Shown here piece by piece: positions 1-64,000 of a stretch of DNA of 64,000 bases. The DNA comes from Alphaproteobacteria bacterium (GTDB taxonomy: Bacteria; Pseudomonadota; Alphaproteobacteria; Rs-D84). The DNA lies in the NCBI GenBank assembly GCA_009783145.1, contig WRHR01000001.1, positions 492-64,491 on the forward strand, given 5' to 3'. A model generated the notes under the pieces. It did not search any database. It had not been told where the DNA came from and saw nothing but the letters and a program-made list of their open reading frames with translations. Position 1 is the stretch's first letter. The number at the start of each line of letters is the position of its first letter. The translations under genes and the position numbers were made by a program.

Positions 1-13
1 GGGTTTTTATCTC

Positions 14-3000
14 TTAGTAGATCCCCATATAGGACGTGCCCGCGACTTCGCCGGCTTCCTTATTCACCAGTATCATATAGTATCCGTCCGCGCCCAGCTC
101 TCCCGCCGTAGGCAATTGAATCACCCTGTCCGCGTCGATTCCGGTGCTGGTCAAGTTCCCGCTTCCATTCAGTCCCGCGATTTTGCCGTCCGTGCCGCCG
201 CCGGTAACTTTATCCGCCTTGCCGCCGACCGCTTCCGAAACCGCCTTGCCGGTGGTCAGACCCGCAGCGGAGCCCGTAACCCCGGTTCCCGCATCAATAA
301 CGCCTTTACCCGTCACAGTCTGGCCGTCCGTGCCCCAGATCGCGACGTTGCCCTCGGACGCCGTCAAATCTTCGGACTTATCCTGTTTATTTCCTGTGAG
401 CGTCTCTACAACCCCAGGAACGACTTCGTTAATCAGAGTCTCCCCATACTGGTACACGGCATGACCGGTGGTAAGACCCGTGGCATTCTCCACAATTCCG
501 GTGCCCGCATTTACAATCGCTAATTGACCGGCCGTGGAGTTCTTGCCATTGCCGTCATCCGCGCCCCAGGTCGCAACCGCGCCGGGCGTCATTCCCACGC
601 CTTTATCCTGCTTGTTCGCGTTATCGCCGCCGGAAAAACCGTCTATTACCTCGTCAACATAAGCCGTCACCGCGCCGCCTTCCACCAGCCAAGACGGATT
701 AGCCTGCATATCCGTTGAATTCGTCGCGACATCCTTGGTGCCGGACGTCTGCTCGCCGGTGCCCGCATCCCACAGCGCAACCTTGCCCTTTGCCGCAGTC
801 GCCGTAGAACCCGTCAGCTTGTCTTGCTTGTTCTTGACCGTGGTATTGTTGTTTATGATAGTATTGATATCCCCAGCATAGTTGTTGACATCAAGGTTTG
901 TTATCTCGTTGGTGACATAGTTATAGACATCTCCGCCTGTTACCAGTCCGGTTTCATTCTCGTCCACGCCGCCGCTTGCCGTTTTAACAAACAATTCGTT
1001 CGTGTCGCCGTCAAGGTCCAAGTGGCGCGCGCCGTCATACAGCACATTGATTGCATTGTCGTTGCCAGCATCTATCGCTATCGCGTCGCCGGCGGTATAA
1101 GTATCTCCGCTGCCGCCGCCGGTAGAGCTGATAACGCCAGCGCTGCTTATATTAATGTTGCTGCCCGCAGTATAAGTCGTACCGACAACCATCTTGCCTT
1201 CATTAGCATCGGTCCCGGGCGTTATGCTTACAAAATCCCCGGCAATATATTCGGCGCCGCTTCCGGGATTGGCGTCGATCAAAGCCTTGACCGCGCCGAT
1301 GGTCGGATAATTGACTTCCTTTTTGGCGCCATTGGCCAAGTCGGCCGCAATGTTCGTGCTGTCGGATTTATTCGCCTTGTCTTCCTTGCCGCTGATGTCC
1401 GTCGTCATCCCGTCCGTGATATTCGTAACAAAGTTATAAACGTTGCCGCCGGTAACCAGCCCGCCTTCTTCGTCGCCGACAGTGCCGGTTTTTACATACA
1501 ATTCCTTGCTGGTGCCGTCGACGCCCAAGTGGCGCGCGCCGTCATATAATACAGTAACCTTGTCGTCCAGCAGGTCCGCGGCGCTGATAGCGGCGCCGGC
1601 TTCCAAGGCGCCCTTGTCAAGCTTGCCCGTAACATCGTTGATTATATTCGTCACGGTCGTGCTGCTGTCTATAAGATTATTAACTTCATCCCCGAAATAG
1701 GTCGCAAAGTTTTCAGTGAGATCATTGGTCACATTGGTGGTGACATTTGTTTCAATCGTGCTCCCATATTCATACACGGCCTTGCCGGACGCATATTGAG
1801 TATCGGTCGCTCCGCTGGTTATGCCGGCTCCGCCGCCGGTTGTTGACTTCAGTTTATTAGTCGCAACTTCGACGCCCGGGACCGCAACGGTATCCTGCAA
1901 TATCGTATTCACATACAAATCCACTGTGCCGTCGGCGCTTCCCGCTTCCAGCCCGACGGAATTCACTACGCCGGCCTCAAACATCACATCCGCAATCGCT
2001 GTCGTAACCGCGCCGCCTTCAACCAGCCAGGAAGGATTGGAAGTCATGTCAGCTTTGCTTGTCGCGATGCCCTTGCCTGTGACAGTCTGGCCGCCCGCGC
2101 CCCAAAGCGCAACGTTGCCGGAGGTCGCCGATGCAGCTGTGGATTTATCCTGCTTGTTGCCGACTTCTTCTATAATGTTCGTTACAGTCGTGCTGTTATC
2201 TATGATATTGTTAATTTCCGTAGAATAGTTGTTGATATCTATGTTATCAATCTCATTCGTAACAAAATTATAAACATCGCCGCCGGTGACAAGCCCTCCG
2301 TTTCCGTCAGCCACGCTGCCGGTTTTGACATTCAGCTTATTATCGACAATGTTCAAATGAGTGTTGTCATACCGCACATTGACTTCATTGCTTGCGTTTA
2401 TATCCGTCGCGATGCCGCCATCGTAAATCTCGCCGCCGCCGAATTCGCTTTTCGCGCTTTGAATCGCTTCATACACGGCCTTGCCGGATGCATATTGAGT
2501 ATCGGTCGCTCCGCTGGTTATGCCAGCCCCGCCGCCGGTTGTTGACTTCAGCTTGTTGGTTACATCTTCCTTGCCGGCGATGTCTGTTTCCATACCGTCC
2601 GTTATATTCGTAACAAAGTTATAGACATTGCCGCCGGTGACCAGTCCAGTGCTTCCGTCGCCAACGCTGCCGGTTTTGACATTCAGCTCGTTCCCCGCAT
2701 TAACTTCCAAGTGAGTAGCATTATACTTCACATTGATTTCGTTGCTTGCGTTTATATTGGTAGCAACGCCGCCATAATAAGTCTCGCCGCCGCCCATCGA
2801 TGCGACATCAAGCAGATTGTTCCAAGTGCCATCAGTCAAACGATATTGAATAAATCCGCCGAAAACGCGCATCTCCACCGACTTGCCGTCGGCGCCGGCC
2901 GGACCCGCATCGCCCTGCAGTTCGGATATCGAAACCAAGTTATTCCAAGTAAGGTCGCCTTCGTACTGCCATTGCAGATATGTGCCGTTGTTCCGGATTA

Positions 3001-3427
3001 TAATCTCGCGAGCGTCCTCGCCGCCTTTTCCGCCCTCGCACTTTCCTTCGCAGGCGCCTTCAAGTTCGTTTATCAAACTTAGCAAGTAATCATATTGTTG
3101 CTGAGAAACGCAATCGACGCAGTTTCCGCCTCCGGCCGTCGGAACCTTTATGCTGGATCCGGGCGTTAATTGATTGGCCGTTGAATTCAGGTATTTGCCG
3201 ATAGAGTTCCGCGCGACAGTTCCGCCGCTGGCGGAACGCGCGGTGCTGGCGCTCGCGCCCGATAGCGCGGTGCCGACCCTTGCCGGCGCAGCAGAACGCG
3301 TAGGCGTGGGCGCGCCGCTAACCGCCGGCGCCCCGGCAGACTTAATGGTAACGGCGGCGCCGGCAGACCAAGCGCCGGTTCCCGCCAATATCATTATCGC
3401 TGCGAATATACCAAAAGACTTCGTCAT
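14..3427 (-). CDS. Large repetitive secreted surface protein (1137 aa) with adhesin-like internal repeats (LVTGGxVYNFVTN, GITSGATDTQYASGKAVYE, NVAxWG..GQTVTGKG, each 3-4x). The N-terminal signal peptide is MTKSFGIFAAIMILAGTGAWSA.
   Basis: Long uninterrupted ORF with internal tandem aa repeats and a signal peptide. No recognisable YadA-type C-terminal anchor. Confidence 0.55.
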   Translation of the reverse strand: MTKSFGIFAAIMILAGTGAWSAGAAVTIKSAGAPAVSGAPTPTRSAAPARVGTALSGASASTARSASGGTVARNSIGKYLNSTANQLTPGSSIKVPTAGGGNCVDCVSQQQYDYLLSLINELEGACEGKCEGGKGGEDAREIIIRNNGTYLQWQYEGDLTWNNLVSISELQGDAGPAGADGKSVEMRVFGGFIQYRLTDGTWNNLLDVASMGGGETYYGGVATNINASNEINVKYNATHLEVNAGNELNVKTGSVGDGSTGLVTGGNVYNFVTNITDGMETDIAGKEDVTNKLKSTTGGGAGITSGATDTQYASGKAVYEAIQSAKSEFGGGEIYDGGIATDINASNEVNVRYDNTHLNIVDNKLNVKTGSVADGNGGLVTGGDVYNFVTNEIDNIDINNYSTEINNIIDNSTTVTNIIEEVGNKQDKSTAASATSGNVALWGAGGQTVTGKGIATSKADMTSNPSWLVEGGAVTTAIADVMFEAGVVNSVGLEAGSADGTVDLYVNTILQDTVAVPGVEVATNKLKSTTGGGAGITSGATDTQYASGKAVYEYGSTIETNVTTNVTNDLTENFATYFGDEVNNLIDSSTTVTNIINDVTGKLDKGALEAGAAISAADLLDDKVTVLYDGARHLGVDGTSKELYVKTGTVGDEEGGLVTGGNVYNFVTNITDGMTTDISGKEDKANKSDSTNIAADLANGAKKEVNYPTIGAVKALIDANPGSGAEYIAGDFVSITPGTDANEGKMVVGTTYTAGSNINISSAGVISSTGGGSGDTYTAGDAIAIDAGNDNAINVLYDGARHLDLDGDTNELFVKTASGGVDENETGLVTGGDVYNYVTNEITNLDVNNYAGDINTIINNNTTVKNKQDKLTGSTATAAKGKVALWDAGTGEQTSGTKDVATNSTDMQANPSWLVEGGAVTAYVDEVIDGFSGGDNANKQDKGVGMTPGAVATWGADDGNGKNSTAGQLAIVNAGTGIVENATGLTTGHAVYQYGETLINEVVPGVVETLTGNKQDKSEDLTASEGNVAIWGTDGQTVTGKGVIDAGTGVTGSAAGLTTGKAVSEAVGGKADKVTGGGTDGKIAGLNGSGNLTSTGIDADRVIQLPTAGELGADGYYMILVNKEAGEVAGTSYMGIY

Positions 3428-3452
3428 TTATTCTCTCTCTCGCCGCCACAAC

Positions 3453-4463
3453 TTAGAAGTAATACCGCAGCCCCAAGCTTATCGCGTTGTTTATCAACCA
3501 GCTTGTTTTATTGGTGAACGTATGTATGTCGGCTGGTGCCGGCGGCGTCAGTTGGAAATCAAGCGACTGCTTGGTTCCGCTGAAAGTATAGAGCTTGTAA
3601 CCCAGGTCCAAAGCGAATCGTTCGTCGATTCTCCATTGATAGCCCGCCATCAACGCAAGCATTGGGGAAGCCACGCGCTCTTTCGAGTTGCCATGCGTAT
3701 TATTCAGGAAAAATATTTCGGTGCCGCCGGCATGAATTTCCGTCGTCGGGAAAGCTATGCCAAGGCCCGGTCCGAAATACAGGCTGCTGCGCGTCGCGCC
3801 GGAAAAATTATACAGCGCGTTGACCGCAAGATACGGCGCGGAAATCGCAAACGACACGTCGTCCGCGTTGGTCGAATATTCGCCGGTATAGCCGCCTTCC
3901 AATTCGAATCGCCATTCGGCGTCATAGTTCATACCCGCGCTTGCGGCAAATCCCAGCATCGGTTTGAAATTAAACTCGTCCGTGCAGTATTCCCCGCCCA
4001 CGCAGAAAACGCCGTCGGTATAATGCTTGGAAGTAAAGCTTGCCAGAGTATGCACATACTTCAGCGCGGCGTACCACTCGCGGCTCACCGGCTCTTCATA
4101 GCGATACATTACGGACGGGCGCACGTCATTTTGCGCGACTGCCACCGGAACGATTTGTTCCTGGTAAACTTCGCGCTGCACGTATGCGGGCTGTGCGACC
4201 ATTGTCGGCTGCGAGGACATCGTAATGGGCTGGTTAGCCGTCGTGGGCTGGCTGACCGTCGCCGGCTGAGTAATCACGACATTGGTGGCTCGCGGTTTGG
4301 GCGGACCATAGCTGAAGTTATTTATGACCATCGTATCGGTGCTTGACCGGACGGGACGATCGACCTGATCGTTGCCGTACACATCGCCGATGTTAGCGCT
4401 GAAAGCGGCGCCAGAAAGGGCAAATATTCCCAATGACAGCGCAGTAAAGAACTTGATTTTCAT
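3453..4463 (-). CDS. Outer-membrane beta-barrel protein of the OmpA-like/porin-family type
   Basis: Signal peptide MKIKFFTALSLGIFALSGAAFS, alternating amphipathic strands, and a C-terminal ...LGLRYYF ending in Phe. Confidence 0.6.
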   Translation of the reverse strand: MKIKFFTALSLGIFALSGAAFSANIGDVYGNDQVDRPVRSSTDTMVINNFSYGPPKPRATNVVITQPATVSQPTTANQPITMSSQPTMVAQPAYVQREVYQEQIVPVAVAQNDVRPSVMYRYEEPVSREWYAALKYVHTLASFTSKHYTDGVFCVGGEYCTDEFNFKPMLGFAASAGMNYDAEWRFELEGGYTGEYSTNADDVSFAISAPYLAVNALYNFSGATRSSLYFGPGLGIAFPTTEIHAGGTEIFFLNNTHGNSKERVASPMLALMAGYQWRIDERFALDLGYKLYTFSGTKQSLDFQLTPPAPADIHTFTNKTSWLINNAISLGLRYYF

Positions 4464-4489
4464 ATTAAATCCTTGTTTTCATTCGTCGC

Positions 4490-4498
4490 ATTATATCA
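4490..4498 (-). promoter_or_regulatory. Candidate extended -10 promoter (TGATATAAT on the minus strand) for the OMP gene
   Basis: The reverse complement of attatatca reads TGnTATAAT about 25-35 nt upstream of the ATG at 4463. Confidence 0.35.
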
Positions 4499-4574
4499 AA
4501 AAATCGAATGCGATAAAACAACTAAATTTAAAAAAATTGTGTTGACTTTGCCCGCGAAATTATATTAGGGCGAT

Positions 4575-5600
4575 TTAATTTTTTTTGGATTTAATCTCGC
4601 GCCATATTTCGCGATTGGCCTTGTGGCTTTCGTAATCGTTGGAGAAATTATGCCCGCCATTGCCGTCCGCCACGAAAAACAAATAATTGGTGTCCGCGGG
4701 ATTCAAGACGGCGGTGATGGCGGCCCAACCCGGATTCGCGATAGGACCGGGCGTCAAGCCATGGTTCTTGTAAGTATTGAACGGATGGTCGATCTGCAAA
4801 TGCACGGTTAACAGCGGAGCGCCCTGCATATCGCCCAGCCGGTCCGTTATGGCATAAACTACGGTTGGATCGGCCTGCAGCCTCATGTTCGAACGCAGAC
4901 GGTTCAGATACACGCTTGCCACCAAAGGCATTTCGCTGGCTTTGGGCGTTTCTTTTTCGACCAAAGACGCAAGGATTATGACTTCGTCCCAAGACTTTAA
5001 TGGGCGCGGCAAACGCCGGCCGGAAATTTCCCACTTGCGTTTTATTTCCTGCATCTTGTCGCTCATTAATTTTACTACGGCCGCGCGATGAACTCCTTTT
5101 GGCACATTATAAGTATCCGGAAACAATTCGCCCTCTTTCGGGCAAGCGGAGGGGCACGCGTCCCCAGTTAAAAATCCGTTCTCGTTCAATAATGAGACTA
5201 TTTGCCGAACGGTAAAGCCTTCGGGAATAACTATGACGGTGCTGGCGATGTGGCCGTTTGCGAACATCTTCGCAATCCGCCATTGGCTGGCGCCGCGGGG
5301 AATATCATACAGACCCGCCTGAACGCGCCCACCATGCAACCGAACCAAAACTTTGAAAGTATCCGCGGAATTTACCCAGCCGCGCTTTTCAAGGGATGCG
5401 GCAACCCCGCCGACTGTCGCGCCCTGGCTTATCTCAAATGAAACCGGCGCGCGCACTCCGCTGCGAATTCCAAGGGACCAGAAAACCATCAGCGCCGCGA
5501 TCAGCGCCAACAATACGGATAACACGATAAACCAGTGCCTGAAATAAAATTTCGCACTGAACCATTTGCTTGTAGATCGCTTTGCTTTGCGTTTTTTCAT
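4575..5600 (-). CDS. mltG: Endolytic murein transglycosylase MltG (YceG family). The start is trimmed to MKKRKAKRS.
   Basis: N-terminal TM helix, then YceG motifs (ASLVEKETPKASEMPLVASVYLNRL...DPTVVYAI...FFVADGNGGHNFS). Confidence 0.8.
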   Translation of the reverse strand: MKKRKAKRSTSKWFSAKFYFRHWFIVLSVLLALIAALMVFWSLGIRSGVRAPVSFEISQGATVGGVAASLEKRGWVNSADTFKVLVRLHGGRVQAGLYDIPRGASQWRIAKMFANGHIASTVIVIPEGFTVRQIVSLLNENGFLTGDACPSACPKEGELFPDTYNVPKGVHRAAVVKLMSDKMQEIKRKWEISGRRLPRPLKSWDEVIILASLVEKETPKASEMPLVASVYLNRLRSNMRLQADPTVVYAITDRLGDMQGAPLLTVHLQIDHPFNTYKNHGLTPGPIANPGWAAITAVLNPADTNYLFFVADGNGGHNFSNDYESHKANREIWREIKSKKN

Positions 5601-5676
5601 ATCGCGCGGTATGATACAGACTTTATTATTGCTTTCCAATGATTTTTTCATTAAATTTTTATCAAAAGGAAAAAAT

Positions 5677-6036
5677 ATGAATCTCACGCAAAAACAAATT
5701 GATTTTATTAATGAAAACGAGTGGGTGGTCTTCGCAACCGCATCAAATACGGGAAATCCTCGCGCTGCCGTGGTTATGCCGTCGCGCGTTGAACCAGACC
5801 GCATAATACTTTCCAACGTTCAAATGGGCAAGTCAGAGAAAAATATCCGCGAAAACGGCCAAGCGTTCATCTCGTCTTACAAAGGCGATACTCAAATCAA
5901 AGTTTCCGGCATGGCGAAATATCAGGATTCCGGTACTTTATTTGAAGAAATCCGCGACTTTGAAGCAACCCGCGATGCAGATGTCAAAGGGATAATTATC
6001 TTAAATATCCAAGAGATTGAGCAAACGGAAGGATAA
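5677..6036 (+). CDS. Pyridoxamine 5'-phosphate oxidase-like FMN-binding protein (general stress protein 26 type)
   Basis: MNLTQKQIDFINENEWVVFATASNTGNPRAAVVMP... fold signature. RBS aaagga lies 7 nt upstream. Confidence 0.55.
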   Translation: MNLTQKQIDFINENEWVVFATASNTGNPRAAVVMPSRVEPDRIILSNVQMGKSEKNIRENGQAFISSYKGDTQIKVSGMAKYQDSGTLFEEIRDFEATRDADVKGIIILNIQEIEQTEG

Positions 6037-6079
6037 TTTCCCAAATAATATTTTAACAAAATTTTTCTTTGAAAAATTT

Positions 6080-6152
6080 TGTCATTCCCGCGTAGGCGGG
6101 AACAGGGTCTATGAACCGCAAGCGCAAGCGAGCCAAAGGTCTTAAAGACCCA
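6080..6152. repeat. Family-B hairpin element (TGTCATTCCCGCGTAGGCGGGAAC ... GCAAGCGCAAGCGAGCC), homologous to the element at 36493-36560
   Basis: Palindrome ttcccgc-gtag-gcgggaa. The same about 70-bp sequence recurs at 36493-36560. Confidence 0.7.
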
Positions 6153-6205
6153 CTCTGGCCTGTGCCGGAGTGACAATTTTTTGTAAAACAAAAAATTGTG
6201 AAAAA

Positions 6206-7456
6206 TTAAACCTTCTTCAAAACTATACTCGCATTCGTGCCGCCGAAGCCGAATGAGTTCGAAAGTGTGACTTCAACTTTGCGTTTTTTCGCCACATTCG
6301 GAACTAAATCGAAATTGCCAACCGCATCTTCCGGATCTTCCAGATTAATTGTCGGCGGAACAATCTGGTCGCGGATTGCCAGAGTGCTGAATATAGCCTC
6401 CACCGCGCCCGCCGCGCCCAGCAAGTGTCCCGTCATCGACTTCGTGCTGGACATTGAAACCGGCGCATCACCAAATAATGTTTTTACCGCTTCCAATTCG
6501 CCCGGATCCCCGACCGGTGTTGATGTTCCGTGCGCGTTGATATAATCCACCGCAGATGGCGCCAGCCCCGCGTCTTTCAGCGCCGCGCGCATTGCGCGCA
6601 AGCCGCCCTCGCCCCCTTCGGCCGGGGCCGTTATATGGCTGGCATCCGCGCTCATTCCGTAACCCGCGACCTCGGCATAAATTTTTGCGCCGCGCGCTTT
6701 TGCATGCTCGTATTCTTCCAACACCAAAATACCCGCGCCTTCGCCCATTACGAATCCATCGCGGCCTTTATCCCAGGGACGCGACGCGCGCGTCGGTTCG
6801 TCATTGCGCGTGGAAAGCGCGCGCATAGCGCAAAATCCCGCCATACCCAATCGTCCGATACCTGCTTCGGCCCCACCGCAAATCATAATATCCGCGTCGC
6901 CGTATTTTATAAGACGCGCAGCTTCGCCGATAGAATGCGTGCCGGTCGCGCAAGCCGTAACAATCGACAGGTTAGGCCCTTTAAGCCCGTACTTTATGGA
7001 AATATGCCCGGCCGCAAGATTTATAATCGACTTTGGCACAAAGAACGGGGAAACGCGACGCGGACCATGTTCTTTTAATTCCAGACTGGTTTCATAAATC
7101 GTAGTCATGCCGCCGATTCCGGAGCCTACATGCACGCCTATGCGTTCAAGGTCGATCGTTTCCAGATTTAAATTTGCATCGCGCACCGCTTCGTCCGCGG
7201 CGACAAGCGCATATACGATAAATTTATCCATTCGGCCCTGTTCTTTTGGAGAAACGATTGCGTCGGGATTATATTCGCCTGGCCCATCGCCGATTGTTAG
7301 CAAGCCCGCGATTTGCACGGGTAAATCCGCGAATTCTTCACCGTCCAGGTTCCGTATGCCGGACCGGCCGGCGACTATATTTTCCCAGGCAAATGAAATG
7401 CCCGTGCCGACTGGGGAGACTATCCCCATGCCGGTAATGACAACTCTGCGCGTCAT
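6206..7456 (-). CDS. fabF: 3-oxoacyl-ACP synthase II
   Basis: MTRRVVITGMGIVSPVGTG..., the KAS II active-site context, and full-length 416-aa conservation. Confidence 0.95.
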   Translation of the reverse strand: MTRRVVITGMGIVSPVGTGISFAWENIVAGRSGIRNLDGEEFADLPVQIAGLLTIGDGPGEYNPDAIVSPKEQGRMDKFIVYALVAADEAVRDANLNLETIDLERIGVHVGSGIGGMTTIYETSLELKEHGPRRVSPFFVPKSIINLAAGHISIKYGLKGPNLSIVTACATGTHSIGEAARLIKYGDADIMICGGAEAGIGRLGMAGFCAMRALSTRNDEPTRASRPWDKGRDGFVMGEGAGILVLEEYEHAKARGAKIYAEVAGYGMSADASHITAPAEGGEGGLRAMRAALKDAGLAPSAVDYINAHGTSTPVGDPGELEAVKTLFGDAPVSMSSTKSMTGHLLGAAGAVEAIFSTLAIRDQIVPPTINLEDPEDAVGNFDLVPNVAKKRKVEVTLSNSFGFGGTNASIVLKKV

Positions 7457-7558
7457 GTTTATTCCTTTCGTTTTATTGAAAACATATTCCAGATATTACA
7501 TATCCAAGGAAAAATTGCAAGGGATTGTAAGAGTATAAACAGAAACGACCCAAAGGGT

Positions 7559-7650
7559 CGTCACCCCGGCGAAGGCCAGGGTCCATTGCGTCGCAGGCAA
7601 TCAATAATGCTGCGCAGCAGTAGGTCCCGGCCTTCGCCGGGATGACGACT
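7559..7650. repeat. Family-B palindromic element with terminal inverted arms (GTCACCCCGGCGAAGGCCAGGGTCC ... GGTCCCGGCCTTCGCCGGGATGACG)
   Basis: Inverted-repeat arms seen directly. Related hairpins occur at 6082, 32018, 36496, 36967, 38416, 59035 and 62330. Confidence 0.7.
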
Positions 7651-7701
7651 GAGTGTGTTTGAATAAAGTGCCAACAAAAATATCCTTGACAAATAATATA
7701 A

Positions 7702-7965
7702 ATGATTTATGATATGATAATAACCGACAAATTAGGAGATAAGAAAATGAAATATCAGGTAAAATTTGATGAAAAACAAATAATTGCAATGATTGATTTA
7801 GTAACTAGAGAGCTAGGCGTTATAGATGGTCAGGCAAATTTCATGTCTGAATCGTATAATTTTGAAAACAGTTTTTCCATTCACTATGACGCAGGCATTG
7901 AAAGAACCAAAAGAAGGAACAATCTTCTGGGAATACGTCATGAGTTGATGCAGATAAAAAGGTAG
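7702..7965 (+). CDS. Small AT-rich hypothetical ORF in the acpP-fabF spacer
   Basis: 87-aa ORF in an atypically AT-rich 580-bp spacer, followed by a terminator hairpin. There is no homology signal. Confidence 0.25.
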   Translation: MIYDMIITDKLGDKKMKYQVKFDEKQIIAMIDLVTRELGVIDGQANFMSESYNFENSFSIHYDAGIERTKRRNNLLGIRHELMQIKR

Positions 7966-8004
7966 AAAGTATATAAAATACAGAAATATGAAAATGATAG
8001 TAAT

Positions 8005-8035
8005 TGTGCCAAAAAAACCGCGCAATGCGCGGTTT
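8005..8035. terminator. Bidirectional rho-independent terminator (ccgcgcaatgcgcgg flanked by A-run and T-run)
   Basis: GC hairpin with poly-T on both strands. It sits immediately 3' of acpP. Confidence 0.7.
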
Positions 8036-8037
8036 TT

Positions 8038-8292
8038 TTACTTTTTCGCCGGAGCGGCTGGCTTTACGTTTGCGTCTATATACTTAACAGCATCGCCCAC
8101 GGTTTGCATTTTCGCGGCGGCATCGTCCGGAATGGTGATGTTGAATTCTTTTTCCACTTCCATAACGAATTCCACAACGTCCAGACTGTCCGCGCCCAGA
8201 TCCGCGACAAATTTGGCTTCCATGGTGACCTTTTCTTTCGCAACGCCAAGTTTATCGACGATGATGGCTTGAACTTTATCAAAAGTACTCAT
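8038..8292 (-). CDS. acpP: Acyl carrier protein
   Basis: ...[26 protein letters not shown]... contains the phosphopantetheine-attachment DSL motif. Confidence 0.95.
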
Positions 8293-8430
8293 TTTTTATC
8301 CTTTTTTTGAGTTTAACTCTGGCGCCCTTTTTTCTCTTATTTTGTTCGGGCAACTTTCCACAAGATACCACCCAAAGCCCCCCCGTGTCAAGATTTATAA
8401 CAAATTATAACAAAGCGGAGTTTGTCAATT

Positions 8431-9468
8431 CTAACCGAGATTATTTAATACGTTATTCATATTTTCGCGCAGATGCTCCCTGTCCGCAGTCCAAGCCAGC
8501 CGCCGCGATAAGAATTTATAAATATCATTCATCTGAATACCGGATAAGCCTGCTGCTGCGGTTAAATTATGCCATGACGCGCGCGGATCGGTCAGATGGC
8601 CTTTGCGCGAAGGAAATACGAATGCGCTCGATTGCGGTATATTGCGCAGCAAGACTACGGCCGGATCGCTTAGTGCCCGCCCGTTCCAAGTATCGCTGTT
8701 GAAATCAAGATCGCGCCAGCGCATTGAAAACACTGCGGACTTTGGCGAGAACCCGAATACCAGCATCAGAAACGCGCTACGGATTGCGGCACTTCTTTCT
8801 TTTTTAATCGCTGACAGCAGCCGCGAGAACTCGGCGGCGGAAAGTTTGCGCGTACGGCGTTTTTCAGCGAACTTTTTCAGATTTTCGGCCGGATTCTCGC
8901 GGATATGGCCGCTCTCGGCGGCAAACTTAAACATGCTTTTCATAATTTCCAGCATGCGGTTTGCCGTGGCGCGTCCGGCGGTTTCCGCGATGTTTTCATG
9001 CACCGCATTCAATTCCGACACGGTGATATCTGCAACAAAACGCGGTATCAAGAACGCCCAATGGCGGGCGACGCTGCGTTCCAGCTTTTTCATACTCGCC
9101 GGCGCGCGGGCGATTTTCTTTGAGGCATAATTTGCGAACAAGCGACCGAATGTAATCTTCGCGCTGCGTTTCACCGCGGGTTTGACCGCAATCGCAATCT
9201 TTTCCGACACCGCATGACGCGCTTCGTCGATCGATACATCGGGATAGCGCCCGATAATTATACGAACATCGCGCCCACTGCCGCGACCTGCCCCCCGAAG
9301 CCCTGGCGAAGGGGGGACGCGTTTTCTGGTAAAAAAAGTCTTGATGCCGCGCGCGGTGACATAAAGGCGAAGACGAGGTTCCGAAATATCTTGCACCACA
9401 TCAAATCCTGCCGCCGGCACGCTCAGGTTATCCAAAATATGCGGCGAAAAGAAGAATTGATGGCTCAT
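8431..9468 (-). CDS. Phage-integrase-family (P4-like tyrosine recombinase) homologue, probably catalytically degenerate
   Basis: Arm-binding-type N-terminus (RLYVTARGIKTFFTRKRV...GRYPDVSIDEARHAVSE) and a core-binding region ending ...HIRENPAENLK. In the C-terminal catalytic region the expected conserved Arg of the first box and the HxLR box are substituted (GFS, WHNLT). Confidence 0.5.
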   Translation of the reverse strand: MSHQFFFSPHILDNLSVPAAGFDVVQDISEPRLRLYVTARGIKTFFTRKRVPPSPGLRGAGRGSGRDVRIIIGRYPDVSIDEARHAVSEKIAIAVKPAVKRSAKITFGRLFANYASKKIARAPASMKKLERSVARHWAFLIPRFVADITVSELNAVHENIAETAGRATANRMLEIMKSMFKFAAESGHIRENPAENLKKFAEKRRTRKLSAAEFSRLLSAIKKERSAAIRSAFLMLVFGFSPKSAVFSMRWRDLDFNSDTWNGRALSDPAVVLLRNIPQSSAFVFPSRKGHLTDPRASWHNLTAAAGLSGIQMNDIYKFLSRRLAWTADREHLRENMNNVLNNLG

Positions 9469-10172
9469 TTTTCTCCGCTGTTCAATATATGAACTTCCGC
9501 GCCCTGTTTGCTGGAAACGAATGACATTTTTCCATCTTCAAAAACAATCGCGGCGCAATTATCAACGCCATAGCACAATATGCCATGCGACTTTGCCAAA
9601 GTTATAATCGCTTGCTTTTCTGTATCCGATTTATCATCCCAATGCGGAAAGCACCAGCCCTTTATGAACCCCAACGCTGAAAAAATCTCCAGCTTTGAGA
9701 AATCGCCGTCAATATGGTCTTCATTATCCGCCCAATCGAACCAGCATACCGCGCCGGCGGATAGACCGGATAAAATTATCCCGCGTTCGCCATATTCTTT
9801 CAGCAGCTTGTCAAACCCGGTCGCGCGCCAGCGTTCCAGCATAAACAGAGTATCGCCGCCGCCCACATAAATTATGTCGGTATTATCTAAAACTTTTCGC
9901 ATTTCTTTTTCTGTCGGCGCTTCGTTTGCCAGAGGGAGTCTTGATATTATACACCCAAGCTCTTGTCCGAAATGCTCATCCACGGCGATTTGATAGCTGG
10001 GCCATTGATATCCGCCGGCCGTATCAACAAACAGCAGCCGCGGATTTTTCTTGCCCGACATTTCAATAATTTTCTTATCTATAGCGGTAGTCTCAACCGG
10101 ATACTGAAACATAACGCCGTCTTTCAAGCGCCTGCTTCCGATGTCTCCGCCGCCGATTGCAATTATTTTCAT
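9465..10172 (-). CDS. pepE: Peptidase S51 family (dipeptidase E, PepE-like)
   Basis: MKIIAIGGGD... LSGLSAGAVCWFDW... matches the S51 Ser-His-Glu fold signature. The start is trimmed to MKIIAIGGG. Confidence 0.7.
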   Translation of the reverse strand: MKIIAIGGGDIGSRRLKDGVMFQYPVETTAIDKKIIEMSGKKNPRLLFVDTAGGYQWPSYQIAVDEHFGQELGCIISRLPLANEAPTEKEMRKVLDNTDIIYVGGGDTLFMLERWRATGFDKLLKEYGERGIILSGLSAGAVCWFDWADNEDHIDGDFSKLEIFSALGFIKGWCFPHWDDKSDTEKQAIITLAKSHGILCYGVDNCAAIVFEDGKMSFVSSKQGAEVHILNSGEK

Positions 10173-10174
10173 AA

Positions 10175-11971
10175 CTAATCCCCTACTTTCAACGCATTTA
10201 TAAACGCGCTTTGCGGGATTTCTACGTTGCCGAAGCTGCGCAGGCGCTTTTTGCCTTCTTTCTGCTTTTCCAGCAATTTCCTCTTTCGCGTTATATCTCC
10301 GCCATAGCATTTCGCCGTAACGTCTTTCCGAAATGCCGCAATCGTTTCGCGCGCTATGATTTTTCCGCCGATTGCCGCCTGCAGCGGAATCTTGAACTGA
10401 TGCCGCGGAATTAAATCTTTCAATTTTTCCACAATCTGACGCCCGCGTTTTTCCGCAAAGCTGCGATGGCACAGGAACGATAAAGGCTCCACAGGCTCCT
10501 CATTCACCAGCACGGAAACTTTTACCAAATCGGAGACTTCATATCCCGCCAGCGCATAGTCGAACGAAGCGTACCCCTGCGACAGAGATTTCACCCGGTC
10601 GTAAAAATCAAAAACTATTTCCGCCAGCGGCAGCTTGTAAACCAAGACCGCGCGATTTCCCACATAGCTGATGTTTTCCTGGACTCCGCGCCGCTCTATA
10701 CACAGCGACATCATCGCGCCAAGGTATTTATCCGGCGCCATTATAGTCGCGCGAACCCAGGGTTCCTCTATATCCGCAATCGTTGTGGGTTCCGGCATAT
10801 CCGCAGGGTTCTCCAAATCAATCGCTTCGCCATTTCGTAAATGCAGTCTGTACAACACCGACGGAATCGTGTTTATTAAATTCAGATTAAATTCGCGTGA
10901 TAACCGCTCTGAAATAATCTCCATATGCAGCAGGCCCAAAAATCCGCAGCGCAGGCCAAACCCCAACGCGGACGATTTCTCTGTCTGAAACACAAACGAA
11001 GCATCATTCAGCGCCAGCTTTTCCGCCCCGTCGCGCAAGTTCGGATAATCGTCGGCCTCCACCGGAAAGAATGAAGAGAACACGACGGGAATGCTTGGTT
11101 TAAATCCGGGCAAGGGCGAAAGATTTTCCGTCCGCGAATCTACAATTGTATCGCCGACCTTGCAATCCCGAATCGTTTTCATACCTGTGATGATAAATCC
11201 GACTTCGCCCGCGTGCAGAGCATCTACATTCACCATTTTCGGAGTGAAGTATCCGATTTTATCAACAGCATATTCCGCGCCAGTGGCCAGGAATTTTATT
11301 TTCTGCCCGCGCCGCAGCGCGCCGTCCACAACTCGCACAAGAACAACAACGCCCAAATACGAATCGTACCAAGAATCCACCAGCAGCGCGCGCGTCGGCG
11401 CACTTGCGTTCCCATGCGGCGCCGGTAACTTTTGCACAATTGTTTCCAGCAATTCCGATACGCCGGTCCCCGTCTTGCCCGAAACACACAGCGCGTCCGC
11501 AGCATCCAGCCCAATCACATCTGCAATCTGCTCTCGCGCGCCGCATACATCCGACGACGGCAAATCGATTTTATTCAAAACAGGCAGAATTTCTAAATCG
11601 TTATCGACCGCCAGATAAGCATTCGCCAGCGTCTGCGCTTGAACGCCTTGGGTTGCATCCACCAGCAGAATCGCGCCCTCGCACGCGGCCAAGCTGCGCG
11701 AGACTTCATAAGTAAAATCTACGTGCCCGGGCGTATCCATTAAATTCAATTGATAAGTATGTCCGTCGCGCGCTTTGTATGACAGGCGCACTGTTTGGGC
11801 CTTTATGGTAATTCCGCGCTCGCGCTCTATATCCATGCTGTCCAGGACTTGCGCTTTCATCTCGCGCGATTGCAGACCGCCGGTGTATTCTATAATCCGG
11901 TCGGACAATGTAGATTTCCCATGGTCGATATGAGCGATTATTGCAAAATTTCTGATGTCTTTCTGAGTCAT
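10175..11971 (-). CDS. lepA: Elongation factor 4 (LepA)
   Basis: [14 protein letters not shown]1 box, [12 protein letters not shown], and the LepA-specific C-terminal domain. Confidence 0.95.
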
Positions 11972-12006
11972 AATTTTTTACTTTCTTTATGTGCGAATTC
12001 AAATCA

Positions 12007-12110
12007 ATTTCTATGCGGCAGATGCGAAGTATTCGCAGACCCGACGTGTATAAAAATACACGAGGCCCTGTGAATACGAGCAGATGCCCATAGAAATTGA
12101 TTTGCGGCAA
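12007..12110. repeat. Large imperfect palindrome of about 100 bp (arms AAATCAATTTCTATG / CATAGAAATTGATTT, centre CGTGTATAAAAATACACG) upstream of lepA
   Basis: Inverted-repeat structure seen directly. Confidence 0.5.
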
Positions 12111-12160
12111 TGATATACCGGTATTCGGCAAAAGTAAAGCGGGGAATTACAGGCGCGAAC

Positions 12161-12367
12161 TTACGCGATTTCTACAAATCGCGGCTGATTGACTCCGGGG
12201 CGGACAATTTGGTCGGACCAATTCTTTGCAAGGCGAACCCAAATGCTGCCGTCGGACAGCTCGCGATAAACGACCAAGTCCTCCAAGGTCTCAGAGTCCT
12301 TGGCAATCATAAGAATTTCTACCTCGCAGCCTTTGAAATGCCGATACTTCGCGCCGACTTTAATCAT
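12161..12367 (-). CDS. DUF1653-family small protein
   Basis: KYRHFKGCEV...VVYRELSDGSIWVRLAKNWSDQIVRPG matches the DUF1653 pattern (YrHyKG...vYr...g..wvRp). Confidence 0.5.
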   Translation of the reverse strand: MIKVGAKYRHFKGCEVEILMIAKDSETLEDLVVYRELSDGSIWVRLAKNWSDQIVRPGVNQPRFVEIA

Positions 12368-12701
12368 GAATCGCCTCCAACAGTTTTTCAATCCTTTCGG
12401 ATTTTTCCAAAGTATCGTCATAGACGAACCTGATATCCGGAACATATTTCTGATCCATTCGCGCAGCCAGCTCGTACCTTATCGCGTTTTTGACCGAGTC
12501 CAATTTTTTTTGCGTCGACGCATCGCCGCCCTGCCAGAATAATTTCACGAATTGCAGGCCGCCATGGCTTTCCGCGCCGACCAGCGACACGCGGACCAGC
12601 AGCGGGTCTTCCGCGTAGTTATCGCGCAGTATTTGCGCCGCCAAGATTTGCACCTTGGACGAAATCTTTTCCGCCCGGTTATTGTTATGTTGTTTTTTCA
12701 T
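12360..12701 (-). CDS. rbfA: Ribosome-binding factor A
   Basis: RAEKISSKVQILAAQILRD...DPLLVRVSLVGAESHGGLQFVKLFWQ...RYELAARMDQKYVPDIRFVYDDT. Confidence 0.8.
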   Translation of the reverse strand: MKKQHNNNRAEKISSKVQILAAQILRDNYAEDPLLVRVSLVGAESHGGLQFVKLFWQGGDASTQKKLDSVKNAIRYELAARMDQKYVPDIRFVYDDTLEKSERIEKLLEAIHD

Positions 12702-12725
12702 ACTCATCAGTCTATAATACGCTTT

Positions 12726-13298
12726 GTGAAGTTGCAACATTATCTTTTAAAGAAATCGGATCATCCGGCGGCGCTGTGGGTGATATTCTTCCTGACGGTG
12801 TGCGAGTCCATTTTCCTGTTCGTCCCGCCCGAAGTATTCATGACCCCGACAATCGTCGCGAACAAGCGCCGCGCGGTCGGCGTCGTAATCGCGGCGTCCC
12901 TCGGCTCTCTTGTCGGCGCGGCAATCGCGTATATGATAGGCGTGTGGCTTTTCGACACGGTCGGGATATGGCTGATCGAACATTTCAGCACTATGGAGAA
13001 ATTCGAAGCCGCGCGGCAGATGTTCATCACGCACGGGCTGCTGATAATTCTTATCGCGGCGTTTACTCCCGTCCCGTTCAAACTGCTGACAATATGCGCG
13101 GGCTTCCTGCGGTTCAACCCGATTTTATATCTGGGAATAACCGCAATCGGGCGAATGATGAGATTCGCGATCGCGGGATTTTTATTGTGGAGGTTTCAAG
13201 AGCAAGCGAACGTAATCGTAAAGAAATATTTTTGGCAATTGATGCTATTCGCGATAATCATCGCGGCGGCGGGACTATGGCTGATGTGGCTGCTTTAA
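12726..13298 (+). CDS. YqaA/DedA-like inner-membrane protein, probable GTG start
   Basis: Multi-TM protein with ...LFVPPEVFMTP...FTPVPFKLLTICAGFL. A TATAAT box at 12713-12718 lies just upstream. Confidence 0.45.
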   Translation: MKLQHYLLKKSDHPAALWVIFFLTVCESIFLFVPPEVFMTPTIVANKRRAVGVVIAASLGSLVGAAIAYMIGVWLFDTVGIWLIEHFSTMEKFEAARQMFITHGLLIILIAAFTPVPFKLLTICAGFLRFNPILYLGITAIGRMMRFAIAGFLLWRFQEQANVIVKKYFWQLMLFAIIIAAAGLWLMWLL

Positions 13299-13804
13299 TC
13301 CGCCTTGGCCGTTTTCCAGGTCGACGCATCCATCAATTTAAAACCCTCGTCTTCCATATCCAGCAACTGCTTGCATCTGAAGTCGTCGTACCAGTTTTTT
13401 GGAGGGCCCATATAGACCCCGACCGCGCGGTTGGCGTTTTGCTGGGGATAAATCGCCACCCAGTCATAGCTTGAATCCATCTTCGCGGCGGAGATGACCG
13501 TAATGCGGTCCCGGTCGAAACCTTTCTGCTCCAAAGCTTTGCGTATCTTATCCGCGCGAGTGTTTCCTATGTTCAGGTTCAACTGCTCGTTTTCGAAATC
13601 GCTGCCCAGGCCGACCAGTATGACATTGGAGCATTGCACGACGGGGACGTCCAGGAACATATCTTCTATCGCGACTTTAGTATCAAGGGAAGTATTGGCC
13701 TTGCCGGCGTCGAAAAGCAACAGCTCTGGCGGAGGATTTTCCTGCACGGCACAAGCAGCCAACGCGCCAACGGCAATTGCGGTGAATAACATTTTTTTCA
13801 GCAT
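13295..13804 (-). CDS. OmpA-family lipoprotein (Pal-like)
   Basis: Lipobox LAAC after the signal peptide, then an OmpA-like C-domain pattern (NVILVGLGSDFENEQLNLNIGNTRADKIRKALEQKGFDRDRITV...NRAVGVYM). Confidence 0.5.
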   Translation of the reverse strand: MLKKMLFTAIAVGALAACAVQENPPPELLLFDAGKANTSLDTKVAIEDMFLDVPVVQCSNVILVGLGSDFENEQLNLNIGNTRADKIRKALEQKGFDRDRITVISAAKMDSSYDWVAIYPQQNANRAVGVYMGPPKNWYDDFRCKQLLDMEDEGFKLMDASTWKTAKAD

Positions 13805-13854
13805 GGCAGTCTCTTTGTACCGTGCCATTGTATCACTTTATTAATAAAAAACAA

Positions 13855-14030
13855 AGTCCGCGATGTGGTGTTCCCCTCCTGTGGAGGGGTGCCCCCGGAG
13901 GGGGCGGGGTGGTTCTTGTAATCTTCAAGAAGTTATGACGATGCACGAACATTACCCGAACCACCCCGCCGCGCGATAACAGCGCGCACCCCTCCACAGG
14001 AGGGGAACCGATGCACGGCCATACAGAAAA
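13855..14030. repeat. About 175-bp element bounded by inverted copies of GTTCCCCTCCTGTGGAGGGG(TG/AA)C, with an inner inverted pair CCCCGGAGGGGGCGGGGTGGTTC / GAACCACCCCGCC
   Basis: Seen directly. The same 22-bp palindrome recurs at 49496-49523. Confidence 0.6.
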
Positions 14031-14060
14031 AATCGCCGCGATTGCGGCGATTTTTTATTT
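14026..14060. terminator. Bidirectional terminator ATCGCCGCGATTGCGGCGAT with flanking A/T runs. An identical stem recurs at 37032.
   Basis: Perfect 20-bp palindrome followed by T-runs on both strands, immediately 3' of the 14055..14549 gene. Confidence 0.7.
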
Positions 14061-14549
14061 TTTCGGAAATACTTTCTGATATTGTCTTTTCCACCATCCG
14101 GGTTTCGCTTCTTGCGCCGGCTGAGCGACTTCGGAAGTCTCCGTTTCTTCGGCGGACGCTATTTCCGCAGTCTCGACGGGTTCTTCCACGATCACTTCTT
14201 TGGGCGCCGGCTTTTCAACCGGAGCTTTTGCCACTTTCGATTTTTCTAGTTCTTGCGCGTCTTTCCAAGCCTGCTTTTTCTGAGCTGCTGCTTCTTCTGC
14301 CTTTTGCGCGGCCAAGGCTTTATCTACCTCTTTCCCCTCGCAAGTGATTTTGTTGCAGTTCTCATGGTAATGGCTGTTGTATTTGCCGCCAACCCAATTC
14401 ACGCAGTGAGACTTGGTGTCGGACACCTGCTGGCAATGGTGGGTTTTGGTCCCGATTTTTTCGTCCGGGTCAGCCTTGTTGTACTCGGCGGGTTTCGAGC
14501 ACGCCGACAGCGCTATAACGGACGCGATTATAAGTAATTTTTTTAGCAT
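14055..14549 (-). CDS. Lipoprotein with a Cys/His-rich motif (THHCQ...HCVNWVGGKYNSHYHENCNKITC) and a Lys/Ala/Glu-rich tail
   Basis: Lipobox LSAC. The motif is shared with the adjacent paralogue at 14668..14937. Confidence 0.5.
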   Translation of the reverse strand: MLKKLLIIASVIALSACSKPAEYNKADPDEKIGTKTHHCQQVSDTKSHCVNWVGGKYNSHYHENCNKITCEGKEVDKALAAQKAEEAAAQKKQAWKDAQELEKSKVAKAPVEKPAPKEVIVEEPVETAEIASAEETETSEVAQPAQEAKPGWWKRQYQKVFPKK

Positions 14550-14562
14550 AGCAGTTCCTTTT

Positions 14563-14683
14563 CATAAGTCGCTAGTCGAAAGTCGTTAGTCGCTAGTAAT
14601 ACTGCGCAACTCATAATAGTTGTCCTTTATAATGGACAATGCTATCAGTTGCTCATGCTGCTAGCGACTAGCGACGATCGCGC
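14563..14683. repeat. Core-palindrome element (TTGTCCTTTATAATGGACAA) flanked by inverted GCTAGTCG/CGACTAGC tandem arms
   Basis: Seen directly. The core is shared with the elements at 35205, 35768 and 61095. Confidence 0.7.
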
Positions 14684-14937
14684 ACAGTCTTGCAAGAGAT
14701 TTCATTGCAGTTTTCGTGATAATGGCTGTTGTATTTGCCGTTAACCCAGTTCACGCAATGAACCTTGCCGTTGCCCAGTTCCTGGCAGTGATGAGTTCTG
14801 GCCGCTCTACTGGTTTCTTCAGTTTGGACCGCACTGCCGGTTGCTTCTTGAGTTCTGGCCGCTCTGCTGACAACTTCTTCAGCAAAAGCCCCGCCCGAAA
14901 TCATAGCCGCAATGGCAACGATAAGTATTTTTTTCAT
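14668..14937 (-). CDS. Small secreted paralogue of the Cys/His-motif protein (ARTHHCQELGNGKVHCVNWVNGKYNSHYHENCNEISC)
   Basis: Signal peptide MKKILIVAIAAMISGGAFA. The conserved HHCQ-x-HCVNWV-GKYNSHYHENCN-I-C block matches 14055..14549. The last codons are encoded by the arm of the adjacent repeat. Confidence 0.5.
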   Translation of the reverse strand: MKKILIVAIAAMISGGAFAEEVVSRAARTQEATGSAVQTEETSRAARTHHCQELGNGKVHCVNWVNGKYNSHYHENCNEISCKTVRDRR

Positions 14938-15140
14938 CTGTTTTCCCCTTTGTTTAGAAGCCTGTTGCAACGCAACGATGTATCCTCACGATGCGCATTA
15001 CAATTTTTTGCTAATAACGCAAAAAATCTAATGCTTTTACGCTCGGATTCATAGTCAGCTCCTTTGGTTCACCTGAGATTATAGACAAAAAGTTTGAGGT
15101 GTCAAGCTTTTTGTTCTATAATCTCATGATTCCGATTGGA

Positions 15141-17144
15141 TTAGAACCCAAAGGTTATACCGGCTCTCCAGCTAACGTTGGCCTTGTCGCCTGTGGCGTA
15201 TGACGCGCCGACATTGACCAAGGTTCCGTTGTTGATGTAGTGGAACGCGCCCAGCGCAACGCCGAAGGCGTCACGATAGCCGCCCGTACCGATGGAGATC
15301 TGAGTATCGCCGCTGGAGCGAGCATTCGGCACCAACGCCGACATCGCCGCCAAGCCTGCGAATCCGGAACGAACTTCCTTGCTCAGGTCATCGACGCGGT
15401 TGTCCAGACGATCGATTTCAGCCAGAGTATATTCATACACATAGTTGATGGAGTTCGTCAGGTTCAAAGCGTAGTCTTTCGCGACCATGCCGGACTGGAT
15501 GTCCGCGCGCAGTTGGCGCACATCGCCGGTTTCCAGAACGGTTGCGACATTGTACGCGCCGTCGGTGGTCGGATCCATTACGTTTTCAGCACCGGTCGCC
15601 AAGTAAGACAAGGTCTTGATGGCTTCGTCTTCCGCACCGACCGCGCCCGAGTTGAACACCAGCGAACCAGTGTCTTCGTCGACGATCACAGAGTTCTGAC
15701 CGATGTGGATTTTGCTGGAGCCCGAATCCTTGCCGCCATCGCGACGGATTATGTCATCGATTTTTTCTTCGGTGGCAAGCAAGGCATCCGTCAGGTTGTC
15801 TATGCCGTCAAGGTGAGAGCGATAGTCGCTGCCATCCGCCGCATCCTGAAGTTTGGACACGTCGCCGATAACACTGTCAAGCGCCAGTATGCCTTCGGTC
15901 AGGTTGGTTGCGTCTTGAACGCCCACGTTGTTAGCAGCGGAGAAGTCCAGGTCGCCTTCGGCAGCCATCGCGCGGTTCTTTTCTTTAAGAACTTCCGCGT
16001 CGGTGTAGGTATTCGCCGCAGTCAAGGTGGCCGCGCCAACGCCGTCAGCATAGGTGTTCGCAGCCGTCAGTGTGGCAGCGTCGCCAGCGTCGGCATAGGT
16101 ATACAGCAAAGCCGCGGATGCCGCAACAGCAGCGTCAGCATAAGTGCTGGAATACGTTATGGCTTCAGCTTTCTTTTGGTCGGCATAGGTATACAGCAAC
16201 AGAGCCGAGTCCGCAACCGCAGCATCAGCATAGGTGTTGGCCGCTGTCAGAGTGCTTGCGCCTACTCCGTCAGCATAGGTGTACAATGCAAGCGTTGTGT
16301 CGGTAAGAGCCGTATCCAAAGCATTCAAGGCGCCCGCGACGCTCGTTTGACCATCAATGGCTCCGCCAGCTTGCAGCACGTCTTTGAAATCCTGGGTTGT
16401 GGAATCAAAGCCCAACTGTTCGCCCATGTAAGCTTCTGCTTTATCCCATGCGGCCGTGCCAAGCGCCATAACTTCGCTCTTGGTATAGTAGTCATCGAAC
16501 GCGGCATCCAAAGCGTTGAGCGCTCCGGCTACAGTTGTTTGACCGTCAATGACGCCACCGGCACTCAGCACATCCTTGAAGTCCTGAGTCGTGGAGTCAA
16601 AGCCCATTTGCGAACCCATATATGCTTCCGCTTTGTCCCAGGCAGCTTCGCCTTCTGCGCGCAGCGTGGATGCAAGAGTGGCCAAGTCAGTCGTGCTGGC
16701 TTTGGTGTCCATCGCGGTGTCCAAAGCATTGATAGCTTCGGCCACATTTTGCGCACCGTCAATGGTTCCGCCAGTGTTCAACACATCTTTGAAGTCTTGA
16801 GTTGTTGAATCATAGCCCATCTGCATGCTCAGTTCGGCTTCCGCAGCGTTCCAAGCGGCCAGACCGGCTGCCATTAACGTTGACTCTAACGAAGCCCCAA
16901 AGGCATCAACTTCAGCCTTGGTGTAAGCATCAGTAATGCCATAACCAGCTAAGGTTGTCGCGGCGTCAGCTTTGCCCGCTAACTGCGCGGTCGTAGCAAG
17001 ATCCGATAATTGTACACCACCGAGGTTGGGCATAGCAGATGCAGAACCATCGTCAACCATTATATCGCCCGCAGCCGCGAATGCGCCGGAATTAAATCCG
17101 ATGCCGACCGCAGCCACAAGTGCGATTAGACTTATTTTTTTCAT
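15141..17144 (-). CDS. Trimeric autotransporter adhesin (YadA-like)
   Basis: Signal peptide, stalk-like repeats (TLTAANTYADAAV..LLYTYAD), and a C-terminal YadA-anchor-like segment ...LSKEVRSGFAGLAAMSAL...GASYATGDKANVSWRAGITFGF. Confidence 0.75.
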   Translation of the reverse strand: MKKISLIALVAAVGIGFNSGAFAAAGDIMVDDGSASAMPNLGGVQLSDLATTAQLAGKADAATTLAGYGITDAYTKAEVDAFGASLESTLMAAGLAAWNAAEAELSMQMGYDSTTQDFKDVLNTGGTIDGAQNVAEAINALDTAMDTKASTTDLATLASTLRAEGEAAWDKAEAYMGSQMGFDSTTQDFKDVLSAGGVIDGQTTVAGALNALDAAFDDYYTKSEVMALGTAAWDKAEAYMGEQLGFDSTTQDFKDVLQAGGAIDGQTSVAGALNALDTALTDTTLALYTYADGVGASTLTAANTYADAAVADSALLLYTYADQKKAEAITYSSTYADAAVAASAALLYTYADAGDAATLTAANTYADGVGAATLTAANTYTDAEVLKEKNRAMAAEGDLDFSAANNVGVQDATNLTEGILALDSVIGDVSKLQDAADGSDYRSHLDGIDNLTDALLATEEKIDDIIRRDGGKDSGSSKIHIGQNSVIVDEDTGSLVFNSGAVGAEDEAIKTLSYLATGAENVMDPTTDGAYNVATVLETGDVRQLRADIQSGMVAKDYALNLTNSINYVYEYTLAEIDRLDNRVDDLSKEVRSGFAGLAAMSALVPNARSSGDTQISIGTGGYRDAFGVALGAFHYINNGTLVNVGASYATGDKANVSWRAGITFGF

Positions 17145-17375
17145 AAGGTTTCTCCTTGTTTTTGTTTAGTAATTCCCTTCCTATTAGGAATATGGCCCCA
17201 GTATTCTATTCCTGATGGCAATAGTCAAGAAAAAAATCCCAATGCATTGCAAATTTATGATGCTTGACATATCAAAATAATGGTTAAACGTGAAAAGCGC
17301 GTAATTTCAGCGTCTTGGCGTAAAATACCGTTGTCCTGTTGGGAATTTTATCCTATATTATGTATTAATCATCAA

Positions 17376-17620
17376 CTGGATTGCTTCGCCCGTTGGGCTC
17401 GCAATGACAATAAGGAGTGTGTTCAAGGCACACAGCCTAAAACAAACGCCGACTTGTCATTGCGAGGAGCGCGTAAGCGCGACGCGGCAATCCAGTCAAT
17501 AAAAAGGAATCATACACTATTCACTGGATTGCTTCGTCCGTCTTCGCTTCGCTACGCCGCGACTCGCAATGACAATAAGGAGTGGATTGCGGAGCACAGC
17601 GAACAATGACAAGGGAGAGA
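17376..17620. repeat. Cluster of family-A MITE-like elements (TIR CTGGATTGCTTCGC...GCTCGCAATGACAA / TTGTCATTGCGAG...GCAATCCAG). One full copy and further half copies.
   Basis: Seen directly. Full copies also occur at 17941-18095, 29338-29455, 59300-59415 and 60186-60292. Confidence 0.75.
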
Positions 17621-17626
17621 ATAAAT

Positions 17627-17935
17627 ATGAAAGAACATCATTACTATGTCTATATTCTTTTCAACAAACGCAACGGGACTCTTTACACCGGCGTGACGCG
17701 CGACATATTTCGCAGAACTGAAGAGCACAAAAGCAAAAAGCCTTTTGGATTCGCAGAAAAACACGGGGCGGACAAATTAGGCTATATTGAAAGCTATCAA
17801 TATGTTAACGATGCCATCTTCCGTGAAAAACAAATCAAGGCCGGATCGCGAAAAAATAAGCTGAAACTAATCGAATCGATGAATCCCGAATGGAAAGACC
17901 TGTGGTACGAGCTTGGGAATTTTGTTTGGAGTTAG
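17627..17935 (+). CDS. Small GIY-YIG nuclease-family protein (URI-domain type)
   Basis: HYYVYILFNKRNGTLYTGVTRDIFRRTEEH... carries the GIY-YIG signature. It is a paralogue of 36548..36928. Confidence 0.7.
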   Translation: MKEHHYYVYILFNKRNGTLYTGVTRDIFRRTEEHKSKKPFGFAEKHGADKLGYIESYQYVNDAIFREKQIKAGSRKNKLKLIESMNPEWKDLWYELGNFVWS

Positions 17936-17940
17936 CAATA

Positions 17941-18095
17941 GTATTGTCATCGCGAGGCGCGAAGCAGCCGTGGCGACTGGATTGCCGCGCCCTGCGGGCT
18001 CGCAATGACAATTCGGTGTTTGTTTTAGGCTGTGTGCCCTTTTTGCTCTTCATTGTCATTGCGAGGAGCGCAAGCGACGAAGCAATCCAGTGAAT
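17941..18095. repeat. Family-A MITE-like element
   Basis: ...GACTGGATTGCCGCG...GCTCGCAATGACAATTCGGTGTTTGTTTTAGGCTGTGTGCCC...TTGTCATTGCGAGGAGCG...GCAATCCAGTG. Confidence 0.75.
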
Positions 18096-18123
18096 AACAA
18101 TATGCAAAATTTATATTTACTAA

Positions 18124-19005
18124 TTGTTATTTACTTCCTATACTGCGCGCGTGGAACAAAATACCGTGATTTCTTTCGCAAACGTTGCGGCGCGGTACGA
18201 AGGCGGGCGAGAGGTCCTGTCCGACGTATCCTTTAATATCAGCAACGGCGCTTTCTATTTCCTGTCCGGCGCGTCGGGGGCGGGCAAGACCACCCTTTTG
18301 CGCCTTATATATATGCTGCACCCCGCATCACGCGGCCAGATAAAGTTATTCGGAAAGACCACAACCGGAATGTCGCGAGACGACATCACCGCGCTTCGCC
18401 GCAAGATGGCCATCGTGTTCCAAGAGTACTCGCTGGTGTCGCACCTGTCGGTCTTCGACAATATCGCCCTGCCCTTGCGCGTTCGCGGCGCAGATGAAAA
18501 GTATGTGAAGAAACTTGTCGCGAAAACTTTGGAATGGGTGGGACTTGCGCAGTACGCAAACCAGCGCCCGCTGAATCTTTCCGGCGGACAGCAGCAGCGC
18601 GTTTCGGTCGCGCGCGCTATCATTACTCAGCCCGAAATCTTACTCGCGGACGAGCCGACCGGAAACCTGGACGACGATTCGGCCGCGCGACTGATGGAAT
18701 TATTCTTGCAGATGAACAAGAACTTCGGCACTGCCATCATTCTTGCAACGCACAGCCAGCGCCTGATGGACACTTACAAGTTCCCAAAGATTTATGTCGA
18801 AAACCAGCATGTGCGATTCGAGACGCGAGACGCGAAACGCGAAACGCGTGTCGATGATACAGAACCAACTGAAAAAAAATCTAAATCTCAAAATTCTGGC
18901 GCGTCTCGCGTCTCGCGTCTCGCGTCTCGCGATAAAAGTTATTTCGAAGAGCTATCGGGAAAACTTGAATTGGAATTTTCAAAACTGGCGGGAGAAGAAA
19001 AATGA
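18124..19005 (+). CDS. ftsE: Cell-division ABC ATPase FtsE, with a C-terminal extension created by an in-frame repeat-element insertion. A GTG at 18166 is a possible alternative start.
   Basis: Walker A GASGAGKTT, LSGGQQQRV signature and Walker B ILLADEPTGNLD. After ...YVENQHV the frame reads through the heptamer-arm element (ETRDAKRETR...SRVSRLASR). The stop overlaps the ftsX ATG (ATGA). Confidence 0.85.
   Translation: MLFTSYTARVEQNTVISFANVAARYEGGREVLSDVSFNISNGAFYFLSGASGAGKTTLLRLIYMLHPASRGQIKLFGKTTTGMSRDDITALRRKMAIVFQEYSLVSHLSVFDNIALPLRVRGADEKYVKKLVAKTLEWVGLAQYANQRPLNLSGGQQQRVSVARAIITQPEILLADEPTGNLDDDSAARLMELFLQMNKNFGTAIILATHSQRLMDTYKFPKIYVENQHVRFETRDAKRETRVDDTEPTEKKSKSQNSGASRVSRLASRDKSYFEELSGKLELEFSKLAGEEK
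18815..18940. repeat. Heptamer-arm palindromic element (GAGACGC/GAAACGC x4 ... GCGTCTC x4) inside the ftsE reading frame
   Basis: Seen directly. Translated as ETRDAKRETR...ASRVSRLASR. Confidence 0.8.
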
Positions 19006-19838
19006 GGAACAAACGGCCCCTGGTTTTTTCCTTCGTGCGCGAGCAAGCCATATTCTTGACGGCTTTGATAGCATTGCTGACTTTCCTTGCGACGCTTGCG
19101 TTGGGCGTTACCGTCGGAATCGGCGCCGGAGTCGCGCAATGGAACGCGCGGTGGGATACTTTCGCGACGGTTCAGGTCTTGCCGGGCGGAGACTTCGACG
19201 CCGCGCAAAAACTGTCCAGGAACGCAAAGCATGCAAACGTCGTTCCGGACGAGGAAGTTGCGAAAATGCTGCGCCCTTGGCTGGGCAGCAGCGATGCGTT
19301 ATCCGCTTATTTGCCGAAGATGATAGAAGTCGAGTTCGCGAACTCATCCGACTTGCGCAGCTTCGGCGATGCTGCGAAAAACCTGCAGGGCGCGCGCTTC
19401 ATCACGCATGCCGCCGGAGCAAGAAATATTACTCGCGCCGGATGGCAGATTATGGGAATCTCGGTCTTGGTCATGATTATGGTTCTGGGCGCCATAGGCC
19501 TCTGCATTTCATACATCACGCGCAATATAACTCTGATTCACAAGCGCGAGTTGGAAATATTAACTCAAATCGGCGCAAGCGATTCGTTCGTGGCAACCCA
19601 GATGCAAATTATCATCACTAAAATCAGCGCGATGGCGGCCGGCATCGGCCTGATTGTCGCAGTACCGATGATTTTCTTGATAACATCCATGGCTCAAGGG
19701 ACCCGAATCGGGTTGATGGCGCAAATGCATGTGCCAGCGATGGGATGGACCCTGATCGTATTGCTGCCCGTCCTAATAATCGCGCTGACGGCATGGTTGG
19801 CGCGCCGCACAACGATGAAGATTTTGGGCGATAAATAA
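19002..19838 (+). CDS. ftsX: Cell-division permease-like protein FtsX
   Basis: MRNKRPLVFSFVREQAIFLTALIAL..., four TM segments and a periplasmic loop. Translationally coupled to ftsE. Confidence 0.85.
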   Translation: MRNKRPLVFSFVREQAIFLTALIALLTFLATLALGVTVGIGAGVAQWNARWDTFATVQVLPGGDFDAAQKLSRNAKHANVVPDEEVAKMLRPWLGSSDALSAYLPKMIEVEFANSSDLRSFGDAAKNLQGARFITHAAGARNITRAGWQIMGISVLVMIMVLGAIGLCISYITRNITLIHKRELEILTQIGASDSFVATQMQIIITKISAMAAGIGLIVAVPMIFLITSMAQGTRIGLMAQMHVPAMGWTLIVLLPVLIIALTAWLARRTTMKILGDK

Positions 19839-19845
19839 TTTACGA

Positions 19846-19905
19846 TTTACAAATTACGATTTGTTGGGAGTAAAATCGTAAATCGTAAATCGTAAATCGT
19901 AAATC
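19846..19905. repeat. Hairpin built from the tandem heptamer TACGATT / AATCGTA (x4)
   Basis: Seen directly in the intergenic region between ftsX and the DUF218 gene. Confidence 0.7.
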
Positions 19906-19906
19906 A

Positions 19907-20440
19907 ATGAAATTACTTACCCCATCTTTACTAATCCTACTCATCATCGCCGGCGGCGCGGTGGCGTTCAAGCTGGGCACTCCCACAAAATGCGCGAATG
20001 TCCGCGGCGACGATACATTGTTCGCTCTGACCGGCGACGTGCGCAGGATTCCTTATGCGATGAAGCTGCTGGAATACCGCACCGATCGCAAACTGCAGAT
20101 AGTCGGCGTCGGAGGGCATCAATACGCGGAGCTTATCCCGGCACAATTCAAAAACCGCGTGGATATAGAAGTAGAATCGAAATCGACTTATGAAAACTCG
20201 CTGGCCGTGCGGGAAATTGCGATTGAAAAAAATCTGAAACGCATAGTAATCGTCACGACCGAAGATCATATGAACCGGTCTCTGCTGCTGATACGTCGCC
20301 AACTGCCGGATGCGACTGTAATCCCGTGCCCGGTAAGACTGCAAAAAATGCCCCCTTCTGAACGCCTTTGGCGCTGGGGCATGGAATACGCGAAATATAT
20401 CGCGACATGGTTGGGAATGGAAAAGCGGCGTACCGAATAA
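19907..20440 (+). CDS. DUF218 (ElyC/YdcF/SanA-family) protein
   Basis: N-terminal TM segment, then ...SKSTYENSLAVREIAIEKNLKRIVIVTTEDHMNRS... Confidence 0.65.
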   Translation: MKLLTPSLLILLIIAGGAVAFKLGTPTKCANVRGDDTLFALTGDVRRIPYAMKLLEYRTDRKLQIVGVGGHQYAELIPAQFKNRVDIEVESKSTYENSLAVREIAIEKNLKRIVIVTTEDHMNRSLLLIRRQLPDATVIPCPVRLQKMPPSERLWRWGMEYAKYIATWLGMEKRRTE

Positions 20441-20515
20441 TAATCTCCAATACAATACTAATCCCCATACACGCGTCATTACGGCCGCATAGACGGTCGC
20501 CATCACAAATGTATT

Positions 20516-20550
20516 GACAAGTGTAAATACACTGGTATAGTGACTTGTAT
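20516..20550 (+). promoter_or_regulatory. Sigma70-type promoter TTGACA-N17-TATAGT with the palindrome GTGTAAATACAC in the spacer (candidate operator)
   Basis: Near-consensus -35 and -10 boxes 25 nt upstream of the brnA-like ATG. Confidence 0.6.
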
Positions 20551-20574
20551 CGTCATCAGTATAGGAGTCTGTAT

Positions 20575-20808
20575 ATGCCAAACGTTATGCAGCAATTATT
20601 CGTAATGAATATTGAATCCTTGTTAAAGGAGTACGCCGTTTATCGCGCCTTTAACAAATCTAATTGCGTCATTAATATGCGAATTCCGGAAGAGATTTTG
20701 ACGCGCATAAAAAAGCTGGCGGACGAGCAGCATGTGCCCTATCAGTCGCTTATATCCTCGGTCCTGTTTTCATTGGCCAATATAGAAGAAACAAAAAAAT
20801 CCGCTTAG
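20575..20808 (+). CDS. BrnA-like antitoxin with a ribbon-helix-helix-type C-terminus. It is an orphan: no brnT is present upstream.
   Basis: ...MRIPEEILTRIKKLADEQHVPYQSLISSVLFSLA matches the BrnA pattern (IRld.dvl..lK.A.e.GipYQtlinsiL). RBS aggag lies 7 nt upstream. Confidence 0.5.
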   Translation: MPNVMQQLFVMNIESLLKEYAVYRAFNKSNCVINMRIPEEILTRIKKLADEQHVPYQSLISSVLFSLANIEETKKSA

Positions 20809-21254
20809 TCGCACCAGGGCTGGCGTTTGCCGCCGGAATATGGAATTGCCATATTTTCGCGCAGCATTATTTCGCCAACATCGCGCCCATCGCTAAGTTT
20901 TACATTCGCATCAATCCTTCCCAGATATTTATCGTCTTTTACATTAACTAAGTATATTTCCGAGTTTTCGGGCAACAATTCAACCAACCTATTCCGTGAT
21001 CTATGCGCCCATTCAGTTTCTTTGTCGCATTCGCCCGACAATTCCGGCGCGTCTATTCCCAGTATTCTAACGCGTACCGACACACTCGCATCGTTTTCAA
21101 GTTTTACTTTGGCCGAGAAAGTATCGCCGTCAATTATATATCCCGCAATTGCCGGCACGGGCGGCAGCGGCTCGGCCTTGACCCGCGCCGCAATAGCAAC
21201 AGAATGGCAGAACAAAAGAGCGGCTGACAATAATAATATCGGCAATTTCTTCAT
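20805..21254 (-). CDS. Secreted thermonuclease (SNase-like) homologue
   Basis: Signal peptide, then GYIIDGDTFSAKV...VRILGIDAPEL... Confidence 0.7.
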   Translation of the reverse strand: MKKLPILLLSAALLFCHSVAIAARVKAEPLPPVPAIAGYIIDGDTFSAKVKLENDASVSVRVRILGIDAPELSGECDKETEWAHRSRNRLVELLPENSEIYLVNVKDDKYLGRIDANVKLSDGRDVGEIMLRENMAIPYSGGKRQPWCD

Positions 21255-21259
21255 TTGGC

Positions 21260-22633
21260 CTAGGGGAGTTTCGGCGACCAGGTCGGCTCCAGCCCGTTGA
21301 CGCCTTCGGGCAGCTTTATATCATATGTGTTGTGCCCCATTATATCCACGCTGCGGATATGGCTGACGCGCTCGGTATCGCTGTATTTTTCCGTTTCGTA
21401 ATAGACGACGCGGCGACTGCCCGGCGCCCAGCTTGGGGCCTCCATATACCATCCTCCGGCAAGGATTTTCTCGTTCTTTCCCTTCGGCGACATCACTCCG
21501 ATGAAAAAGGTATCGTCCGCTATCTTCGTGAACGCGATATAGTTCCCGTCGGGGCTCCACGCGGGCGTGGCATAGCGCCCGTTGCCGAATGTTATGCGCT
21601 GCTCGGACAAGTCGCCCAGGTCCATCACATGAATCTGCTGGCTGCCCGACCGGTTCGAATTGAACGCCAGCTTTTTCCCGTCCGGGGAATACGAAGGCGA
21701 AGTATTGATATTATCGCCGAACGTCAATTGGCGCAGCTTGCTGTTTTCCAAGTCGTATTCGTAAAGGTTCGTGGCGCCGTTCTTGACAAGGGATATCGCG
21801 ACCTTGCCGCCATCCGGCGAAAAGCGCGGCGCGAATGTCATCCCGCCGAACTGCCCCAGCTTGCGCTGCGCGCCGGTATTCATATCCAGCGTCCAGACCA
21901 TCGGATTATCGTCGCGATAGGATAGGAATACTATGGTCTGCATGTTCGGCGAAAAGTGCGGCGACATAACCATGGTTTTCGCATCCGAGATATAGCGGAA
22001 TCCGAATCCGTCGCTGTCCATTATCGCAAGGCGCTTGGTTCGGTTGCCCATCTCCCCGGTCTCGGTCGTCATGGCTATCTGAGTATCGAAATACCCGACT
22101 TCGCCGGTCAATCTTTCATAAATGCTGTCCGCCATGATATGCGCGAGACGCCGGGCGGATTTCTTAGGCGCGACCAGGACTTGGGCTTCGATCTGTTCTT
22201 TGCCCTGGATATCCCAGACATAGAACTGCAGGCTGTATTTTCCGTCGGCGGTTTCCGTAAGCCGGCTTTGCACCATGACCTGGGTTTTTATCGCTTCCCA
22301 GTCTCGCCAAACCGGCATTTCGTCCATTTTTACGAGTTTAGGATGCGCGGCCTGCTTTACGATATGGAACAAGCCGGTGGATTTCAGGTCGTTTTCCACA
22401 ACTTCGCGCAGGGTCGCGGCCAGTTTCGCGTCTTTGGCCTCGAACTTTTGAATCGCGATCGGTATGGGCGAGACGTTGCCGGCGATAATATCGACCTTTA
22501 ATTCGGCGCGTGCCGCGCCGATAAAGAATAAAGAATAAAGAATAAAGAATCCGAGTTGGCAATTTATTGCCTTTACGAGGATACGCGCAGACGCGAAGCG
22601 TCGAGCGAATAAATTCTTTGCTTTTTTTAACAT
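21260..22633 (-). CDS. tolB: Tol-Pal system beta-propeller protein TolB. The start is trimmed to MLKKAKNLF.
   Basis: N-terminal TolB domain plus repeated WSPDG beta-propeller blades (SPDGGKVA, SPDGKKLAF, AWSPDGNYIAF). The signal peptide contains the tandem heptamer AAAGAAT x4. Confidence 0.9.
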   Translation of the reverse strand: MLKKAKNLFARRFASARILVKAINCQLGFFILYSLFFIGAARAELKVDIIAGNVSPIPIAIQKFEAKDAKLAATLREVVENDLKSTGLFHIVKQAAHPKLVKMDEMPVWRDWEAIKTQVMVQSRLTETADGKYSLQFYVWDIQGKEQIEAQVLVAPKKSARRLAHIMADSIYERLTGEVGYFDTQIAMTTETGEMGNRTKRLAIMDSDGFGFRYISDAKTMVMSPHFSPNMQTIVFLSYRDDNPMVWTLDMNTGAQRKLGQFGGMTFAPRFSPDGGKVAISLVKNGATNLYEYDLENSKLRQLTFGDNINTSPSYSPDGKKLAFNSNRSGSQQIHVMDLGDLSEQRITFGNGRYATPAWSPDGNYIAFTKIADDTFFIGVMSPKGKNEKILAGGWYMEAPSWAPGSRRVVYYETEKYSDTERVSHIRSVDIMGHNTYDIKLPEGVNGLEPTWSPKLP

Positions 22634-22765
22634 AATGTTTCCTTTCCTTAGGCACGGCGATTTTATCTTATAACAAATAAAAAGCAAACAAAATAAAAAC
22701 TCCACTGGACACGATTCGCGCATTTTGATAGAATTCAGAGACTAATATTTAGGAATGGATGCCCT

Positions 22766-25700
22766 GTGAAGAGAGAAGGCCGGAAAATCAGCTTGGTCGC
22801 GTTAATTATCGCCGCGTTCGTCGCGCCGGCAATGGGCGCCGATATAAACATAGTTACCTCCAAGCAATACGTCGACGCCAGGTTCAACCCTGCCGACGCC
22901 GCGACCAAGATTGCGGTCGTGACGCTTGACGCCAATAATCGCCCCATCGTAAAGAATGATAAGAGCATTTCAGACATACTCGGCGGCATAACTACAACGA
23001 CCACCGGTGCCGGTAATGCGGTTACAAGCATTTCCGACGACGGCGCGGGCCATATCACTGCGACCAAGGGCTCGACTTTCTTGACCGGCGAAACCGACCC
23101 GTCCATCGATACCACTGTCATGGGCACTGCGGCGACTGCCGCGGGAACGACTGGCACCGCGGGCAAGGTTTATACGGTTCAGAAAAATGCGGCCGGGAAA
23201 GCAGTCGTCAGCGTGCCTTGGATGGATAACAATACGACTTACACCGGCACCGCGCCAATTGATGTAACCGGTACTGTCGTGTCTCATAATACTTCCGGCG
23301 TAACAGCCGCAGCATATGGGCCCAGCGCTCCCGCGACTTTGACATCTGGCGGAACGTTTACCGTTCCCAGCGTGACTGTAGACGCAAGAGGACATGTCAC
23401 TGCTGCTGCTGCGCAAACCATGACTATGCCAAGCATACCTGCGGCTGCAAATAATGCCGCGATTAAAATAGCATATGCGACGACCGGCATAACGGCTGCA
23501 GGGAACTTTGCGACCGTCAATCAAGCGGCCGATAGTACTTTGACCTTGCATACTGTGGCAAGCACCGGAAGCTATAACGATCTGGGCAACAAGCCGTCGA
23601 TACCAGCGGCTCAGGTTAATAGCGATTGGAATGCAGGCAGTGGCGTTGCGCAGATACTGAACAAGCCGACAATACCGACTATAACTATGAACAACGCTGG
23701 GACTACGACGCCGAGCTTTTATGCTCCGACAGCAGGAGGCACTTCGGGTAATGTTCTGAAATCCACCGGGGCGACCAGCGCTCCGACTTGGGGGACATTG
23801 TCTTACTCTGATATTACTGGCACCCTGCCGCAGGTGCAATCTGACTGGGCTCAGGCGACAACGGGTGCGGCTGATTATATTAAGAACAAACCGACGATAC
23901 CAAATACTGCTGGCACTGGCATCAACATAACCGGCGCGACCATAACTAATACCGCGCCGAATTTGCAAACGAAGAATATTGTCGGAGCGGCGACCGGCGC
24001 GACTGCGAATGCGGCCTCTACGAACGGCAATACGTATTTGAATGCTGTTGAGAACGGCGCTGTGGTCAGCACTCACAAAATCGCTGGAGGCGGCGCGACT
24101 ACTGTTACTTCCGACGCTTCCGGAAACATAACCATCAGCAGCACGGATACGCCTCCTACGACATATACCGGCACCGCGCCTATTAATGTGACCGGTACTG
24201 TTGTATCTCATAATACTTCCGGCGTTACGGCGGCAACTTATGGTCCCGGCGCGAATGCGACATTGGCTTCGGGCGGAACATTTACTGTTCCGGAAGTTAC
24301 GCTCAATGCGACAGGACATGCGACCGGCGCCGCGACAAGAACATTTACCTTGCCGACTATATTAACCCATCCGGCCGGCGCGAACGGCACTTTCGGACCG
24401 GCTGCGAACGCGACACTGACTTATGGCGGCACATTCACAGTTCCGCAAGTAACCGTCGATGCGAACGGGCATACGACAACAGGCGCGACAAGAACATTTA
24501 CCATGCCGGCCGCGCCGACCGCTTATACTCACCCCAACGACGGCGGGGCTGGAACGTACGGTCCGGGAGCAGATGCAACATTAGTAAGCGGCGGCACGTT
24601 TACAGTTCCACAAGTAACCGTCAACGCTGCCGGGCACACGACTTCGGGCGCGACCAGAACGTTTACTATGCCCTCGATTCCCGCGGCTGCAAACAATGCA
24701 GCGATTAATATTGCATATGGCGCAACCGCAACAGCTCCGGGACAATTTGCGACTGTTGATCAATCAGCTGCTACAACTCTTACTTTGCATACTGTGGCAA
24801 GAACAGGAAGTTATGATGACCTGACTAACAGGCCGACTATTACGGATACTAAGATCAAGGCGTTCAACGGCAACGTTACTGCAGGCACGGCGGCGGCATA
24901 TACTCTTGCGACCACATATCCTGCGTTCACGGCGGCGGATATGGCTGACGGAACGGTAGTGTTTGCGACTCCGAACCAAACGAACTCCGCCGGCGCGACG
25001 TTATCCGTTGGCGGGCAGACAGCGCGTCCGATTTGGAATTCCGCGACCGGCGCGACTGTGGCGGCAAGCGCTTTGGTTGCGAACATGGCTTACTCGTTCA
25101 CGTATGACGCCACGAATAACAGATGGCATGCAAAGCAGCTGGATACAAACACGGTTTATACTCATCCGACCGGTGGTGCGAACGCTACGCTTGGTCCGGG
25201 GGCGAATGCGACGTTGACATTCGGCGGCACATTTACCGTTCCGCAAGTAACTGTCGATGCGAGCGGGCACACGACTTCTGGCGCGACAAGAACATTCACT
25301 ATGCCTGCGACGCCGACGGCTACGGGCACTGCGGGCGGCGATTTGACCGGAACTTATCCTAACCCGACTTTGACCACGACTGGCGCGGCTGCCGGAACTT
25401 ACGGCATTACGGCGGATGCGTCCGGATCCGGAGCAAGCTTTAAAGTTCCGAAATTCACTGTCGATACCAAGGGTCGTTTGAGCATGGCGGGAGAGAATAC
25501 CGTCACTATGCCGACGACAACGACTTATGCCGGCACCGCGCCAATTACCGTAAGCGGAAGCAGCATAACTCATGACGACTCCGGCGTAACGGCCGCAGCA
25601 TACGGGCCCAGCGCGCCCGCGACCTTGACATCCGGCGGAACGTTTACGATTCCGTCAGTTACCGTTAATGCAAAGGGCCACGTCACGGCGGCAGCAACTC

Positions 25701-28700
25701 AGACCATGACCATGCCTACGATACCGGCGGCGTTCACTCATCCGGCCGGCGCGAACGGCACATTCGGTCCGGCTGCGAATGCGACTTTGACTTATGGCGG
25801 CACATTTACAGTTCCGCAGGTAACAGTTGATGCGAATGGGCATACGACCACCGGCGCGACCAGAACATTCACTATGCCGGCGATTTACACTCATCCCAAT
25901 GACGGCGGAGCTGGAACATACGGTCCGGGCGCGGATGCTACTTTGGCAAGCGGCGGCACATTCACGGTTCCGTATGTAACGGTCAATGCGGCCGGTCATA
26001 CGACCGCCGGCGGAGTCAGAACATTTACCATGCCGACTTTATCGCCGAACTTGCAGACAAAAAATATCGTCGGCGCGACAACGGGGGCAACCGCGAACGC
26101 GGCTTCTACGAACGGCAACACATATTTGAACGCCGTTGAGAACGGCGCAGTGGTAAGCACTCACAAAATCGCGGGCAGCGGCGCGACTACCGTCATATCG
26201 GATGCGTCTGGCAATATAACTATCAACAGTCCCGCCGCCACGACATATACCGGAACTGCGCCGATTACCGTAAGCGGAAGCAGCATCACTCATGACAACT
26301 CCACCGTCACGGCTGGAAATTACGGTCCGGCGGCGAATGCGACGTTGACTTCCGGGGGAACATTTACAGTGCCGTATATCTCCGTCGACGCGAAGGGCCA
26401 TACAATCACAGGCACGGCGACAAGAACGTTTACGATGCCGACTATTACGGATACTAAGATCAAGGCGTTCAACGGGAATGTTACCGCGGGCACGGCGGCG
26501 GCTTACACTCTGGCAACTACATACCCGTCGTTTACGGCGGCAGATATGGCTGACGGAACGGTTGTGTTCGCAACTGTGAACCAGACGAACTCCGCAGGTG
26601 CGACGCTGGCTGTTGGCGGACAGACTGCAAGGCCGATTTTCAATACTGCGACTGGGGCTGCTGTGGCGGCGAGCGCGCTGATAGCGAACACGGCTTACTC
26701 GTTCACGTATGACGCCACGAATAACAGATGGCATGCCAAGCAGCTTGATACGAATACGTTAACGCGGGTTAATCTGAACAACGCGGGATTGAACAGCGGC
26801 GACATTACGGCGTTCTATGCTCCGACCGGGGGCGGCACGTCAGGCAACGTTCTGAAATCCACCGGGGCGACCAGTGCTCCGACTTGGGGGACTTTGAGCA
26901 CCAGCGACATCACCGATATAAATACATATGTTACGACGAACGCGGCCAAATCATTCAACGGGGCAACTACTACCTTGGCGACTAACGCTTACTCGCTCGC
27001 GGCAACGCAGCCGACGTTTGCGGCGGGGAATTTGGTCGCAGGCGCGGTGGTGTTCGCTACATTGAACGCGACGAATCCGTCGGCTGCTCCGACTTTGAAT
27101 GTGAATTCTACCGGCGCGAAGACCATCATGCTGAACGGCGCGGCGACGGGGGCGAGCGCTTTGGTTGCGAATGTCGCCTACTCATTCACTTACGACGGCA
27201 CGAACTGGAGCGCAAAGCAGCTTGATACGAATACGTTAACGCGGGTTAATCTGAACAACGCGGGATTGAACAGCGGAGATATTACGGCGTTCTATGCTCC
27301 GACCGGGGGCGGCACATCTGGCAATGTCTTGAAATCCACCGGAGCAACCAGTGCGCCGACTTGGGGGACGTTGTCTTATTCGGATATAACTGGAACTGCT
27401 CCGGACACCAAGATTAAGGCGTTTAATGGGAACCTTACCGCAGGCACGGCGGCGGCTTACACTCTGGCGACCACATATCCGACGTTTACAGCGGCGGATA
27501 TGGCTGACGGAACGGTTGTGTTCGCTACTGTGAACCAGATGAACTCCGCCAGTGCGACATTGTCTGTTGGCGGACAGACCGCGAGGCCGATTTTCCATAC
27601 TGAGACTGGCGCGGCCGTGAATGCGGGCTCATTGGGGACGTACAGGGCACATTCATTCACTTACGATGGCACGAACAACAGATGGTACGCAAAGCAACTT
27701 GATACGTACGAACATTCCGCATCAGGCAATCCTGGGCAATACGGTCCGACTTCCGGCGGAACATTGGCCTTCGGCGGCACATTTACCGTTCCATATATAG
27801 AGGGAAATGATCAAGGACATGTCATTGATTCTGGGGAAGTTACATTTACTCTGCCGGCGGCGCCGACTGTCACTGAAACCGATCCGCTGTTCAACGCCCT
27901 TGACGGGACAGCTGGGGCGACCACCGGGACTGCCCCGACATACCTTCTTACCACCGCCGCTGCAAAGAAGATAACTCTGACGACCGGCGCGCGCGTCATT
28001 ACGAAGATACATGCCGCCGCAACGGCCGCAGCCACTTTGAATGTAACCTCGAACAGTGTCGCTCTGGGGGCAAAGGCCATCTTTGTGAACGGTGCGGCGG
28101 TCAGCTCTACCAATCCGTTGAAAGCGAACGCGGTTTACGAATTCATATATGACGGGACTCAGTGGCAAGCGATTGGCACGGATACTATTCCGGATTTGAG
28201 CACAGTTGTTCCGACATACGAAACCGATCCGAAGTTCAACTACTTCGACGGCACGATTAGCGGAATGGCGCCGAGCTATACTCTTACCACGTCAAAAGTC
28301 ATACCTTCGCCATTGGCGGCTGGTGCCCGCGTGGTTGCAAAAATCCAAGGAACCGCAACATCTGCCGCAACTTTGACCGTTATTGCGAATGGCGTCAATC
28401 TCACTGCAAAGAACATATTTGTAAACGGCGCTGCAATCAGCTCGACCAATCCGTTGAAAGGCGCTGTTTACGAGTTCATCTATGATGGAACCCAATGGCA
28501 GATTATTGGCGCGATTCAAGATGTTGCAACAAATGAAGCCGACCCGAGGTTCTTCTTCTACGATGGGCAGACCGGCGGAACCGCGCCGAATTATACTCTT
28601 ACAACGACAAAGATCGTGCCCACCATGGTATCGGGCCCAGGCGCGCGCTTGGTCGTGAAATTTCATGCCGGCACGACATCCGCCGCGGCTTTGAACTTAA

Positions 28701-29293
28701 CCAGCGGAGTTAAACTCCTCGGCCAATATCCGATATTTGTGAACGCCGCCGCGGTAAGTCCGTCCAATCCGCTGAATGCCGCAGTTTACGAGCTCATCTT
28801 CGACGGCACTCAATGGCAGGCAATCGGTTCCGGCAGCGGCGGAGGCATATCTGCCGCGACGACGACTAAACTGGGCGGCGGAAAATTATTCTTTAATCCT
28901 TATCCTGGTATAGATCTGGGCGCAACAGAGACCGATTGTCTTGTGGACGAGACAGGGATGAAGGGTGAATGTCGTGCTTATCCGATCCAGCTTAATGACA
29001 CCGACGACAAAATGTATGTTGCAGTTCCGGATGCGTACACAGTAGTTAATAACGAATTTTATAACAACATACTTCCAAGCATTCCTGTCGCCACCATTGA
29101 ATACAGCGCGGGCAACGGAGGTTCGAACGGTATGATTCCAAAGATACCGTATGCCTGCCGCGCGGGACAGAATCCAAAGGTTACCTGCATGCTCGGATAT
29201 GGCGAATTTACCAGCAACGGCGCGAACGGCACGGGCGTTGATGCCGCCGGCGGATCCGGCACCGGATTCTATTGGGAAAAAGTCACACGTTGA
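22766..29293 (+). CDS. Giant repetitive secreted protein (2175 aa, GTG start). It carries more than 15 tandem repeats of about 45 aa (YGPxANATLTxGGTFTVPQVTVDANGHTTxGATRTFTMP) and C-terminal repeats of about 80 aa (...AKxIFVNGAAxSSTNPLKxAVYEFIYDGTQWQ).
   Basis: Single 6.5-kb ORF with a signal peptide and highly periodic Thr/Gly/Ala-rich repeats. Shadow ORFs on both strands are rejected. Confidence 0.7.
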   Translation: MKREGRKISLVALIIAAFVAPAMGADINIVTSKQYVDARFNPADAATKIAVVTLDANNRPIVKNDKSISDILGGITTTTTGAGNAVTSISDDGAGHITATKGSTFLTGETDPSIDTTVMGTAATAAGTTGTAGKVYTVQKNAAGKAVVSVPWMDNNTTYTGTAPIDVTGTVVSHNTSGVTAAAYGPSAPATLTSGGTFTVPSVTVDARGHVTAAAAQTMTMPSIPAAANNAAIKIAYATTGITAAGNFATVNQAADSTLTLHTVASTGSYNDLGNKPSIPAAQVNSDWNAGSGVAQILNKPTIPTITMNNAGTTTPSFYAPTAGGTSGNVLKSTGATSAPTWGTLSYSDITGTLPQVQSDWAQATTGAADYIKNKPTIPNTAGTGINITGATITNTAPNLQTKNIVGAATGATANAASTNGNTYLNAVENGAVVSTHKIAGGGATTVTSDASGNITISSTDTPPTTYTGTAPINVTGTVVSHNTSGVTAATYGPGANATLASGGTFTVPEVTLNATGHATGAATRTFTLPTILTHPAGANGTFGPAANATLTYGGTFTVPQVTVDANGHTTTGATRTFTMPAAPTAYTHPNDGGAGTYGPGADATLVSGGTFTVPQVTVNAAGHTTSGATRTFTMPSIPAAANNAAINIAYGATATAPGQFATVDQSAATTLTLHTVARTGSYDDLTNRPTITDTKIKAFNGNVTAGTAAAYTLATTYPAFTAADMADGTVVFATPNQTNSAGATLSVGGQTARPIWNSATGATVAASALVANMAYSFTYDATNNRWHAKQLDTNTVYTHPTGGANATLGPGANATLTFGGTFTVPQVTVDASGHTTSGATRTFTMPATPTATGTAGGDLTGTYPNPTLTTTGAAAGTYGITADASGSGASFKVPKFTVDTKGRLSMAGENTVTMPTTTTYAGTAPITVSGSSITHDDSGVTAAAYGPSAPATLTSGGTFTIPSVTVNAKGHVTAAATQTMTMPTIPAAFTHPAGANGTFGPAANATLTYGGTFTVPQVTVDANGHTTTGATRTFTMPAIYTHPNDGGAGTYGPGADATLASGGTFTVPYVTVNAAGHTTAGGVRTFTMPTLSPNLQTKNIVGATTGATANAASTNGNTYLNAVENGAVVSTHKIAGSGATTVISDASGNITINSPAATTYTGTAPITVSGSSITHDNSTVTAGNYGPAANATLTSGGTFTVPYISVDAKGHTITGTATRTFTMPTITDTKIKAFNGNVTAGTAAAYTLATTYPSFTAADMADGTVVFATVNQTNSAGATLAVGGQTARPIFNTATGAAVAASALIANTAYSFTYDATNNRWHAKQLDTNTLTRVNLNNAGLNSGDITAFYAPTGGGTSGNVLKSTGATSAPTWGTLSTSDITDINTYVTTNAAKSFNGATTTLATNAYSLAATQPTFAAGNLVAGAVVFATLNATNPSAAPTLNVNSTGAKTIMLNGAATGASALVANVAYSFTYDGTNWSAKQLDTNTLTRVNLNNAGLNSGDITAFYAPTGGGTSGNVLKSTGATSAPTWGTLSYSDITGTAPDTKIKAFNGNLTAGTAAAYTLATTYPTFTAADMADGTVVFATVNQMNSASATLSVGGQTARPIFHTETGAAVNAGSLGTYRAHSFTYDGTNNRWYAKQLDTYEHSASGNPGQYGPTSGGTLAFGGTFTVPYIEGNDQGHVIDSGEVTFTLPAAPTVTETDPLFNALDGTAGATTGTAPTYLLTTAAAKKITLTTGARVITKIHAAATAAATLNVTSNSVALGAKAIFVNGAAVSSTNPLKANAVYEFIYDGTQWQAIGTDTIPDLSTVVPTYETDPKFNYFDGTISGMAPSYTLTTSKVIPSPLAAGARVVAKIQGTATSAATLTVIANGVNLTAKNIFVNGAAISSTNPLKGAVYEFIYDGTQWQIIGAIQDVATNEADPRFFFYDGQTGGTAPNYTLTTTKIVPTMVSGPGARLVVKFHAGTTSAAALNLTSGVKLLGQYPIFVNAAAVSPSNPLNAAVYELIFDGTQWQAIGSGSGGGISAATTTKLGGGKLFFNPYPGIDLGATETDCLVDETGMKGECRAYPIQLNDTDDKMYVAVPDAYTVVNNEFYNNILPSIPVATIEYSAGNGGSNGMIPKIPYACRAGQNPKVTCMLGYGEFTSNGANGTGVDAAGGSGTGFYWEKVTR

Positions 29294-29337
29294 TGGCAAA
29301 TGGAAAAAAGTGTAGGCTTCGCCGATACTTTTTTTTA

Positions 29338-29455
29338 ACTGGATTGCCGCGTCGCCCTTCGGGCTCCTCGCAATGACAATTCGGTGTTTGTTTCAGGCTC
29401 TGCACCTTGTTCTACTCTTCCTTGTCATTGCGAGCGCAGCGAAGCAATCCAGTTT
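29338..29455. repeat. Family-A MITE-like element
   Basis: CTGGATTGCCGCG...CTCGCAATGACAATTCGGTGTTTGTTTCAGGC...TTGTCATTGCGAGCGCAGCGAAGCAATCCAG. Confidence 0.75.
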
Positions 29456-29511
29456 ATTAAATAACAACATTATTCTTCCCTCTCCGCTTTTTTTCCTTTA
29501 TAATTTCCATC

Positions 29512-30219
29512 ATGTTACGAACAATTTTATTTAATCTTCTTCTTTTTATCTTGTTCCTGCTTTGGACGCCGGCGATACTGCTTGCGCTTCCATTAAAAGA
29601 TTTGCTCGGCCGCGTGGCTGTCGGCGTTGCTTTCAGCGTGCTGTGGCTGTTGCGCGTTGCCGCCGGCATCAAGTATGAAATTCATCATCCCGCGGCAAGC
29701 ATCGACGGCATACCGGTCAAGCCCAACAACCACAATCGCGCCGACGGAAAGGCCATAATCGCGTCAAAGCACATGTCGATAATGGAGGCCGCTGTTCTGA
29801 TGGCTCATATTCCGAACCCGTTCTTTATCATAAAGCGCGAGCTGATGTGGATACCGATTTACGGCTGGGCTTTCTGGCGTCTGGGTATGCAGCCCGTCAA
29901 CCGCAAGCAAGGCGCGACTTATATGCGCCGGCTTTCGGATAGCGTGGCGGAAAAAATCAAGTCCGGAATGACGCTGGTAATCTTTCCCGAAGGCACGCGG
30001 ACGCGGCCCGGCGCAGGCATCAAGCTGCGGCGCGGCCTGCTGTTCATTGCGGAAAGCTTGAAGCTGCCGATTGTGCCGGTCGGATTGGATACGGGGCTTT
30101 ATTGGCCAAAAAAAGGAAGAATGCATTCCGGTACGGCGAACATATGGTTCGAATCTCCGCTGCCCAGCACAGCATCGCTTGAAGAAATCGCGGAAGCGAT
30201 TCAAAGACACAGCGCGTAA
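29512..30219 (+). CDS. plsC: Lysophospholipid (1-acyl-sn-glycerol-3-phosphate) acyltransferase family protein
   Basis: N-terminal TM segment, then the SKHMSIMEA (HX4E/D-type) and FPEGTRT motifs. Confidence 0.6.
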   Translation: MLRTILFNLLLFILFLLWTPAILLALPLKDLLGRVAVGVAFSVLWLLRVAAGIKYEIHHPAASIDGIPVKPNNHNRADGKAIIASKHMSIMEAAVLMAHIPNPFFIIKRELMWIPIYGWAFWRLGMQPVNRKQGATYMRRLSDSVAEKIKSGMTLVIFPEGTRTRPGAGIKLRRGLLFIAESLKLPIVPVGLDTGLYWPKKGRMHSGTANIWFESPLPSTASLEEIAEAIQRHSA

Positions 30220-30254
30220 GCAAACGCTTTGCGTTTGCTAGAGTATTCGCTCGC

Positions 30255-30345
30255 TTCGCTCGCAGAGTAAGAGAGTAGAAGAGTTGTAGATATTTTTTTT
30301 ACTCTATTACTCTCTTACTCTGCGAGCGAAGCGAGCGTTACTCTT
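30255..30345. repeat. Hairpin element with inverted arms CGCTCGCTTCGCTCGCAGAGTAAGAGAGTAG / CTATTACTCTCTTACTCTGCGAGCGAAGCGAGCG, sitting between the convergent genes plsC and asmA
   Basis: Seen directly. It probably acts as a bidirectional terminator. Confidence 0.65.
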
Positions 30346-32463
30346 TTACTTTATCATCTCAGCAACTAATTCCGACAGCGGGCGGTTTATGAATTCCGGA
30401 TCGCCTTTGATTTCCGGCGCGCCTTTTTTAATCGCGGTATCGCATGGATGATCGTCTTCCAGCCAGTTGCTCAGCAGGTCCCCTGCCAGAAATCCTATGC
30501 CCGCGCCTGCGACCAAGGACAGCCCTCCGGTAAAAGGCGCAAGCAATATCATTCCGATGCCGGTCGTGGCGGCGGTGCGCTCTATAAGGCTGCGGCCGTT
30601 GAACTTGATATCGGGCTCGGCCATGTTTCCGGTGAACTCCATAGAATTCACTATATTGCCGGTAAAGCTGATTTTCAACCCCCGCACCGGCGTCGATACC
30701 ATCGACGCGTCCAAAGTTTCTTTTCCCAAATCCGCCCTGCCCGCCGCGCGCATATTCACGGCAGAGGTTTGCAAGGCGATTCCGCGCTCGGTCTCGACAA
30801 CTCCGCGACGGATTTTCAAGTTTACGACGGCGCATGAAACATCGACTTTGTCATACTTGTTCTTGGCGGTCACCATATCTTGCACGCTATGGCGCAGAGA
30901 TGTCAGAAAGTCCTGGCCGTACAAGTATTCCGCCGCGTCCGGCAGTGCGGTTCCGGCCCCAACGCTGCGCACTTGGAGGGGGCCGGCGACGCTTGCCATC
31001 AATTCGGACAAGTCCTTTCCGCGTCCTTGCAGATAAAACTCGAAGTCCGCCGGAAGGCCTGTTATGATATTTTTTTCGCCCACGCTTTCCAGTATCTTTC
31101 CCGCCTGAATGCCTTGCCCCATCCCCGCTCCGCGCGCGACAACCGCGCCTTCGTCGTCATAGGCGAGCAAAGCGGCGCGAACTTTTCCGCCCGCGAATCC
31201 GGCGTCCATACGAACGGAAAGCTCGCCGTCCTTAACATTCGCGCGCGCGCTTATATTCTCAACCGACAAGTTGCGATACATGACCAAGCTTGCGAGATCG
31301 ACCGCAATATCCGCGTTCGCAAGGTTCAGGTATTCGGAATAAAGCGGCGTATCCTTGAACACGTTCAGCGGCCGGTTCGGGCGCTTCCAAGGCGTCTTCG
31401 CGGTGCCGTACAGCTCTGTGAAAACTTCGCCCAATATGAATTTTTTAGATCTCAGCTTCGCGGATATCATGGGCTTCTTGCCGCCCCAACTGATATTGCC
31501 CGAAACCGACAAGTCGCTTTTTCCGAACGATATCGAAGACTGATGCAGCGTTAGCTTGCTGTGCCCCATACCGCCGGAAATGTTCAACGTCATCGGAGCA
31601 ATCTTCGGAACATCCGGATCAAAGCGTTTTAAAATCGCCTGGGCGTCCGCAATCTTTCCTTTGACTATAAAATCTATGGGCAGCTTTGACGTCTGCTCCA
31701 GCGCCAAGTTCGCGATAACCGGCGTCAGCTTGTTCGCGATCGCGACGCGCACGGGATAAACCTTGCGCGCCGCGTCCAAAGGCAGCAATGACGCGATGAA
31801 CGAATATTCCTGCCCGTCGTCCAGCGCGACACGCCCGACGTATTCTATATATCCGTCGGTCTTCTTATACCGCAGAAAGATTTCTTCCGCCTCGAACTCC
31901 GTCTTTCCGCCCGCGTCGATGAATACGAACTTCGGGTTTTCCATTTTGACGGAATCGATGCCCCAATCCGAATCAAAGGGAAATTTTGCCGGGCCGTCTT
32001 CTTGATTAGTCGTATTTGTCATTCCCGCGAAGGCGGGAACGCGCGAAGACTCCAAGGAATATTCGCCCTCGGCGTTTTCCTCCAGATATACCAGCGGGTT
32101 TACAAGTGTCAAATCGCTGACGGACGCCGTCGTACCCAAAAGCGAAAGAAGATTTATTCTCGCCTCGACCTGATCTATGCGGACGCCGTCTTCATTGGCG
32201 GCCCAATCCTTTGCCGGAATCGCTACGTCGGACAAGACGACGCGAGGCGTCAGCGAGAACTTCCAATGAATCTCGCCGCGGATTTCGACGGGCAGCCCGG
32301 TGGCGCTTGATAGAGCATGCGCGACCTCGCCGCGAAGGGTTTCAAGATTCACCCGCGACAGAGCGACAAACAGCGAAACGACCAGCCCGACAAGAACTAT
32401 CGCGAAGATGCGCGCAAAGCGAAAGAAGTCGCGCTTAAAAAATCGCATCAGTACAAATTTCAT
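30346..32463 (-). CDS. asmA: AsmA-family outer-membrane assembly protein
   Basis: N-terminal TM anchor, then the AsmA-like N-domain (SRVNLETLRGEVAHALSSATGLPVEIRGEIHWKFSLTPRVVLSDV) and a long beta-rich body. A family-B hairpin sits in frame at 32018-32044 (RVPAFAGMTN). Confidence 0.55.
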   Translation of the reverse strand: MKFVLMRFFKRDFFRFARIFAIVLVGLVVSLFVALSRVNLETLRGEVAHALSSATGLPVEIRGEIHWKFSLTPRVVLSDVAIPAKDWAANEDGVRIDQVEARINLLSLLGTTASVSDLTLVNPLVYLEENAEGEYSLESSRVPAFAGMTNTTNQEDGPAKFPFDSDWGIDSVKMENPKFVFIDAGGKTEFEAEEIFLRYKKTDGYIEYVGRVALDDGQEYSFIASLLPLDAARKVYPVRVAIANKLTPVIANLALEQTSKLPIDFIVKGKIADAQAILKRFDPDVPKIAPMTLNISGGMGHSKLTLHQSSISFGKSDLSVSGNISWGGKKPMISAKLRSKKFILGEVFTELYGTAKTPWKRPNRPLNVFKDTPLYSEYLNLANADIAVDLASLVMYRNLSVENISARANVKDGELSVRMDAGFAGGKVRAALLAYDDEGAVVARGAGMGQGIQAGKILESVGEKNIITGLPADFEFYLQGRGKDLSELMASVAGPLQVRSVGAGTALPDAAEYLYGQDFLTSLRHSVQDMVTAKNKYDKVDVSCAVVNLKIRRGVVETERGIALQTSAVNMRAAGRADLGKETLDASMVSTPVRGLKISFTGNIVNSMEFTGNMAEPDIKFNGRSLIERTAATTGIGMILLAPFTGGLSLVAGAGIGFLAGDLLSNWLEDDHPCDTAIKKGAPEIKGDPEFINRPLSELVAEMIK

Positions 32464-32465
32464 TT

Positions 32466-33464
32466 TTATTCTGTCTTAAACTCCAAAAACTTCGCGACGT
32501 TCGCCATAAAGTTCGGCATCTGCGCGCGAATTGTCACTATCTTTTTCGTTACCGGATGCCTCAGCGACAGCTTGTGCGCGAACAGGAACAATTTGTTGGA
32601 ATCCAGCATGGAATCCAAGATTGTGTTATCTGTGCTCTGTGCTCTGTGCTCTGTGCTCTGGCGATACAAAGTATCGCCGACTATCGGGGCGCCCAGCGCG
32701 AATGCCGAATGCAGGCGCAACTGGTGCGTGCGTCCGGTCTGCGGCGCAAACCGCACCCAGGTCAGGACTCCGGGCAGTCGTCCCAAGACCTCGTACTTCG
32801 TAATCGCGCGCTGCGGGCGAGTGCCACTCAAGCGCTGAAATTCATCCGCCTCATCCGACGACAGGACTTTTCCTTTCGCCATAAAGGTATCCAAAACGCC
32901 GCGGCCGACCGGAATGCTTCCGCGCAGCAGCGCCAGGTATTCTTTTGCCGCGGACTTGTCCCTGAACTGGGCCGCCAGGTGCTGAGCGGCGCGCTGATTC
33001 TTGGCGAAGACTATCACTCCGCTTGTCTCGCGATCCAGGCGGTGCACGGGAAGAATCGTGTCATAAGGGAACAATGCCGCCGCCATTTTATCAAGCGATT
33101 TTTTTATCCCGGTTCCGCCCTGCACCGCCAGACCCGCTGGCTTGTCGAACGCGACGAAGTCCGGATCGTCATGGATTATCAGCTTGCGTAATTTTTCCAG
33201 GTCGGCCAGAGAAAATTTAATTCCGGATTCCTGGCTTTTCGCTTGAGGGGACTGCTGCAGCGCGGCAAGAAAAGGCGGAATGCGCAAGTCGTCGCCCGAA
33301 TGCAGAATTTCATCGCCATGGCACCTCGCGGAGTTCACGCGCATCTGGCCTGATCGGCACAGCTTGTGAAATTCTCCGTCAGAAACTCGCGGATAGTGCC
33401 TCTTGACCCATCTTTTCAGACGGATTCCGTCTTCAGTGGAAGAGATTACAGTTTGTGTGCGCAT
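32466..33464 (-). CDS. RluA-family 23S rRNA pseudouridine synthase (RluC/RluD-like) with an S4 domain
   Basis: HRLDRETSGVIVFAKN catalytic motif and an S4-like N-terminus. The tandem heptamer GTGCTCT x4 in the 3' region is translated as HRAQSTEHRAQST. Confidence 0.85.
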   Translation of the reverse strand: MRTQTVISSTEDGIRLKRWVKRHYPRVSDGEFHKLCRSGQMRVNSARCHGDEILHSGDDLRIPPFLAALQQSPQAKSQESGIKFSLADLEKLRKLIIHDDPDFVAFDKPAGLAVQGGTGIKKSLDKMAAALFPYDTILPVHRLDRETSGVIVFAKNQRAAQHLAAQFRDKSAAKEYLALLRGSIPVGRGVLDTFMAKGKVLSSDEADEFQRLSGTRPQRAITKYEVLGRLPGVLTWVRFAPQTGRTHQLRLHSAFALGAPIVGDTLYRQSTEHRAQSTDNTILDSMLDSNKLFLFAHKLSLRHPVTKKIVTIRAQMPNFMANVAKFLEFKTE

Positions 33465-33473
33465 AGTTAAGGT

Positions 33474-33553
33474 AGAAAGTAGGAAGTAGGAAGTAGGAGG
33501 TGGGATATCTGCATTCTTTACTTCCTACCTCCTACTTTCTACTTCCTACCTGT
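33474..33553. repeat. Hairpin with tandem-heptamer arms (AGGAAGT)n / (ACTTCCT)n
   Basis: Seen directly between the pilin stop and the rluC start. Confidence 0.65.
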
Positions 33554-33554
33554 T

Positions 33555-34085
33555 TTATTCCCCATATACTATATGAACCGCGTTCTGCCCTGCGGGCCCC
33601 TTGCAATCGTTCGGGATGGCGGTCGCGCCGCCGGACCGGCCGTTGGACGCCTGGTACCCGACAGAATCAGACCAAGCCTTTACTCTGAAGTACTCGCAGT
33701 CGGACGGGTTAAGGCCGTCTATGGTCAGAATGAACTGGCGCAAGTCCGACGGATTCACGGACAGCAAGTATTTTCCGCCGTACGGATTCTTGTCCGACAT
33801 GCCGATGGCGGCGAATATGGTACCGTTGTCCAGATTTGAAAAGTCGTCGTATTCGCCCAGGATGGTGCGAACGCCGGTGACTATCTGCGCAACTTCGTCC
33901 TGCAGCGCGGTGCGCTTTTGGCTGCGCATGGCGGCGGTAATCATAGTAATAGCGCCGACGGTTATAACGCCCATTATGGCCAGAACGCCCAGCATTTCAA
34001 TCATGCTTCTGCCAGATTCGCTGTCAGAAGTCGAAACGCGAAACGCGAAACGCGAAACGCGTAGTGAATCATATAATTTTCTCAT
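33555..34085 (-). CDS. Type IV prepilin/pseudopilin with a long leader of about 27 aa (type IVb-like)
   Basis: ...SESG|RSMIEMLGVLAIMGVITVGAI has the class III signal, with Gly at -1, Glu at +5 and a hydrophobic helix. The leader residues RVSRFAFRVS come from the heptamer arms of the element at 34020-34150. Confidence 0.65.
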   Translation of the reverse strand: MRKLYDSLRVSRFAFRVSTSDSESGRSMIEMLGVLAIMGVITVGAITMITAAMRSQKRTALQDEVAQIVTGVRTILGEYDDFSNLDNGTIFAAIGMSDKNPYGGKYLLSVNPSDLRQFILTIDGLNPSDCEYFRVKAWSDSVGYQASNGRSGGATAIPNDCKGPAGQNAVHIVYGE

Positions 34086-34150
34086 ATCAAACCTTTTTGT
34101 TGCGCCAACCCACGCGTCGCGCATCTCGCGTTTCGCGTTTCGATTTGCTT
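34020..34150. repeat. Heptamer-arm palindromic element (GAAACGC x4 ... CGCGTTTCG x2) spanning the pilin start codon
   Basis: Seen directly. Confidence 0.75.
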
Positions 34151-34179
34151 TTTACTTACAAGATTGTATCATAAAAGCG

Positions 34180-35706
34180 ATGATTATTCAATTTAGCAAT
34201 CTTATAGAACATAGTCCTAAATCGCCGGGCGTATATATGATGTACGACGCGACTGGGGTCTTGTTATATGTGGGCAAGGCAAAGAACTTGAACGCGCGCC
34301 TGCGCCAGTATCTGGACATATCGCAGCTGGAATGGCACAAAAGAGTAATGCGCAGCCTGGTCGCGCGCGTGGAATGGCAAAGATGCGCGACGGAATCCGA
34401 GGCGCTGGTGCTGGAGCAAGAGCTGATAAAAACCCAAAAGCCGAAATATAATATAATGCTGACGGACGGGAAGATGTACCCGATGCTGGCGCTGACGAAG
34501 CACCAATTTCCTCGGCTGGTGAAGTTCCGCGGCAAGATATCGCAAAAGAAAGACGTGTTCGGGCCGTACCCGTCGGCGGGCGCCCTGAACGACGCGATAA
34601 AGACGATACAGAAAGTATGCCAGGTGCGCACCTGCACGGACGGGTTTATGAGAAACCGGGCGCGCCCTTGCCTGTTGCATCAGATCGGGCGGTGCAGCGC
34701 GCCATGCGCGCTTTGCGCGCAGAGCATAGATTATGATAATAATGTAAAACTCGCGCGGCGTATCTTATCCGGCGACATTCAATCGGCGACGAAAGAATTA
34801 TCAAAGGAAATGCAGGCGGCGTCGGACAGGATGGACTTTGAAAAAGCGGCCGAGCTGCGCGATAAGATATCCGCGTTAAGCGCGACCGCGACCCGCGGCC
34901 GTATGCGGGCACAAAAGGCTGACGACTTTTCCGAATCGTTCGCGGCGCTGGAAAAATGGCTGAGGATGAAAATTGAAAAAGCGTTCGTGTTCGACAACTC
35001 GCACTTGTTCGGGAAAAGCCCGGTCGGCGCGATGATAGCCTTCGACCGCGCGGGCTTTGTGAAATCGGAATATCGGCATTTCAAATTAAAGGATAACGCG
35101 CGCGCCGGGAACGACATCGCGATGATGGAAGAATTCCTTTTGCGCTTCGCGCAAAAGGACGAAACGCGAAACGCGAAACGCGAAACGCGGGATTCAGAAA
35201 ATATGAATAATACTGTCCATTATAATGGACAATGCACGTCGTTATACGACCTGCGCGTCTCGCGTCTCGCGTCTCGCGTCTCGCTTATCATCGTGGACGG
35301 CGGGAAAGCGCAATGGAATATCGCAAAGAAAACACTTGGGGACGCGGCGGCAATACTTGGCGTGACCAAGGGCATCGTGCGCGACGGGGACGAGCATTTT
35401 ATTATGCCGGACGGCGACGAAGACCGCGGCTTGGCCAAAAATTCGCCTGTGTTTTTATTTCTGCGGCGCGTGCGGGACGAAGCGCATAGGTTTGCGATTT
35501 CGTTCCATCGCCGCAGCCGGGGCAAGTCCGCGATAACCAGCGCATTGGACGAGATAGAGGGCATCGGCGCGGCGCGCAAGAAAGCACTGCTGCATCACTT
35601 TGGTTCCGTAAGGCAAATTGCGGATTCGACTGCGGCGGATATAGCGCGCGCGCCCGGGATATCGAAAACAATCGCGGAAAAGATTTACTTGCACTTTCAT
35701 CCTTAA
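34180..35706 (+). CDS. uvrC: Excinuclease ABC subunit C, carrying a 47-aa in-frame repeat-element insertion
   Basis: GIY-YIG N-domain (GVYMMYDATGVLLYVGKAKNLNARLRQY), UvrB-interaction region, RNaseH-like domain (IIVDGGKAQ) and C-terminal HhH (GIGAARKKALLHHFGS). The insertion ETRNAKRETRDSENMNNTVHYNGQCTSLYDLRVSRLASRVSL lies between ...LRFAQKD and IIVDGG. Confidence 0.9.
   Translation: MIIQFSNLIEHSPKSPGVYMMYDATGVLLYVGKAKNLNARLRQYLDISQLEWHKRVMRSLVARVEWQRCATESEALVLEQELIKTQKPKYNIMLTDGKMYPMLALTKHQFPRLVKFRGKISQKKDVFGPYPSAGALNDAIKTIQKVCQVRTCTDGFMRNRARPCLLHQIGRCSAPCALCAQSIDYDNNVKLARRILSGDIQSATKELSKEMQAASDRMDFEKAAELRDKISALSATATRGRMRAQKADDFSESFAALEKWLRMKIEKAFVFDNSHLFGKSPVGAMIAFDRAGFVKSEYRHFKLKDNARAGNDIAMMEEFLLRFAQKDETRNAKRETRDSENMNNTVHYNGQCTSLYDLRVSRLASRVSLIIVDGGKAQWNIAKKTLGDAAAILGVTKGIVRDGDEHFIMPDGDEDRGLAKNSPVFLFLRRVRDEAHRFAISFHRRSRGKSAITSALDEIEGIGAARKKALLHHFGSVRQIADSTAADIARAPGISKTIAEKIYLHFHP
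35150..35290. repeat. Composite element inside uvrC: arms GAAACGC x4 / GCGTCTC x4 around the core AATAATACTGTCCATTATAATGGACAATG
   Basis: Seen directly. It sits in frame within the CDS. Confidence 0.85.
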
Positions 35707-35737
35707 TCTTTATAATCGGGCGGAAAAATCGTGAAAG

Positions 35738-35840
35738 TGCAGGTGCAGGTGTATTAGAGTATATGAATAATATTGTCCTTTATAAAGGACAACCTATATT
35801 GTTGCACTGATTCACCTGCACTTGCACCTGCACGATTTGC
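35738..35840. repeat. Composite element in the efp leader: arms GTGCAGGTGCAGGTG / CACCTGCACTTGCACCTGCAC around the core AATAATATTGTCCTTTATAAAGGACAA
   Basis: Seen directly. Confidence 0.8.
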
Positions 35841-35856
35841 GACGAAGGAGCAACAA

Positions 35857-36423
35857 ATGGCAAGCTATACGGCAAACGATATGCGCGTGGGATGGGCGAT
35901 TTCGCATAACGGGAAAAGATATTCGGTGACAAGCATTACAAAGGTAAAGCCGGGCAAAGGCGGCGCGTTCGTCCAGGCGGACTTGCGCGATATCGACACG
36001 GGGAACAAGGGCGGCGACCGCTGGCGGTCCGAGGACAAGGTTGAAAAGCTGATGGTGGAAGACGTGGAGTGCCAGTTCCTGTACGGCGACGGGACGGACA
36101 GCTATTTTATGAACTTGTCGGATTACGAGCAATTTACGATGCCGTCTGAGGCGCTGGGGGAACAAGTGAAGTTCCTGCAGCCCGAGATGAAGGTCAAGGC
36201 TAATTTTGTGGAAGGCCACCCGATATCGATAACTCTGCCGAAAACGGTTATCGCGACGGTGGAAGAGACCGAGCCTGCGTTAAAAGGCCAGACTGCGGCG
36301 GGCGGGGGCAAGCCGGCCATATTGGACAACGGCATCCGCATAACAGTTCCTGTATTCGTGGAGATGGGCGAAAAAGTTGTGGTTAATACCGAAACTTTGG
36401 AGTACGTGGAGAGAGCGAAATAG
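35857..36423 (+). CDS. efp: Elongation factor P
   Basis: MASYTANDMRVGWAISHNGKRYSVTS...KPGKGGAFV...KVV. RBS gaaggag. Followed by a terminator. Confidence 0.9.
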   Translation: MASYTANDMRVGWAISHNGKRYSVTSITKVKPGKGGAFVQADLRDIDTGNKGGDRWRSEDKVEKLMVEDVECQFLYGDGTDSYFMNLSDYEQFTMPSEALGEQVKFLQPEMKVKANFVEGHPISITLPKTVIATVEETEPALKGQTAAGGGKPAILDNGIRITVPVFVEMGEKVVVNTETLEYVERAK

Positions 36424-36424
36424 G

Positions 36425-36452
36425 AAGCCCGCGCAAACGCGCGGGTTTTTTT
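36425..36452 (+). terminator. Rho-independent terminator GCCCGCGCAAACGCGCGGG followed by TTTTTTTG
   Basis: Seen directly 3' of efp. Confidence 0.75.
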
Positions 36453-36495
36453 GTTGGGGTGTTTTTATTTTTAACAAAAGTTTAAAAAAACTTTT

Positions 36496-36993
36496 GTCAC
36501 TCCTGCGTAGGCAGGAGTGGGCCCAGACAGTGCAAGCGTAAGCGAGCCTATAAACCTTTCACTATTATTTCCCCACAATCCAGCTTTCTAAAAAATTCTT
36601 CAGTCATTCCTTCTTTGGGCAAGATTTCATCCAATTCCGCCGCCAAATCCTTCCATTCCGGATTCATCGTTTCAATTAATCTATACTTCCAAGCCCGTTT
36701 CCATTTTTTAAGCGCTTTTTCTCTATCAATCGCCTTATCAACATATTGAAACCATTCGTAATAACCAAGTTTCTTCGTATTGTGTTCTTGCGAGTTTCCT
36801 TTTATCAATCCCAGTTTATGCTCCATAACACGACGTTCTAAATCGTTGGTCATACCGATGTACGTTGCCTGAGCGCGTTCATTGAACATGATATAAACCC
36901 AAAAATTGTATTCTTTGAATTCTTTCATAAAAAGAGAATAGCGAAGTTCGGAAATATTTTCAAGACCCACTCCTGCCTACGCAGGAGTGACAA
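36496..36993. mobile_element. Candidate mobile cassette: a GIY-YIG gene bounded by perfect 27-bp terminal inverted repeats TGTCACTCCTGCGTAGGCAGGAGTGGG. Each repeat is itself a family-B hairpin.
   Basis: The left TIR lies at 36496-36522. The right TIR at 36967-36993 is its exact reverse complement. The gene's start and stop codons abut the repeats. Confidence 0.45.
36548..36928 (-). CDS. Small GIY-YIG nuclease-family protein (URI-domain type)
   Basis: NFWVYIMFNERAQATYIGMTNDLERRVMEH...NPEWKDL. Paralogue of 17627..17935. Confidence 0.7.
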   Translation of the reverse strand: MKEFKEYNFWVYIMFNERAQATYIGMTNDLERRVMEHKLGLIKGNSQEHNTKKLGYYEWFQYVDKAIDREKALKKWKRAWKYRLIETMNPEWKDLAAELDEILPKEGMTEEFFRKLDCGEIIVKGL

Positions 36994-37024
36994 AAATTTT
37001 TCTTACGAAAAATTTTCTAAAATA

Positions 37025-37062
37025 AAAAATCGCCGCGATTGCGGCGATTTTTCATTCCGGTT
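37025..37062. terminator. Bidirectional terminator with the stem ATCGCCGCGATTGCGGCGAT, identical to 14032-14051. It lies just 3' of the DGR target gene.
   Basis: Seen directly. Confidence 0.7.
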
Positions 37063-37075
37063 ACTGTTTTTTCGT

Positions 37076-37810
37076 TTACCGTTTTCTCGCGTTCAGTTCT
37101 TTTACACGTTGCTCGACGAACCGGCGAACGCCCGCCCAGAGATCCGCGCCCTCGTTCAGGTTGCGCGACGAGTGGTCCAGCGCGATCTGCGCGCAATCCG
37201 AACGGGCCCTGTTCCAAGCGCCCAGCGAAACATCCTCATCTTTATCCTCAAACAATCTTGCTATCTCGCCTGTCTTCGTGTTATACAAATAATACATCGC
37301 TACTGCGCCGTCCGATTCCCCCAGCTTTGTCTTCTTTACTTTCTTTGCGTATGTGCTTTCCTTGATACCAATCCCAGGGCCGGCGGTTATTCCGCACAGT
37401 TTCCAATCTGAATCTTTCAGCTCCGGCTGATTATCCACGAACTTCTTCGCACGCTTCATTTCCGCCTGGTCTTTATATATGGTATGGTTATTGTCGCCAT
37501 ACGCCGTGTTCAGGTAGAAATTATCCGCATTGTTGCTGTATACTCCATCCCCACCGTTAATGATATCGTACGCATAGCCCACAAGTTGGCTGTTCTGGTT
37601 GATGATCGTCGTCATCTTTGCCATTGTTTCTTTCAGATCAAGGGGTTTTACCTGGGATTCCAACCGCTCTAACCTTGCGGCCAATTCTTTGTTTTGAATT
37701 TCCAAATTTTTGACTTTAATGCTCAAGCTTTTATGACCGCGAAAAAAGAACTCGTAAACTTTATTTTCCGCAATCTGCTGCTTCAACGTTTTCGGCTTTT
37801 CATTAGACAT
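37076..37810 (-). CDS. DGR variable (target) protein: coiled-coil N-terminus, with the C-terminal VR encoding an Asn-rich CLec/FGE-sulfatase-like ligand-binding tip
   Basis: The C-terminal 40 codons (LGAWNRARSDCAQIALDHSSRNLNEGADLWAGVRRFVEQ) form a 120-bp VR matching the TR at 38055-38174. All differences sit at TR adenines. Confidence 0.8.
   Translation of the reverse strand: MSNEKPKTLKQQIAENKVYEFFFRGHKSLSIKVKNLEIQNKELAARLERLESQVKPLDLKETMAKMTTIINQNSQLVGYAYDIINGGDGVYSNNADNFYLNTAYGDNNHTIYKDQAEMKRAKKFVDNQPELKDSDWKLCGITAGPGIGIKESTYAKKVKKTKLGESDGAVAMYYLYNTKTGEIARLFEDKDEDVSLGAWNRARSDCAQIALDHSSRNLNEGADLWAGVRRFVEQRVKELNARKR
37113..37232 (-). repeat. DGR variable repeat (VR), 120 bp, at the 3' end of the target gene
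   Basis: Reverse complement is 110/120 identical to the TR. The 10 mismatches all correspond to A in the TR (A to C/G/T). Confidence 0.85.
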
Positions 37811-38054
37811 TTTTATATCCTTTGGTTGTTTGCCCGCGAATTGTACCGCAACTTATTATTTTGTCAAGCAATTTTTGCCGTTTATTTTTGTCATTCCCAA
37901 AAATTCGCGCAAATTCCCCATTTTGACGGCTTTAATAATAAACATCTATAGAATTGTTTGTCAAATCGCAAAATATATCGCTGGCGCGAATCGGACTAAA
38001 TTCCCAGACTGGGCCACAGGCCGTATATCGCAAAAAACCGTTGGTTTGCCGCCG

Positions 38055-38174
38055 TGTTTCGCTGGGCGATTGGAACAGGAACCGTTCGAATTGCGCGCAG
38101 AACGCGCTGAACCACTCGTCGAACAACCTGAACGAGGGCACGAATCTCTGGGCGGGCGTTCGCCGGTTCGTCGA
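38055..38174 (+). repeat. DGR template repeat (TR), 120 bp and AAC-rich, in sense orientation with the RT
   Basis: TGTTTCGCTGGGCGATTGGAACAGGAACCGTTCGAATTGCGCGCAGAACGCGCTGAACCACTCGTCGAACAACCTGAACGAGGGCACGAATCTCTGGGCGGGCGTTCGCCGGTTCGTCGA. It encodes GDWNRNRSNCAQNALNHSSNNLNEGTNLWAGVRRF. Confidence 0.85.
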
Positions 38175-38509
38175 TACTTGTTGTCAAAAGTTTAGCCAAC
38201 CCGGGGGACGCGGGGTTTCCCCGCCATAGCCGACACACAAGGCTGGATATGCGACCTTCTTGGGGCCAGGCCCCGGGAAAACACGATAACCGGGAAAGCC
38301 GCCACCCTTCGCGCTGGCGCGCTACGGGTGGCAGGCCCCCTGTGGTGCAATAACGCAAACGGCCGCGGCTTTGATTCATTTTTACAAAATCGCAAAGTGA
38401 TTTTGTCATTGCGGTTCCGGCCTTCGCCGGAATGACAAACCGGGTCCGCAATGACAATTTTTTGTTTTACAAAAAATTGCAAAAATAAAAAACAAAAAAA
38501 GAACCAACT

Positions 38510-38809
38510 ATGACCGATGAAATCCATTCCTTTTCTGACTTCGCCGACAGCCGCCCTGCCCTGGACGGCAGAAAGCGCCGCATCGACGAAGTCCTGAACA
38601 AGCCCATCACCGTTCGCGGGCACAAAATCATCGCTTCGAAAAAAAACGCGGGCGAAATGTGCCTGCACTTGCAATTCGAAATGGACGGCGAGCTGTGCAT
38701 ACTCTTCACCGGCAGCGCCGTTCTTATCGACCAATGCGAAAAGTACGCCGATAAAATCCCGTTCCGCACCAGCATCGTCCGCATAGATAAATATTTTTCG
38801 TTCTCGTGA
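38510..38809 (+). CDS. DGR-associated accessory ORF (99 aa), translationally coupled to the RT. It is not obviously Avd-like.
   Basis: Its stop overlaps the RT ATG (ATGA). It lies between the TR and the RT, where accessory genes usually sit. The sequence looks beta-rich rather than a helical bundle. Confidence 0.4.
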   Translation: MTDEIHSFSDFADSRPALDGRKRRIDEVLNKPITVRGHKIIASKKNAGEMCLHLQFEMDGELCILFTGSAVLIDQCEKYADKIPFRTSIVRIDKYFSFS

Positions 38810-39822
38810 CTTCGCTTTGGTCTGATTTTATATCCCATGAAAATTTCGCGCTTGCGCTGAAAAATGCAACCCGCGGGCGCAAGACCAAGCCTTCTATCGC
38901 GCATTTCTTGAAAAACGCGGACGAGAATTTGGAAAACCTGCGCCAGCTTGTCATCGCCGGAGGGTTCAAGACCTCGCCCTATCGCACCATGGAAATCACG
39001 GATCCCAAGCGCCGCACAATATACATTCTTCCTTTCTGCCCCGACCGATTGCTTCATCACGCCTTGATGAATATTCTTGCCCCGATATGGGAGGCCGGAT
39101 TCATCCGAGATTCTTATGCCTGCATCACGGGACGCGGCCTGCACTCCGCCAGCCGGCGCACCATGCAATTCGTACGCCGGAATCAATACGTGCTGAAATG
39201 CGACATCAGAAAATTCTATCCCAGCATCGATCATAATATAATGTATGAAATCGTGAAGAAGTCTCTTCCGCCCGGCAACGAGAATATCCTGGCCATCCTG
39301 CATGACATTATATACTCAACTGCAGGCGGCAAGAACCTTCCCATAGGAAACCTCTGCAGCCAATGGATGGGAAACCTGTACCTGCACGAAATGGATATAT
39401 ATATAAAGCATGAATTGCGCGTGCGAGATTATTTGCGATACAGCGACGACTTTTGCCTGTTTTCAAACGACAATGCCCAACTGCGCGGGTGGCGCGACAA
39501 AATCCGAGAATTTCTGGCCGCGCGATTGGGGCTGATATTTTCCAAGGCCGAGATTTTTCCAGTGTCGAACGGCCTGGACTTTGTCGGATACCGGCATTTC
39601 AAGGATTTCGTCCTTTTGCGCAAGCGCACGTTGAAAAAGATAAAGTCGCGCATGCTGGAAATCGGCGAGATGAAAAATATAGCACCCGCAAACGCGGAGC
39701 GCATTCGCGGCCAGGTTGCCGCGGCGCACGGCTGGCTGAAATTCGCGTGCTCTTATAACCTGCGCAAAAAGCTGCGGTTCGAAACACTAAAGAAAAAAGT
39801 CGGGATTATTGTTTCCAGTTGA
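38806..39822 (+). CDS. Diversity-generating retroelement reverse transcriptase
   Basis: RT motifs 1-5 are present: RRTIYILPFCPDRLLHHAL, SYACITGRGLHSA, YVLKCDIRKFYPSIDH, the DGR-specific LPIGNLCSQWMGNLYLHEMD, and YLRYSDDFCLF (YxDD). Confidence 0.9.
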   Translation: MTSLWSDFISHENFALALKNATRGRKTKPSIAHFLKNADENLENLRQLVIAGGFKTSPYRTMEITDPKRRTIYILPFCPDRLLHHALMNILAPIWEAGFIRDSYACITGRGLHSASRRTMQFVRRNQYVLKCDIRKFYPSIDHNIMYEIVKKSLPPGNENILAILHDIIYSTAGGKNLPIGNLCSQWMGNLYLHEMDIYIKHELRVRDYLRYSDDFCLFSNDNAQLRGWRDKIREFLAARLGLIFSKAEIFPVSNGLDFVGYRHFKDFVLLRKRTLKKIKSRMLEIGEMKNIAPANAERIRGQVAAAHGWLKFACSYNLRKKLRFETLKKKVGIIVSS

Positions 39823-39870
39823 CAAATCATATTTATTTGCTAACTTGTTCGAAAACAAAGGATCAAACAG

Positions 39871-40563
39871 ATGCAATTAACATACGGTCCGTTCCAGGCG
39901 CTGGAACAGCAGGAATTCAAACAAGGGAACGGGAGCTTTGAAATCGAGGCTTTAAGATTCGCCAGATTGTTGCACAAACTGTCATTCGAAAGAAAAATCA
40001 ATTTCAACCACATTTTCAAGTTCTTATCCGCCAGGCCCGATAACGAATATTGGTTCGCCGACAACAACGGCAACCCTTTCGCCGGCATCATCGCCTTGGA
40101 ATACCACACCAAGGCCTTGGCGGACTCGCGATTCGAAATGCACAAGAAGTATGACGATCTGCGATTGGTTTTATCCGGAGAAACAACCATACTTCTTTTG
40201 GATAAAAGCCTGCTTAAATGGGGCAAATTCAATCAGGCGGACGATGTGGCCTTATCCGAAGAAAATTGCTTGGAAGCGCTTTGGCCGCGCAGCTTGCAAT
40301 TCGAGAAAATTCACACGTCGCCCGCGAATCAAAAGATTGACTCTGTCAAGCTTACGGCAAACGGGCTGAACGTTGGCGCGGAAGCGGGCTTGTTATACCA
40401 TATCCCCGCCGGGATGCCTCATGCGCCGGGAATGAATCCGGATAAGCTCGGCGCCTTTGATAAAGTAAGAGAACTGGTCGTAAAATACGACGCGCGGAAA
40501 AGAACTACTCATGACTGGCAAGACAAAGAAATAGGTTATTTTATCTCGGAAGTGAAACGTTAA
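39871..40563 (+). CDS. Hypothetical protein (230 aa) immediately downstream of the DGR RT
   Basis: Clean ORF with a terminator at 40565-40592. No family recognised. Confidence 0.4.
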   Translation: MQLTYGPFQALEQQEFKQGNGSFEIEALRFARLLHKLSFERKINFNHIFKFLSARPDNEYWFADNNGNPFAGIIALEYHTKALADSRFEMHKKYDDLRLVLSGETTILLLDKSLLKWGKFNQADDVALSEENCLEALWPRSLQFEKIHTSPANQKIDSVKLTANGLNVGAEAGLLYHIPAGMPHAPGMNPDKLGAFDKVRELVVKYDARKRTTHDWQDKEIGYFISEVKR

Positions 40564-40648
40564 AAATCCGTCGCGGCGCGACGGATTTTTTCTATTTGCC
40601 CACCCCTCGCCTTTATGCTATGCTTTCCCCGCTTATAAAGGAAAAAAT

Positions 40649-41542
40649 ATGAACGACGTTATAATTCTTGGCAGCGGGCCGGCCGGCCTAACCGCGGCCT
40701 TATACTGCGCGCGCGGCGGAAAAAGCGCGCTTGTCTTGGGCGGAAATACGCTTGGCGGGCAAATGGCGACAATTGCGGAATTGGAAAACTATCCCGGATT
40801 TTTGGGCAGCGGATTGGAACTTGCCGAGAAAATGAAACTTCAAGCCGAAAAATTCGGCGCAAAGGTCATCCTTGCTTCCGCGAAAGCGATCAAAACCAAA
40901 GACTCCGGATTTGCCGTCATAACCGACGACGGCAAGGAATGTGAGTCTCGCGCCGTCATCATCGCGACCGGCGCAAGTCCCAGAAAGCTGGAAATCGCCG
41001 GCGCGCGCGAATTCTTGGGCCGCGGGGTTTCCTATTGCGCGACCTGCGACGGATTCTTTTACAGCGGCCGCGACGTGATCGTCATCGGCGGCGGAAACGC
41101 CGCGCTGAACGATGCCTTGTACCTTGCCAACATCGCAAAGTCCGTCAAGATCGTATATCGCAAGGATTCTTTCGCCCGTGCCGAGAAAATCTTGGTAGAT
41201 CGCATAAACGCGACCGGCAATATATTCGTCCTTTGGAATACCGAACTGGCCGAGGTCGGCGGCGACGAGTCAGGAGTAACTTTTGCAATAACAACGGGCG
41301 GAGATAAAATCGCAGCGAGCGGGGTTTTCGTCGCAATCGGGCACGAGGCAAATACCGATTATCTGACCGAAGATATAAAGCGCGACGCAATGGGCCGCTT
41401 GGCGCCGAACGCCCTGCCCCAGGGGATTTTCGTCGCAGGCGACGTGCGCTCTGAGCTAAAAATGCAAATCGCGACCGCCGTCGGCACGGGCTGCGAATGC
41501 GCAATGGACGCGGTGGCGTATTTGAATTCAATTGAAAATTAA
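40649..41542 (+). CDS. trxB: Thioredoxin-disulfide reductase
   Basis: GSGPAGLTAALY FAD motif, CATCDG redox-active disulfide, and GGGNAA NADPH motif. Confidence 0.9.
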   Translation: MNDVIILGSGPAGLTAALYCARGGKSALVLGGNTLGGQMATIAELENYPGFLGSGLELAEKMKLQAEKFGAKVILASAKAIKTKDSGFAVITDDGKECESRAVIIATGASPRKLEIAGAREFLGRGVSYCATCDGFFYSGRDVIVIGGGNAALNDALYLANIAKSVKIVYRKDSFARAEKILVDRINATGNIFVLWNTELAEVGGDESGVTFAITTGGDKIAASGVFVAIGHEANTDYLTEDIKRDAMGRLAPNALPQGIFVAGDVRSELKMQIATAVGTGCECAMDAVAYLNSIEN

Positions 41543-41642
41543 AAAATTCGCCGGCTTTGCCGGCGGATTTTTTACCCTTGCCCCGAATCGGCGTTTTTTG
41601 TAAAATCTCCCTCAGGATATACTTATATAATAGGAGTTTAGT

Positions 41643-42761
41643 ATGGAATTCTCAGTATTTCGCCAAGTTCTGATAAAGGCGCTGGGGCATATGCAGTCTA
41701 TCGTGGAAAAACGCGCGACTCTGCCAATCTTGATGAATGTGAAGATGGAGGTCTCGGACGACTTGGTGCTTTCCGCGACTAATGTAGACTTGGAATTGAT
41801 CGAGCATGTTCCGGCCGACATCACGCTGGCGGGGAAAATCACCGTGCCTGTGCAGATGCTGTACGACATCACGCGCAAACTGCCCGAAGATGCGGAAATC
41901 AAGTTCAAGCAATCCGGCGACCAACTGGTCGTATCATCCGGGCGCGCGGTGTTCCGCTTGCCCACGCTGCCGGCAGAAAACTTCCCCATGATGGCGAACG
42001 CCAATCTGACGACCAAGTTCGCTATGACCACCGGGGATCTGGCGCACCTTATCAATCAGACGAAGTTTGCGATTCCGACCGACGACGTGCGTTATCACCT
42101 TGGCGGGATTTACTTTCATATTACCGAGGAAGGCAAGCACAAGATGCTTACCGCGGTCGCGACGGATTCCCAGCGCTTGGCGTTATGCCAGATGGCGGCG
42201 CCGGAGGGAAGCGCGGAAATGCCCGCGGTTATCTTGCCGCGCCGCGTTATCGGAGAGCTGTCAAAACTGCTTGAAGACGCAACTGTTGATGATGTCACGG
42301 TGGAGTTGTCGGATACCAAGGCGCGCTTTACAGTTGGCGCCGCGACGCTTACCAGCAAGCTGGTCGACGCGCAGTATCCGAACTATCGCGTGGTGATTCC
42401 AAAGGGCAACGACAAAATCGCAACCATCGACAGAAAGCAATTTATCAGCGCGGTTGATTTGGTATCCATCGCCAGCCAGGATAAAACAAAGTCCGTGCAG
42501 TTGGAATTCTCCATGAACCGGCTGGTTATCAACGCGTCCAGCCCGGATGCTGGTGCGGCGACGCAGGAAATAGATATTGAATATAACGGCGACGATACGT
42601 TTGCGATCGCGTTCAATGTGAAGTTCTTGCTGGATATCGCGAACCAGGTCGAAGGCGACAAGTTCCAGATAGAAATGCAGGAACCGCTGAGCCCGACGAT
42701 CATAAAGTCCAAGGACAAGAAAACGGACGCATTATTCATCCTTATGCCGATACGTATGTAA
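41643..42761 (+). CDS. dnaN: DNA polymerase III beta sliding clamp
   Basis: Three-domain beta-clamp architecture, 372 aa, with an N-terminus of the MEFSVFRQVLIKAL... type. Confidence 0.85.
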   Translation: MEFSVFRQVLIKALGHMQSIVEKRATLPILMNVKMEVSDDLVLSATNVDLELIEHVPADITLAGKITVPVQMLYDITRKLPEDAEIKFKQSGDQLVVSSGRAVFRLPTLPAENFPMMANANLTTKFAMTTGDLAHLINQTKFAIPTDDVRYHLGGIYFHITEEGKHKMLTAVATDSQRLALCQMAAPEGSAEMPAVILPRRVIGELSKLLEDATVDDVTVELSDTKARFTVGAATLTSKLVDAQYPNYRVVIPKGNDKIATIDRKQFISAVDLVSIASQDKTKSVQLEFSMNRLVINASSPDAGAATQEIDIEYNGDDTFAIAFNVKFLLDIANQVEGDKFQIEMQEPLSPTIIKSKDKKTDALFILMPIRM

Positions 42762-42867
42762 TATAATCCCGCAAATGCGGGATTATTTATTTATCTTTAC
42801 AATATAGGAAATAAAATTTTAGCGCGGGCGCGTCGTTTGTGATATCATTCCAAAAAAAGGAACCACA

Positions 42868-43398
42868 ATGAGCATCGAACACATCAAGCCCGGCAAGGAG
42901 CCGCCCAAAATTATGACCGCCGTCATAGAAGTGCCCGAAAACGGCACCGTGAAATATGAAATCGATAAGGAAACGGGCTTGCTGCGCGTCGACAGAATCC
43001 TGCACACGCCGCTGGCCTATCCGGCGAACTATGGATATTTCCCAGGAACCTTGGGCGATGATGGCGACCCGCTGGACTGCGTGGTCGTATGCAACGCCGC
43101 CCTGCGCCCCGGCGTTCTAATCGAAGTCCGCCCCATCGGCGCGCTGATAATGGAAGACAATGCCGGCGGCGACGAGAAAATCATCTGCGTGCCCACGGAC
43201 AAAATCGACCCGTTTCATACGCGAACTTCGCATACCGAATGGCTGCCGCCGATACTGCGCGCCAAAATCGAGTACTTCTTCCAGCATTACAAAGACCTAG
43301 AGCCGAAATCCTGGTCGAAAGTCATCGGCTGGGCCGACCGCGAAACCGCGGACAAGATTATCATGGACAGCATAAAGAGATATAAGAAAAAGAAATAA
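42868..43398 (+). CDS. ppa: Inorganic pyrophosphatase (family I)
   Basis: DPLDCVVV...EDNAGGDEKIICVP matches the family I PPase signature. Confidence 0.9.
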   Translation: MSIEHIKPGKEPPKIMTAVIEVPENGTVKYEIDKETGLLRVDRILHTPLAYPANYGYFPGTLGDDGDPLDCVVVCNAALRPGVLIEVRPIGALIMEDNAGGDEKIICVPTDKIDPFHTRTSHTEWLPPILRAKIEYFFQHYKDLEPKSWSKVIGWADRETADKIIMDSIKRYKKKK

Positions 43399-43434
43399 TA
43401 TGATATAATTCTTTTACACAAAAGGAGTGGGCTA

Positions 43435-44040
43435 ATGAAAGCACTTGTAAATTCACTATCAATTTTTCGCATCGTCGCGGCGTTCGCGATAATTCCGGCA
43501 TTCTTGTTCCAAATGCATTGGACGCTGTTCGTACTTTTCTCGCTTGCGGGAATCAGCGATTTCTTTGACGGGTATCTGGCCAAGAAATACAAGGTCGTCA
43601 CCAAAATCGGCGGGGTTCTGGATCACATCGGCGACAAGCTGCTGGTAATCAACTCCATGATTATCCTGGCGGTGGTGATGCGTATGTGGTTCGTTCTGAT
43701 TCCGATCATACTGATGGTATCGCGTGAGATTTATGTCAGCGGCCTGCGCGAGTTCCTGGGCTCGCAGAAAATAGAAATGCCGGTGGACAGCAAAAACGGA
43801 TATTTTTCTATGGCAAAGGTAAAAACATTTTTGCAGATGGTGTCTGTCGGAGCGTTTTTCCTGCTAATCGCGTTGGGCTCCAGCATTACCGGGCCGATTT
43901 CAGGCAAGGCGTTGCTTTACTTCCTGATAGCGTTGCCGTATATATGCATCTGGGGATTGTGGCTGTCGTTTGCCGCCAGTTGGTGGTCGGGGGGAACTTA
44001 CACATACGACTTTATAAAGAAAATAAAAAAGCTGAAATAA
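43435..44040 (+). CDS. pgsA: CDP-alcohol phosphatidyltransferase (PgsA-like)
   Basis: DFFDGYLAKKYKVVTKIGGVLDHIGDK matches the D-G-x2-A-R-x8-G-x3-D-x3-D motif. Multi-TM protein. Confidence 0.75.
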   Translation: MKALVNSLSIFRIVAAFAIIPAFLFQMHWTLFVLFSLAGISDFFDGYLAKKYKVVTKIGGVLDHIGDKLLVINSMIILAVVMRMWFVLIPIILMVSREIYVSGLREFLGSQKIEMPVDSKNGYFSMAKVKTFLQMVSVGAFFLLIALGSSITGPISGKALLYFLIALPYICIWGLWLSFAASWWSGGTYTYDFIKKIKKLK

Positions 44041-44068
44041 AAAACCGCCCAACGGGCGGTTTTTTATT
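44041..44068. terminator. Bidirectional terminator AAAAACCGCCCAACGGGCGGTTTTTT between pgsA and dnaA
   Basis: Seen directly. Confidence 0.75.
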
Positions 44069-45356
44069 TGCATTCGTTTATCATCTGTTCCAGTTCAGCA
44101 TTCAGGATCAAGTCGGTCTTGCGCGCGGATTCAATTTGGGCGATTCCATACAGCACCGTCGCATGATCTCGGTCGCCCATCAAGCGCCCTATTTCAGACA
44201 AAGACAATTTCGTCGCGGATTTCAGTGCGAACATCATTATCTGCCGCGCGCGGACTATGGCGCGCGTCCTTGCCGGACTGCATACCGCATCGAACGAAAC
44301 CCCCGTCTTGTCGCACATCGCACGAACCATCCCCGTTGGGGTTTTGTTTTTCTGCAGCGAATCAGACAGCAGCCTTTCCGCGACTTCAACCGTGACTTTT
44401 TCATCCATCAACTCACTATATGCGCTGATTTTTTTAAGCACCCCCGCAACCAGATGCCCGTCCGCCGCAATGCGCCCGGACAAAGCGTCCGCGACATCCG
44501 CGGGCGCGCCCGCGCGTCCCAGCATCAGCCTGCGCACCGTCCGGTTCGGCGCCGTCAGATCCGCCGTCAGCCCGCTGGCCAAGACCGATTGCACGCGGCG
44601 GTCGAATCCCCCCAGACTCGCGGGAGCCGCGTTCGCGGTCAGGACAACGTTTGTTCCATTCCGAATCAAGTCCAAAACCAGCGACAGGAATTCGTCAGTG
44701 CAGGCGCGCTTGCCGGAGAGACACTGCACATCGTCCAGTATAAAAGTGTCGCAATTGCGGCAGAAATCCTTAAAAGCGAAAACGGACTTTTCGTTTATAG
44801 CGCGCAGGAATTCGGATACGAACCCGGCGCCCGTCATCATCAGCACTTGGCCGTTCGCGGCCGTATTTATGCAATTCGCCAGCAAGGTTTTGCCAGAACC
44901 CGGCGCGCCGTAAATGAAAAGGGGCGAAAAACTGACCGTACCGCTCGCCAATTTTTTCGCCGCCGAAACCACGAAAGAGTTCTCTTCCGAAACGATAAAA
45001 TCGTCAAAAGCATTCTTAACCTCGGCGACGACGCGAAGCGGCCGCGACGGGCGAAACTCCGAAACATTATTATCATTGACCGATGTCGTGACCGTTTGCG
45101 CGGCGCGCCCCACCCCAATGGATAATGCCAGTCCCAAATCCGCCGCGACGGATTCCAGAATATTAAGATAAGTTCTTTTGATAAAATCGGCGGAGAATTG
45201 ATTTTGAGCGACGATATTCAGATTATTTTCGAAGACGGAGACTTTCAGCGGGGCGATCCAAGATTCATAAACGCCAGCGGGCATTTTTGCTGCGATAGCT
45301 TTTCGGATAGATTCCGGGTTTGTCGCCCGAACCTGTATCGAAGCCGCTGCCTGCAT
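44064..45356 (-). CDS. dnaA: Chromosomal replication initiator DnaA
   Basis: AAA+ Walker A GAPGSGKT, and domain IV ...LSLSEIGRLMGDRDHATVLYGIAQIE... Confidence 0.9.
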   Translation of the reverse strand: MQAAASIQVRATNPESIRKAIAAKMPAGVYESWIAPLKVSVFENNLNIVAQNQFSADFIKRTYLNILESVAADLGLALSIGVGRAAQTVTTSVNDNNVSEFRPSRPLRVVAEVKNAFDDFIVSEENSFVVSAAKKLASGTVSFSPLFIYGAPGSGKTLLANCINTAANGQVLMMTGAGFVSEFLRAINEKSVFAFKDFCRNCDTFILDDVQCLSGKRACTDEFLSLVLDLIRNGTNVVLTANAAPASLGGFDRRVQSVLASGLTADLTAPNRTVRRLMLGRAGAPADVADALSGRIAADGHLVAGVLKKISAYSELMDEKVTVEVAERLLSDSLQKNKTPTGMVRAMCDKTGVSFDAVCSPARTRAIVRARQIMMFALKSATKLSLSEIGRLMGDRDHATVLYGIAQIESARKTDLILNAELEQMINECK

Positions 45357-45563
45357 AACAAGTCTCCTTTCCTTCCCCGAAAGAGTTATTTGTCCCGCTA
45401 ATTAGCGATTTGTGTTTCGTTGTGTTACGAATGGAATTTATATCAAAAAAACCGAATAGCAAATTTTTTTAACGTTTTTTTGAAAAATTTTTTTCTTGTG
45501 TCCGATTCGGTTTTTTGCCGGTTTTCCGCGCATTGTATAGACACTGTATTGACATCCGACGGA

Positions 45564-46580
45564 TTATATTTTCACATATCCCGTATCCAGTTTTTTAATT
45601 CTTCCAGACAGTTCCAAGGCGACCAATTCGCTCTTGATTTCGGATATCGGTTTTTTGACAAGTTCGGTCAATACAGACTCGGATACGGGAACTGTTCCTA
45701 TCTTATCAAGAACGTCGTTATCCGTCATTTGCGATTTATGTCTTATGCTTTCAGTTTTCTCGATATCGTCGAAAAAATCGGAAATTCCCATGCAAAGCCT
45801 CGCCTTGCCATCCTTTATCAACTGATTCGGACCGCGAGAGCGTTCGTCAGACGGATGCCCTGGAATCGCAAAGACCGAGCGCCCGTATTCCAGCGCAAAT
45901 CCGGCGGTCGCCATGCTGCCTGATTTCAAATCCGCCTCGCCCAATATCAGTTTTTCGGAAATTGCCGCGATTCCCCTATTTCGTCGAATAAAGTTGCTTG
46001 CGACCGGAACGGTGCCGACCGGCATTCTGCTTATTATCGCGCCTCGCTCGCATATATAGTGATACAGACGCTCGTTTTCAAGGGGCCAGATATAATCAAC
46101 TCCGCCGGCCAAGACCGCGATAGTTTGCTGGTCGCCTGCTGCGCGCAAAGCGCCGCTATGCGCGGCCGTATCCGTGCCCATTGCCATGCCGGATGCCACC
46201 GCATAGCCGTTTGATGCGAAAGCCTCCGCAAGTTCCGACATAAACCGCAGGCCGGCGGCGGTCGCGTTACGCGTGCCGACCATTGCGACGGCAGTCTTTG
46301 CCAAGGTCGCAAGATTCCCGCGCGCAGTGAAAATCGGCGGATGATTTTTTATCTCGCGAAATAACTTCGGATACTCTTCGCTGTCGTCGCATATATATGT
46401 CACGCCAATCCGGTGCGCCAAGTCCATCTCACGCGCTACCTGCTCAACCAGCGTTTGGTCGGTCAGCAAAGATTCGGCCGCCGCGGCCGCGGAGCCGAAT
46501 TGTTCTATAAGCTGCGCATATTTCACAGGTCCGATTCCCGGCGTCCTTAAGATTAAAAGCTTATGAAACAAATCAGACAT
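45564..46580 (-). CDS. dprA: DNA-processing protein DprA (Smf)
   Basis: Rossmann-like DprA core VGTRNATAAGLRFMSELAEAFASNGYAVASGMAMGTDTAAHSGAL. Confidence 0.85.
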   Translation of the reverse strand: MSDLFHKLLILRTPGIGPVKYAQLIEQFGSAAAAAESLLTDQTLVEQVAREMDLAHRIGVTYICDDSEEYPKLFREIKNHPPIFTARGNLATLAKTAVAMVGTRNATAAGLRFMSELAEAFASNGYAVASGMAMGTDTAAHSGALRAAGDQQTIAVLAGGVDYIWPLENERLYHYICERGAIISRMPVGTVPVASNFIRRNRGIAAISEKLILGEADLKSGSMATAGFALEYGRSVFAIPGHPSDERSRGPNQLIKDGKARLCMGISDFFDDIEKTESIRHKSQMTDNDVLDKIGTVPVSESVLTELVKKPISEIKSELVALELSGRIKKLDTGYVKI

Positions 46581-47223
46581 TTATTGCAATCATTATCCCG
46601 GTCAGAATCAATCCGACTATAACCAGCACAATCGCCAGCTTTTTTATATTCATCTGCATCTTCGATTCCGTGCCGGCCAACAACCTTTTTATATTCTCGC
46701 GATGCTGGAACAGACACAGCGCGGCAATAGCAACGAAAACCAAGCCCATATTAAAACCGACCGCAAACCCCAAAAGCGGCATGACAAGAAATCCGACTAT
46801 CGCCCCAAGGCTGGAATACCTTGTAGTAATGGCAACCAGCAGCCATTCGATTCCGACCACGATGAACATAATCGGGTTTACAGCCAGCAGAACGCCGAAC
46901 ATGCCGGCGTTTCCCTTGCCGCCGCGGAACTTCAGCCATATCGGAAAGCAATGCCCGAAGATGGCGAAAAATCCGCATAGCGCGCCGAATGCGGGAGATA
47001 TGAAATGCGCGCCAATCATAACGGCGGCGATCGTCTTTGCCATATCAAGCGCCCAGACGCCGACAAAGCCGGAAAGTCCCAAGACTCTGCCGACATTGGT
47101 TGCGCCGGTACCGCCGCTGCCGATTTTACGCAAATCGCCCCGCCCCAGCAGTTTTACCAATAACCATCCGAACGGAATGCTGCCCAGCAGATAGGCGGCC
47201 GCCAACAAAATTGCATAAATCAT
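46573..47223 (-). CDS. plsY: Glycerol-3-phosphate acyltransferase PlsY
   Basis: MIYAILLAAAYLLGSIPFGWLL...GSGGTGATNV... matches PlsY motifs. Confidence 0.9.
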   Translation of the reverse strand: MIYAILLAAAYLLGSIPFGWLLVKLLGRGDLRKIGSGGTGATNVGRVLGLSGFVGVWALDMAKTIAAVMIGAHFISPAFGALCGFFAIFGHCFPIWLKFRGGKGNAGMFGVLLAVNPIMFIVVGIEWLLVAITTRYSSLGAIVGFLVMPLLGFAVGFNMGLVFVAIAALCLFQHRENIKRLLAGTESKMQMNIKKLAIVLVIVGLILTGIMIAINV

Positions 47224-47286
47224 TTGCTTTTCTCCTTTGTTGAATATAGAATAGCACCGAACTTGCAACAAATAAAAGGACAAAAA

Positions 47287-47547
47287 GTGGCAAATCATAA
47301 ATCATCCAAGAAACGTATTCTGATAACGGTAAAGAAGAACGCCGTTAATACGGCGCGCCGCACGGCTACGAAAACAGCGGTGAAAAAGGCAGTGAAAGCG
47401 ATCGAAAGCGGCGATAAGCAGCTCGCGACCGCGGCGACCCGCGCAGCGGAAAGCAAGCTGATGAAGGCGGCGAAAAAAACTATGCCGAAAAAGCGCGCCA
47501 GCCGCAAAGTCTCGCGCCTGACCAAGAAAGCGAATGCGATCAAATAA
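47287..47547 (+). CDS. rpsT: 30S ribosomal protein S20 (GTG start)
   Basis: ANHKSSKKRILITVKKNAVNTARRTATKTAVKKAVKAIESGDK.... RBS aaagga. Terminator at 47548-47576. Confidence 0.9.
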   Translation: MANHKSSKKRILITVKKNAVNTARRTATKTAVKKAVKAIESGDKQLATAATRAAESKLMKAAKKTMPKKRASRKVSRLTKKANAIK

Positions 47548-47590
47548 AAATCCCGCCAACCGCGGGATTTTTTGTTAAATCTTTATTCTT

Positions 47591-48757
47591 TTATCCTTTC
47601 TGCCTTGCCGCAGCGGCCAGTCTTGCGATCTCGTCTTTCATTTCAGGATATTTTCCTTTAAGCGCCAAGATTTTGTCCGAGATTTTCTTTTTATCGCCGC
47701 TTGCGATAACGGCGTCGATTCCTTCGTTTATTTTCTGTTTAAGTCCGGCTATCGCCTTTTCGGCCCTTTGGTCCGCCTCTACGGCGCCGAATTTGTTAGA
47801 GCCGGTGCCGACATTAGCCTTGGCCCGCGCCCGAAGCAATTCCGTTTTATACTCGGCCGGGTCTTGGCCCAATAAATTTCCAAGCTTTTTATAATCCAGC
47901 TTGTACTTGGCCAGATATTCGCCGACCGTTTTTTCATTTTCTTTTTTCGCATTGGCGATGGCGTTGTTATATCCACTTTCGATGGTTTTCAGATTAGCGC
48001 CTTTCAAAAGTTCTTCCCCGACGGTCTTGCACAGCTCTTTGTCTTTCAATCCTTTCAAATGTTTATCCGCCGTATCGTTGAATCCTTTGATTTTAAGCTT
48101 CAAGGTTTCGCGGCGCAATTTCGTGGATTTCAGCAAGCCGGCTTTTTCCGTTTTCATACCCAGCGGCCGCCTGTTCGCCATCATGTCGCCCAGCGCTTTT
48201 ACCCCTGTGGACGTGGTGAGATCCGAGATATTATCTTTGGTAAATATATTCGGCGCGAGCTTCCTCAATTCGTCAGTCAGGGCGAAGAACAGCTTTTTAT
48301 CTTGTTCTATTACCGGAATATTTTTATCTTGGGGCATCTTGCTGATTATTTCATTAAGCCTGGCCTGCACCTTGGCGCTGTATTCGTTATACTCGTCCAC
48401 TATCGGCTTTGTCTTGGCGATTAGCATCGGGGCATTGGTCGAATGACCTTCTTTCACCAAGTCGTTCCAATAATCAAGAGATAATTGCATTTGCTCGAAT
48501 AATTCTTTCAAGGCGACGACATCCCCGCCGGTGATTCCGGCATTTTTCAATTCATCCCAGAATTGCTGTAATTTATTAAACGAGATTTCGCCGCTTGCCG
48601 TGGTTCCCGCCTCGGCCCAGTTATATATAATATGATTGGCCCCTATCCCCCGCTGCCTTGGTTCCACTTTGTATTTTTTATCCACCGCATGCTTCATCAG
48701 CGCGTATATCTGCAAATCATCATGAATTATCCCAAAGGCTTCCAAATTGTCTTTCAT
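47591..48757 (-). CDS. Hypothetical Lys-rich protein (about 389 aa)
   Basis: Long clean ORF with no signal peptide and no recognised family. Confidence 0.4.
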   Translation of the reverse strand: MKDNLEAFGIIHDDLQIYALMKHAVDKKYKVEPRQRGIGANHIIYNWAEAGTTASGEISFNKLQQFWDELKNAGITGGDVVALKELFEQMQLSLDYWNDLVKEGHSTNAPMLIAKTKPIVDEYNEYSAKVQARLNEIISKMPQDKNIPVIEQDKKLFFALTDELRKLAPNIFTKDNISDLTTSTGVKALGDMMANRRPLGMKTEKAGLLKSTKLRRETLKLKIKGFNDTADKHLKGLKDKELCKTVGEELLKGANLKTIESGYNNAIANAKKENEKTVGEYLAKYKLDYKKLGNLLGQDPAEYKTELLRARAKANVGTGSNKFGAVEADQRAEKAIAGLKQKINEGIDAVIASGDKKKISDKILALKGKYPEMKDEIARLAAAARQKG

Positions 48758-49001
48758 TTTTTGTCCTTTTATAATAAAAACCTTCTCTCCTTTGTTTAAG
48801 ATTATATCATAAATTGTCAAAAAAGAAAATCGCGGCAACGCCGCGACAAAAAATCGAATTATTCACATTCAGTGTATCAAATGCGTGCGGGGAAAGATGG
48901 TGTAGCGTACAAAGACGTACGTGAGCCATCCCGGGCCCCAACGAAATCGAAGATTTCGGTGGGTGGATATTTCCCCGCGCGCAGGTGTTCCGGTGAGATA
49001 A

Positions 49002-49478
49002 TTACTTCTTCACCCCGTACTGGGCGACGCCGATTGTCAGCCCGCCGGGAATCTGATATATTCCGAATTTCATACCGGCCGCATATTCGCCGACCAGCAT
49101 CGCGGTTGCGCCGTCCGCAATAATTTTCGCATGCGTCGCATCATAATCTTTCACGGTTAGATATACCATCGTATGGGGAGGCACCTTCGCCTCTATCGGC
49201 AATTTGGTCACATCCATAACACCCGCGAAAGGCCAGAATTGTCCCTTTGCCTTCAGGCTGAAATAATCCATTCCGTTGTTTTCCGCCCCGTCCGCAAATT
49301 TTTCAGCCCCAATTCCAAAATTATCGGCCAAGAACTTCATCGTTTCCGCCGGCGCATCGGAATAGAATTCCGTCCAGGATGCCGCGCCTTCGTTTTTCAT
49401 CGGATTGGCGCGTATGAACACCCACACGCCGGCGATGACGATTGCCAATAAAACGTAAAATCCTATTTTGTAGAACAT
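49002..49478 (-). CDS. Hypothetical protein anchored by an N-terminal TM segment
   Basis: MFYKIGFYVLLAIVIAGVWVFI... followed by a soluble domain. Unknown family. Confidence 0.4.
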   Translation of the reverse strand: MFYKIGFYVLLAIVIAGVWVFIRANPMKNEGAASWTEFYSDAPAETMKFLADNFGIGAEKFADGAENNGMDYFSLKAKGQFWPFAGVMDVTKLPIEAKVPPHTMVYLTVKDYDATHAKIIADGATAMLVGEYAAGMKFGIYQIPGGLTIGVAQYGVKK

Positions 49479-49495
49479 GGTTTATCCTTTTTGGT

Positions 49496-49523
49496 GTTCC
49501 CCTCCTGTGGAGGGGAATCGCGA
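49496..49523. repeat. Palindrome GTTCCCCTCCTGTGGAGGGGAA, a copy of the 13860/14005 element ends
   Basis: Seen directly. Confidence 0.6.
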
Positions 49524-49533
49524 CCCCACCTAA

Positions 49534-51102
49534 TTAATTCAACGGTGCGCCCCAGTGCTGTTGTATTCTGCGTTCCGCATCAAGCGGAGATATCAATACC
49601 TGCGGCGTCAGAATCACGACCAGCACGTCGCGCGTGCTGCTGGAATCGCGGCTTCCCGACAACGCTATGAAGTCCGGATCGCCGATGCCATAGCGCGTAT
49701 CGTTATTAGCATGCCGTTCGAATCCCGACAGAACCAGAATCTGGCCGGATTCCATGACCACTTCCTGCATAAAGCTGCGCTCTTCCACTTCGGGCAATTG
49801 CAGCGTTACGGCGCCTATCGTCTCGTTCCTAAGCGCTATCAATTCCCGTATGCTCATTTTGAACAGCAGCAAGACCTTGCCGTTATCCAATACGTTCGGC
49901 AGCAGCTGCATCGAGAATCCGGTTTCCAAATCTTCCTGGTCCACTGTGGAGCTTTCCACAGTCGTAAAGTTGCGCGATTCAAACCGTTTGATGTATCCGC
50001 GCTTTCTGGTGTTGGATACCGGCGCGATGCGGTTGTTGCGCGTGGTGACTCCGACATTGGTCACAAGCGAAACTTTGCCTTGCGTCGACAAGGCCGTAAT
50101 CAGCGCCTTGCTGCCTTGTATGGTGTCCAGGCTGCCGTTGGCCGTTCCTGCTGCATTGGCCCCCAGAACCGCGATATTCAACGTATTCGCATTGGATACG
50201 GCTCCTAAGGTATTTGACGGCTCCGCCGCAATGGTAAGGCCGGATGCCGCATTAATCGCCGCGGCCAGATTCAGGCCGAACGCCGATCCGTTATTTATCG
50301 ATACCTGCAAGACTTTCACGTCGATCGTTATCAACTGCGCCAAGCGCCTGTTCTGTCTTGTTATATAATCGCCGACGCGGTTCAACACGCTTGGGGGCGC
50401 CGTCACCGTGATCGTGCCAAGTGCGCGCGACACCGTGAACTTGGCGTCGGCAGCTCCGTCAACGATTGATTCCAAAGTCTTTTCAACTTCTTCCCACTCG
50501 CGCAGGTTCGATTCCAAGGATACCTGGTTTCCGTCATCCGTGCGTATCGCCGACTGATAGCTTACGTCGGTCCCCAAGGCGAACAAGGCAAAAGTCCTGG
50601 TCTCGGTCTCGTAAAACACTATGTTGGTTTTGTCATAGTACCACAGCAGGTCCAAGTCCGTCGCGACCTGGGACAGCAGTCCGGACAAGCGCCCCGTATA
50701 GGCGACGCCCATCGTGCGTTTTAATTTTTCCTGATTTATCTGGCTGTCTATCTTGATCGGCAAGCCCGTGATGGAGTATATATTGTTGGCCAATATCTGC
50801 AGAGTCACCGGCTCGTTCAACATAATCGTGATTCCGGCGTCGTTCTCGAACTTGCGCGGCAGATTGTTTCTGTGCTCCAAGACTGTCGACCTGTTGCCCA
50901 GCCAGACGCCTTCGGAAGCGGACACGGTATCGTTGGAAATTTTCGCTTTCGGATTTTTAGACATCTCGAAAGCGTCGAACGCATTGATGAAATCCTGATC
51001 GATTGTCGACGCGACCTGAGCGCTTTCCTTTTTGGCGCAGCCGCCAAGCCAGAGCACAGAGCATAGAGCACAGAGCACAGATATTTTTATAATTTTTTTC
51101 AT
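49534..51102 (-). CDS. Secretin-family outer-membrane lipoprotein (type IV pilus / T2SS secretin)
   Basis: Lipobox LGGC. C-terminal secretin domain: ...TLQLPEVEERSFMQEVVMESGQILVLSGFERHANNDTRYGIGDPDFIALSGSRDSSSTRDVLVVILTPQVL. The signal peptide is built from the tandem heptamer AGAGCAC. Confidence 0.7.
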   Translation of the reverse strand: MKKIIKISVLCALCSVLWLGGCAKKESAQVASTIDQDFINAFDAFEMSKNPKAKISNDTVSASEGVWLGNRSTVLEHRNNLPRKFENDAGITIMLNEPVTLQILANNIYSITGLPIKIDSQINQEKLKRTMGVAYTGRLSGLLSQVATDLDLLWYYDKTNIVFYETETRTFALFALGTDVSYQSAIRTDDGNQVSLESNLREWEEVEKTLESIVDGAADAKFTVSRALGTITVTAPPSVLNRVGDYITRQNRRLAQLITIDVKVLQVSINNGSAFGLNLAAAINAASGLTIAAEPSNTLGAVSNANTLNIAVLGANAAGTANGSLDTIQGSKALITALSTQGKVSLVTNVGVTTRNNRIAPVSNTRKRGYIKRFESRNFTTVESSTVDQEDLETGFSMQLLPNVLDNGKVLLLFKMSIRELIALRNETIGAVTLQLPEVEERSFMQEVVMESGQILVLSGFERHANNDTRYGIGDPDFIALSGSRDSSSTRDVLVVILTPQVLISPLDAERRIQQHWGAPLN

Positions 51103-51143
51103 ATATCTCTCCCTACTAGCGACTAACGACTAGCTACTAGTGA

Positions 51144-52355
51144 CTATTCTTCGTTCGTCGTCACGACCAGAACGCGGTTGCCTTTAAAGAACTTTGCGTA
51201 TGGCACCGGATCCGCGCGGCTGAAATTTCGCACCAGCGCGGATGCCACGTCCATAAAGCGTCCTTTGAACACCGCCGAAGCCTGGATTGGATATTCGCGC
51301 GCGGTGCTCCATACCAGATCCCAGCCTTCCTTGTCGCTCCATTCCTGCAGGATGCTGCGCAAGGTCTGCCCGCTGGCGACGACCCACGAACGCACCTGGT
51401 CGTTTGCCGCGCTCCGCGCCATTGCCCCGCCCATGGATTCCTCGACCTCTATCTCGCCATAGTTCGATATGCCCGGCGCGCTTCTTTCTTCGTCCGCGAA
51501 GCCGTAAAATTCTCCGCTGTCGTCTTCGAACTCGTCATACGAACCGTCCGAGATATAGTCTCCGAACTCATCGAACGCACCGCCCATGCCGATCATGCTG
51601 TCGTCAAACGATCTGGCGCCGCCCAGCCTTATCTCATTTCCGGATTCATCGAACAGCTTGCCTCCGCCCGCCATGACATCATTCAGCGTTCTTCTGGCGA
51701 CTTTCGCATTCGTTTCATTGCCGAATTCATCGAACGAGCCGACCATGATATCATCAGGTATCGGGCCAGCGCCCGTCCATACTTCATCGCCGAATTCATC
51801 GAACACTCTGCCGTTGCTTGCCAAGACATCGGCCAGCGATATTCCGCCGGTCTCGTTGCCGAATTCATCGAACGCCCCGCTCATACCCGTGATATTATCC
51901 ATCGAACCTGCGGCGCGCTTATTCCCGACTCTTTTCACTTTTCCGCTTTTTGTGATTTTGCCTCTATCGGACCGAGACATGGCCAGAACGGCGCTGCCGT
52001 CGTCTTCCAGCATTTCCGCGTGCATCAGCGGCATTTCCGCGCGACCTTCGAACATATTGAACCCGGCGGGCGCTTGAAACGGATGAGTCATATCCGCGCC
52101 GCCTGAAAAGACATTGCGCATGCCGCCGCCCAGATTGAAGTTATTTTCCACGACAAGGTCCGCGCCAATTTTTGAAACTATGCGGACGTTTTCGGGATCT
52201 TCGGCCTGAACGACGGGATAGATTGAATCATAGAATTGAATGTCGGCCTCGGACCCCGGTGCGGGCCAAACATCGTACTGCGCCGTGGAATCTGCCGCGA
52301 AGACATACCCGCAGGCTGTCGCGAATAGCGCGAAAATCAAGAACTTTCGGAACAT
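51144..52355 (-). CDS. Secreted protein with FDEFGNE repeats and a C-terminal TcpQ-like domain. It is a type IVb pilus/secretin-associated protein.
   Basis: The C-terminus VRSWVVASGQTLRSILQEWSDKEGWDLVWSTAREYPIQASAVFKGRFMDVASALVRNF...GNRVLVVTT matches the TcpQ C-domain pattern. The gene is adjacent to the secretin. Confidence 0.55.
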   Translation of the reverse strand: MFRKFLIFALFATACGYVFAADSTAQYDVWPAPGSEADIQFYDSIYPVVQAEDPENVRIVSKIGADLVVENNFNLGGGMRNVFSGGADMTHPFQAPAGFNMFEGRAEMPLMHAEMLEDDGSAVLAMSRSDRGKITKSGKVKRVGNKRAAGSMDNITGMSGAFDEFGNETGGISLADVLASNGRVFDEFGDEVWTGAGPIPDDIMVGSFDEFGNETNAKVARRTLNDVMAGGGKLFDESGNEIRLGGARSFDDSMIGMGGAFDEFGDYISDGSYDEFEDDSGEFYGFADEERSAPGISNYGEIEVEESMGGAMARSAANDQVRSWVVASGQTLRSILQEWSDKEGWDLVWSTAREYPIQASAVFKGRFMDVASALVRNFSRADPVPYAKFFKGNRVLVVTTNEE

Positions 52356-52424
52356 TATCCTTATCCTTACCTTTTATATAGGTCTATTATAGCAATTTGT
52401 GCGAATCGCCGTCAAGGGTTATTA

Positions 52425-52535
52425 CGTGACGCGAAACGCGAAATGCGAAACGCGCGCATAATGCAACACTATATATCGTTGCACAATTTACGCATCTCGC
52501 ATTTCGCGTCACGCGTTTCGTTTTTGCATTTGCAA
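52425..52535. repeat. Heptamer-arm palindromic element (GACGCGAAACGCGAAATGCGAAACGCG ... CGCATCTCGCATTTCGCGTCACGCGTTTCG) with an inner palindrome TGCAACACTATATATCGTTGCA
   Basis: Seen directly. Confidence 0.75.
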
Positions 52536-52570
52536 AAATTTGTGTTAGAATCCACCAAAAGGATTTCTCC

Positions 52571-53104
52571 ATGGAAATGAATATCGATATTTTTTCAGTC
52601 GTCTTGATCGTGATAGGGTTTCTGACAATCGTAATGATCGCGTTGCTTTTCCGCAAGATCAATACGCTTGGGGCAAAGCTGAGCTTGCAGACGGCCGTGA
52701 TTTCAAGAATGCAAAGCGCGCTGAAATCCCGCGCGGCGACGAACGCGGTCGCTCAGAACTCCGAAATAATTTACCAGGATTTGCTGCAACATCTGATTCC
52801 AGTCGCGACGGCGGCAGGGATCGCTCCGCGCGAAACGCCCGAGCATCCTCTGTGGCAATGGGCCGGCGGACTGATGGACGAATACTCAAAAAATCCGTAC
52901 GTGCTGGAGCAAATCCGCCAGGCGATAAAATTGGACGGGGGCATCGCGCGGGCGGCGGATATTTATTCGGATCACGCGTCGAAGTTTTTGACTTACCTGA
53001 CGGCGACGGATCCGGAAGGATTGCTGGCGTCGGCGTTTTCTGACGGACTGCTGGGCCAGACGATGACCTTGCTGGCACAAGCGCGACAGCTGGCAGACAA
53101 CTAA
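52571..53104 (+). CDS. Hypothetical membrane-anchored protein
   Basis: N-terminal TM helix. Terminator at 53105-53130. Confidence 0.4.
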   Translation: MEMNIDIFSVVLIVIGFLTIVMIALLFRKINTLGAKLSLQTAVISRMQSALKSRAATNAVAQNSEIIYQDLLQHLIPVATAAGIAPRETPEHPLWQWAGGLMDEYSKNPYVLEQIRQAIKLDGGIARAADIYSDHASKFLTYLTATDPEGLLASAFSDGLLGQTMTLLAQARQLADN

Positions 53105-53140
53105 AAAACGCCCGAACGGGCGTTTTGCATAATTCAATCT

Positions 53141-53515
53141 TTATTTTAATCTATACCTTCTTACCGCATCCCTTTGGAATCGGCGGAATTCGCGTTTGGC
53201 GTCTCTGTATTCTTTTTTTGCATCTTTTGCTATCTCGCAGTTGTATCCATGTGATTGCAGTTTGCATTCCTCGTCCCAGTAAATCATCTGTTCCCGTGCA
53301 GTGTTTACTTTGTCTTCAAGACGTTTAAATGTGCGCGGTGCATCATCTTTGGCAATGTTGATGTTTTTTTCATTAAGGATAACCGGACGCATAGACGGAT
53401 CTTTTATCGTGAATATGGTATAATACAGCAATACTATCGCCGGAGAACAAATCAGCACTTGCCACCCTAAAGAAAGGTTAGCAAATTTTTTCATCGGGTT
53501 TGTTTTGTTTGACAT
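53141..53515 (-). CDS. Hypothetical small protein with a TM anchor and a basic C-terminus
   Basis: MSNKTNPMKKFANLSLGWQVLICSPAIVLLYYTIF... Confidence 0.35.
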   Translation of the reverse strand: MSNKTNPMKKFANLSLGWQVLICSPAIVLLYYTIFTIKDPSMRPVILNEKNINIAKDDAPRTFKRLEDKVNTAREQMIYWDEECKLQSHGYNCEIAKDAKKEYRDAKREFRRFQRDAVRRYRLK

Positions 53516-53605
53516 TTTTAATCCCTTTTCAATTCGGACTAACGATAGCACAACAAAGCAATTTGTCAATCGGTTTCTTGCCCGCTTTATTTTTTTGTTT
53601 TTTGA

Positions 53606-54922
53606 GTGTATGGTTATTGTGTGTTGAACAAAAAAACTATTATTTCTATCTCGCAAAAACGCAACGAGCCAAAGTGGCTGTTGGATTGGCGTCTGGCCGC
53701 GTATGATGCTTGGGAAAAAATGAGTGAGCCTCATTGGGGCGAAATTGATTATGCTCCGATTGATTATGACTCATTAAATTATTACAAGGAAGCCGCGCCG
53801 GTCGACAATTCCGACTTGGAAAAGATTTATGATAAGATGGGGCTTCCTTTGGTCGAGAAAAAAGCGCTGATGGGCATGGCGACGGATACGGTAATAGACA
53901 GCCGCAGCGTGCATACCAGCTATACTGCGGAATTGGAAAAACTGGGAATCATCTTTCTGCCGTTTTCCGAAGCAGTGGAAAAGCATCCGGACCTGGTAAA
54001 AAAATATCTGGGCATGGTGGTGCCGGCCGCGGATAATTTTTTCGCAGGCCTGAACGCGGCGGTATTTTCGGACGGGACTTTCGTTTATGTTCCAAAAAAT
54101 ACGAAATGCCCGATTGATCTGGCGTCATATTTTCGCATAGAAACCGCAAAAATCGGCCAGTTCGAACGCACTCTTATCATTGCCGATGAAGGCGCGGAAT
54201 TATCTTATCTTGAAGGCTGCAGCGCGCCGCGGCGCACAGGCCATCAACTGCACAGCGGCGTTGTGGAGGTTATCGCGCATGCAGGCGCGATTGTAAAATA
54301 TGCGACCGTGCAGAACTGGGCGCAAAGCATTTATAACTTCGTCACAAAGCGCGGGCAGTGCGATGCGGGCGCAAAACTTCTTTGGACCCAAGTTGAAATC
54401 GGCAGCGCGAAGACTTGGAAATATCCTTCGACTATTCTGACCGGTGATGGCGCGCACAGTGATTTTTACTCGCTATCAATTACTCGCGGAACGCAGCAAG
54501 CCGATACCGGCACGAAAATGATTCACATCGGAAACGATACCACGTCCAATATAGTCTCTTACGGGGTGGCGTTGGAAGAATCCGTGCAGACATTCCGTTC
54601 GCTGGTTTCATTCGGCCCAAAAACGCATGGCGGAAAAAACGCAAGCAAGTGCGACAGCCGGCTTATTGGCTCGTCCGCGGTATTGAATACCTTGCCAACA
54701 ATAATCCATGGGAACGGGGAAAATGATCAAAGCCACGAGGCAACAACCGGCGCGATTTCCGCGGACGCCCTGCTCTATCTGAATTGCGCCGGCATTGCCG
54801 AGGACGAAGCGACCGCATTAATCGTTGGCGGAATGGCGTCGCCGGTAATTTCCCGCCTGCCGATGGAGTTCTTGGTGGAATCGAAACAGCTTATACAAAT
54901 GGCTCTCGGCGCTGCCAAATAA
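53606..54922 (+). CDS. sufB: Fe-S cluster assembly protein SufB
   Basis: SufB/SufD beta-helix core ...ERTLIIADEGAELSYLEGCSAP...GAIVKYATVQNW... Confidence 0.85.
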   Translation: MYGYCVLNKKTIISISQKRNEPKWLLDWRLAAYDAWEKMSEPHWGEIDYAPIDYDSLNYYKEAAPVDNSDLEKIYDKMGLPLVEKKALMGMATDTVIDSRSVHTSYTAELEKLGIIFLPFSEAVEKHPDLVKKYLGMVVPAADNFFAGLNAAVFSDGTFVYVPKNTKCPIDLASYFRIETAKIGQFERTLIIADEGAELSYLEGCSAPRRTGHQLHSGVVEVIAHAGAIVKYATVQNWAQSIYNFVTKRGQCDAGAKLLWTQVEIGSAKTWKYPSTILTGDGAHSDFYSLSITRGTQQADTGTKMIHIGNDTTSNIVSYGVALEESVQTFRSLVSFGPKTHGGKNASKCDSRLIGSSAVLNTLPTIIHGNGENDQSHEATTGAISADALLYLNCAGIAEDEATALIVGGMASPVISRLPMEFLVESKQLIQMALGAAK

Positions 54923-54937
54923 ATCCTTTGGAATTTT

Positions 54938-56011
54938 TTATCTCATCTTTTCTGCTTTATCCGATCCGCATGCAGAAACAAAACCGCTTTCTTCTTTTCG
55001 CCTTGCGAAGGGATTATACGGCCTGTGGAGTTTCGACAGAACCTTAAGCCTGGCCCTTAAGATTGTCTTCGAGGGCGATAAAAGCGATTCATATTTATTC
55101 CACTCCGGCAATAACGCATTTCTTATGTAAAATGCGTGGGCGGGATATTTCTTTTCTTTTTCGAAAAACTCGGCAGCGGCCAAAGCGGCGCGCTTATGAC
55201 TCAAAGGAATTATTTTCCGTAAAGCCTCTTTATAGTCATCGCTAAAATCTTCCAAGACTACATACTTTACATCTTTATTCAGCGCCATATAGTGATATTC
55301 CAGATAGCTATTCTGTTTGTTCTCAATGCGCGCCAACTCGGACATCAAATCTATCGTCGTCTGAGTGTCAAAGGTTTCTCCCCTGCTTCCGACAGATTCC
55401 AAAAACTCGTCGATTTCCGCAAAATTCTTGAATTTCTTCGCGCCGAATATTTTGTCGCTTATCTTTTCAAGGCGGTTTTTTTTCTTAACAGGAATCTGTG
55501 CGTACTTAATCTGCTGGAATGAAGTTTTTTGTTCGGCCAGTTTTTTAAGATTTTTATTTTCCTTCAGCTCTTTGCCTGCGAAATCAAGCATCTGGGAAAA
55601 AACGCCGCTGAAATATGCAGCAGCATTTTTAGTATAGCCCAGGCCCTTATAAGCCCTGGCGTCGCCTACCATAAAATTCAGAACTCTCAAAGCTGATAAA
55701 ACATTTTCATCAACTGGTAACCGCAATACCAGTTCTTTATCCTTGTTCATCTTGAATGCTATTTGAAGCAATATTCCATAAATCGTCTTTCTGATTTTTT
55801 TGCGGTATTTTCCCCAGCCTTCTTTCAGCGCGGCCTTCATATCTTTACTATAACCTTTGGGCTTATAATCATCCTCCACGAATACCATTGTGATTTGCTG
55901 CAGAGTATATTTCTGTTCGATTATATTTTCCGCAAATTTCGCTGTTGGTTCAGACCTATCCTTCTTTTTTGCAACGACAATTTTCAAAGCATCATAAATA
56001 ATGTCCGCCAT
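54938..56011 (-). CDS. Hypothetical protein (357 aa, AT-rich), inserted antisense between sufB and sufC
   Basis: Clean ORF of atypically low GC. It interrupts the usual sufBC adjacency. Confidence 0.45.
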   Translation of the reverse strand: MADIIYDALKIVVAKKKDRSEPTAKFAENIIEQKYTLQQITMVFVEDDYKPKGYSKDMKAALKEGWGKYRKKIRKTIYGILLQIAFKMNKDKELVLRLPVDENVLSALRVLNFMVGDARAYKGLGYTKNAAAYFSGVFSQMLDFAGKELKENKNLKKLAEQKTSFQQIKYAQIPVKKKNRLEKISDKIFGAKKFKNFAEIDEFLESVGSRGETFDTQTTIDLMSELARIENKQNSYLEYHYMALNKDVKYVVLEDFSDDYKEALRKIIPLSHKRAALAAAEFFEKEKKYPAHAFYIRNALLPEWNKYESLLSPSKTILRARLKVLSKLHRPYNPFARRKEESGFVSACGSDKAEKMR

Positions 56012-56105
56012 TTTAAACTCCTGTTTATTATGCTATAATAACATAAATTTAAAATGACAAAAAGGATATTCTTTTGTACAATATTAAAAATACCAAGGAT
56101 ATAAA

Positions 56106-56783
56106 ATGATTCTGTCAATCAAGAACCTTACCGTTTCTTATCAAGGGAAAATCCTGCTGCATGATATTAATATGACGGTCGCGGACGGCGCGAGGCACCT
56201 GCTGCGCGGGCGCAACGGCAGCGGCAAGACCACGCTGGCCCAAACCGTCGCCGGCAACCCGGATTATAAAATAGAATCGGGCTCCATCACTTTCGAAGGC
56301 CGCAACATCACGAATGAAAACGCGACGACCCGCGCCCTGTTGGGGATATTCATCGGCGCGCAGAACGTGCCGGAAATTCCGGGCCTGACCGTAATCAGCT
56401 TTTTGAAGCATTCGGCCGCGGCGCATGCGCATTTCCAAACGGGGAAAGAATTATCGATGGGCGAATTTTTAGAGCGGCTGGAAACTGCGCGGACGCGCCT
56501 GGATATTCCAAAGGAATGGCTGAACCGCAGCATTAACGTGGGCTTCAGCGGGGGCGAAAGGAAACGTCTGATGTTCCTGCGCCTGGCTTTGACTGCGCCA
56601 AAGCTGGCGATTCTGGACGAGCCTGATTCCGGCGCGGACGCAAGCGCCCAAAAATTGTTCGCGGGGCTTATGAATGAAATGCCAAAGACAACATTCCTAT
56701 TTATTTCCCACCAGGAAAAATTCACGGAATTGGCCTGTCCGACCGCAATCACGACTTTGGATAAAGGCAAAATTGTGATATAA
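56106..56783 (+). CDS. sufC: Fe-S cluster assembly ATPase SufC
   Basis: Walker A GRNGSGKTT, signature FSGGERKR, and Walker B LAILDEPDSG. Confidence 0.9.
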   Translation: MILSIKNLTVSYQGKILLHDINMTVADGARHLLRGRNGSGKTTLAQTVAGNPDYKIESGSITFEGRNITNENATTRALLGIFIGAQNVPEIPGLTVISFLKHSAAAHAHFQTGKELSMGEFLERLETARTRLDIPKEWLNRSINVGFSGGERKRLMFLRLALTAPKLAILDEPDSGADASAQKLFAGLMNEMPKTTFLFISHQEKFTELACPTAITTLDKGKIVI

Positions 56784-56827
56784 TGATAAAGCAATAAATA
56801 AAGGATTCGTCATGCCAACAAAACAAA

Positions 56828-56935
56828 AACGTGACGCGAAACGCGAAACGCGAAACGCGAAAAATAATAAAGAAATAAAAAAGACCGTAACACATTCCGA
56901 ACCACGCGTCTCGCATCTCGCGTCTCGCGTCTCGA
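56828..56935. repeat. Heptamer-arm palindromic element (GAAACGC x4 ... GCGTCTC x3-4) at the 5' end of a membrane-protein gene
   Basis: Seen directly. Confidence 0.75.
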
Positions 56936-56943
56936 ACAATAAA

Positions 56944-57825
56944 ATGATAACCTGGCTATTTTGGGCCCCGCTGAAATTCACGGTGCTGTTCGCGGTATTG
57001 TTCGGAATAACTATGGTTATAACCAACCTCATATTCCGCACGCCGTCCCTGGCGGCGATCATCTGGGCGCCCAGGATTATACTTGCGGCCGTCGCGGCGA
57101 TTTCCGCGTTTTCCGTTTACAAGCTGATTCGCTGGACGCATGACGACCCGCTGGATCAGAAAAGCTTCGTCATGCTGAACATAGCCAAAAGCCTGCTGTC
57201 CTTGGTGCTGATAGCGGCGGCCGGCGCGGTAGCCTTGCAGACGCAGGCCGCCGCCACGTTCGAGCAACTGATGGCCCTGGGCCTTAGCACTCTTCTTCTG
57301 CTGATTTATCTGGGCGGCATCGGTCTGTTGGAAATCAAGCTGCTGTTCGTCCGCGCGCGGGCCCAGGGCGCGGCCAAATGGAAGCTGTGGCTTTCCATAC
57401 CTTTTGGGATAGGCCTGTTTTGGTACTCGGGATTTTTGGTTGCCGACAGCGCGAAGAAGAATCAGGTCGTAAGCGCGAAGTCGAAATTCTGGAACGGGCT
57501 GTCGGGATGGATAACGGCAAGCCGGAGAAATACACTAATCGCGTTCGTGGTGATACTTGCGGTCGGAATGGCGCTTATGAGTTCCCAACTTACGAATATG
57601 ATATTGTTCGGCGTTATATCCGCAATTATCATTTTATGCCTGAGGTATTGGAAAAGACTGCGCGACAATCTTGGCGGGTTGTACGCCTCAATCGCTATGA
57701 TTTTAAATATAGTCGTTATCCTGGGCCTGCTGGGCAAAAGCGCGTATGATTATCAAAAGCAACCGACAATGATACAAGAACAGATTGAAATAACGGAAGT
57801 AATGCCGGCTTTGCCGGCAGAGTAG
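56944..57825 (+). CDS. Polytopic membrane protein of unknown function. A possible upstream start at 56812 reads through the repeat element.
   Basis: 6-8 hydrophobic helices. The alternative N-terminal extension MPTKQKRDAKRETRNAK...PRVSHLASRVS is encoded by the repeat. Confidence 0.45.
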   Translation: MITWLFWAPLKFTVLFAVLFGITMVITNLIFRTPSLAAIIWAPRIILAAVAAISAFSVYKLIRWTHDDPLDQKSFVMLNIAKSLLSLVLIAAAGAVALQTQAAATFEQLMALGLSTLLLLIYLGGIGLLEIKLLFVRARAQGAAKWKLWLSIPFGIGLFWYSGFLVADSAKKNQVVSAKSKFWNGLSGWITASRRNTLIAFVVILAVGMALMSSQLTNMILFGVISAIIILCLRYWKRLRDNLGGLYASIAMILNIVVILGLLGKSAYDYQKQPTMIQEQIEITEVMPALPAE

Positions 57826-57948
57826 CGTGCGCTTCGCGCACAGAGTAGAAGATTAAGAGAGTATCAGATTATTCTCCTACTCTTTTACTCTCCTACTCTG
57901 ATTTTTCGGCTTTGCCGAAAAATCTTTACTCTAGCTCGCGGAGAGAGC

Positions 57949-59010
57949 ATGAACGGATTAATTATTTTTCTGGGGATTTTGTTTCTGCTGTTTGTGGGGC
58001 GGGCTTTGTTCGTGCCCTTGCTGATCGCGGGTTTTCTGTGGTATTTGATAAACGCCATCGCGGCTTATTATAGAAAAGTCATGCCTTTCAGCCGGGAATG
58101 CAAACTGACGAAGTTCTCGCATTTCATATCGCCCGTGACCTGCCGCATTTTCGACGGAGTGGCATTTCTGCTGTCTCTGGCGACCTTTGGCGGATTGGTC
58201 TATGCTTTTACAACCCAGATACGCCCGATGGCGCAGCAACTGACCATGCGCCTGCCCGAGATTCAATTCAAGATACACATGCTGCTGAATTATTTAACGG
58301 GAGCGCTGGGGATTGCGATAGACGCGGACCGCCTGCCGGATCTGACGCGCATCGCGGCGTATATCGGCGCTTCGGCGGCCAGCATGACAATGACCTTGGG
58401 CCTTGTGCTTATATATATATTGTTTATGTTCATAGAGCAAAGCACGTTCGGCAAAAAGCTGGCGGCATTATTCCCTGAGAAAAAACAATTCGGAAAAATG
58501 CGCTTCATTCTGGCCAGCATCGACGAGAACATGAAGAAATACATGTTTATGAAGACCTTTATTTCGATTGCGACGGCGCTGTGTTCCTATTTATGGCTGC
58601 GCTATATGGGGATAGAGTTCGCGGGCGTCTGGGCGTTTATCATATTCCTCTTTAATTACATACCAACATTTGGGTCTATTCTGGCGGTTACGCTGCCTAT
58701 TCTTTATTCGCTTGCGATGTCGTCCACGCTTAACACGCCGATAATGGTTGCGCTGGGGCTGATAGCATTGCAGATAGTATTCAGCAATCTGCTGGAACCG
58801 AGACTGACCGGCAAAACGCTGAACCTGTCGACCTTGGCAATATTGGTGAATCTGGTATTTTGGGGAATGCTTTGGGGCATCGCCGGGGCGTTCTTCAGCG
58901 TGCCTCTGCTGGTGGCGACATTCATAATCACGGCGCAGTTCGACCGGACAAGATGGATAGCTGTGCTGCTGAGCGCCAATGGAGAGATTCCAGAGAAGGA
59001 AGAGGATTAA
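57949..59010 (+). CDS. AI-2E family (UPF0118, PerM/TqsA-like) transporter
   Basis: 8-TM profile. The C-terminal region ...FFSVPLLVATFIITAQF fits the AI-2E family pattern. Confidence 0.55.
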   Translation: MNGLIIFLGILFLLFVGRALFVPLLIAGFLWYLINAIAAYYRKVMPFSRECKLTKFSHFISPVTCRIFDGVAFLLSLATFGGLVYAFTTQIRPMAQQLTMRLPEIQFKIHMLLNYLTGALGIAIDADRLPDLTRIAAYIGASAASMTMTLGLVLIYILFMFIEQSTFGKKLAALFPEKKQFGKMRFILASIDENMKKYMFMKTFISIATALCSYLWLRYMGIEFAGVWAFIIFLFNYIPTFGSILAVTLPILYSLAMSSTLNTPIMVALGLIALQIVFSNLLEPRLTGKTLNLSTLAILVNLVFWGMLWGIAGAFFSVPLLVATFIITAQFDRTRWIAVLLSANGEIPEKEED

Positions 59011-59299
59011 ATCATAGGTCGAACAGGAACAGCGCCGTTGTCACCCCGGCGCAGGCCGGGGCCTGAAAAGGAAGAAGACTGACAATGGCGGAGACAAAGA
59101 AAAAACTTGGGCCGAAACTGCTTTATACCGTGCGCCTAAAAATCGCCGGGTTGTTTAATAAGCGCAAGCCCGACAGACATTTCGGCAAGAATTTCATCAA
59201 TACCGTGCAGCAAGTCGTGGAGAAAAACAGCGCCGAACATCCGCGTTAGTTTTACTTGGTCCAAATATCTTTCCCGCCGCGGAAACTTATCCCTTTTTA

Positions 59300-59415
59300 T
59301 ACTGGATTGCTTCGCTCTGCTCGCAATGACAATTCGGTGTTTGTTTTAGACTGCGTGCCCCGGGCACCCTCTCCCTTGTCATTGCGAGGAGCGGTAGCGA
59401 CGAAGCAATCCAGTC
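59300..59415. repeat. Family-A MITE-like element
   Basis: CTGGATTGCTTCGCTCTGCTCGCAATGACAATTCGGTGTTTGTTTTAGAC...TTGTCATTGCGAGGAGCGGTAGCGACGAAGCAATCCAG. Confidence 0.75.
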
Positions 59416-59517
59416 AATTAATTTTGACAAACAATTTTCCTATTGTAATGCGTTTCCGCAATTGATAATATTCCTATTAACTATCCGAGCGATAGTCAAA
59501 ATAAAAAAGGAATAATC

Positions 59518-60144
59518 ATGAAGAAACTTCTCTTAACATCTGCAATCATTCTGGCCGCTGGCGCGGCGCAGGCGGCGGTTGCGCCGTATGTATCGCTGAA
59601 GGGCGGAATCGCCGACGGCGGTATGAACTTTTACTACACAAACGGAGACCCCGATAACGGCTACATAGACGGATACAGAAATATGAGCGGATTTACCGGT
59701 GCGTTCGCCGGCGGTATCGCTTACGATGTAGATACATCAATGACGCTCCGCGCGGAATTGGAATATACTTTCAGCAAGACCAATGGGTGGAATTGGGGCA
59801 GATTCGATATGGTCAATCATACTATTCTGCTGAACGGCTATGCCGACTTTGGCAGCAAAGAATGGGCGATACGTCCGTATGTCGGCGCCGGATTTGGCTA
59901 TGGGCTTGGCAACCGTTTGAAATGGACAGACTGGGCTGGCAATGATTGGGTCAATGTTGGCGGCGGAATTGCCTATGCGGGAATGTTCGGCGCGGCATGG
60001 GCAGCCACAGACTATCTTGCATTCGACCTAGGCTTTAAATATGCGGTCATCGACGGAGTAAATAGCCAAGACTGGTGGGGCGGCGAAAGCAGCGCGGACC
60101 TTATCAACAGAACCGTCACGCTTGGCGCAAGGTATTCGTTCTAA
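59518..60144 (+). CDS. Small outer-membrane beta-barrel protein (OmpA-like/Omp25-opacity porin family)
   Basis: Signal peptide MKKLLLTSAIILAAGAAQA and a C-terminal ...LGARYSF. Paralogue of 60423..61025. Confidence 0.65.
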   Translation: MKKLLLTSAIILAAGAAQAAVAPYVSLKGGIADGGMNFYYTNGDPDNGYIDGYRNMSGFTGAFAGGIAYDVDTSMTLRAELEYTFSKTNGWNWGRFDMVNHTILLNGYADFGSKEWAIRPYVGAGFGYGLGNRLKWTDWAGNDWVNVGGGIAYAGMFGAAWAATDYLAFDLGFKYAVIDGVNSQDWWGGESSADLINRTVTLGARYSF

Positions 60145-60185
60145 TAATAGAGTGTTAATGCAAGGACGGCGGCCCAGCGGCCGCT

Positions 60186-60292
60186 GTTTTTTTGACTGGA
60201 TTGCTTCGCTTCGCTCGCAATGACAATTTGTGTTTGTTTGTTCTCCCTTGTCATTGCGAGTCACGAAGTGGCGAAGCAATCCAGTCAAATAA
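60186..60292. repeat. Family-A MITE-like element
   Basis: CTGGATTGCTTCGCTTCGCTCGCAATGACAATTTGTGTTTGTTTG...TTGTCATTGCGAGTCACGAAGTGGCGAAGCAATCCAG. Confidence 0.75.
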
Positions 60293-60422
60293 TCTTGCGA
60301 ACGCAACCATTTTGACAAACGATTCTTTAACTACAAGCTAACTATTAACTTGCAATACTTTTTCGTCACTGATAGAATTCCTATCGGTTATCCAAAGATA
60401 ACCGCAACCAAAAGGAATTCTT

Positions 60423-61025
60423 ATGAAAAAACTTCTCTTAACATCCGCAATAATTATGGCGGCGGGCGCCGCGCAAGCAATGACGCCTTATGCTTCCATA
60501 AAAATGGGCTATATGGACAATTCTGTGCAAGCACACATGCCGGGCGTGCCTGTTGACGGATTTGTGGGCTATGCCGGCTTTGACGGGTTTGCCGGTTCGG
60601 TCGCCGGCGGATTGGGATTTGATGTAGAATCATTCCTGACACTGCGCGGCGAATTGGAATATTCCTATGCCAGAACCAGCCTTTCGTTTGGTGGCGATAA
60701 AGTGAACCTGAACGCGAATGCCGTCATGGTCAATGGCTATGCCGACATTGGAGATGCGGCATGGGTTGTAAAGCCGTATGTCGGATTCGGCCTGGGCTAT
60801 AGCTTTGGCAGCATATCTGAACCTGGCCACCCCTCCGAGAGTGGCGACGGCGGATTTGCATATTCAGGCATGATTGGCGCGGCATGGCACATCAACTCCA
60901 ACTTTGCGCTGGATGTCAGTGCGAAACGCTGGGTCAATAATGGCGGTATACCCAATGGCGGTGGTTCGCTTGACACCAAATATATCGGCACGTCATATAT
61001 GCTTGGCGCAAGGTATTCGTTTTAA
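60423..61025 (+). CDS. Small outer-membrane beta-barrel protein, tandem paralogue
   Basis: MKKLLLTSAIIMAAGAAQA...LGARYSF. Terminator at 61026-61056. Confidence 0.65.
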   Translation: MKKLLLTSAIIMAAGAAQAMTPYASIKMGYMDNSVQAHMPGVPVDGFVGYAGFDGFAGSVAGGLGFDVESFLTLRGELEYSYARTSLSFGGDKVNLNANAVMVNGYADIGDAAWVVKPYVGFGLGYSFGSISEPGHPSESGDGGFAYSGMIGAAWHINSNFALDVSAKRWVNNGGIPNGGGSLDTKYIGTSYMLGARYSF

Positions 61026-61057
61026 AAAACGCGGGGCAAAGCCCGCGTTTTTAATTA

Positions 61058-61190
61058 GCAATTATCAATTAGCGATTAGCGGGATGGATGCAACAATAAA
61101 TATTGTCCATTATAATGGACAACATTATTCTTTAATCTGCCAAACTTTAATTGATAATTGCTAATCGCTAATTGCTAATTGCTAATTAAA
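61058..61190. repeat. Composite element: arms TTAGCAATTATCAATTAGCGATTAGC / GCTAATCGCTAATTGCTAATTGCTAA around the core AATAAATATTGTCCATTATAATGGACAACATTATTC
   Basis: Seen directly between the convergent OMP and dnaJ genes. Confidence 0.8.
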
Positions 61191-62315
61191 AAATCCGCGT
61201 TTCTTTTTTCCGCCTGTGCCCGCGAATTCTTCCAACGCTTTTTTCTGCTTATCCGTCAGCTTCGTCGGAACTTCCGTTCCGATCTCCACGAATAAATCGC
61301 CTCCGGGAAATCCGCGGCCGCGTATGCGCATACGGGTTCCGACTTGCGTCCCCGATGGAATTTTCACGCTCAATTTTTTATCGTCGATCGTTTCAATCTC
61401 AATATCTCCGCCCAGCGCAAGCGTCGGATAAGGCACCGCGGCACGCGTTAATAAATCATTGTCCGCGCGCTCGAACCGCGGATCCGGGCGAATATGAACA
61501 TCCACGAAGAAGTCGCCGCTTGGGGCGCCCAGAATGCCGGCCTCCCCCTGCCCGCGAAGGCGCAAACGCGCGCCGTCTTGGACGCCCGCCGGAATTTCAA
61601 CTTTAATCTCGCGGCGCTGATTCTGTACGCCCATGCCATCGCAAGCCGCGCATTTCTTGGAAATCTTGCGACCCAGACCAGCGCAATCGGGACAAGCGGA
61701 TTCCATCGCGAACAAGCCGCGTCGCTGCCGCACGACGCCTGAGCCGCCGCAAGTCTTGCATACCGGAGCGGGCTTTGCGTCAGCGGTTCCATGTCCGCCG
61801 CATTTTTCACATTTCACATTGCTGGAGAATTTTATTGTTTCGATTTTGCCGGTAAAAGCTTCTTTTAAGGATATGACGACCTCGTGCAATAAATCCCGCC
61901 CTGCATGCGAAGCCTCGGCGCGGCTTTGCCGCGACGGGCCAAAATCGTCCATACCGCCGAATCCGAAATTACGCATAGCCTCGCGGATGACATCCTCCAT
62001 ATTTCCGCCGCCCATGTTAAAGCGGAACGCGCCGCCGCCCATGCCTTCGAACGGATTTCCGCCAAATCCCGCGCCGGCGGACGCACCGTTGCCGCCTGAA
62101 AACGCGGCGTCGCCGAATTGGTCGTAAGCCGCCCTCTTCTGCGGGTCTTTGAGAATATCGAAAGCGTTGTTGATTTCCTTGAATTTTTCTTCCGCGGACT
62201 TGTCGCCGGGATTCTTGTCGGGATGATGCTTCATAACCAGCTTGTGATAAGCCTTTTTGATGTCGGCATCGGACGAGTTTTTCGCCACGCCCAAGATTTC
62301 ATAAGGATTCCCCAT
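61182..62315 (-). CDS. dnaJ: Molecular chaperone DnaJ
   Basis: J-domain ([32 protein letters not shown]), G/F region, four CxxCxGxG zinc-finger repeats, and a C-terminal domain. Confidence 0.9.
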
Positions 62316-62329
62316 AGTCAAATTTTCCT

Positions 62330-62440
62330 TAAATGTCATTCCCGGAATTTTTGCAGTGGCGCGAAGCGTCACGCAATAAATTGTCACCCCGGGCAAAGCG
62401 AAGCGATGACCCGGGGCGGGAATCCAATCCGATTTATGCC
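62330..62440. repeat. Family-B-related hairpin element (TGTCATTCCCGG...GTCACCCCGGGCAAAGCGAAGCGATGACCCGGGGCGGGAAT)
   Basis: Seen directly in the dnaJ 5' region. Confidence 0.6.
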
Positions 62441-62568
62441 CCTCAATATAATGCCCGGCGCAAAAAAATCAAGCCCGGCAAAATAAACCTATAAAAAATT
62501 GTGCCATCTTCTTTAAAGAGCTTGACAAACGCTATTCGTCGTCTAGAATGTGGAAAAACGGACATATA

Positions 62569-63135
62569 ATGTACATTCTAATATTCGGTTCCAATGACAG
62601 CGGCAAAACCAGGACTATTTTCGGGCGCGACGGCAAGCCGGGCCTGCTGCACTTGTTGCCCGGGTACCAGTACATATCCGTCAGCAATTATTACAGAGAA
62701 AAAATCATCTCGGGGGCCGAAATCGGAAAAAGCATCAAAGCCTATATGGAAAAGGGCCGCCTTGTCCCGGACGAGCTGACCTTTAAGGCAATCATCGACA
62801 TGAACCTGCAATACAACGGGAACTATATTTGCGACGGGGTTCCGCGTAATATCTCACAAGCCCAATGGTTCGAGCAACGCGCCGAAGACATAGTCATCAT
62901 AAAACTGATTCTGCCGGAAAAAATCGCGTGGGAACGGGCGCAGAAACGCAAACGGGCGGACGACACCCCGCAGGCTTTCCGCCGTCGGATGAAAATCTAT
63001 AACACCCAAACCAAGCCGGCGATTAAATATCTGAAAGAAAAATATCCGTTTTTAGCCATCAGCTCGCATAAAATGGAAGCCGACAAGCGCGCGAAAGTAA
63101 TCTTCGAATTTGTAAAGCAGCATCAGGGATTGTAA
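62569..63135 (+). CDS. adk: Adenylate kinase-like protein (divergent)
   Basis: Walker A-like GSNDSGKT, the NMP-binding/LID-like block ...ICDGVPRNISQAQ...KRKRADDTPQAFRRRMKIY, and a terminator at 63136-63168. Confidence 0.55.
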   Translation: MYILIFGSNDSGKTRTIFGRDGKPGLLHLLPGYQYISVSNYYREKIISGAEIGKSIKAYMEKGRLVPDELTFKAIIDMNLQYNGNYICDGVPRNISQAQWFEQRAEDIVIIKLILPEKIAWERAQKRKRADDTPQAFRRRMKIYNTQTKPAIKYLKEKYPFLAISSHKMEADKRAKVIFEFVKQHQGL

Positions 63136-63162
63136 AAAATAAAAACTCCCGCGTGGGAGTTT

Positions 63163-63462
63163 TTATTTAACCATCTGTTTTCTTCCATGCCAAAATAATA
63201 TTCCACATGCTATAAAGATCCCGCCAAAGCTTGCGCGCTGGCCTTGACTATCCAGCCCATTTGCAACAAGTCCGGATTCCTGCCTGTCTTTGGACCAATA
63301 AATTTGCTTATCCAGCTCTGGATTATTTGCAGCCACAATCATATCGTCTGCCATGACGCTGGTACCAAGCACACTTGCGAACATGCCCCATGCGATAAGA
63401 AAACGTTCAAACCTGGTCGCCATTTTTAATCCTTTGTTCGTTTCGGACGAACGATAGCACAA
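63163..63462 (-). CDS. Hypothetical small membrane protein
   Basis: 99-aa ORF with two hydrophobic segments. No family recognised. Confidence 0.3.
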   Translation of the reverse strand: MCYRSSETNKGLKMATRFERFLIAWGMFASVLGTSVMADDMIVAANNPELDKQIYWSKDRQESGLVANGLDSQGQRASFGGIFIACGILFWHGRKQMVK

Positions 63463-63540
63463 TAATACTATTTGTCAAGATATTTTGTCTAAAAAGGCAG
63501 TGGCTTGCATTTTTTTTTATTTTCAGCTACCCTGCCCGCC

Positions 63541-64000
63541 GTGGCACAAAAAAGTCTGAATTCTTATAATGCATCCGATATCCAAGTCCTTGAAGGGCTG
63601 GAGCCCGTTCGCCTGCGCCCCGGGATGTATATCGGCGGCACGGACGAGAAAGCCTGGCATCACCTGCCTACCGAGATAATAGACAACGCTATCGACGAAG
63701 CTGTCGCGGGCTTTGCAAAAAAAATCATAGTTTCCCTGATTGATGCCAAGACTATCGAGATTTACGACGACGGCCGCGGAATCCCAACGGGACAGCATCC
63801 GAAATTCCCCGGAAAATCGGCGCTGGAAATAATCTTTACGACTCTTCATTCCGGCGGAAAGTTCAATAACGACGTTTATAAGACGTCGGGCGGATTGCAC
63901 GGGGTCGGCGCGGCGGTTGTGAACGCGCTGTCGGCGGAGACGATCGTCACGGTCGCGCGGGACGGATTTTTCTGGACTCAGCGGTTTTCCCGCGGTGTCA
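63541..64000 (+). CDS. gyrB: DNA gyrase subunit B (or topo IV ParE), N-terminal fragment with a GTG start. The gene runs off the window.
   Basis: ...SYNASDIQVLEGLEPVRLRPGMYIGGTDEKAWHHLPTEIIDNAIDEAVAGF...DDGRGIPTG...LHSGGKF...SGGLHGVGAAVVNALS is the GHKL ATPase N-domain. It is absent from the ORF track because no stop falls inside the window. Confidence 0.8.
   Translation, partial: MAQKSLNSYNASDIQVLEGLEPVRLRPGMYIGGTDEKAWHHLPTEIIDNAIDEAVAGFAKKIIVSLIDAKTIEIYDDGRGIPTGQHPKFPGKSALEIIFTTLHSGGKFNNDVYKTSGGLHGVGAAVVNALSAETIVTVARDGFFWTQRFSRGV

Follow-up and report, generated by a model that had tools for sequence, protein, structure and literature searches.

A diversity-generating retroelement on the chromosome of an uncultured alphaproteobacterium, with a small predicted OB-fold protein in the place of Avd

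To our knowledge, the mechanism of diversity-generating retroelements (DGRs) is known almost wholly from the Bordetella reverse transcriptase bRT, working with Avd and a spacer RNA, and the only helper proteins that we know of in reviews are Avd, HRDC, MSL and CH1. The locus analysed here lies in a 64-kb stretch of DNA (the window) from a metagenome-assembled genome named 'Alphaproteobacteria bacterium' in GenBank (locus tags FWF97_00170/00175). It raised the question of whether it is a genuine DGR and, if so, which protein stands beside its reverse transcriptase (RT). The original prediction described a complete DGR made of a target gene with its VR, a TR, an accessory ORF and an RT, and all of these elements were present. 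On the plus strand, the order was TR, structured RNA, accessory gene (ORF99) and RT, with the target gene divergent on the minus strand.

The TR (38055..38174, plus strand) contains 25 adenines in 120 nt. Its VR counterpart (37113..37232, minus strand) covers codons 194-232 of the 244-codon target gene at 37076..37810 and thus sits at the 3' end of this minus-strand gene, where it had been placed. Ungapped comparison of the reverse complement of 37113-37232 with 38055-38174 reproduced the predicted identity of 110 positions out of 120, and re-alignment showed that the mismatches were indeed confined to TR adenines (10/10; hypergeometric P 2.8e-8), at which the VR had 6 G, 3 C and 1 T. The two repeats agreed at each of the 95 non-A positions, and the homology ended sharply at both flanks. 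The same pair was recovered by an independent repeat search as inverted repeat I1 (120 nt, 92% complementary). Scanning the non-A positions over the whole window gave 95/95 matches at the TR and VR only; the next best site matched 45/95 positions, indicating that the window holds a single VR.

The composition of the TR was examined in the reading frame of the target gene. The AAC-rich character noted previously corresponded to 7 AAC and 2 AAT codons, and all 25 adenines were found at codon positions 1 or 2. No A-to-N change in the TR can produce a stop codon, and the possible peptide variants number about 1e14. Hallmarks of DGRs include an IMH at the 3' end of the VR, an IMH* at the 3' end of the TR and a DNA hairpin a short way downstream of the VR. 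Here, the last 29 nt of the VR (37113-37141) are GC-rich, contain no adenine on the TR side and do not differ between the repeats, as expected of an IMH-like 3' end. Past this stretch the flanks differ (GCAACG in the VR, TACTTG in the TR), and the TR-side flank is kept across related loci. The regions downstream of the VR were folded in 8 loci, and no DGR-style hairpin was found directly after the VR; the sole hairpin, a GC-rich, terminator-like structure with a T-run (37021..37056, inverted repeat I15), lies about 57 nt away; it probably terminates transcription of the target gene and could double as the hairpin for DGR target recognition.

The RT is a 338-residue protein (38806..39822, plus strand) with the motifs LPIGNLCSQ and YSDD; the two motifs originally reported, LPIGNLCSQWMGNLYL and YSDDF, are both in this ORF. 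RTs of the DGR clade carry I/LGxxxSQ in motif 4, replacing the QGxxxSP of group II introns, together with YxDD, and motif 4 of the window RT is of the IGxxxSQ type. Pfam RVT_1 was found in the protein, PHROG 1423 matched it with an E-value of 4e-98, and the closest solved relative was the Bordetella bRT (PDB 8ub7_A, E 3.4e-43). The search scores therefore grouped the RT with the Bordetella DGR RT rather than with group II intron or retron RTs, the outcome that the original prediction had called for. Together with the mismatches restricted to adenines, this relationship identifies the locus as a genuine DGR.

The DGR is surrounded by the housekeeping genes uvrC, efp, trxB and dnaN and does not lie in a prophage. 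The intergenic region between the target gene and the TR (37811..38054) is AT-rich and divergent. It contains a promoter-like TTGACA-16-TACAAT on the minus strand (37867-37840) directed toward the target gene and weaker plus-strand sites (37830-37888) directed toward the TR, all of which are consensus matches only. None of the cassette ORFs matched an Avd family in Pfam or NCBIfam, no Avd was found among the 10 other small ORFs of the window, and none recurred among 149 neighbour ORFs of related loci. ORF230 (39871-40563), which gave a weak DUF386 match, was rejected as a member of the cassette, as it has no counterpart in related loci. We conclude with good confidence that the locus is an intact DGR on the chromosome of an uncultured alphaproteobacterium, with ORF99 in Avd's place.

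The target protein (244 aa, pI 9.1; MCL1891700.1, 'hypothetical protein') has a coiled-coil-like N-terminal region, no signal peptide, and the VR near its C-terminus. Searches against Pfam, NCBIfam, PHROG and PDB, including a profile search, returned no match, and the 5.8 billion proteins searched yielded only about 7 homologs. An AF2 model made from a 7-sequence alignment was poor (pLDDT 42), and hhalign against Mtd and AdtA gave 0.1%. C-type-lectin-fold targets of DGRs (Mtd/TvpA type) show their VR residues on the binding face of the CLec fold. The sole hint of this fold in the target is a shared 'GAWN' string at the start of the VR. In an alphaproteobacterial lineage associated with the gut, the locus marks the 244-residue target as a putative ligand-binding surface under programmed hypervariation, and this would be the role of the protein.

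ORF99 (38510..38809, plus strand; MCL1891701.1, annotated hypothetical) encodes 99 residues with a pI of 6.8 and a conserved SFSDFA motif at the N-terminus; its stop codon overlaps the start of the RT gene (GTGA). The accessory ORF listed in the original prediction proved to be a real, conserved and DGR-linked gene. No sequence match was found in Pfam, NCBIfam or PDB. Avd proteins (PF05635-type) are basic four-helix bundles of about 110-130 aa (pI about 9.5) that match Avd/23S-IVP HMMs. Identification of ORF99 as an Avd was rejected: hhalign against Bordetella Avd gave a probability of 0.13%, the pI is neutral, and the predicted model (pLDDT 86) is a beta-barrel with one helix. Comparison by hhalign with Bbp4, the small ORF after Bordetella brt, also showed no similarity. 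In SSB- and PriB-like proteins with an OB fold, five strands form a beta-barrel, a helix connects the third strand to the fourth, and single-stranded DNA or RNA is bound. ORF99 is predicted from its model to adopt an OB fold, most like those of SSBs; the best matches of this model in BFVD were viral RT proteins.

Homologs of ORF99 formed a family of 1003 clusters at E<=1e-3, with occurrences in more than 408 stretches of metagenomic sequence and on 53 viral contigs. Among 96 decidable non-redundant loci, an RT adjoined ORF99 in 88 (83 of them with [LIVM]GxxxSQ) and was not adjacent in 8. A-biased repeat pairs were detected in 78/133 ORF99 loci, and three proteins (P0075, P0128 and P0138) are fusions of RT and ORF99. 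Over a range of 34-85% identity, the gene remains beside the RT or the TR in bacterial, phage and archaeal-virus genomes alike. Seven related loci (L001, L002, L003, L006, L007, L008 and L009) had TR/VR pairs of their own, which belonged to different target genes and whose mismatches were all, or nearly all, at A. When these were considered with the window, ORF99 followed the TR on the same strand in 7/8 loci, at a distance of 175-445 nt. This arrangement held with the RT on the other strand (L003 and L008) and in L009, where no RT was present within 6 kb. Exact-sequence look-ups returned other assemblies that end 100-244 nt upstream of ORF99, short of the TR and VR. Collectively, the data indicated that the ORF99 family is a large, unnamed family of small predicted OB-fold proteins accompanying DGR-type RTs. 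ORF99 would bind RNA or cDNA and the RT.

Directly at the 3' end of the TR, alignments A2, A6 and A7, RNAalifold and covariance model R1 delineated a structured RNA element (38169..38296, plus strand). It comprises a linker (TACTTG..AAGTTTnGCCAA), a long-range helix P1 (CCCGG/CCGGG), hairpins P2 and P3, and the invariant single-stranded stretches ACACAAGGCTGGATATGC and AAAACACGATAA. R1 scored 126 bits at the window RNA, as high as at any family member. In the alignments, 86-87% of cells were paired, and the covariation score of 0.40-0.45 compares with 0.14-0.16 for shuffles (0/500) and with at most 0.13 after the pairing partners had been slid; alignment A7, on which the larger of the covariation counts is based, had been fitted to the RNA model. 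P1 alternated between CG and UA (12:11) and between GC and CG (10:8). The single-sequence fold was unexceptional (z -1.3 to -1.7), and the support for the structure is accordingly comparative. The element matched no Rfam family; searching 36000-41000 at E<=1 gave only weak terminator-like chance matches, none of them for the spacer between the TR and ORF99. We conclude that 38169-38296 is a covarying structured RNA conserved in related loci. In L007, it stays with the TR, which in that locus lies downstream of the RT.

Directly after P1, a GC-rich branched hairpin (P4, 38292..38372, plus strand) was delineated by single-sequence folding and inspection only; all related loci have a hairpin of variable sequence at this position. 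A REP-like palindromic insertion beginning with GTCATTGCGGTTCCGGCCTTCGCCGGAATGAC (38403..38457, inverted repeat I13) lies outside the conserved cassette. The palindrome has four copies in the window and is missing at this position in related loci, which accounts for the longer spacer between the TR and ORF99 here.

We propose that the plus-strand unit made of the TR, the structured RNA, ORF99 and the RT would be transcribed, and that the RNA directly 3' of the TR would fold as a three-helix junction. The folded RNA would recruit the RT and ORF99, the latter filling the role that Avd has in the Bordetella phage system. The RT would then make cDNA of the TR, with synthesis probably starting near the junction of the TR and the RNA, at the conserved ...TTCGA|TACTTG, and would misincorporate opposite the 25 template adenines. 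This cDNA would replace the 3'-terminal VR of the divergent target gene and could rewrite as many as 17 of the 39 codons in a C-terminal segment. To judge from its sequence, the DGR may well be active now.

Other readings of the locus have to be weighed against this proposal. The RT could be of group II intron, retron or defence type, in which case the locus would not be a DGR and the 120-nt inverted repeat would be an unrelated duplication. NCBIfam group II, retron and Drt models do match the RT, but all far below their cut-offs: the group II model TIGR04416 reached 104 of the 300 bits of its cut-off, and the other models stayed below that score (63 bits against 235 for the retron model). The best group II intron RT matched the window RT with an E-value of 7.9e-15, 28 orders of magnitude weaker than bRT, and Rfam searches of 36000-41000 at E<=1 detected no intron or retron RNA. 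In addition, mismatches falling on A only have a P of about 3e-8 by chance and recur in the seven related loci. A group II intron or retron identity was ruled out on these grounds, and we regard this reading as having practically no chance of being correct.

It could also be argued that the locus is the fossil of a DGR that was once active and is now inert, its A-specific differences being relics. The identical sequence of the target protein on two contigs would fit such a history, as would the lower activity reported in chromosomal, non-phage contexts (review PMC8632793). Drift after inactivation would add mismatches at non-A positions, however, and the 95/95 identity at these positions counts against it. 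The three ORFs are also intact and the catalytic YSDD is present, the RNA element is not outscored within its family, codon position 3 of the TR is still free of adenine, and stop-prone codons are still avoided there; we hold a fossil to be quite improbable. A different objection accepts a functional DGR and makes ORF99 a mere passenger with an unrelated single-strand-binding role, the RT working alone with the RNA as in architecture A. An accessory gene is lacking from about 29% of catalogued DGRs (Wu et al. 2018, PMC5758913), the activity of ORF99 is so far only predicted, and the 8 loci in which no RT adjoins it agree with this objection. A passenger gene would nevertheless not be expected to keep its linkage to the RT or TR over the divergence described above. 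Moreover, several proteins fuse ORF99 to the RT, its stop codon overlaps the RT start in the window, and it remains with the TR where the RT moves. A passenger role is therefore unlikely, and a DGR in which ORF99 takes the place of Avd is the reading that we prefer.

The RT lineage to which the locus leads is large (about 1000 protein clusters) and has a putative helper that is different, small, neutral and predicted to have an OB fold, accompanied by a compact, covarying RNA. We lean towards the view that the ORF99 family represents a second, widespread way to build a DGR RNP, in which an OB-fold cofactor and a three-helix RNA adjacent to the TR replace the Avd pentamer and the Avd-binding stem-loop. 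This route would be common to bacterial chromosomes, phages and archaeal viruses (including ANMV-1), would so far be unnamed in the DGR literature, and would use a cofactor that is monomer-sized and sometimes fused to the RT. The minimal system, made of a 338-residue RT, a 99-residue cofactor and an RNA of about 330 nt, offers a probe of the accessory role in priming and adenine mutagenesis, and possibly a simpler chassis for engineered targeted mutagenesis. The family also provides a better annotation rule for DGRs that now seem 'accessory-free'.

The DGR of Bordetella phage BPP-1 (mtd-avd-TR-Sp-brt; cryo-EM RNP 8UB7) has a homologous RT (151 bits over residues 9-285). As in the window, its TR and VR differ at A only and its VR closes the target gene at the 3' end; in both DGRs the repeats end 3' in a GC-rich stretch free of A, and a structured RNA comes straight after the TR. 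In BPP-1, the RNA 3' of the TR is required for priming (Handa et al., bioRxiv 10.1101/2023.10.23.563531). Model R1 found no match on the BPP-1 spacer, ANMV-1 or vir525, and hence no sequence or structure-profile link connects the RNA to the Bordetella spacer. Unlike the BPP-1 Avd, a basic 128-residue protein that forms a pentamer of four-helix bundles, the window protein has 99 residues, is neutral and has a predicted OB fold. The order TR-RNA-accessory-RT differs from avd-TR-Sp-brt, the target gene lies on the opposite strand, and the window DGR is chromosomal whereas that of BPP-1 is in a phage tail-fibre gene. Split strands and trans-acting RTs are already known variations of DGRs (Wu et al. 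2018, PMC5758913).

In the archaeal virus ANMV-1 (KP703175) and the Methanosarcinales virus vir525, a homolog of ORF99 directly follows the DGR RT (45-47% identity, E 2e-20 and 2e-17), placing both in the same accessory-gene class as the window. These DGRs differ from the window in being viral, with a tail-fibre-like target and the order target-TR-RT-ORF99 on one strand. Annotation of the homolog goes no further than 'hypothetical protein'; for ANMV-1, one figure legend calls an ORF 'Avd' but describes no homology (Paul et al. 2015, PMC4372165). The accessory classes of Wu et al. (2018, PMC5758913) are Avd, HRDC, MSL and CH1, besides the accessory-free architecture A, and ORF99 may be one of the candidate genes PAG1-4 of the same study. 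With 99 residues, a pI of 6.8 and a predicted barrel, ORF99 differs from Avd (basic, helical), HRDC (a helical domain) and MSL (112-283 aa, MutS-like), and from CH1 (160-169 aa, pI 4.7), from which it is set apart by description only. Like CH1 and MSL, it is small, adjoins the TR and RT, and is conserved within an RT lineage.

Ungapped alignment placed the template repeat (TR) at 38055-38174 on the plus strand and the variable repeat (VR) at 37113-37232 on the minus strand, at the coordinates of the original prediction. Re-alignment of the TR with the reverse complement of the VR gave 110/120 identities without gaps, and the same pair was recovered independently as inverted repeat I1 in a repeat search of the window. 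As predicted, mismatches were confined to TR adenines (10/10; P = 2.8e-8 by chance, 25 of the 120 TR nucleotides being adenines), and the VR carried 6 G, 3 C and 1 T at these sites. The similarity stopped sharply at both edges. The non-A positions matched at 95/95 in the TR and this VR; the rest of the window scored at most 45/95 in a whole-window scan, indicating that it contains a single VR. In the frame of the minus-strand ORF, all 25 adenines occupied codon positions 1 or 2, and the TR, rightly described as AAC-rich, contained 7 AAC and 2 AAT codons. A-to-N changes in the TR can reach about 1e14 peptides and no stop codon.

The target gene carrying the VR (37076-37810, minus strand) encodes a 244-aa protein with about 7 relatives, no family or structure match and an unusable structure model. 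Members of this family share a conserved tail, EQRVKELNARKR, after the VR. By analogy with other targets of diversity-generating retroelements (DGRs), the protein is expected to offer a ligand-binding surface. No target-recognition hairpin was found directly after the VR; the only hairpin was terminator-like, 57 nt downstream. Next to the target gene lies a minus-strand gene of the GIY-YIG nuclease family (36548-36970; Pfam E 2e-16). Inverted repeats of 36 nt (36486-36521 and 36966-37001; 97% complementary) flank it, an arrangement resembling a small mobile cassette. Another GIY-YIG ORF lies at 17582-17935.

The reverse transcriptase (RT) gene (38806-39822, plus strand) had RVT_1 as its sole Pfam match and matched PHROG 1423 ('reverse transcriptase') at 4e-98. 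Group II intron and retron RTs were weighed as alternatives to the DGR kind originally proposed. Among solved structures, the closest relative was the Bordetella DGR RT 8ub7_A (E 3.4e-43, 151 bits, residues 9-285), whereas the best group II intron RT reached E 7.9e-15. Matches to the NCBIfam group II, retron and Drt models were far below cut-offs, and no group II intron or retron RNA was found nearby with Rfam. Together with the LPIGNLCSQ and YSDD motifs, these comparisons rejected both alternatives and identify the protein, as judged from its sequence, as a DGR-type RT.

ORF99, the 99-aa accessory ORF with a predicted OB fold (38510-38809, plus strand), ends in GTGA, overlapping the RT start. 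It had no sequence match in Pfam, NCBIfam, PHROG or PDB. The usual DGR accessory protein, Avd, was rejected as its identity: a profile of 22 homologs matched Bordetella Avd with a probability of 0.13%, no family matched, and its pI is 6.8 as against a mean of 9.5 for Avd proteins (Wu et al. 2018, PMC5758913). Pfam and NCBIfam detected no Avd family among the 5 cassette and flanking ORFs, nor was one found among 10 further small ORFs of the window. Elsewhere, 149 small ORFs neighbouring RT-ORF99 pairs yielded no recurring Avd family in the 25 of 32 families listed.

A word-indexed search returned 37 ORF99 homologs. When 1.84 billion representatives were searched with a profile, 1003 clusters scored E<=1e-3 and 553 of them E<=1e-10, almost all about 95-110 aa long; scans added over 408 metagenome stretches and, from IMG/VR, 53 viral contigs. 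An RT homolog adjoined ORF99 in 88/109 non-redundant fetched loci, on the same strand and within 800 nt in 87/88, and 83/88 of these RTs contained [LIVM]GxxxSQ. Eight of the 109 loci had no adjoining RT, each with at least 1.1 kb on both sides, and 13 were too short to decide. A repeat pair in which A on the ORF99 strand accounted for 80% or more of the mismatches occurred in 78/133 ORF99 loci, many of the 133 being short contigs. The loci of this family thus have the sequence features of DGRs. Three natural fusions (P0075, P0128 and P0138) joined an RT domain to a following ORF99 domain, and a search of the viral structure library BFVD with the ORF99 model ranked RT proteins highest (A0A8S5RXI3 and A0A8S5MQF5). 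In the window lineage, ORF99 lay 175-445 nt downstream of the TR on the same strand in 7/8 loci, and it remained behind the TR in L003 and L008, whose RT lies on the opposite strand, and in L009, which has none within 6 kb. Collectively, family size, RT linkage, DGR repeats, fusions, viral homologs and TR linkage argue that ORF99 is a genuine DGR component, in agreement with the original assignment. ORF99 is directly followed by a second conserved ORF of roughly 100 aa in 34 loci with RT-ORF99 order (e.g. L027:1749-2048, L038:982-1299); the representative L038:982-1296 had no Pfam match and the window has no counterpart. This ORF could be an additional component of the cassette or a small target.

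A structured RNA element follows the TR at 38169-38296 on the plus strand (126 bits with covariance model R1). All related loci share the layout TACTTG...AAGTTTnGCCAA-CCCGG-GGGAC-(hairpin)-ACACAAGGCTGGATATGCnnCC-(hairpin)-AAAACACGATAA-CCGGG-(hairpin) directly 3' of the TR, including L007, although its TR is downstream of the RT. RNAalifold recovered the long-range helix P1 and the hairpins P2 and P3. Across 10 sequences, 86% of cells paired and the covariation score was 0.40 as against 0.14 in shuffles (0/500 reaching 0.40) and 0.07-0.14 with partners slid. In 23 sequences, P1 pairs alternated (CG/UA 12:11, GC/AU 20:3, GC/CG 10:8) and 96.5% of cells were paired, in an alignment fitted to the model and hence biased toward structure. 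A possible extra TACTTG-CAAGG pairing showed one compensatory change, in L002. R1 gave weaker matches upstream of ORF99 or RT in more distant loci, and none in the loci of Bordetella phage BPP-1, archaeal virus ANMV-1 and Methanosarcinales virus vir525 or in 43 further viral contigs; no Rfam family matched the element. In the Bordetella system, the RNA that follows the TR positions the primer and binds both the RT and, through a stem-loop, Avd (Handa et al., bioRxiv 10.1101/2023.10.23.563531). We infer a comparable role here, by analogy rather than demonstrated homology. A REP-like palindrome, GTCATTCCnGnC-TTCG-GnCnGGAATGAC, occurs in at least 4 window copies (38403-38457, 6081-6102, 7625-7646, 32018-32039), the first inserted between the RNA element and ORF99; P2 of the L001 element contains another, nearly identical copy (L001:5520-5550).

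One flank of the cassette holds uvrC, efp and a GIY-YIG gene, the opposite one a DUF386-like ORF, trxB, dnaN and ppa; this is a chromosomal housekeeping neighbourhood and not a prophage. Between RT and trxB, a 230-aa ORF (39871-40563; weak DUF386/YhcH match) was rejected as a cassette member: related DGR loci do not conserve it, and a link to the cassette is improbable. Elsewhere in the window, two giant ORFs rich in internal repeats and without Pfam match (22766-29293, 2175 aa; 14-3427, at least 1137 aa) and a nearby 667-aa ORF with a YadA-type anchor (15141-17144) were observed; these may encode giant surface proteins. GenBank proteins MCL1891700.1 and MCL1891701.1, from a MAG named 'Alphaproteobacteria bacterium', are identical to the target and ORF99, both annotated 'hypothetical protein'. 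Identical ORF99 and RT also occur in independent assemblies L148 (Logan SRR5248970_62668) and L149 (JGI24705J35276_12135905), which end 100 and 244 nt upstream of ORF99, neither spanning the TR nor reaching the VR; these ends are compatible with repeat- or heterogeneity-induced assembly breaks.

In MAGs of Alphaproteobacteria or Rickettsiales, eight related loci encode RTs 49-75% identical to that of the window. Six of the eight, and also L009, a locus identified separately through its ORF99 homolog, have TR/VR pairs of their own in which all or nearly all mismatches fall on A; targets mostly belonged to other families than the window target. L008, whose DnaN is 87% identical to that of the window, also has its DGR adjoining dnaN; its TR-RNA-ORF99 and divergent target are arranged as in the window, with the RT on the far side of the target. 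L009:4672-6294, from a Rickettsiales MAG, contains a homolog of the window target with VR, TR, RNA element and ORF99. No RT was found within 6 kb on either side, and it either acts in trans or was lost.

In ANMV-1 (KP703175; L143:4501-4797) and vir525 (BK063673; L144:4489-4776), the ORF directly after the RT is an ORF99 homolog, annotated in both as hypothetical. We take the ANMV-1 DGR to be the first described in an archaeal virus. A figure legend in its paper (PMC4372165) labels an ORF 'Avd' and describes no homology for it. Accessory classes named in the literature searched, including Wu et al. 2018, are Avd, HRDC, MSL and CH1, and no paper on a DGR with an OB-fold accessory was found there. 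PAG1-4, minor candidates in Wu et al. 2018, may overlap with ORF99. As a DGR, the window locus is a further member of a well-known kind; its predicted components place it in a DGR lineage whose cofactor differs and which has an RNA scaffold of its own.

Follow-up and report, generated by a model that had tools for sequence, protein, structure and literature searches.

An alphaproteobacterial DGR with a conserved non-Avd ORF and a covariation-supported spacer RNA between template repeat and reverse transcriptase

To our knowledge, all mechanistic and structural work on DGRs, as well as the engineered mutagenesis systems, has so far rested on the BPP-1 bRT-Avd-RNA complex. In the cryo-EM structure of that complex, the spacer RNA contains an Avd-binding stem-loop (Sp3-33), the primer strand Sp47-56 with the priming adenosine A56, a segment (Sp59-70) that pairs with sequence upstream of the template repeat (TR) to form the cPRT Stop duplex, a short stem-loop (Sp71-78), the A-minor adenosines A80 and A81, the single-stranded Thumb Ring (Sp82-94) and the bRT-binding stem-loop Sp95-139 (Handa et al., bioRxiv 10.1101/2023.10.23.563531). 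Avd (bAvd, PF22296), which is found in BPP-1 and other DGRs, is a small protein (~100-130 aa) whose gene lies next to the TR and the gene for the DGR reverse transcriptase (RT); it is a four-helix bundle that forms a pentameric barrel, and it is presumed to be an RT cofactor on the DGR RNA. Avd is strongly basic, with a mean pI of ~9.5 (Wu et al. 2018, PMC5758913). About a quarter of the catalogued DGRs do not contain avd, and how these carry out reverse transcription is an open question; other accessory genes that have been described are HRDC, MSL (MutS-like), CH1 and PAG1-4 (Wu et al. 2018, PMC5758913).

The window analysed here is a 64-kb stretch of DNA from an uncultured Alphaproteobacteria bacterium. 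It contains a complete DGR, consisting of a pair of TR and variable repeat (VR), a DGR-type RT and a target gene with the VR at its 3' end. The features of the locus are listed below.

37076..37810, minus strand: target (variable-protein) gene, 244 aa, with the VR in its C-terminal codons.
37113-37232, minus strand: VR, an inverted match to the TR with 92% identity.
38019..38030, plus strand: upstream duplex strand GGCCGTATATCG, complementary to 38245-38256 with 10/12 pairs here.
38055-38174, plus strand: TR, 120 nt, with 25 adenines.
38185..38381, plus strand: conserved spacer RNA domain, predicted to be multi-helix, the match of covariance model R1.
38382..38509, plus strand: AT-rich intergenic tail, non-conserved and outside the conserved RNA, with a REP-like palindrome at 38403-38457.
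38510..38809, plus strand: accessory ORF, 99 aa, between the spacer and the RT; a member of an unnamed RT-linked family.
38806..39822, plus strand: DGR reverse transcriptase, 338 aa, with a GTG start at 38806.

TR and VR differed at 10 of the 120 nt, and all 10 mismatches were located at TR adenines (6 A>G, 3 A>C, 1 A>T). The RT matched RVT_1 in Pfam (2.6e-12) and PHROG 1423 (4e-98), showed 32% identity to BPP-1 bRT across its full length (E 8e-50), and contained the sequence IGNLCSQ, which is the DGR-clade motif [I/L]GxxxSQ. The A-only mismatches and the DGR-type RT indicated that the locus is a DGR. The target gene is divergent in transcription from the TR-ORF-RT unit, and its 244-aa product matched no Pfam domain and no recognised domain or family. 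The first-pass annotation of this DNA had described a 99-aa ORF whose stop codon overlaps the start of the RT gene within ATGA; both the ORF and the overlap were found, but the overlap is GTGA, with the RT starting at the GTG at 38806. Alignments of RT homologues started at residue 3 of this GTG-initiated frame. A second ORF, downstream of the RT (39871..40563, with a weak DUF386/YhcH match), was considered as a part of the DGR and excluded, because it is not a conserved neighbour of related DGRs.

The 99-aa ORF proved to be a genuine gene, and it belongs to a large family linked to RTs. A word-indexed search identified 37 close clusters with 42-100% identity, nearly all of them 95-105 aa long and from Alphaproteobacteria/Rickettsiales MAGs. 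Their alignment contained 14 invariant residues, among them F8, F11, G20, K22, S43, K44, Q55, F66, G68, S69, P84 and F85. When 1.84 billion representatives were searched with a profile, 1002 proteins (clusters) were recovered at E<=1e-3, including 548 at E<=1e-10, and most were ~100 aa long. Three longer matches (P0072, P0126 and P0137) carried the ORF domain as a C-terminal fusion to an RT, and one member (P0038) was a tandem two-domain duplication. The 99-aa protein itself matched nothing in Pfam (E<=1), NCBIfam, PADLOC or the PDB sequences, and it stayed below threshold in PHROGs, including phrog_19665; likewise, none of 83 diverse family members matched any Pfam family. Thirty-five of these 83 did match phrog_19665 (best E 7e-11), and therefore the phage members of the family have already been clustered there; the function of phrog_19665 is unannotated and it has no stated DGR link. 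A full-text literature search, whose incomplete coverage leaves room for an earlier mention, found no description of the family. Like HRDC, MSL, CH1 and PAG1-4, the family comprises non-Avd genes kept in subsets of DGR cassettes. It showed no HRDC or MutS match in Pfam, which sets it apart from HRDC and MSL. With CH1 it shares an occurrence in avd-less DGRs, to which CH1 is confined, but it differs from CH1 in size (~100 aa vs 160-169 aa) and in charge (family mean pI 8.0 ± 1.3 vs an acidic pI of 4.7). The comparison covered HRDC, MSL and CH1, and the family may overlap with PAG1-4.

We then examined how strictly the ORF is linked to DGR RTs. Loci were collected from genomes (55), metagenomes (80) and viruses (13, IMG/VR). 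Linkage was counted for the 124 unique genes of the genome and metagenome sets; 13 of them lay at contig ends, so that 111 loci were assessable. A same-strand DGR-type RT adjoined the ORF in 107/124 unique genes, and in 2 more an RT was located elsewhere in the locus. An RT was thus present in 109/111 assessable unique loci, which, together with the 37 close and 1002 profile clusters, bears out the expectation that the ORF is conserved next to homologous RTs. The two loci without an RT, L003 and L042, contained TR, spacer RNA and ORF, or RNA and ORF, with no RT within 4-5 kb. Among the IMG/VR loci, the RT was directly upstream of the ORF in 12/13. Most loci had A-specific TR/VR pairs, and the linked loci spanned Alphaproteobacteria, Bacteroidota, Desulfobacterota, Omnitrophica, methanogen MAGs, archaeal viruses and IMG/VR contigs.

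Three gene orders were found. The order TR-spacer-ORF-RT was found in Alphaproteobacteria (termite-gut MAGs and Ca. Enterousia). The order TR-spacer-RT-ORF was found in Bacteroidota, Omnitrophica and many metagenome and viral contigs, and also in the archaeal viruses vir525 and ANMV-1 (KP703175); the ANMV-1 homologue (AJP62065.1, annotated as hypothetical) directly follows the ANMV-1 RT. The order ORF-TR-RT was found in L028 (a Desulfobacterium MAG), L047 (a Methanospirillum MAG) and L133. These three positions of the ORF, before the TR, between TR and RT, and after the RT, are the same as those of avd in B-type architectures (Wu et al. 2018, PMC5758913). No avd was detected near the ORF: none of 130 small ORFs (95-150 aa, <=2 kb from the RT-ORF pair, in 64 loci) matched bAvd PF22296, and the positive control, BPP-1 Avd, was matched at 7.3e-36. 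These results indicated that the gene is conserved, that it is linked and sometimes fused to DGR RTs, and that avd is absent beside it.

An AlphaFold2 model of the 99-aa protein (pLDDT 83, pTM 0.67) was beta-rich, with the topology b1(32-42)-b2(50-58)-b3(61-67)-helix(70-78)-b4(85-92)-b5(95-98). The N-terminal tail (FSDFA...G.K) was modelled with lower confidence, yet it is conserved. In an OB fold, five strands form a barrel and a helix lies between the third and the fourth of them. The predicted order of secondary-structure elements fits such an arrangement of five strands and a helix, suggesting that the topology is OB-like. A Foldseek search against the PDB returned weak matches, all of them OB folds (DUF2500, HIN-200, RPA, SSB and RuvBL domain II), with a best E of 0.07, which is not significant. 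In BFVD, the best fold matches (E 8.5e-7 and 1.9e-6) were viral proteins with an RT domain, which presumably carry the ORF domain as a fusion; phage ssDNA-binding proteins came next.

The protein had been called not Avd-like from its sequence, and the searches agreed with this judgement. The 99-aa protein matched neither bAvd (PF22296) nor 23S_rRNA_IVP (PF05635) at E<=1, nor did any of the 83 diverse members, and an hhalign comparison of the family with BPP-1 Avd gave a probability of 0.1%; the two families thus share no sequence or profile similarity. Whereas the Avd protomer is a four-helix bundle, the model of the 99-aa protein has five predicted strands and one main helix, and its pI is 6.8, near neutral rather than strongly basic. 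Some members of the ORF family, as described above, are fused to RTs.

The 335-nt spacer between the TR and the ORF (38175-38509) had been described as GC-rich, with many short inverted repeats. The first statement holds for 38175-38380 (61% GC) but not for 38380-38509 (35%), and the overall GC content is 51.3%, vs 51.1% in the window; the quoted repeats are indeed present, as hairpins H1 (38210-38224) and H4 (38262-38274). Folded as RNA, the whole spacer had a predicted free energy of -129.9 kcal/mol (z = -4.73), and 0/100 dinucleotide shuffles folded as well. Relatives of the same gene order shared a common core directly 3' of the TR. Per-sequence constrained folds gave the following layout from 5' to 3': single-stranded AAAGUUUNGCYRA, the 5' strand of helix P1, GGGAC, hairpin H1, hairpin H2 (restricted to Enterousia-type loci), hairpin H3, a 12-nt strand, a variable hairpin H4, A-rich GAAAAYACRAUAA, the 3' strand of P1, and a long H5. 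The predicted elements of the spacer RNA in the window are as follows.

38186-38199, plus strand: single strand AAAGUUUAGCCAA.
38200-38204 paired with 38290-38294, plus strand: helix P1.
38205-38209, plus strand: GGGAC.
38210-38224, plus strand: hairpin H1.
38228-38244, plus strand: hairpin H3.
38245-38256, plus strand: stop-duplex strand.
38262-38274, plus strand: hairpin H4.
38275-38289, plus strand: A-rich strand GGGAAAACACGAUAA.
38295-38372, plus strand: H5 domain.

A plain MAFFT alignment of 24 spacers, analysed with RNAalifold, yielded P1 alone, because the hairpins vary in length. None of the 24 sequences broke a pair of P1 (CCYRN/NYRGG), in which two positions covaried (UA:18/CG:6 and CG:11/UG:6/GC:5/UA:2); further variants were CCCAG/CTGGG in L063 and CCCGC/GCGGG in L003. 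The problem of hairpin length was met by subgroup alignment and a covariance model. RNAalifold predicted 36 pairs for 18 Enterousia-type spacers, 12 of them with compensatory changes, and a covariance model (R1) was made from these 18 distant relatives, so that it contains no termite-group sequence. In the 64-kb window R1 had a sole match, at 38185-38381 (24.4 bits, E 5e-5). It also matched 52 other elements, each located directly 3' of its own TR; in L009 the match still follows the TR, although the TR sits downstream of the RT. In an alignment with 46 distinct rows, standard pairs made up 97.5% of cells, vs 84.8% after shuffling and 27-48% when the partners were slid by 1-3 columns. Double-sided changes were present in 29/36 pairs, and the covariation score was 0.356, vs 0.152 (shuffled) and 0.04-0.08 (slid). 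This alignment was fitted to R1, so its pair counts lean to pairing, and the margins over the controls are still large. The conserved spacer structure that the first-pass annotation had proposed for checking is thus supported by the R1 match, by the doubly changed pairs and by a covarying duplex that encloses the TR (see below), and the covariation argues for a conserved RNA structure. The module of A-rich strand and H5 was also detected by R1 between TR and RT in the distant viral RT-ORF loci L156 and L158 (E 2-3e-5). Rfam had no match within 38000-38510 at E<=1, and elsewhere, outside the spacer, it gave sub-threshold noise.

The strand between H3 and H4 in the window, GGAUAUGCGACC (38245-38256), is complementary to GGCCGUAUAUCG (38019-38030), located upstream of the TR. 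The corresponding pairs of strands are GAAUACAACACC / GGUGUUGUAUUU in L003, GGCAUCACAUCC / GGGUGUGAUGCC in L027 and GGCGACAUAACC / GGUUAUGUUGCU in L021. For 27 loci, the best anchored complement had a mean of 11.1/12 pairs, vs 8.9 ± 0.8 in shuffled upstream sequence, and 2.4% of the shuffles reached 11 pairs. The upstream partner was located at a consistent distance, mostly 24-48 nt before the TR. Within the duplex, 92.6% of cells were paired, 9/12 pairs showed double changes, and the covariation score was 0.63 vs 0.26, counts that lean high because the partner was selected as the best complement. The predicted duplex is thus 10-12 bp long, covaries and encloses the TR. Its topology is that of the cPRT Stop duplex in BPP-1, and 38019-38030 would be the analogue of the strand that lies in avd in BPP-1.

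In BPP-1, as here, the RNA structure starts directly after the TR. From the duplex onward, the predicted and conserved order of elements in the window resembles that of BPP-1, with the upstream:spacer duplex, H4, GGGAAAA, CACGAUAAC and H5. The conserved single strand is GGGAAAACACGAUAAC here and GAACACGUUACACGG in BPP-1, and by eye the sequence GAAAACACGAUAACCGG of the window resembles the latter. A search of the BPP-1 spacer with R1 gave no match; therefore, we claim no homology, and elements of the window are likened to the Thumb Ring and to the bRT-binding stem-loop by their position and by sequence similarity judged by eye. The 5' halves differ. BPP-1 has an 11-bp UNCG-capped Avd-binding stem-loop, whereas the window has AAAGUUUNGC, a multi-helix junction closed by P1, GGGAC and H1. 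No stem-loop abuts the TR here: the first ~25 nt are the conserved single strand AAAGUUUNGC followed by the P1 strand, and the first conserved hairpin, H1, starts 36 nt after the TR. Neither AAAGUUUNGC nor GGGAC has a described counterpart in BPP-1. A further difference is that in the window the ORF and the REP-like insertion lie between the RNA and the RT gene. With respect to the primer, RNAduplex analysis of the TR 3' end against the spacer produced long spurious duplexes and no consistent partner, and the signal of a column-wise 7-mer complementarity scan for a priming site was not above background, so that it located no priming adenosine.

On balance, we lean towards a reading in which the 99-aa protein substitutes for Avd as the RT cofactor of this chromosomal DGR core and the spacer RNA is the scaffold for the RT and for priming. 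A single transcript would span the region from upstream of the TR to the spacer and would probably continue through the 99-aa ORF and the RT gene, and the GTGA overlap would couple translation of the two genes. The TR would be looped out by the duplex of 38019-38030 with 38245-38256. On its 3' side, the spacer would form a P1-closed junction; beyond it would come a short hairpin, then a single strand rich in A, and a long hairpin at the end. Duplex, adenosine-bearing hairpin, single strand and terminal stem-loop follow the order of four BPP-1 elements (cPRT Stop duplex, stem-loop with A-minor adenosines, Thumb Ring and bRT-binding stem-loop), and from this order we infer the role of the spacer: it would hold the RT on the RNA, bring the TR 3' end into place for cis-priming of the cDNA, and stop cDNA synthesis at the 5' end of the TR. 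The 99-aa protein would replace Avd, would bind the RT (a contact implied by the fusions that occur in nature) and would be needed for cDNA synthesis. A second probable partner of the protein is the family-specific 5' half of the spacer (AAAGUUUNGC, P1, GGGAC and H1), binding to which would give a productive RNP, and the conserved 3' half would do for the RT what it does in BPP-1. Among the points against this reading are the near-neutral pI of 6.8 (family mean 8.0 ± 1.3), compared with ~9.5 for Avd, the lack of significance of the OB-fold matches, the BPP-1 spacer without an R1 match, the primer searches without a consistent partner, and the loci L003 and L042, which carry the ORF without a nearby RT. 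We also consider a wider proposal, for and against which we see the case as evenly balanced. It holds that the family may be a new and widespread accessory class, an OB-like RT partner that replaces Avd in many avd-less DGRs of bacteria, phages and archaeal viruses including ANMV-1, and that it has its own spacer-RNA architecture, whose 5' half would act as the docking platform.

The main rival to the cofactor reading is an SSB-like role on the cDNA, which we regard as unlikely. The 99-aa protein would then be an ssDNA binder acting after reverse transcription, which coats or protects the mutagenised cDNA and passes it on to VR retrohoming. Such a role would agree with the OB-like predicted topology, with fold matches that include SSB, RPA and phage ssDNA-binding proteins, and with the two-domain protein P0038, which recalls multi-OB ssDNA binders. 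However, these fold matches are not significant, the C-terminal fusion to RTs and the strictly kept 4-nt overlaps of the two genes suggest that the protein partners the RT stoichiometrically, and the ORF occupies the cassette positions of Avd while avd is absent. The two roles are not mutually exclusive.

It is also conceivable that the ORF plays no part in the DGR, being a passenger or a conserved hitch-hiker of phage or mobile-element origin, and that the spacer structure is only an intergenic one of terminator or REP type. The dispersed REP-like palindrome in the spacer tail, the palindromic insertions in spacer hairpins of three relatives and the two loci with the ORF but without an RT would fit this explanation. 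We consider it very improbable, and it is largely refuted by linkage and covariation: the ORF is linked to DGR RTs across bacterial, archaeal and viral groups, in three gene orders and as fusions, and the RNA core is conserved, with compensatory changes, and comes after the TR in every case, L009 included. Least credible of all is that the ORF is a highly diverged Avd, for although its size and cassette positions fit, and although Paul et al. 2015 (PMC4372165) label as Avd, in the legend to a figure, an ORF of the ANMV-1 DGR (perhaps the homologue described above), the Pfam, hhalign and predicted-fold results given above all argue against it.

If the wider proposal is true, there would be a second, structurally unrelated way of assembling the DGR priming RNP. 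The candidate has a different predicted fold, is linked or fused to DGR RTs across phyla, and is accompanied by a covarying RNA scaffold. For Avd-less DGRs of this kind, the protein and the RNA together may explain how they work, and a second accessory protein would make Avd-independent DGR function directly testable. The covariance model and the structural map describe a DGR RNA family that has no Rfam entry. A module of RT, cofactor and RNA could also be more compact for targeted mutagenesis tools.

The AT-rich tail of the spacer contains an inverted repeat (38403-38420 / 38440-38457). The palindrome core, TTCCGGCCTTCGCCGGAATGAC, was present in 4 copies in the window vs 0 expected, with the other copies at 6081, 7625 and 32018. 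The tail is absent from the relatives, whose spacers are 175-224 nt long, and its REP-like palindrome is unrelated to the DGR. The same core was found inside hairpin H1 of the relative L007, and other palindromic insertions were found within the spacer hairpins of L007, L011 and L063.

In one relative (L009, 4001-6545), the TR (6249-6374) was located downstream of the pair formed by the accessory ORF and the RT, not upstream of it, and so was the spacer RNA element (6386-6545). This indicates that it is the TR, rather than the ORF, that the RNA element accompanies. Two other loci, L003 (the same as L012; 4697-5294) and L042 (3569-4285), had no RT within 4-5 kb, although accessory ORF and spacer RNA were both kept. 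L003 retained a TR/VR pair, in which 13 of the 14 mismatches were at adenines. The two loci could represent orphan cassettes that are served in trans; alternatively, they may have lost the RT recently.

The window also contained a dispersed REP-like palindrome (consensus TTCCSGCCTTCGCSGGAATGAC), with four copies against none expected:

6081-6102, REP-like palindrome
7625-7646, REP-like palindrome
32018-32039, REP-like palindrome
38415-38436, REP-like palindrome

In relative L007, the core of this palindrome interrupted the loop of spacer hairpin H1, and spacer hairpin H4 held other palindromic insertions in L011 and L063. Together, the H1 and H4 insertions indicated that hairpin loops of the spacer can accommodate inserted sequence.

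The accessory domain also occurred in other protein contexts. One family member, P0038 (233 aa), carried it as a tandem duplication, and three members (P0072, P0126 and P0137) were RT proteins with the domain fused C-terminally. The N-terminus of P0072 (NNGTNAGFAYFNCNNAASNRNANYG) reads like translated TR.

The first DGR described in an archaeal system was that of the archaeal virus ANMV-1. Its genome (L005, KP703175) encodes a homologue of the accessory ORF at 3992-4288, directly 3' of the RT, which is annotated in GenBank as hypothetical. For this cassette, the figure legend of the original report names an "Avd" ORF, and the accompanying text gives no homology evidence for it (Paul et al., 2015; PMC4372165).

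Other features lay on either side of the DGR target gene:

36548..36970, minus strand, GIY-YIG ORF of 140 aa (Pfam GIY-YIG, 2e-16)
36486-36521 and 36966-37001, 36-nt inverted repeats flanking this ORF, 97% complementary
37021-37056, hairpin with a perfect stem, flanked on either side by A/T runs (AAAAATCGCCGC...GCGGCGATTTTT)
37811-38054, divergent intergenic region of 244 bp, from the target gene to the TR

The hairpin at 37021-37056 is probably a bidirectional terminator; it lies about 20 nt past the target-gene stop codon and 57 nt past the VR, and might also be the GC-rich hairpin by which DGR target sites are marked. Each strand of the intergenic region contained two sigma-70-like sites, four in all where 1.2 would be expected, which fits a model in which the target gene and the DGR RNA each have their own promoter, the two pointing away from each other. 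The GIY-YIG ORF and its repeats (36486-37001), located between an EF-P-like gene and the target gene, look like an inserted small mobile or MITE-like cassette.
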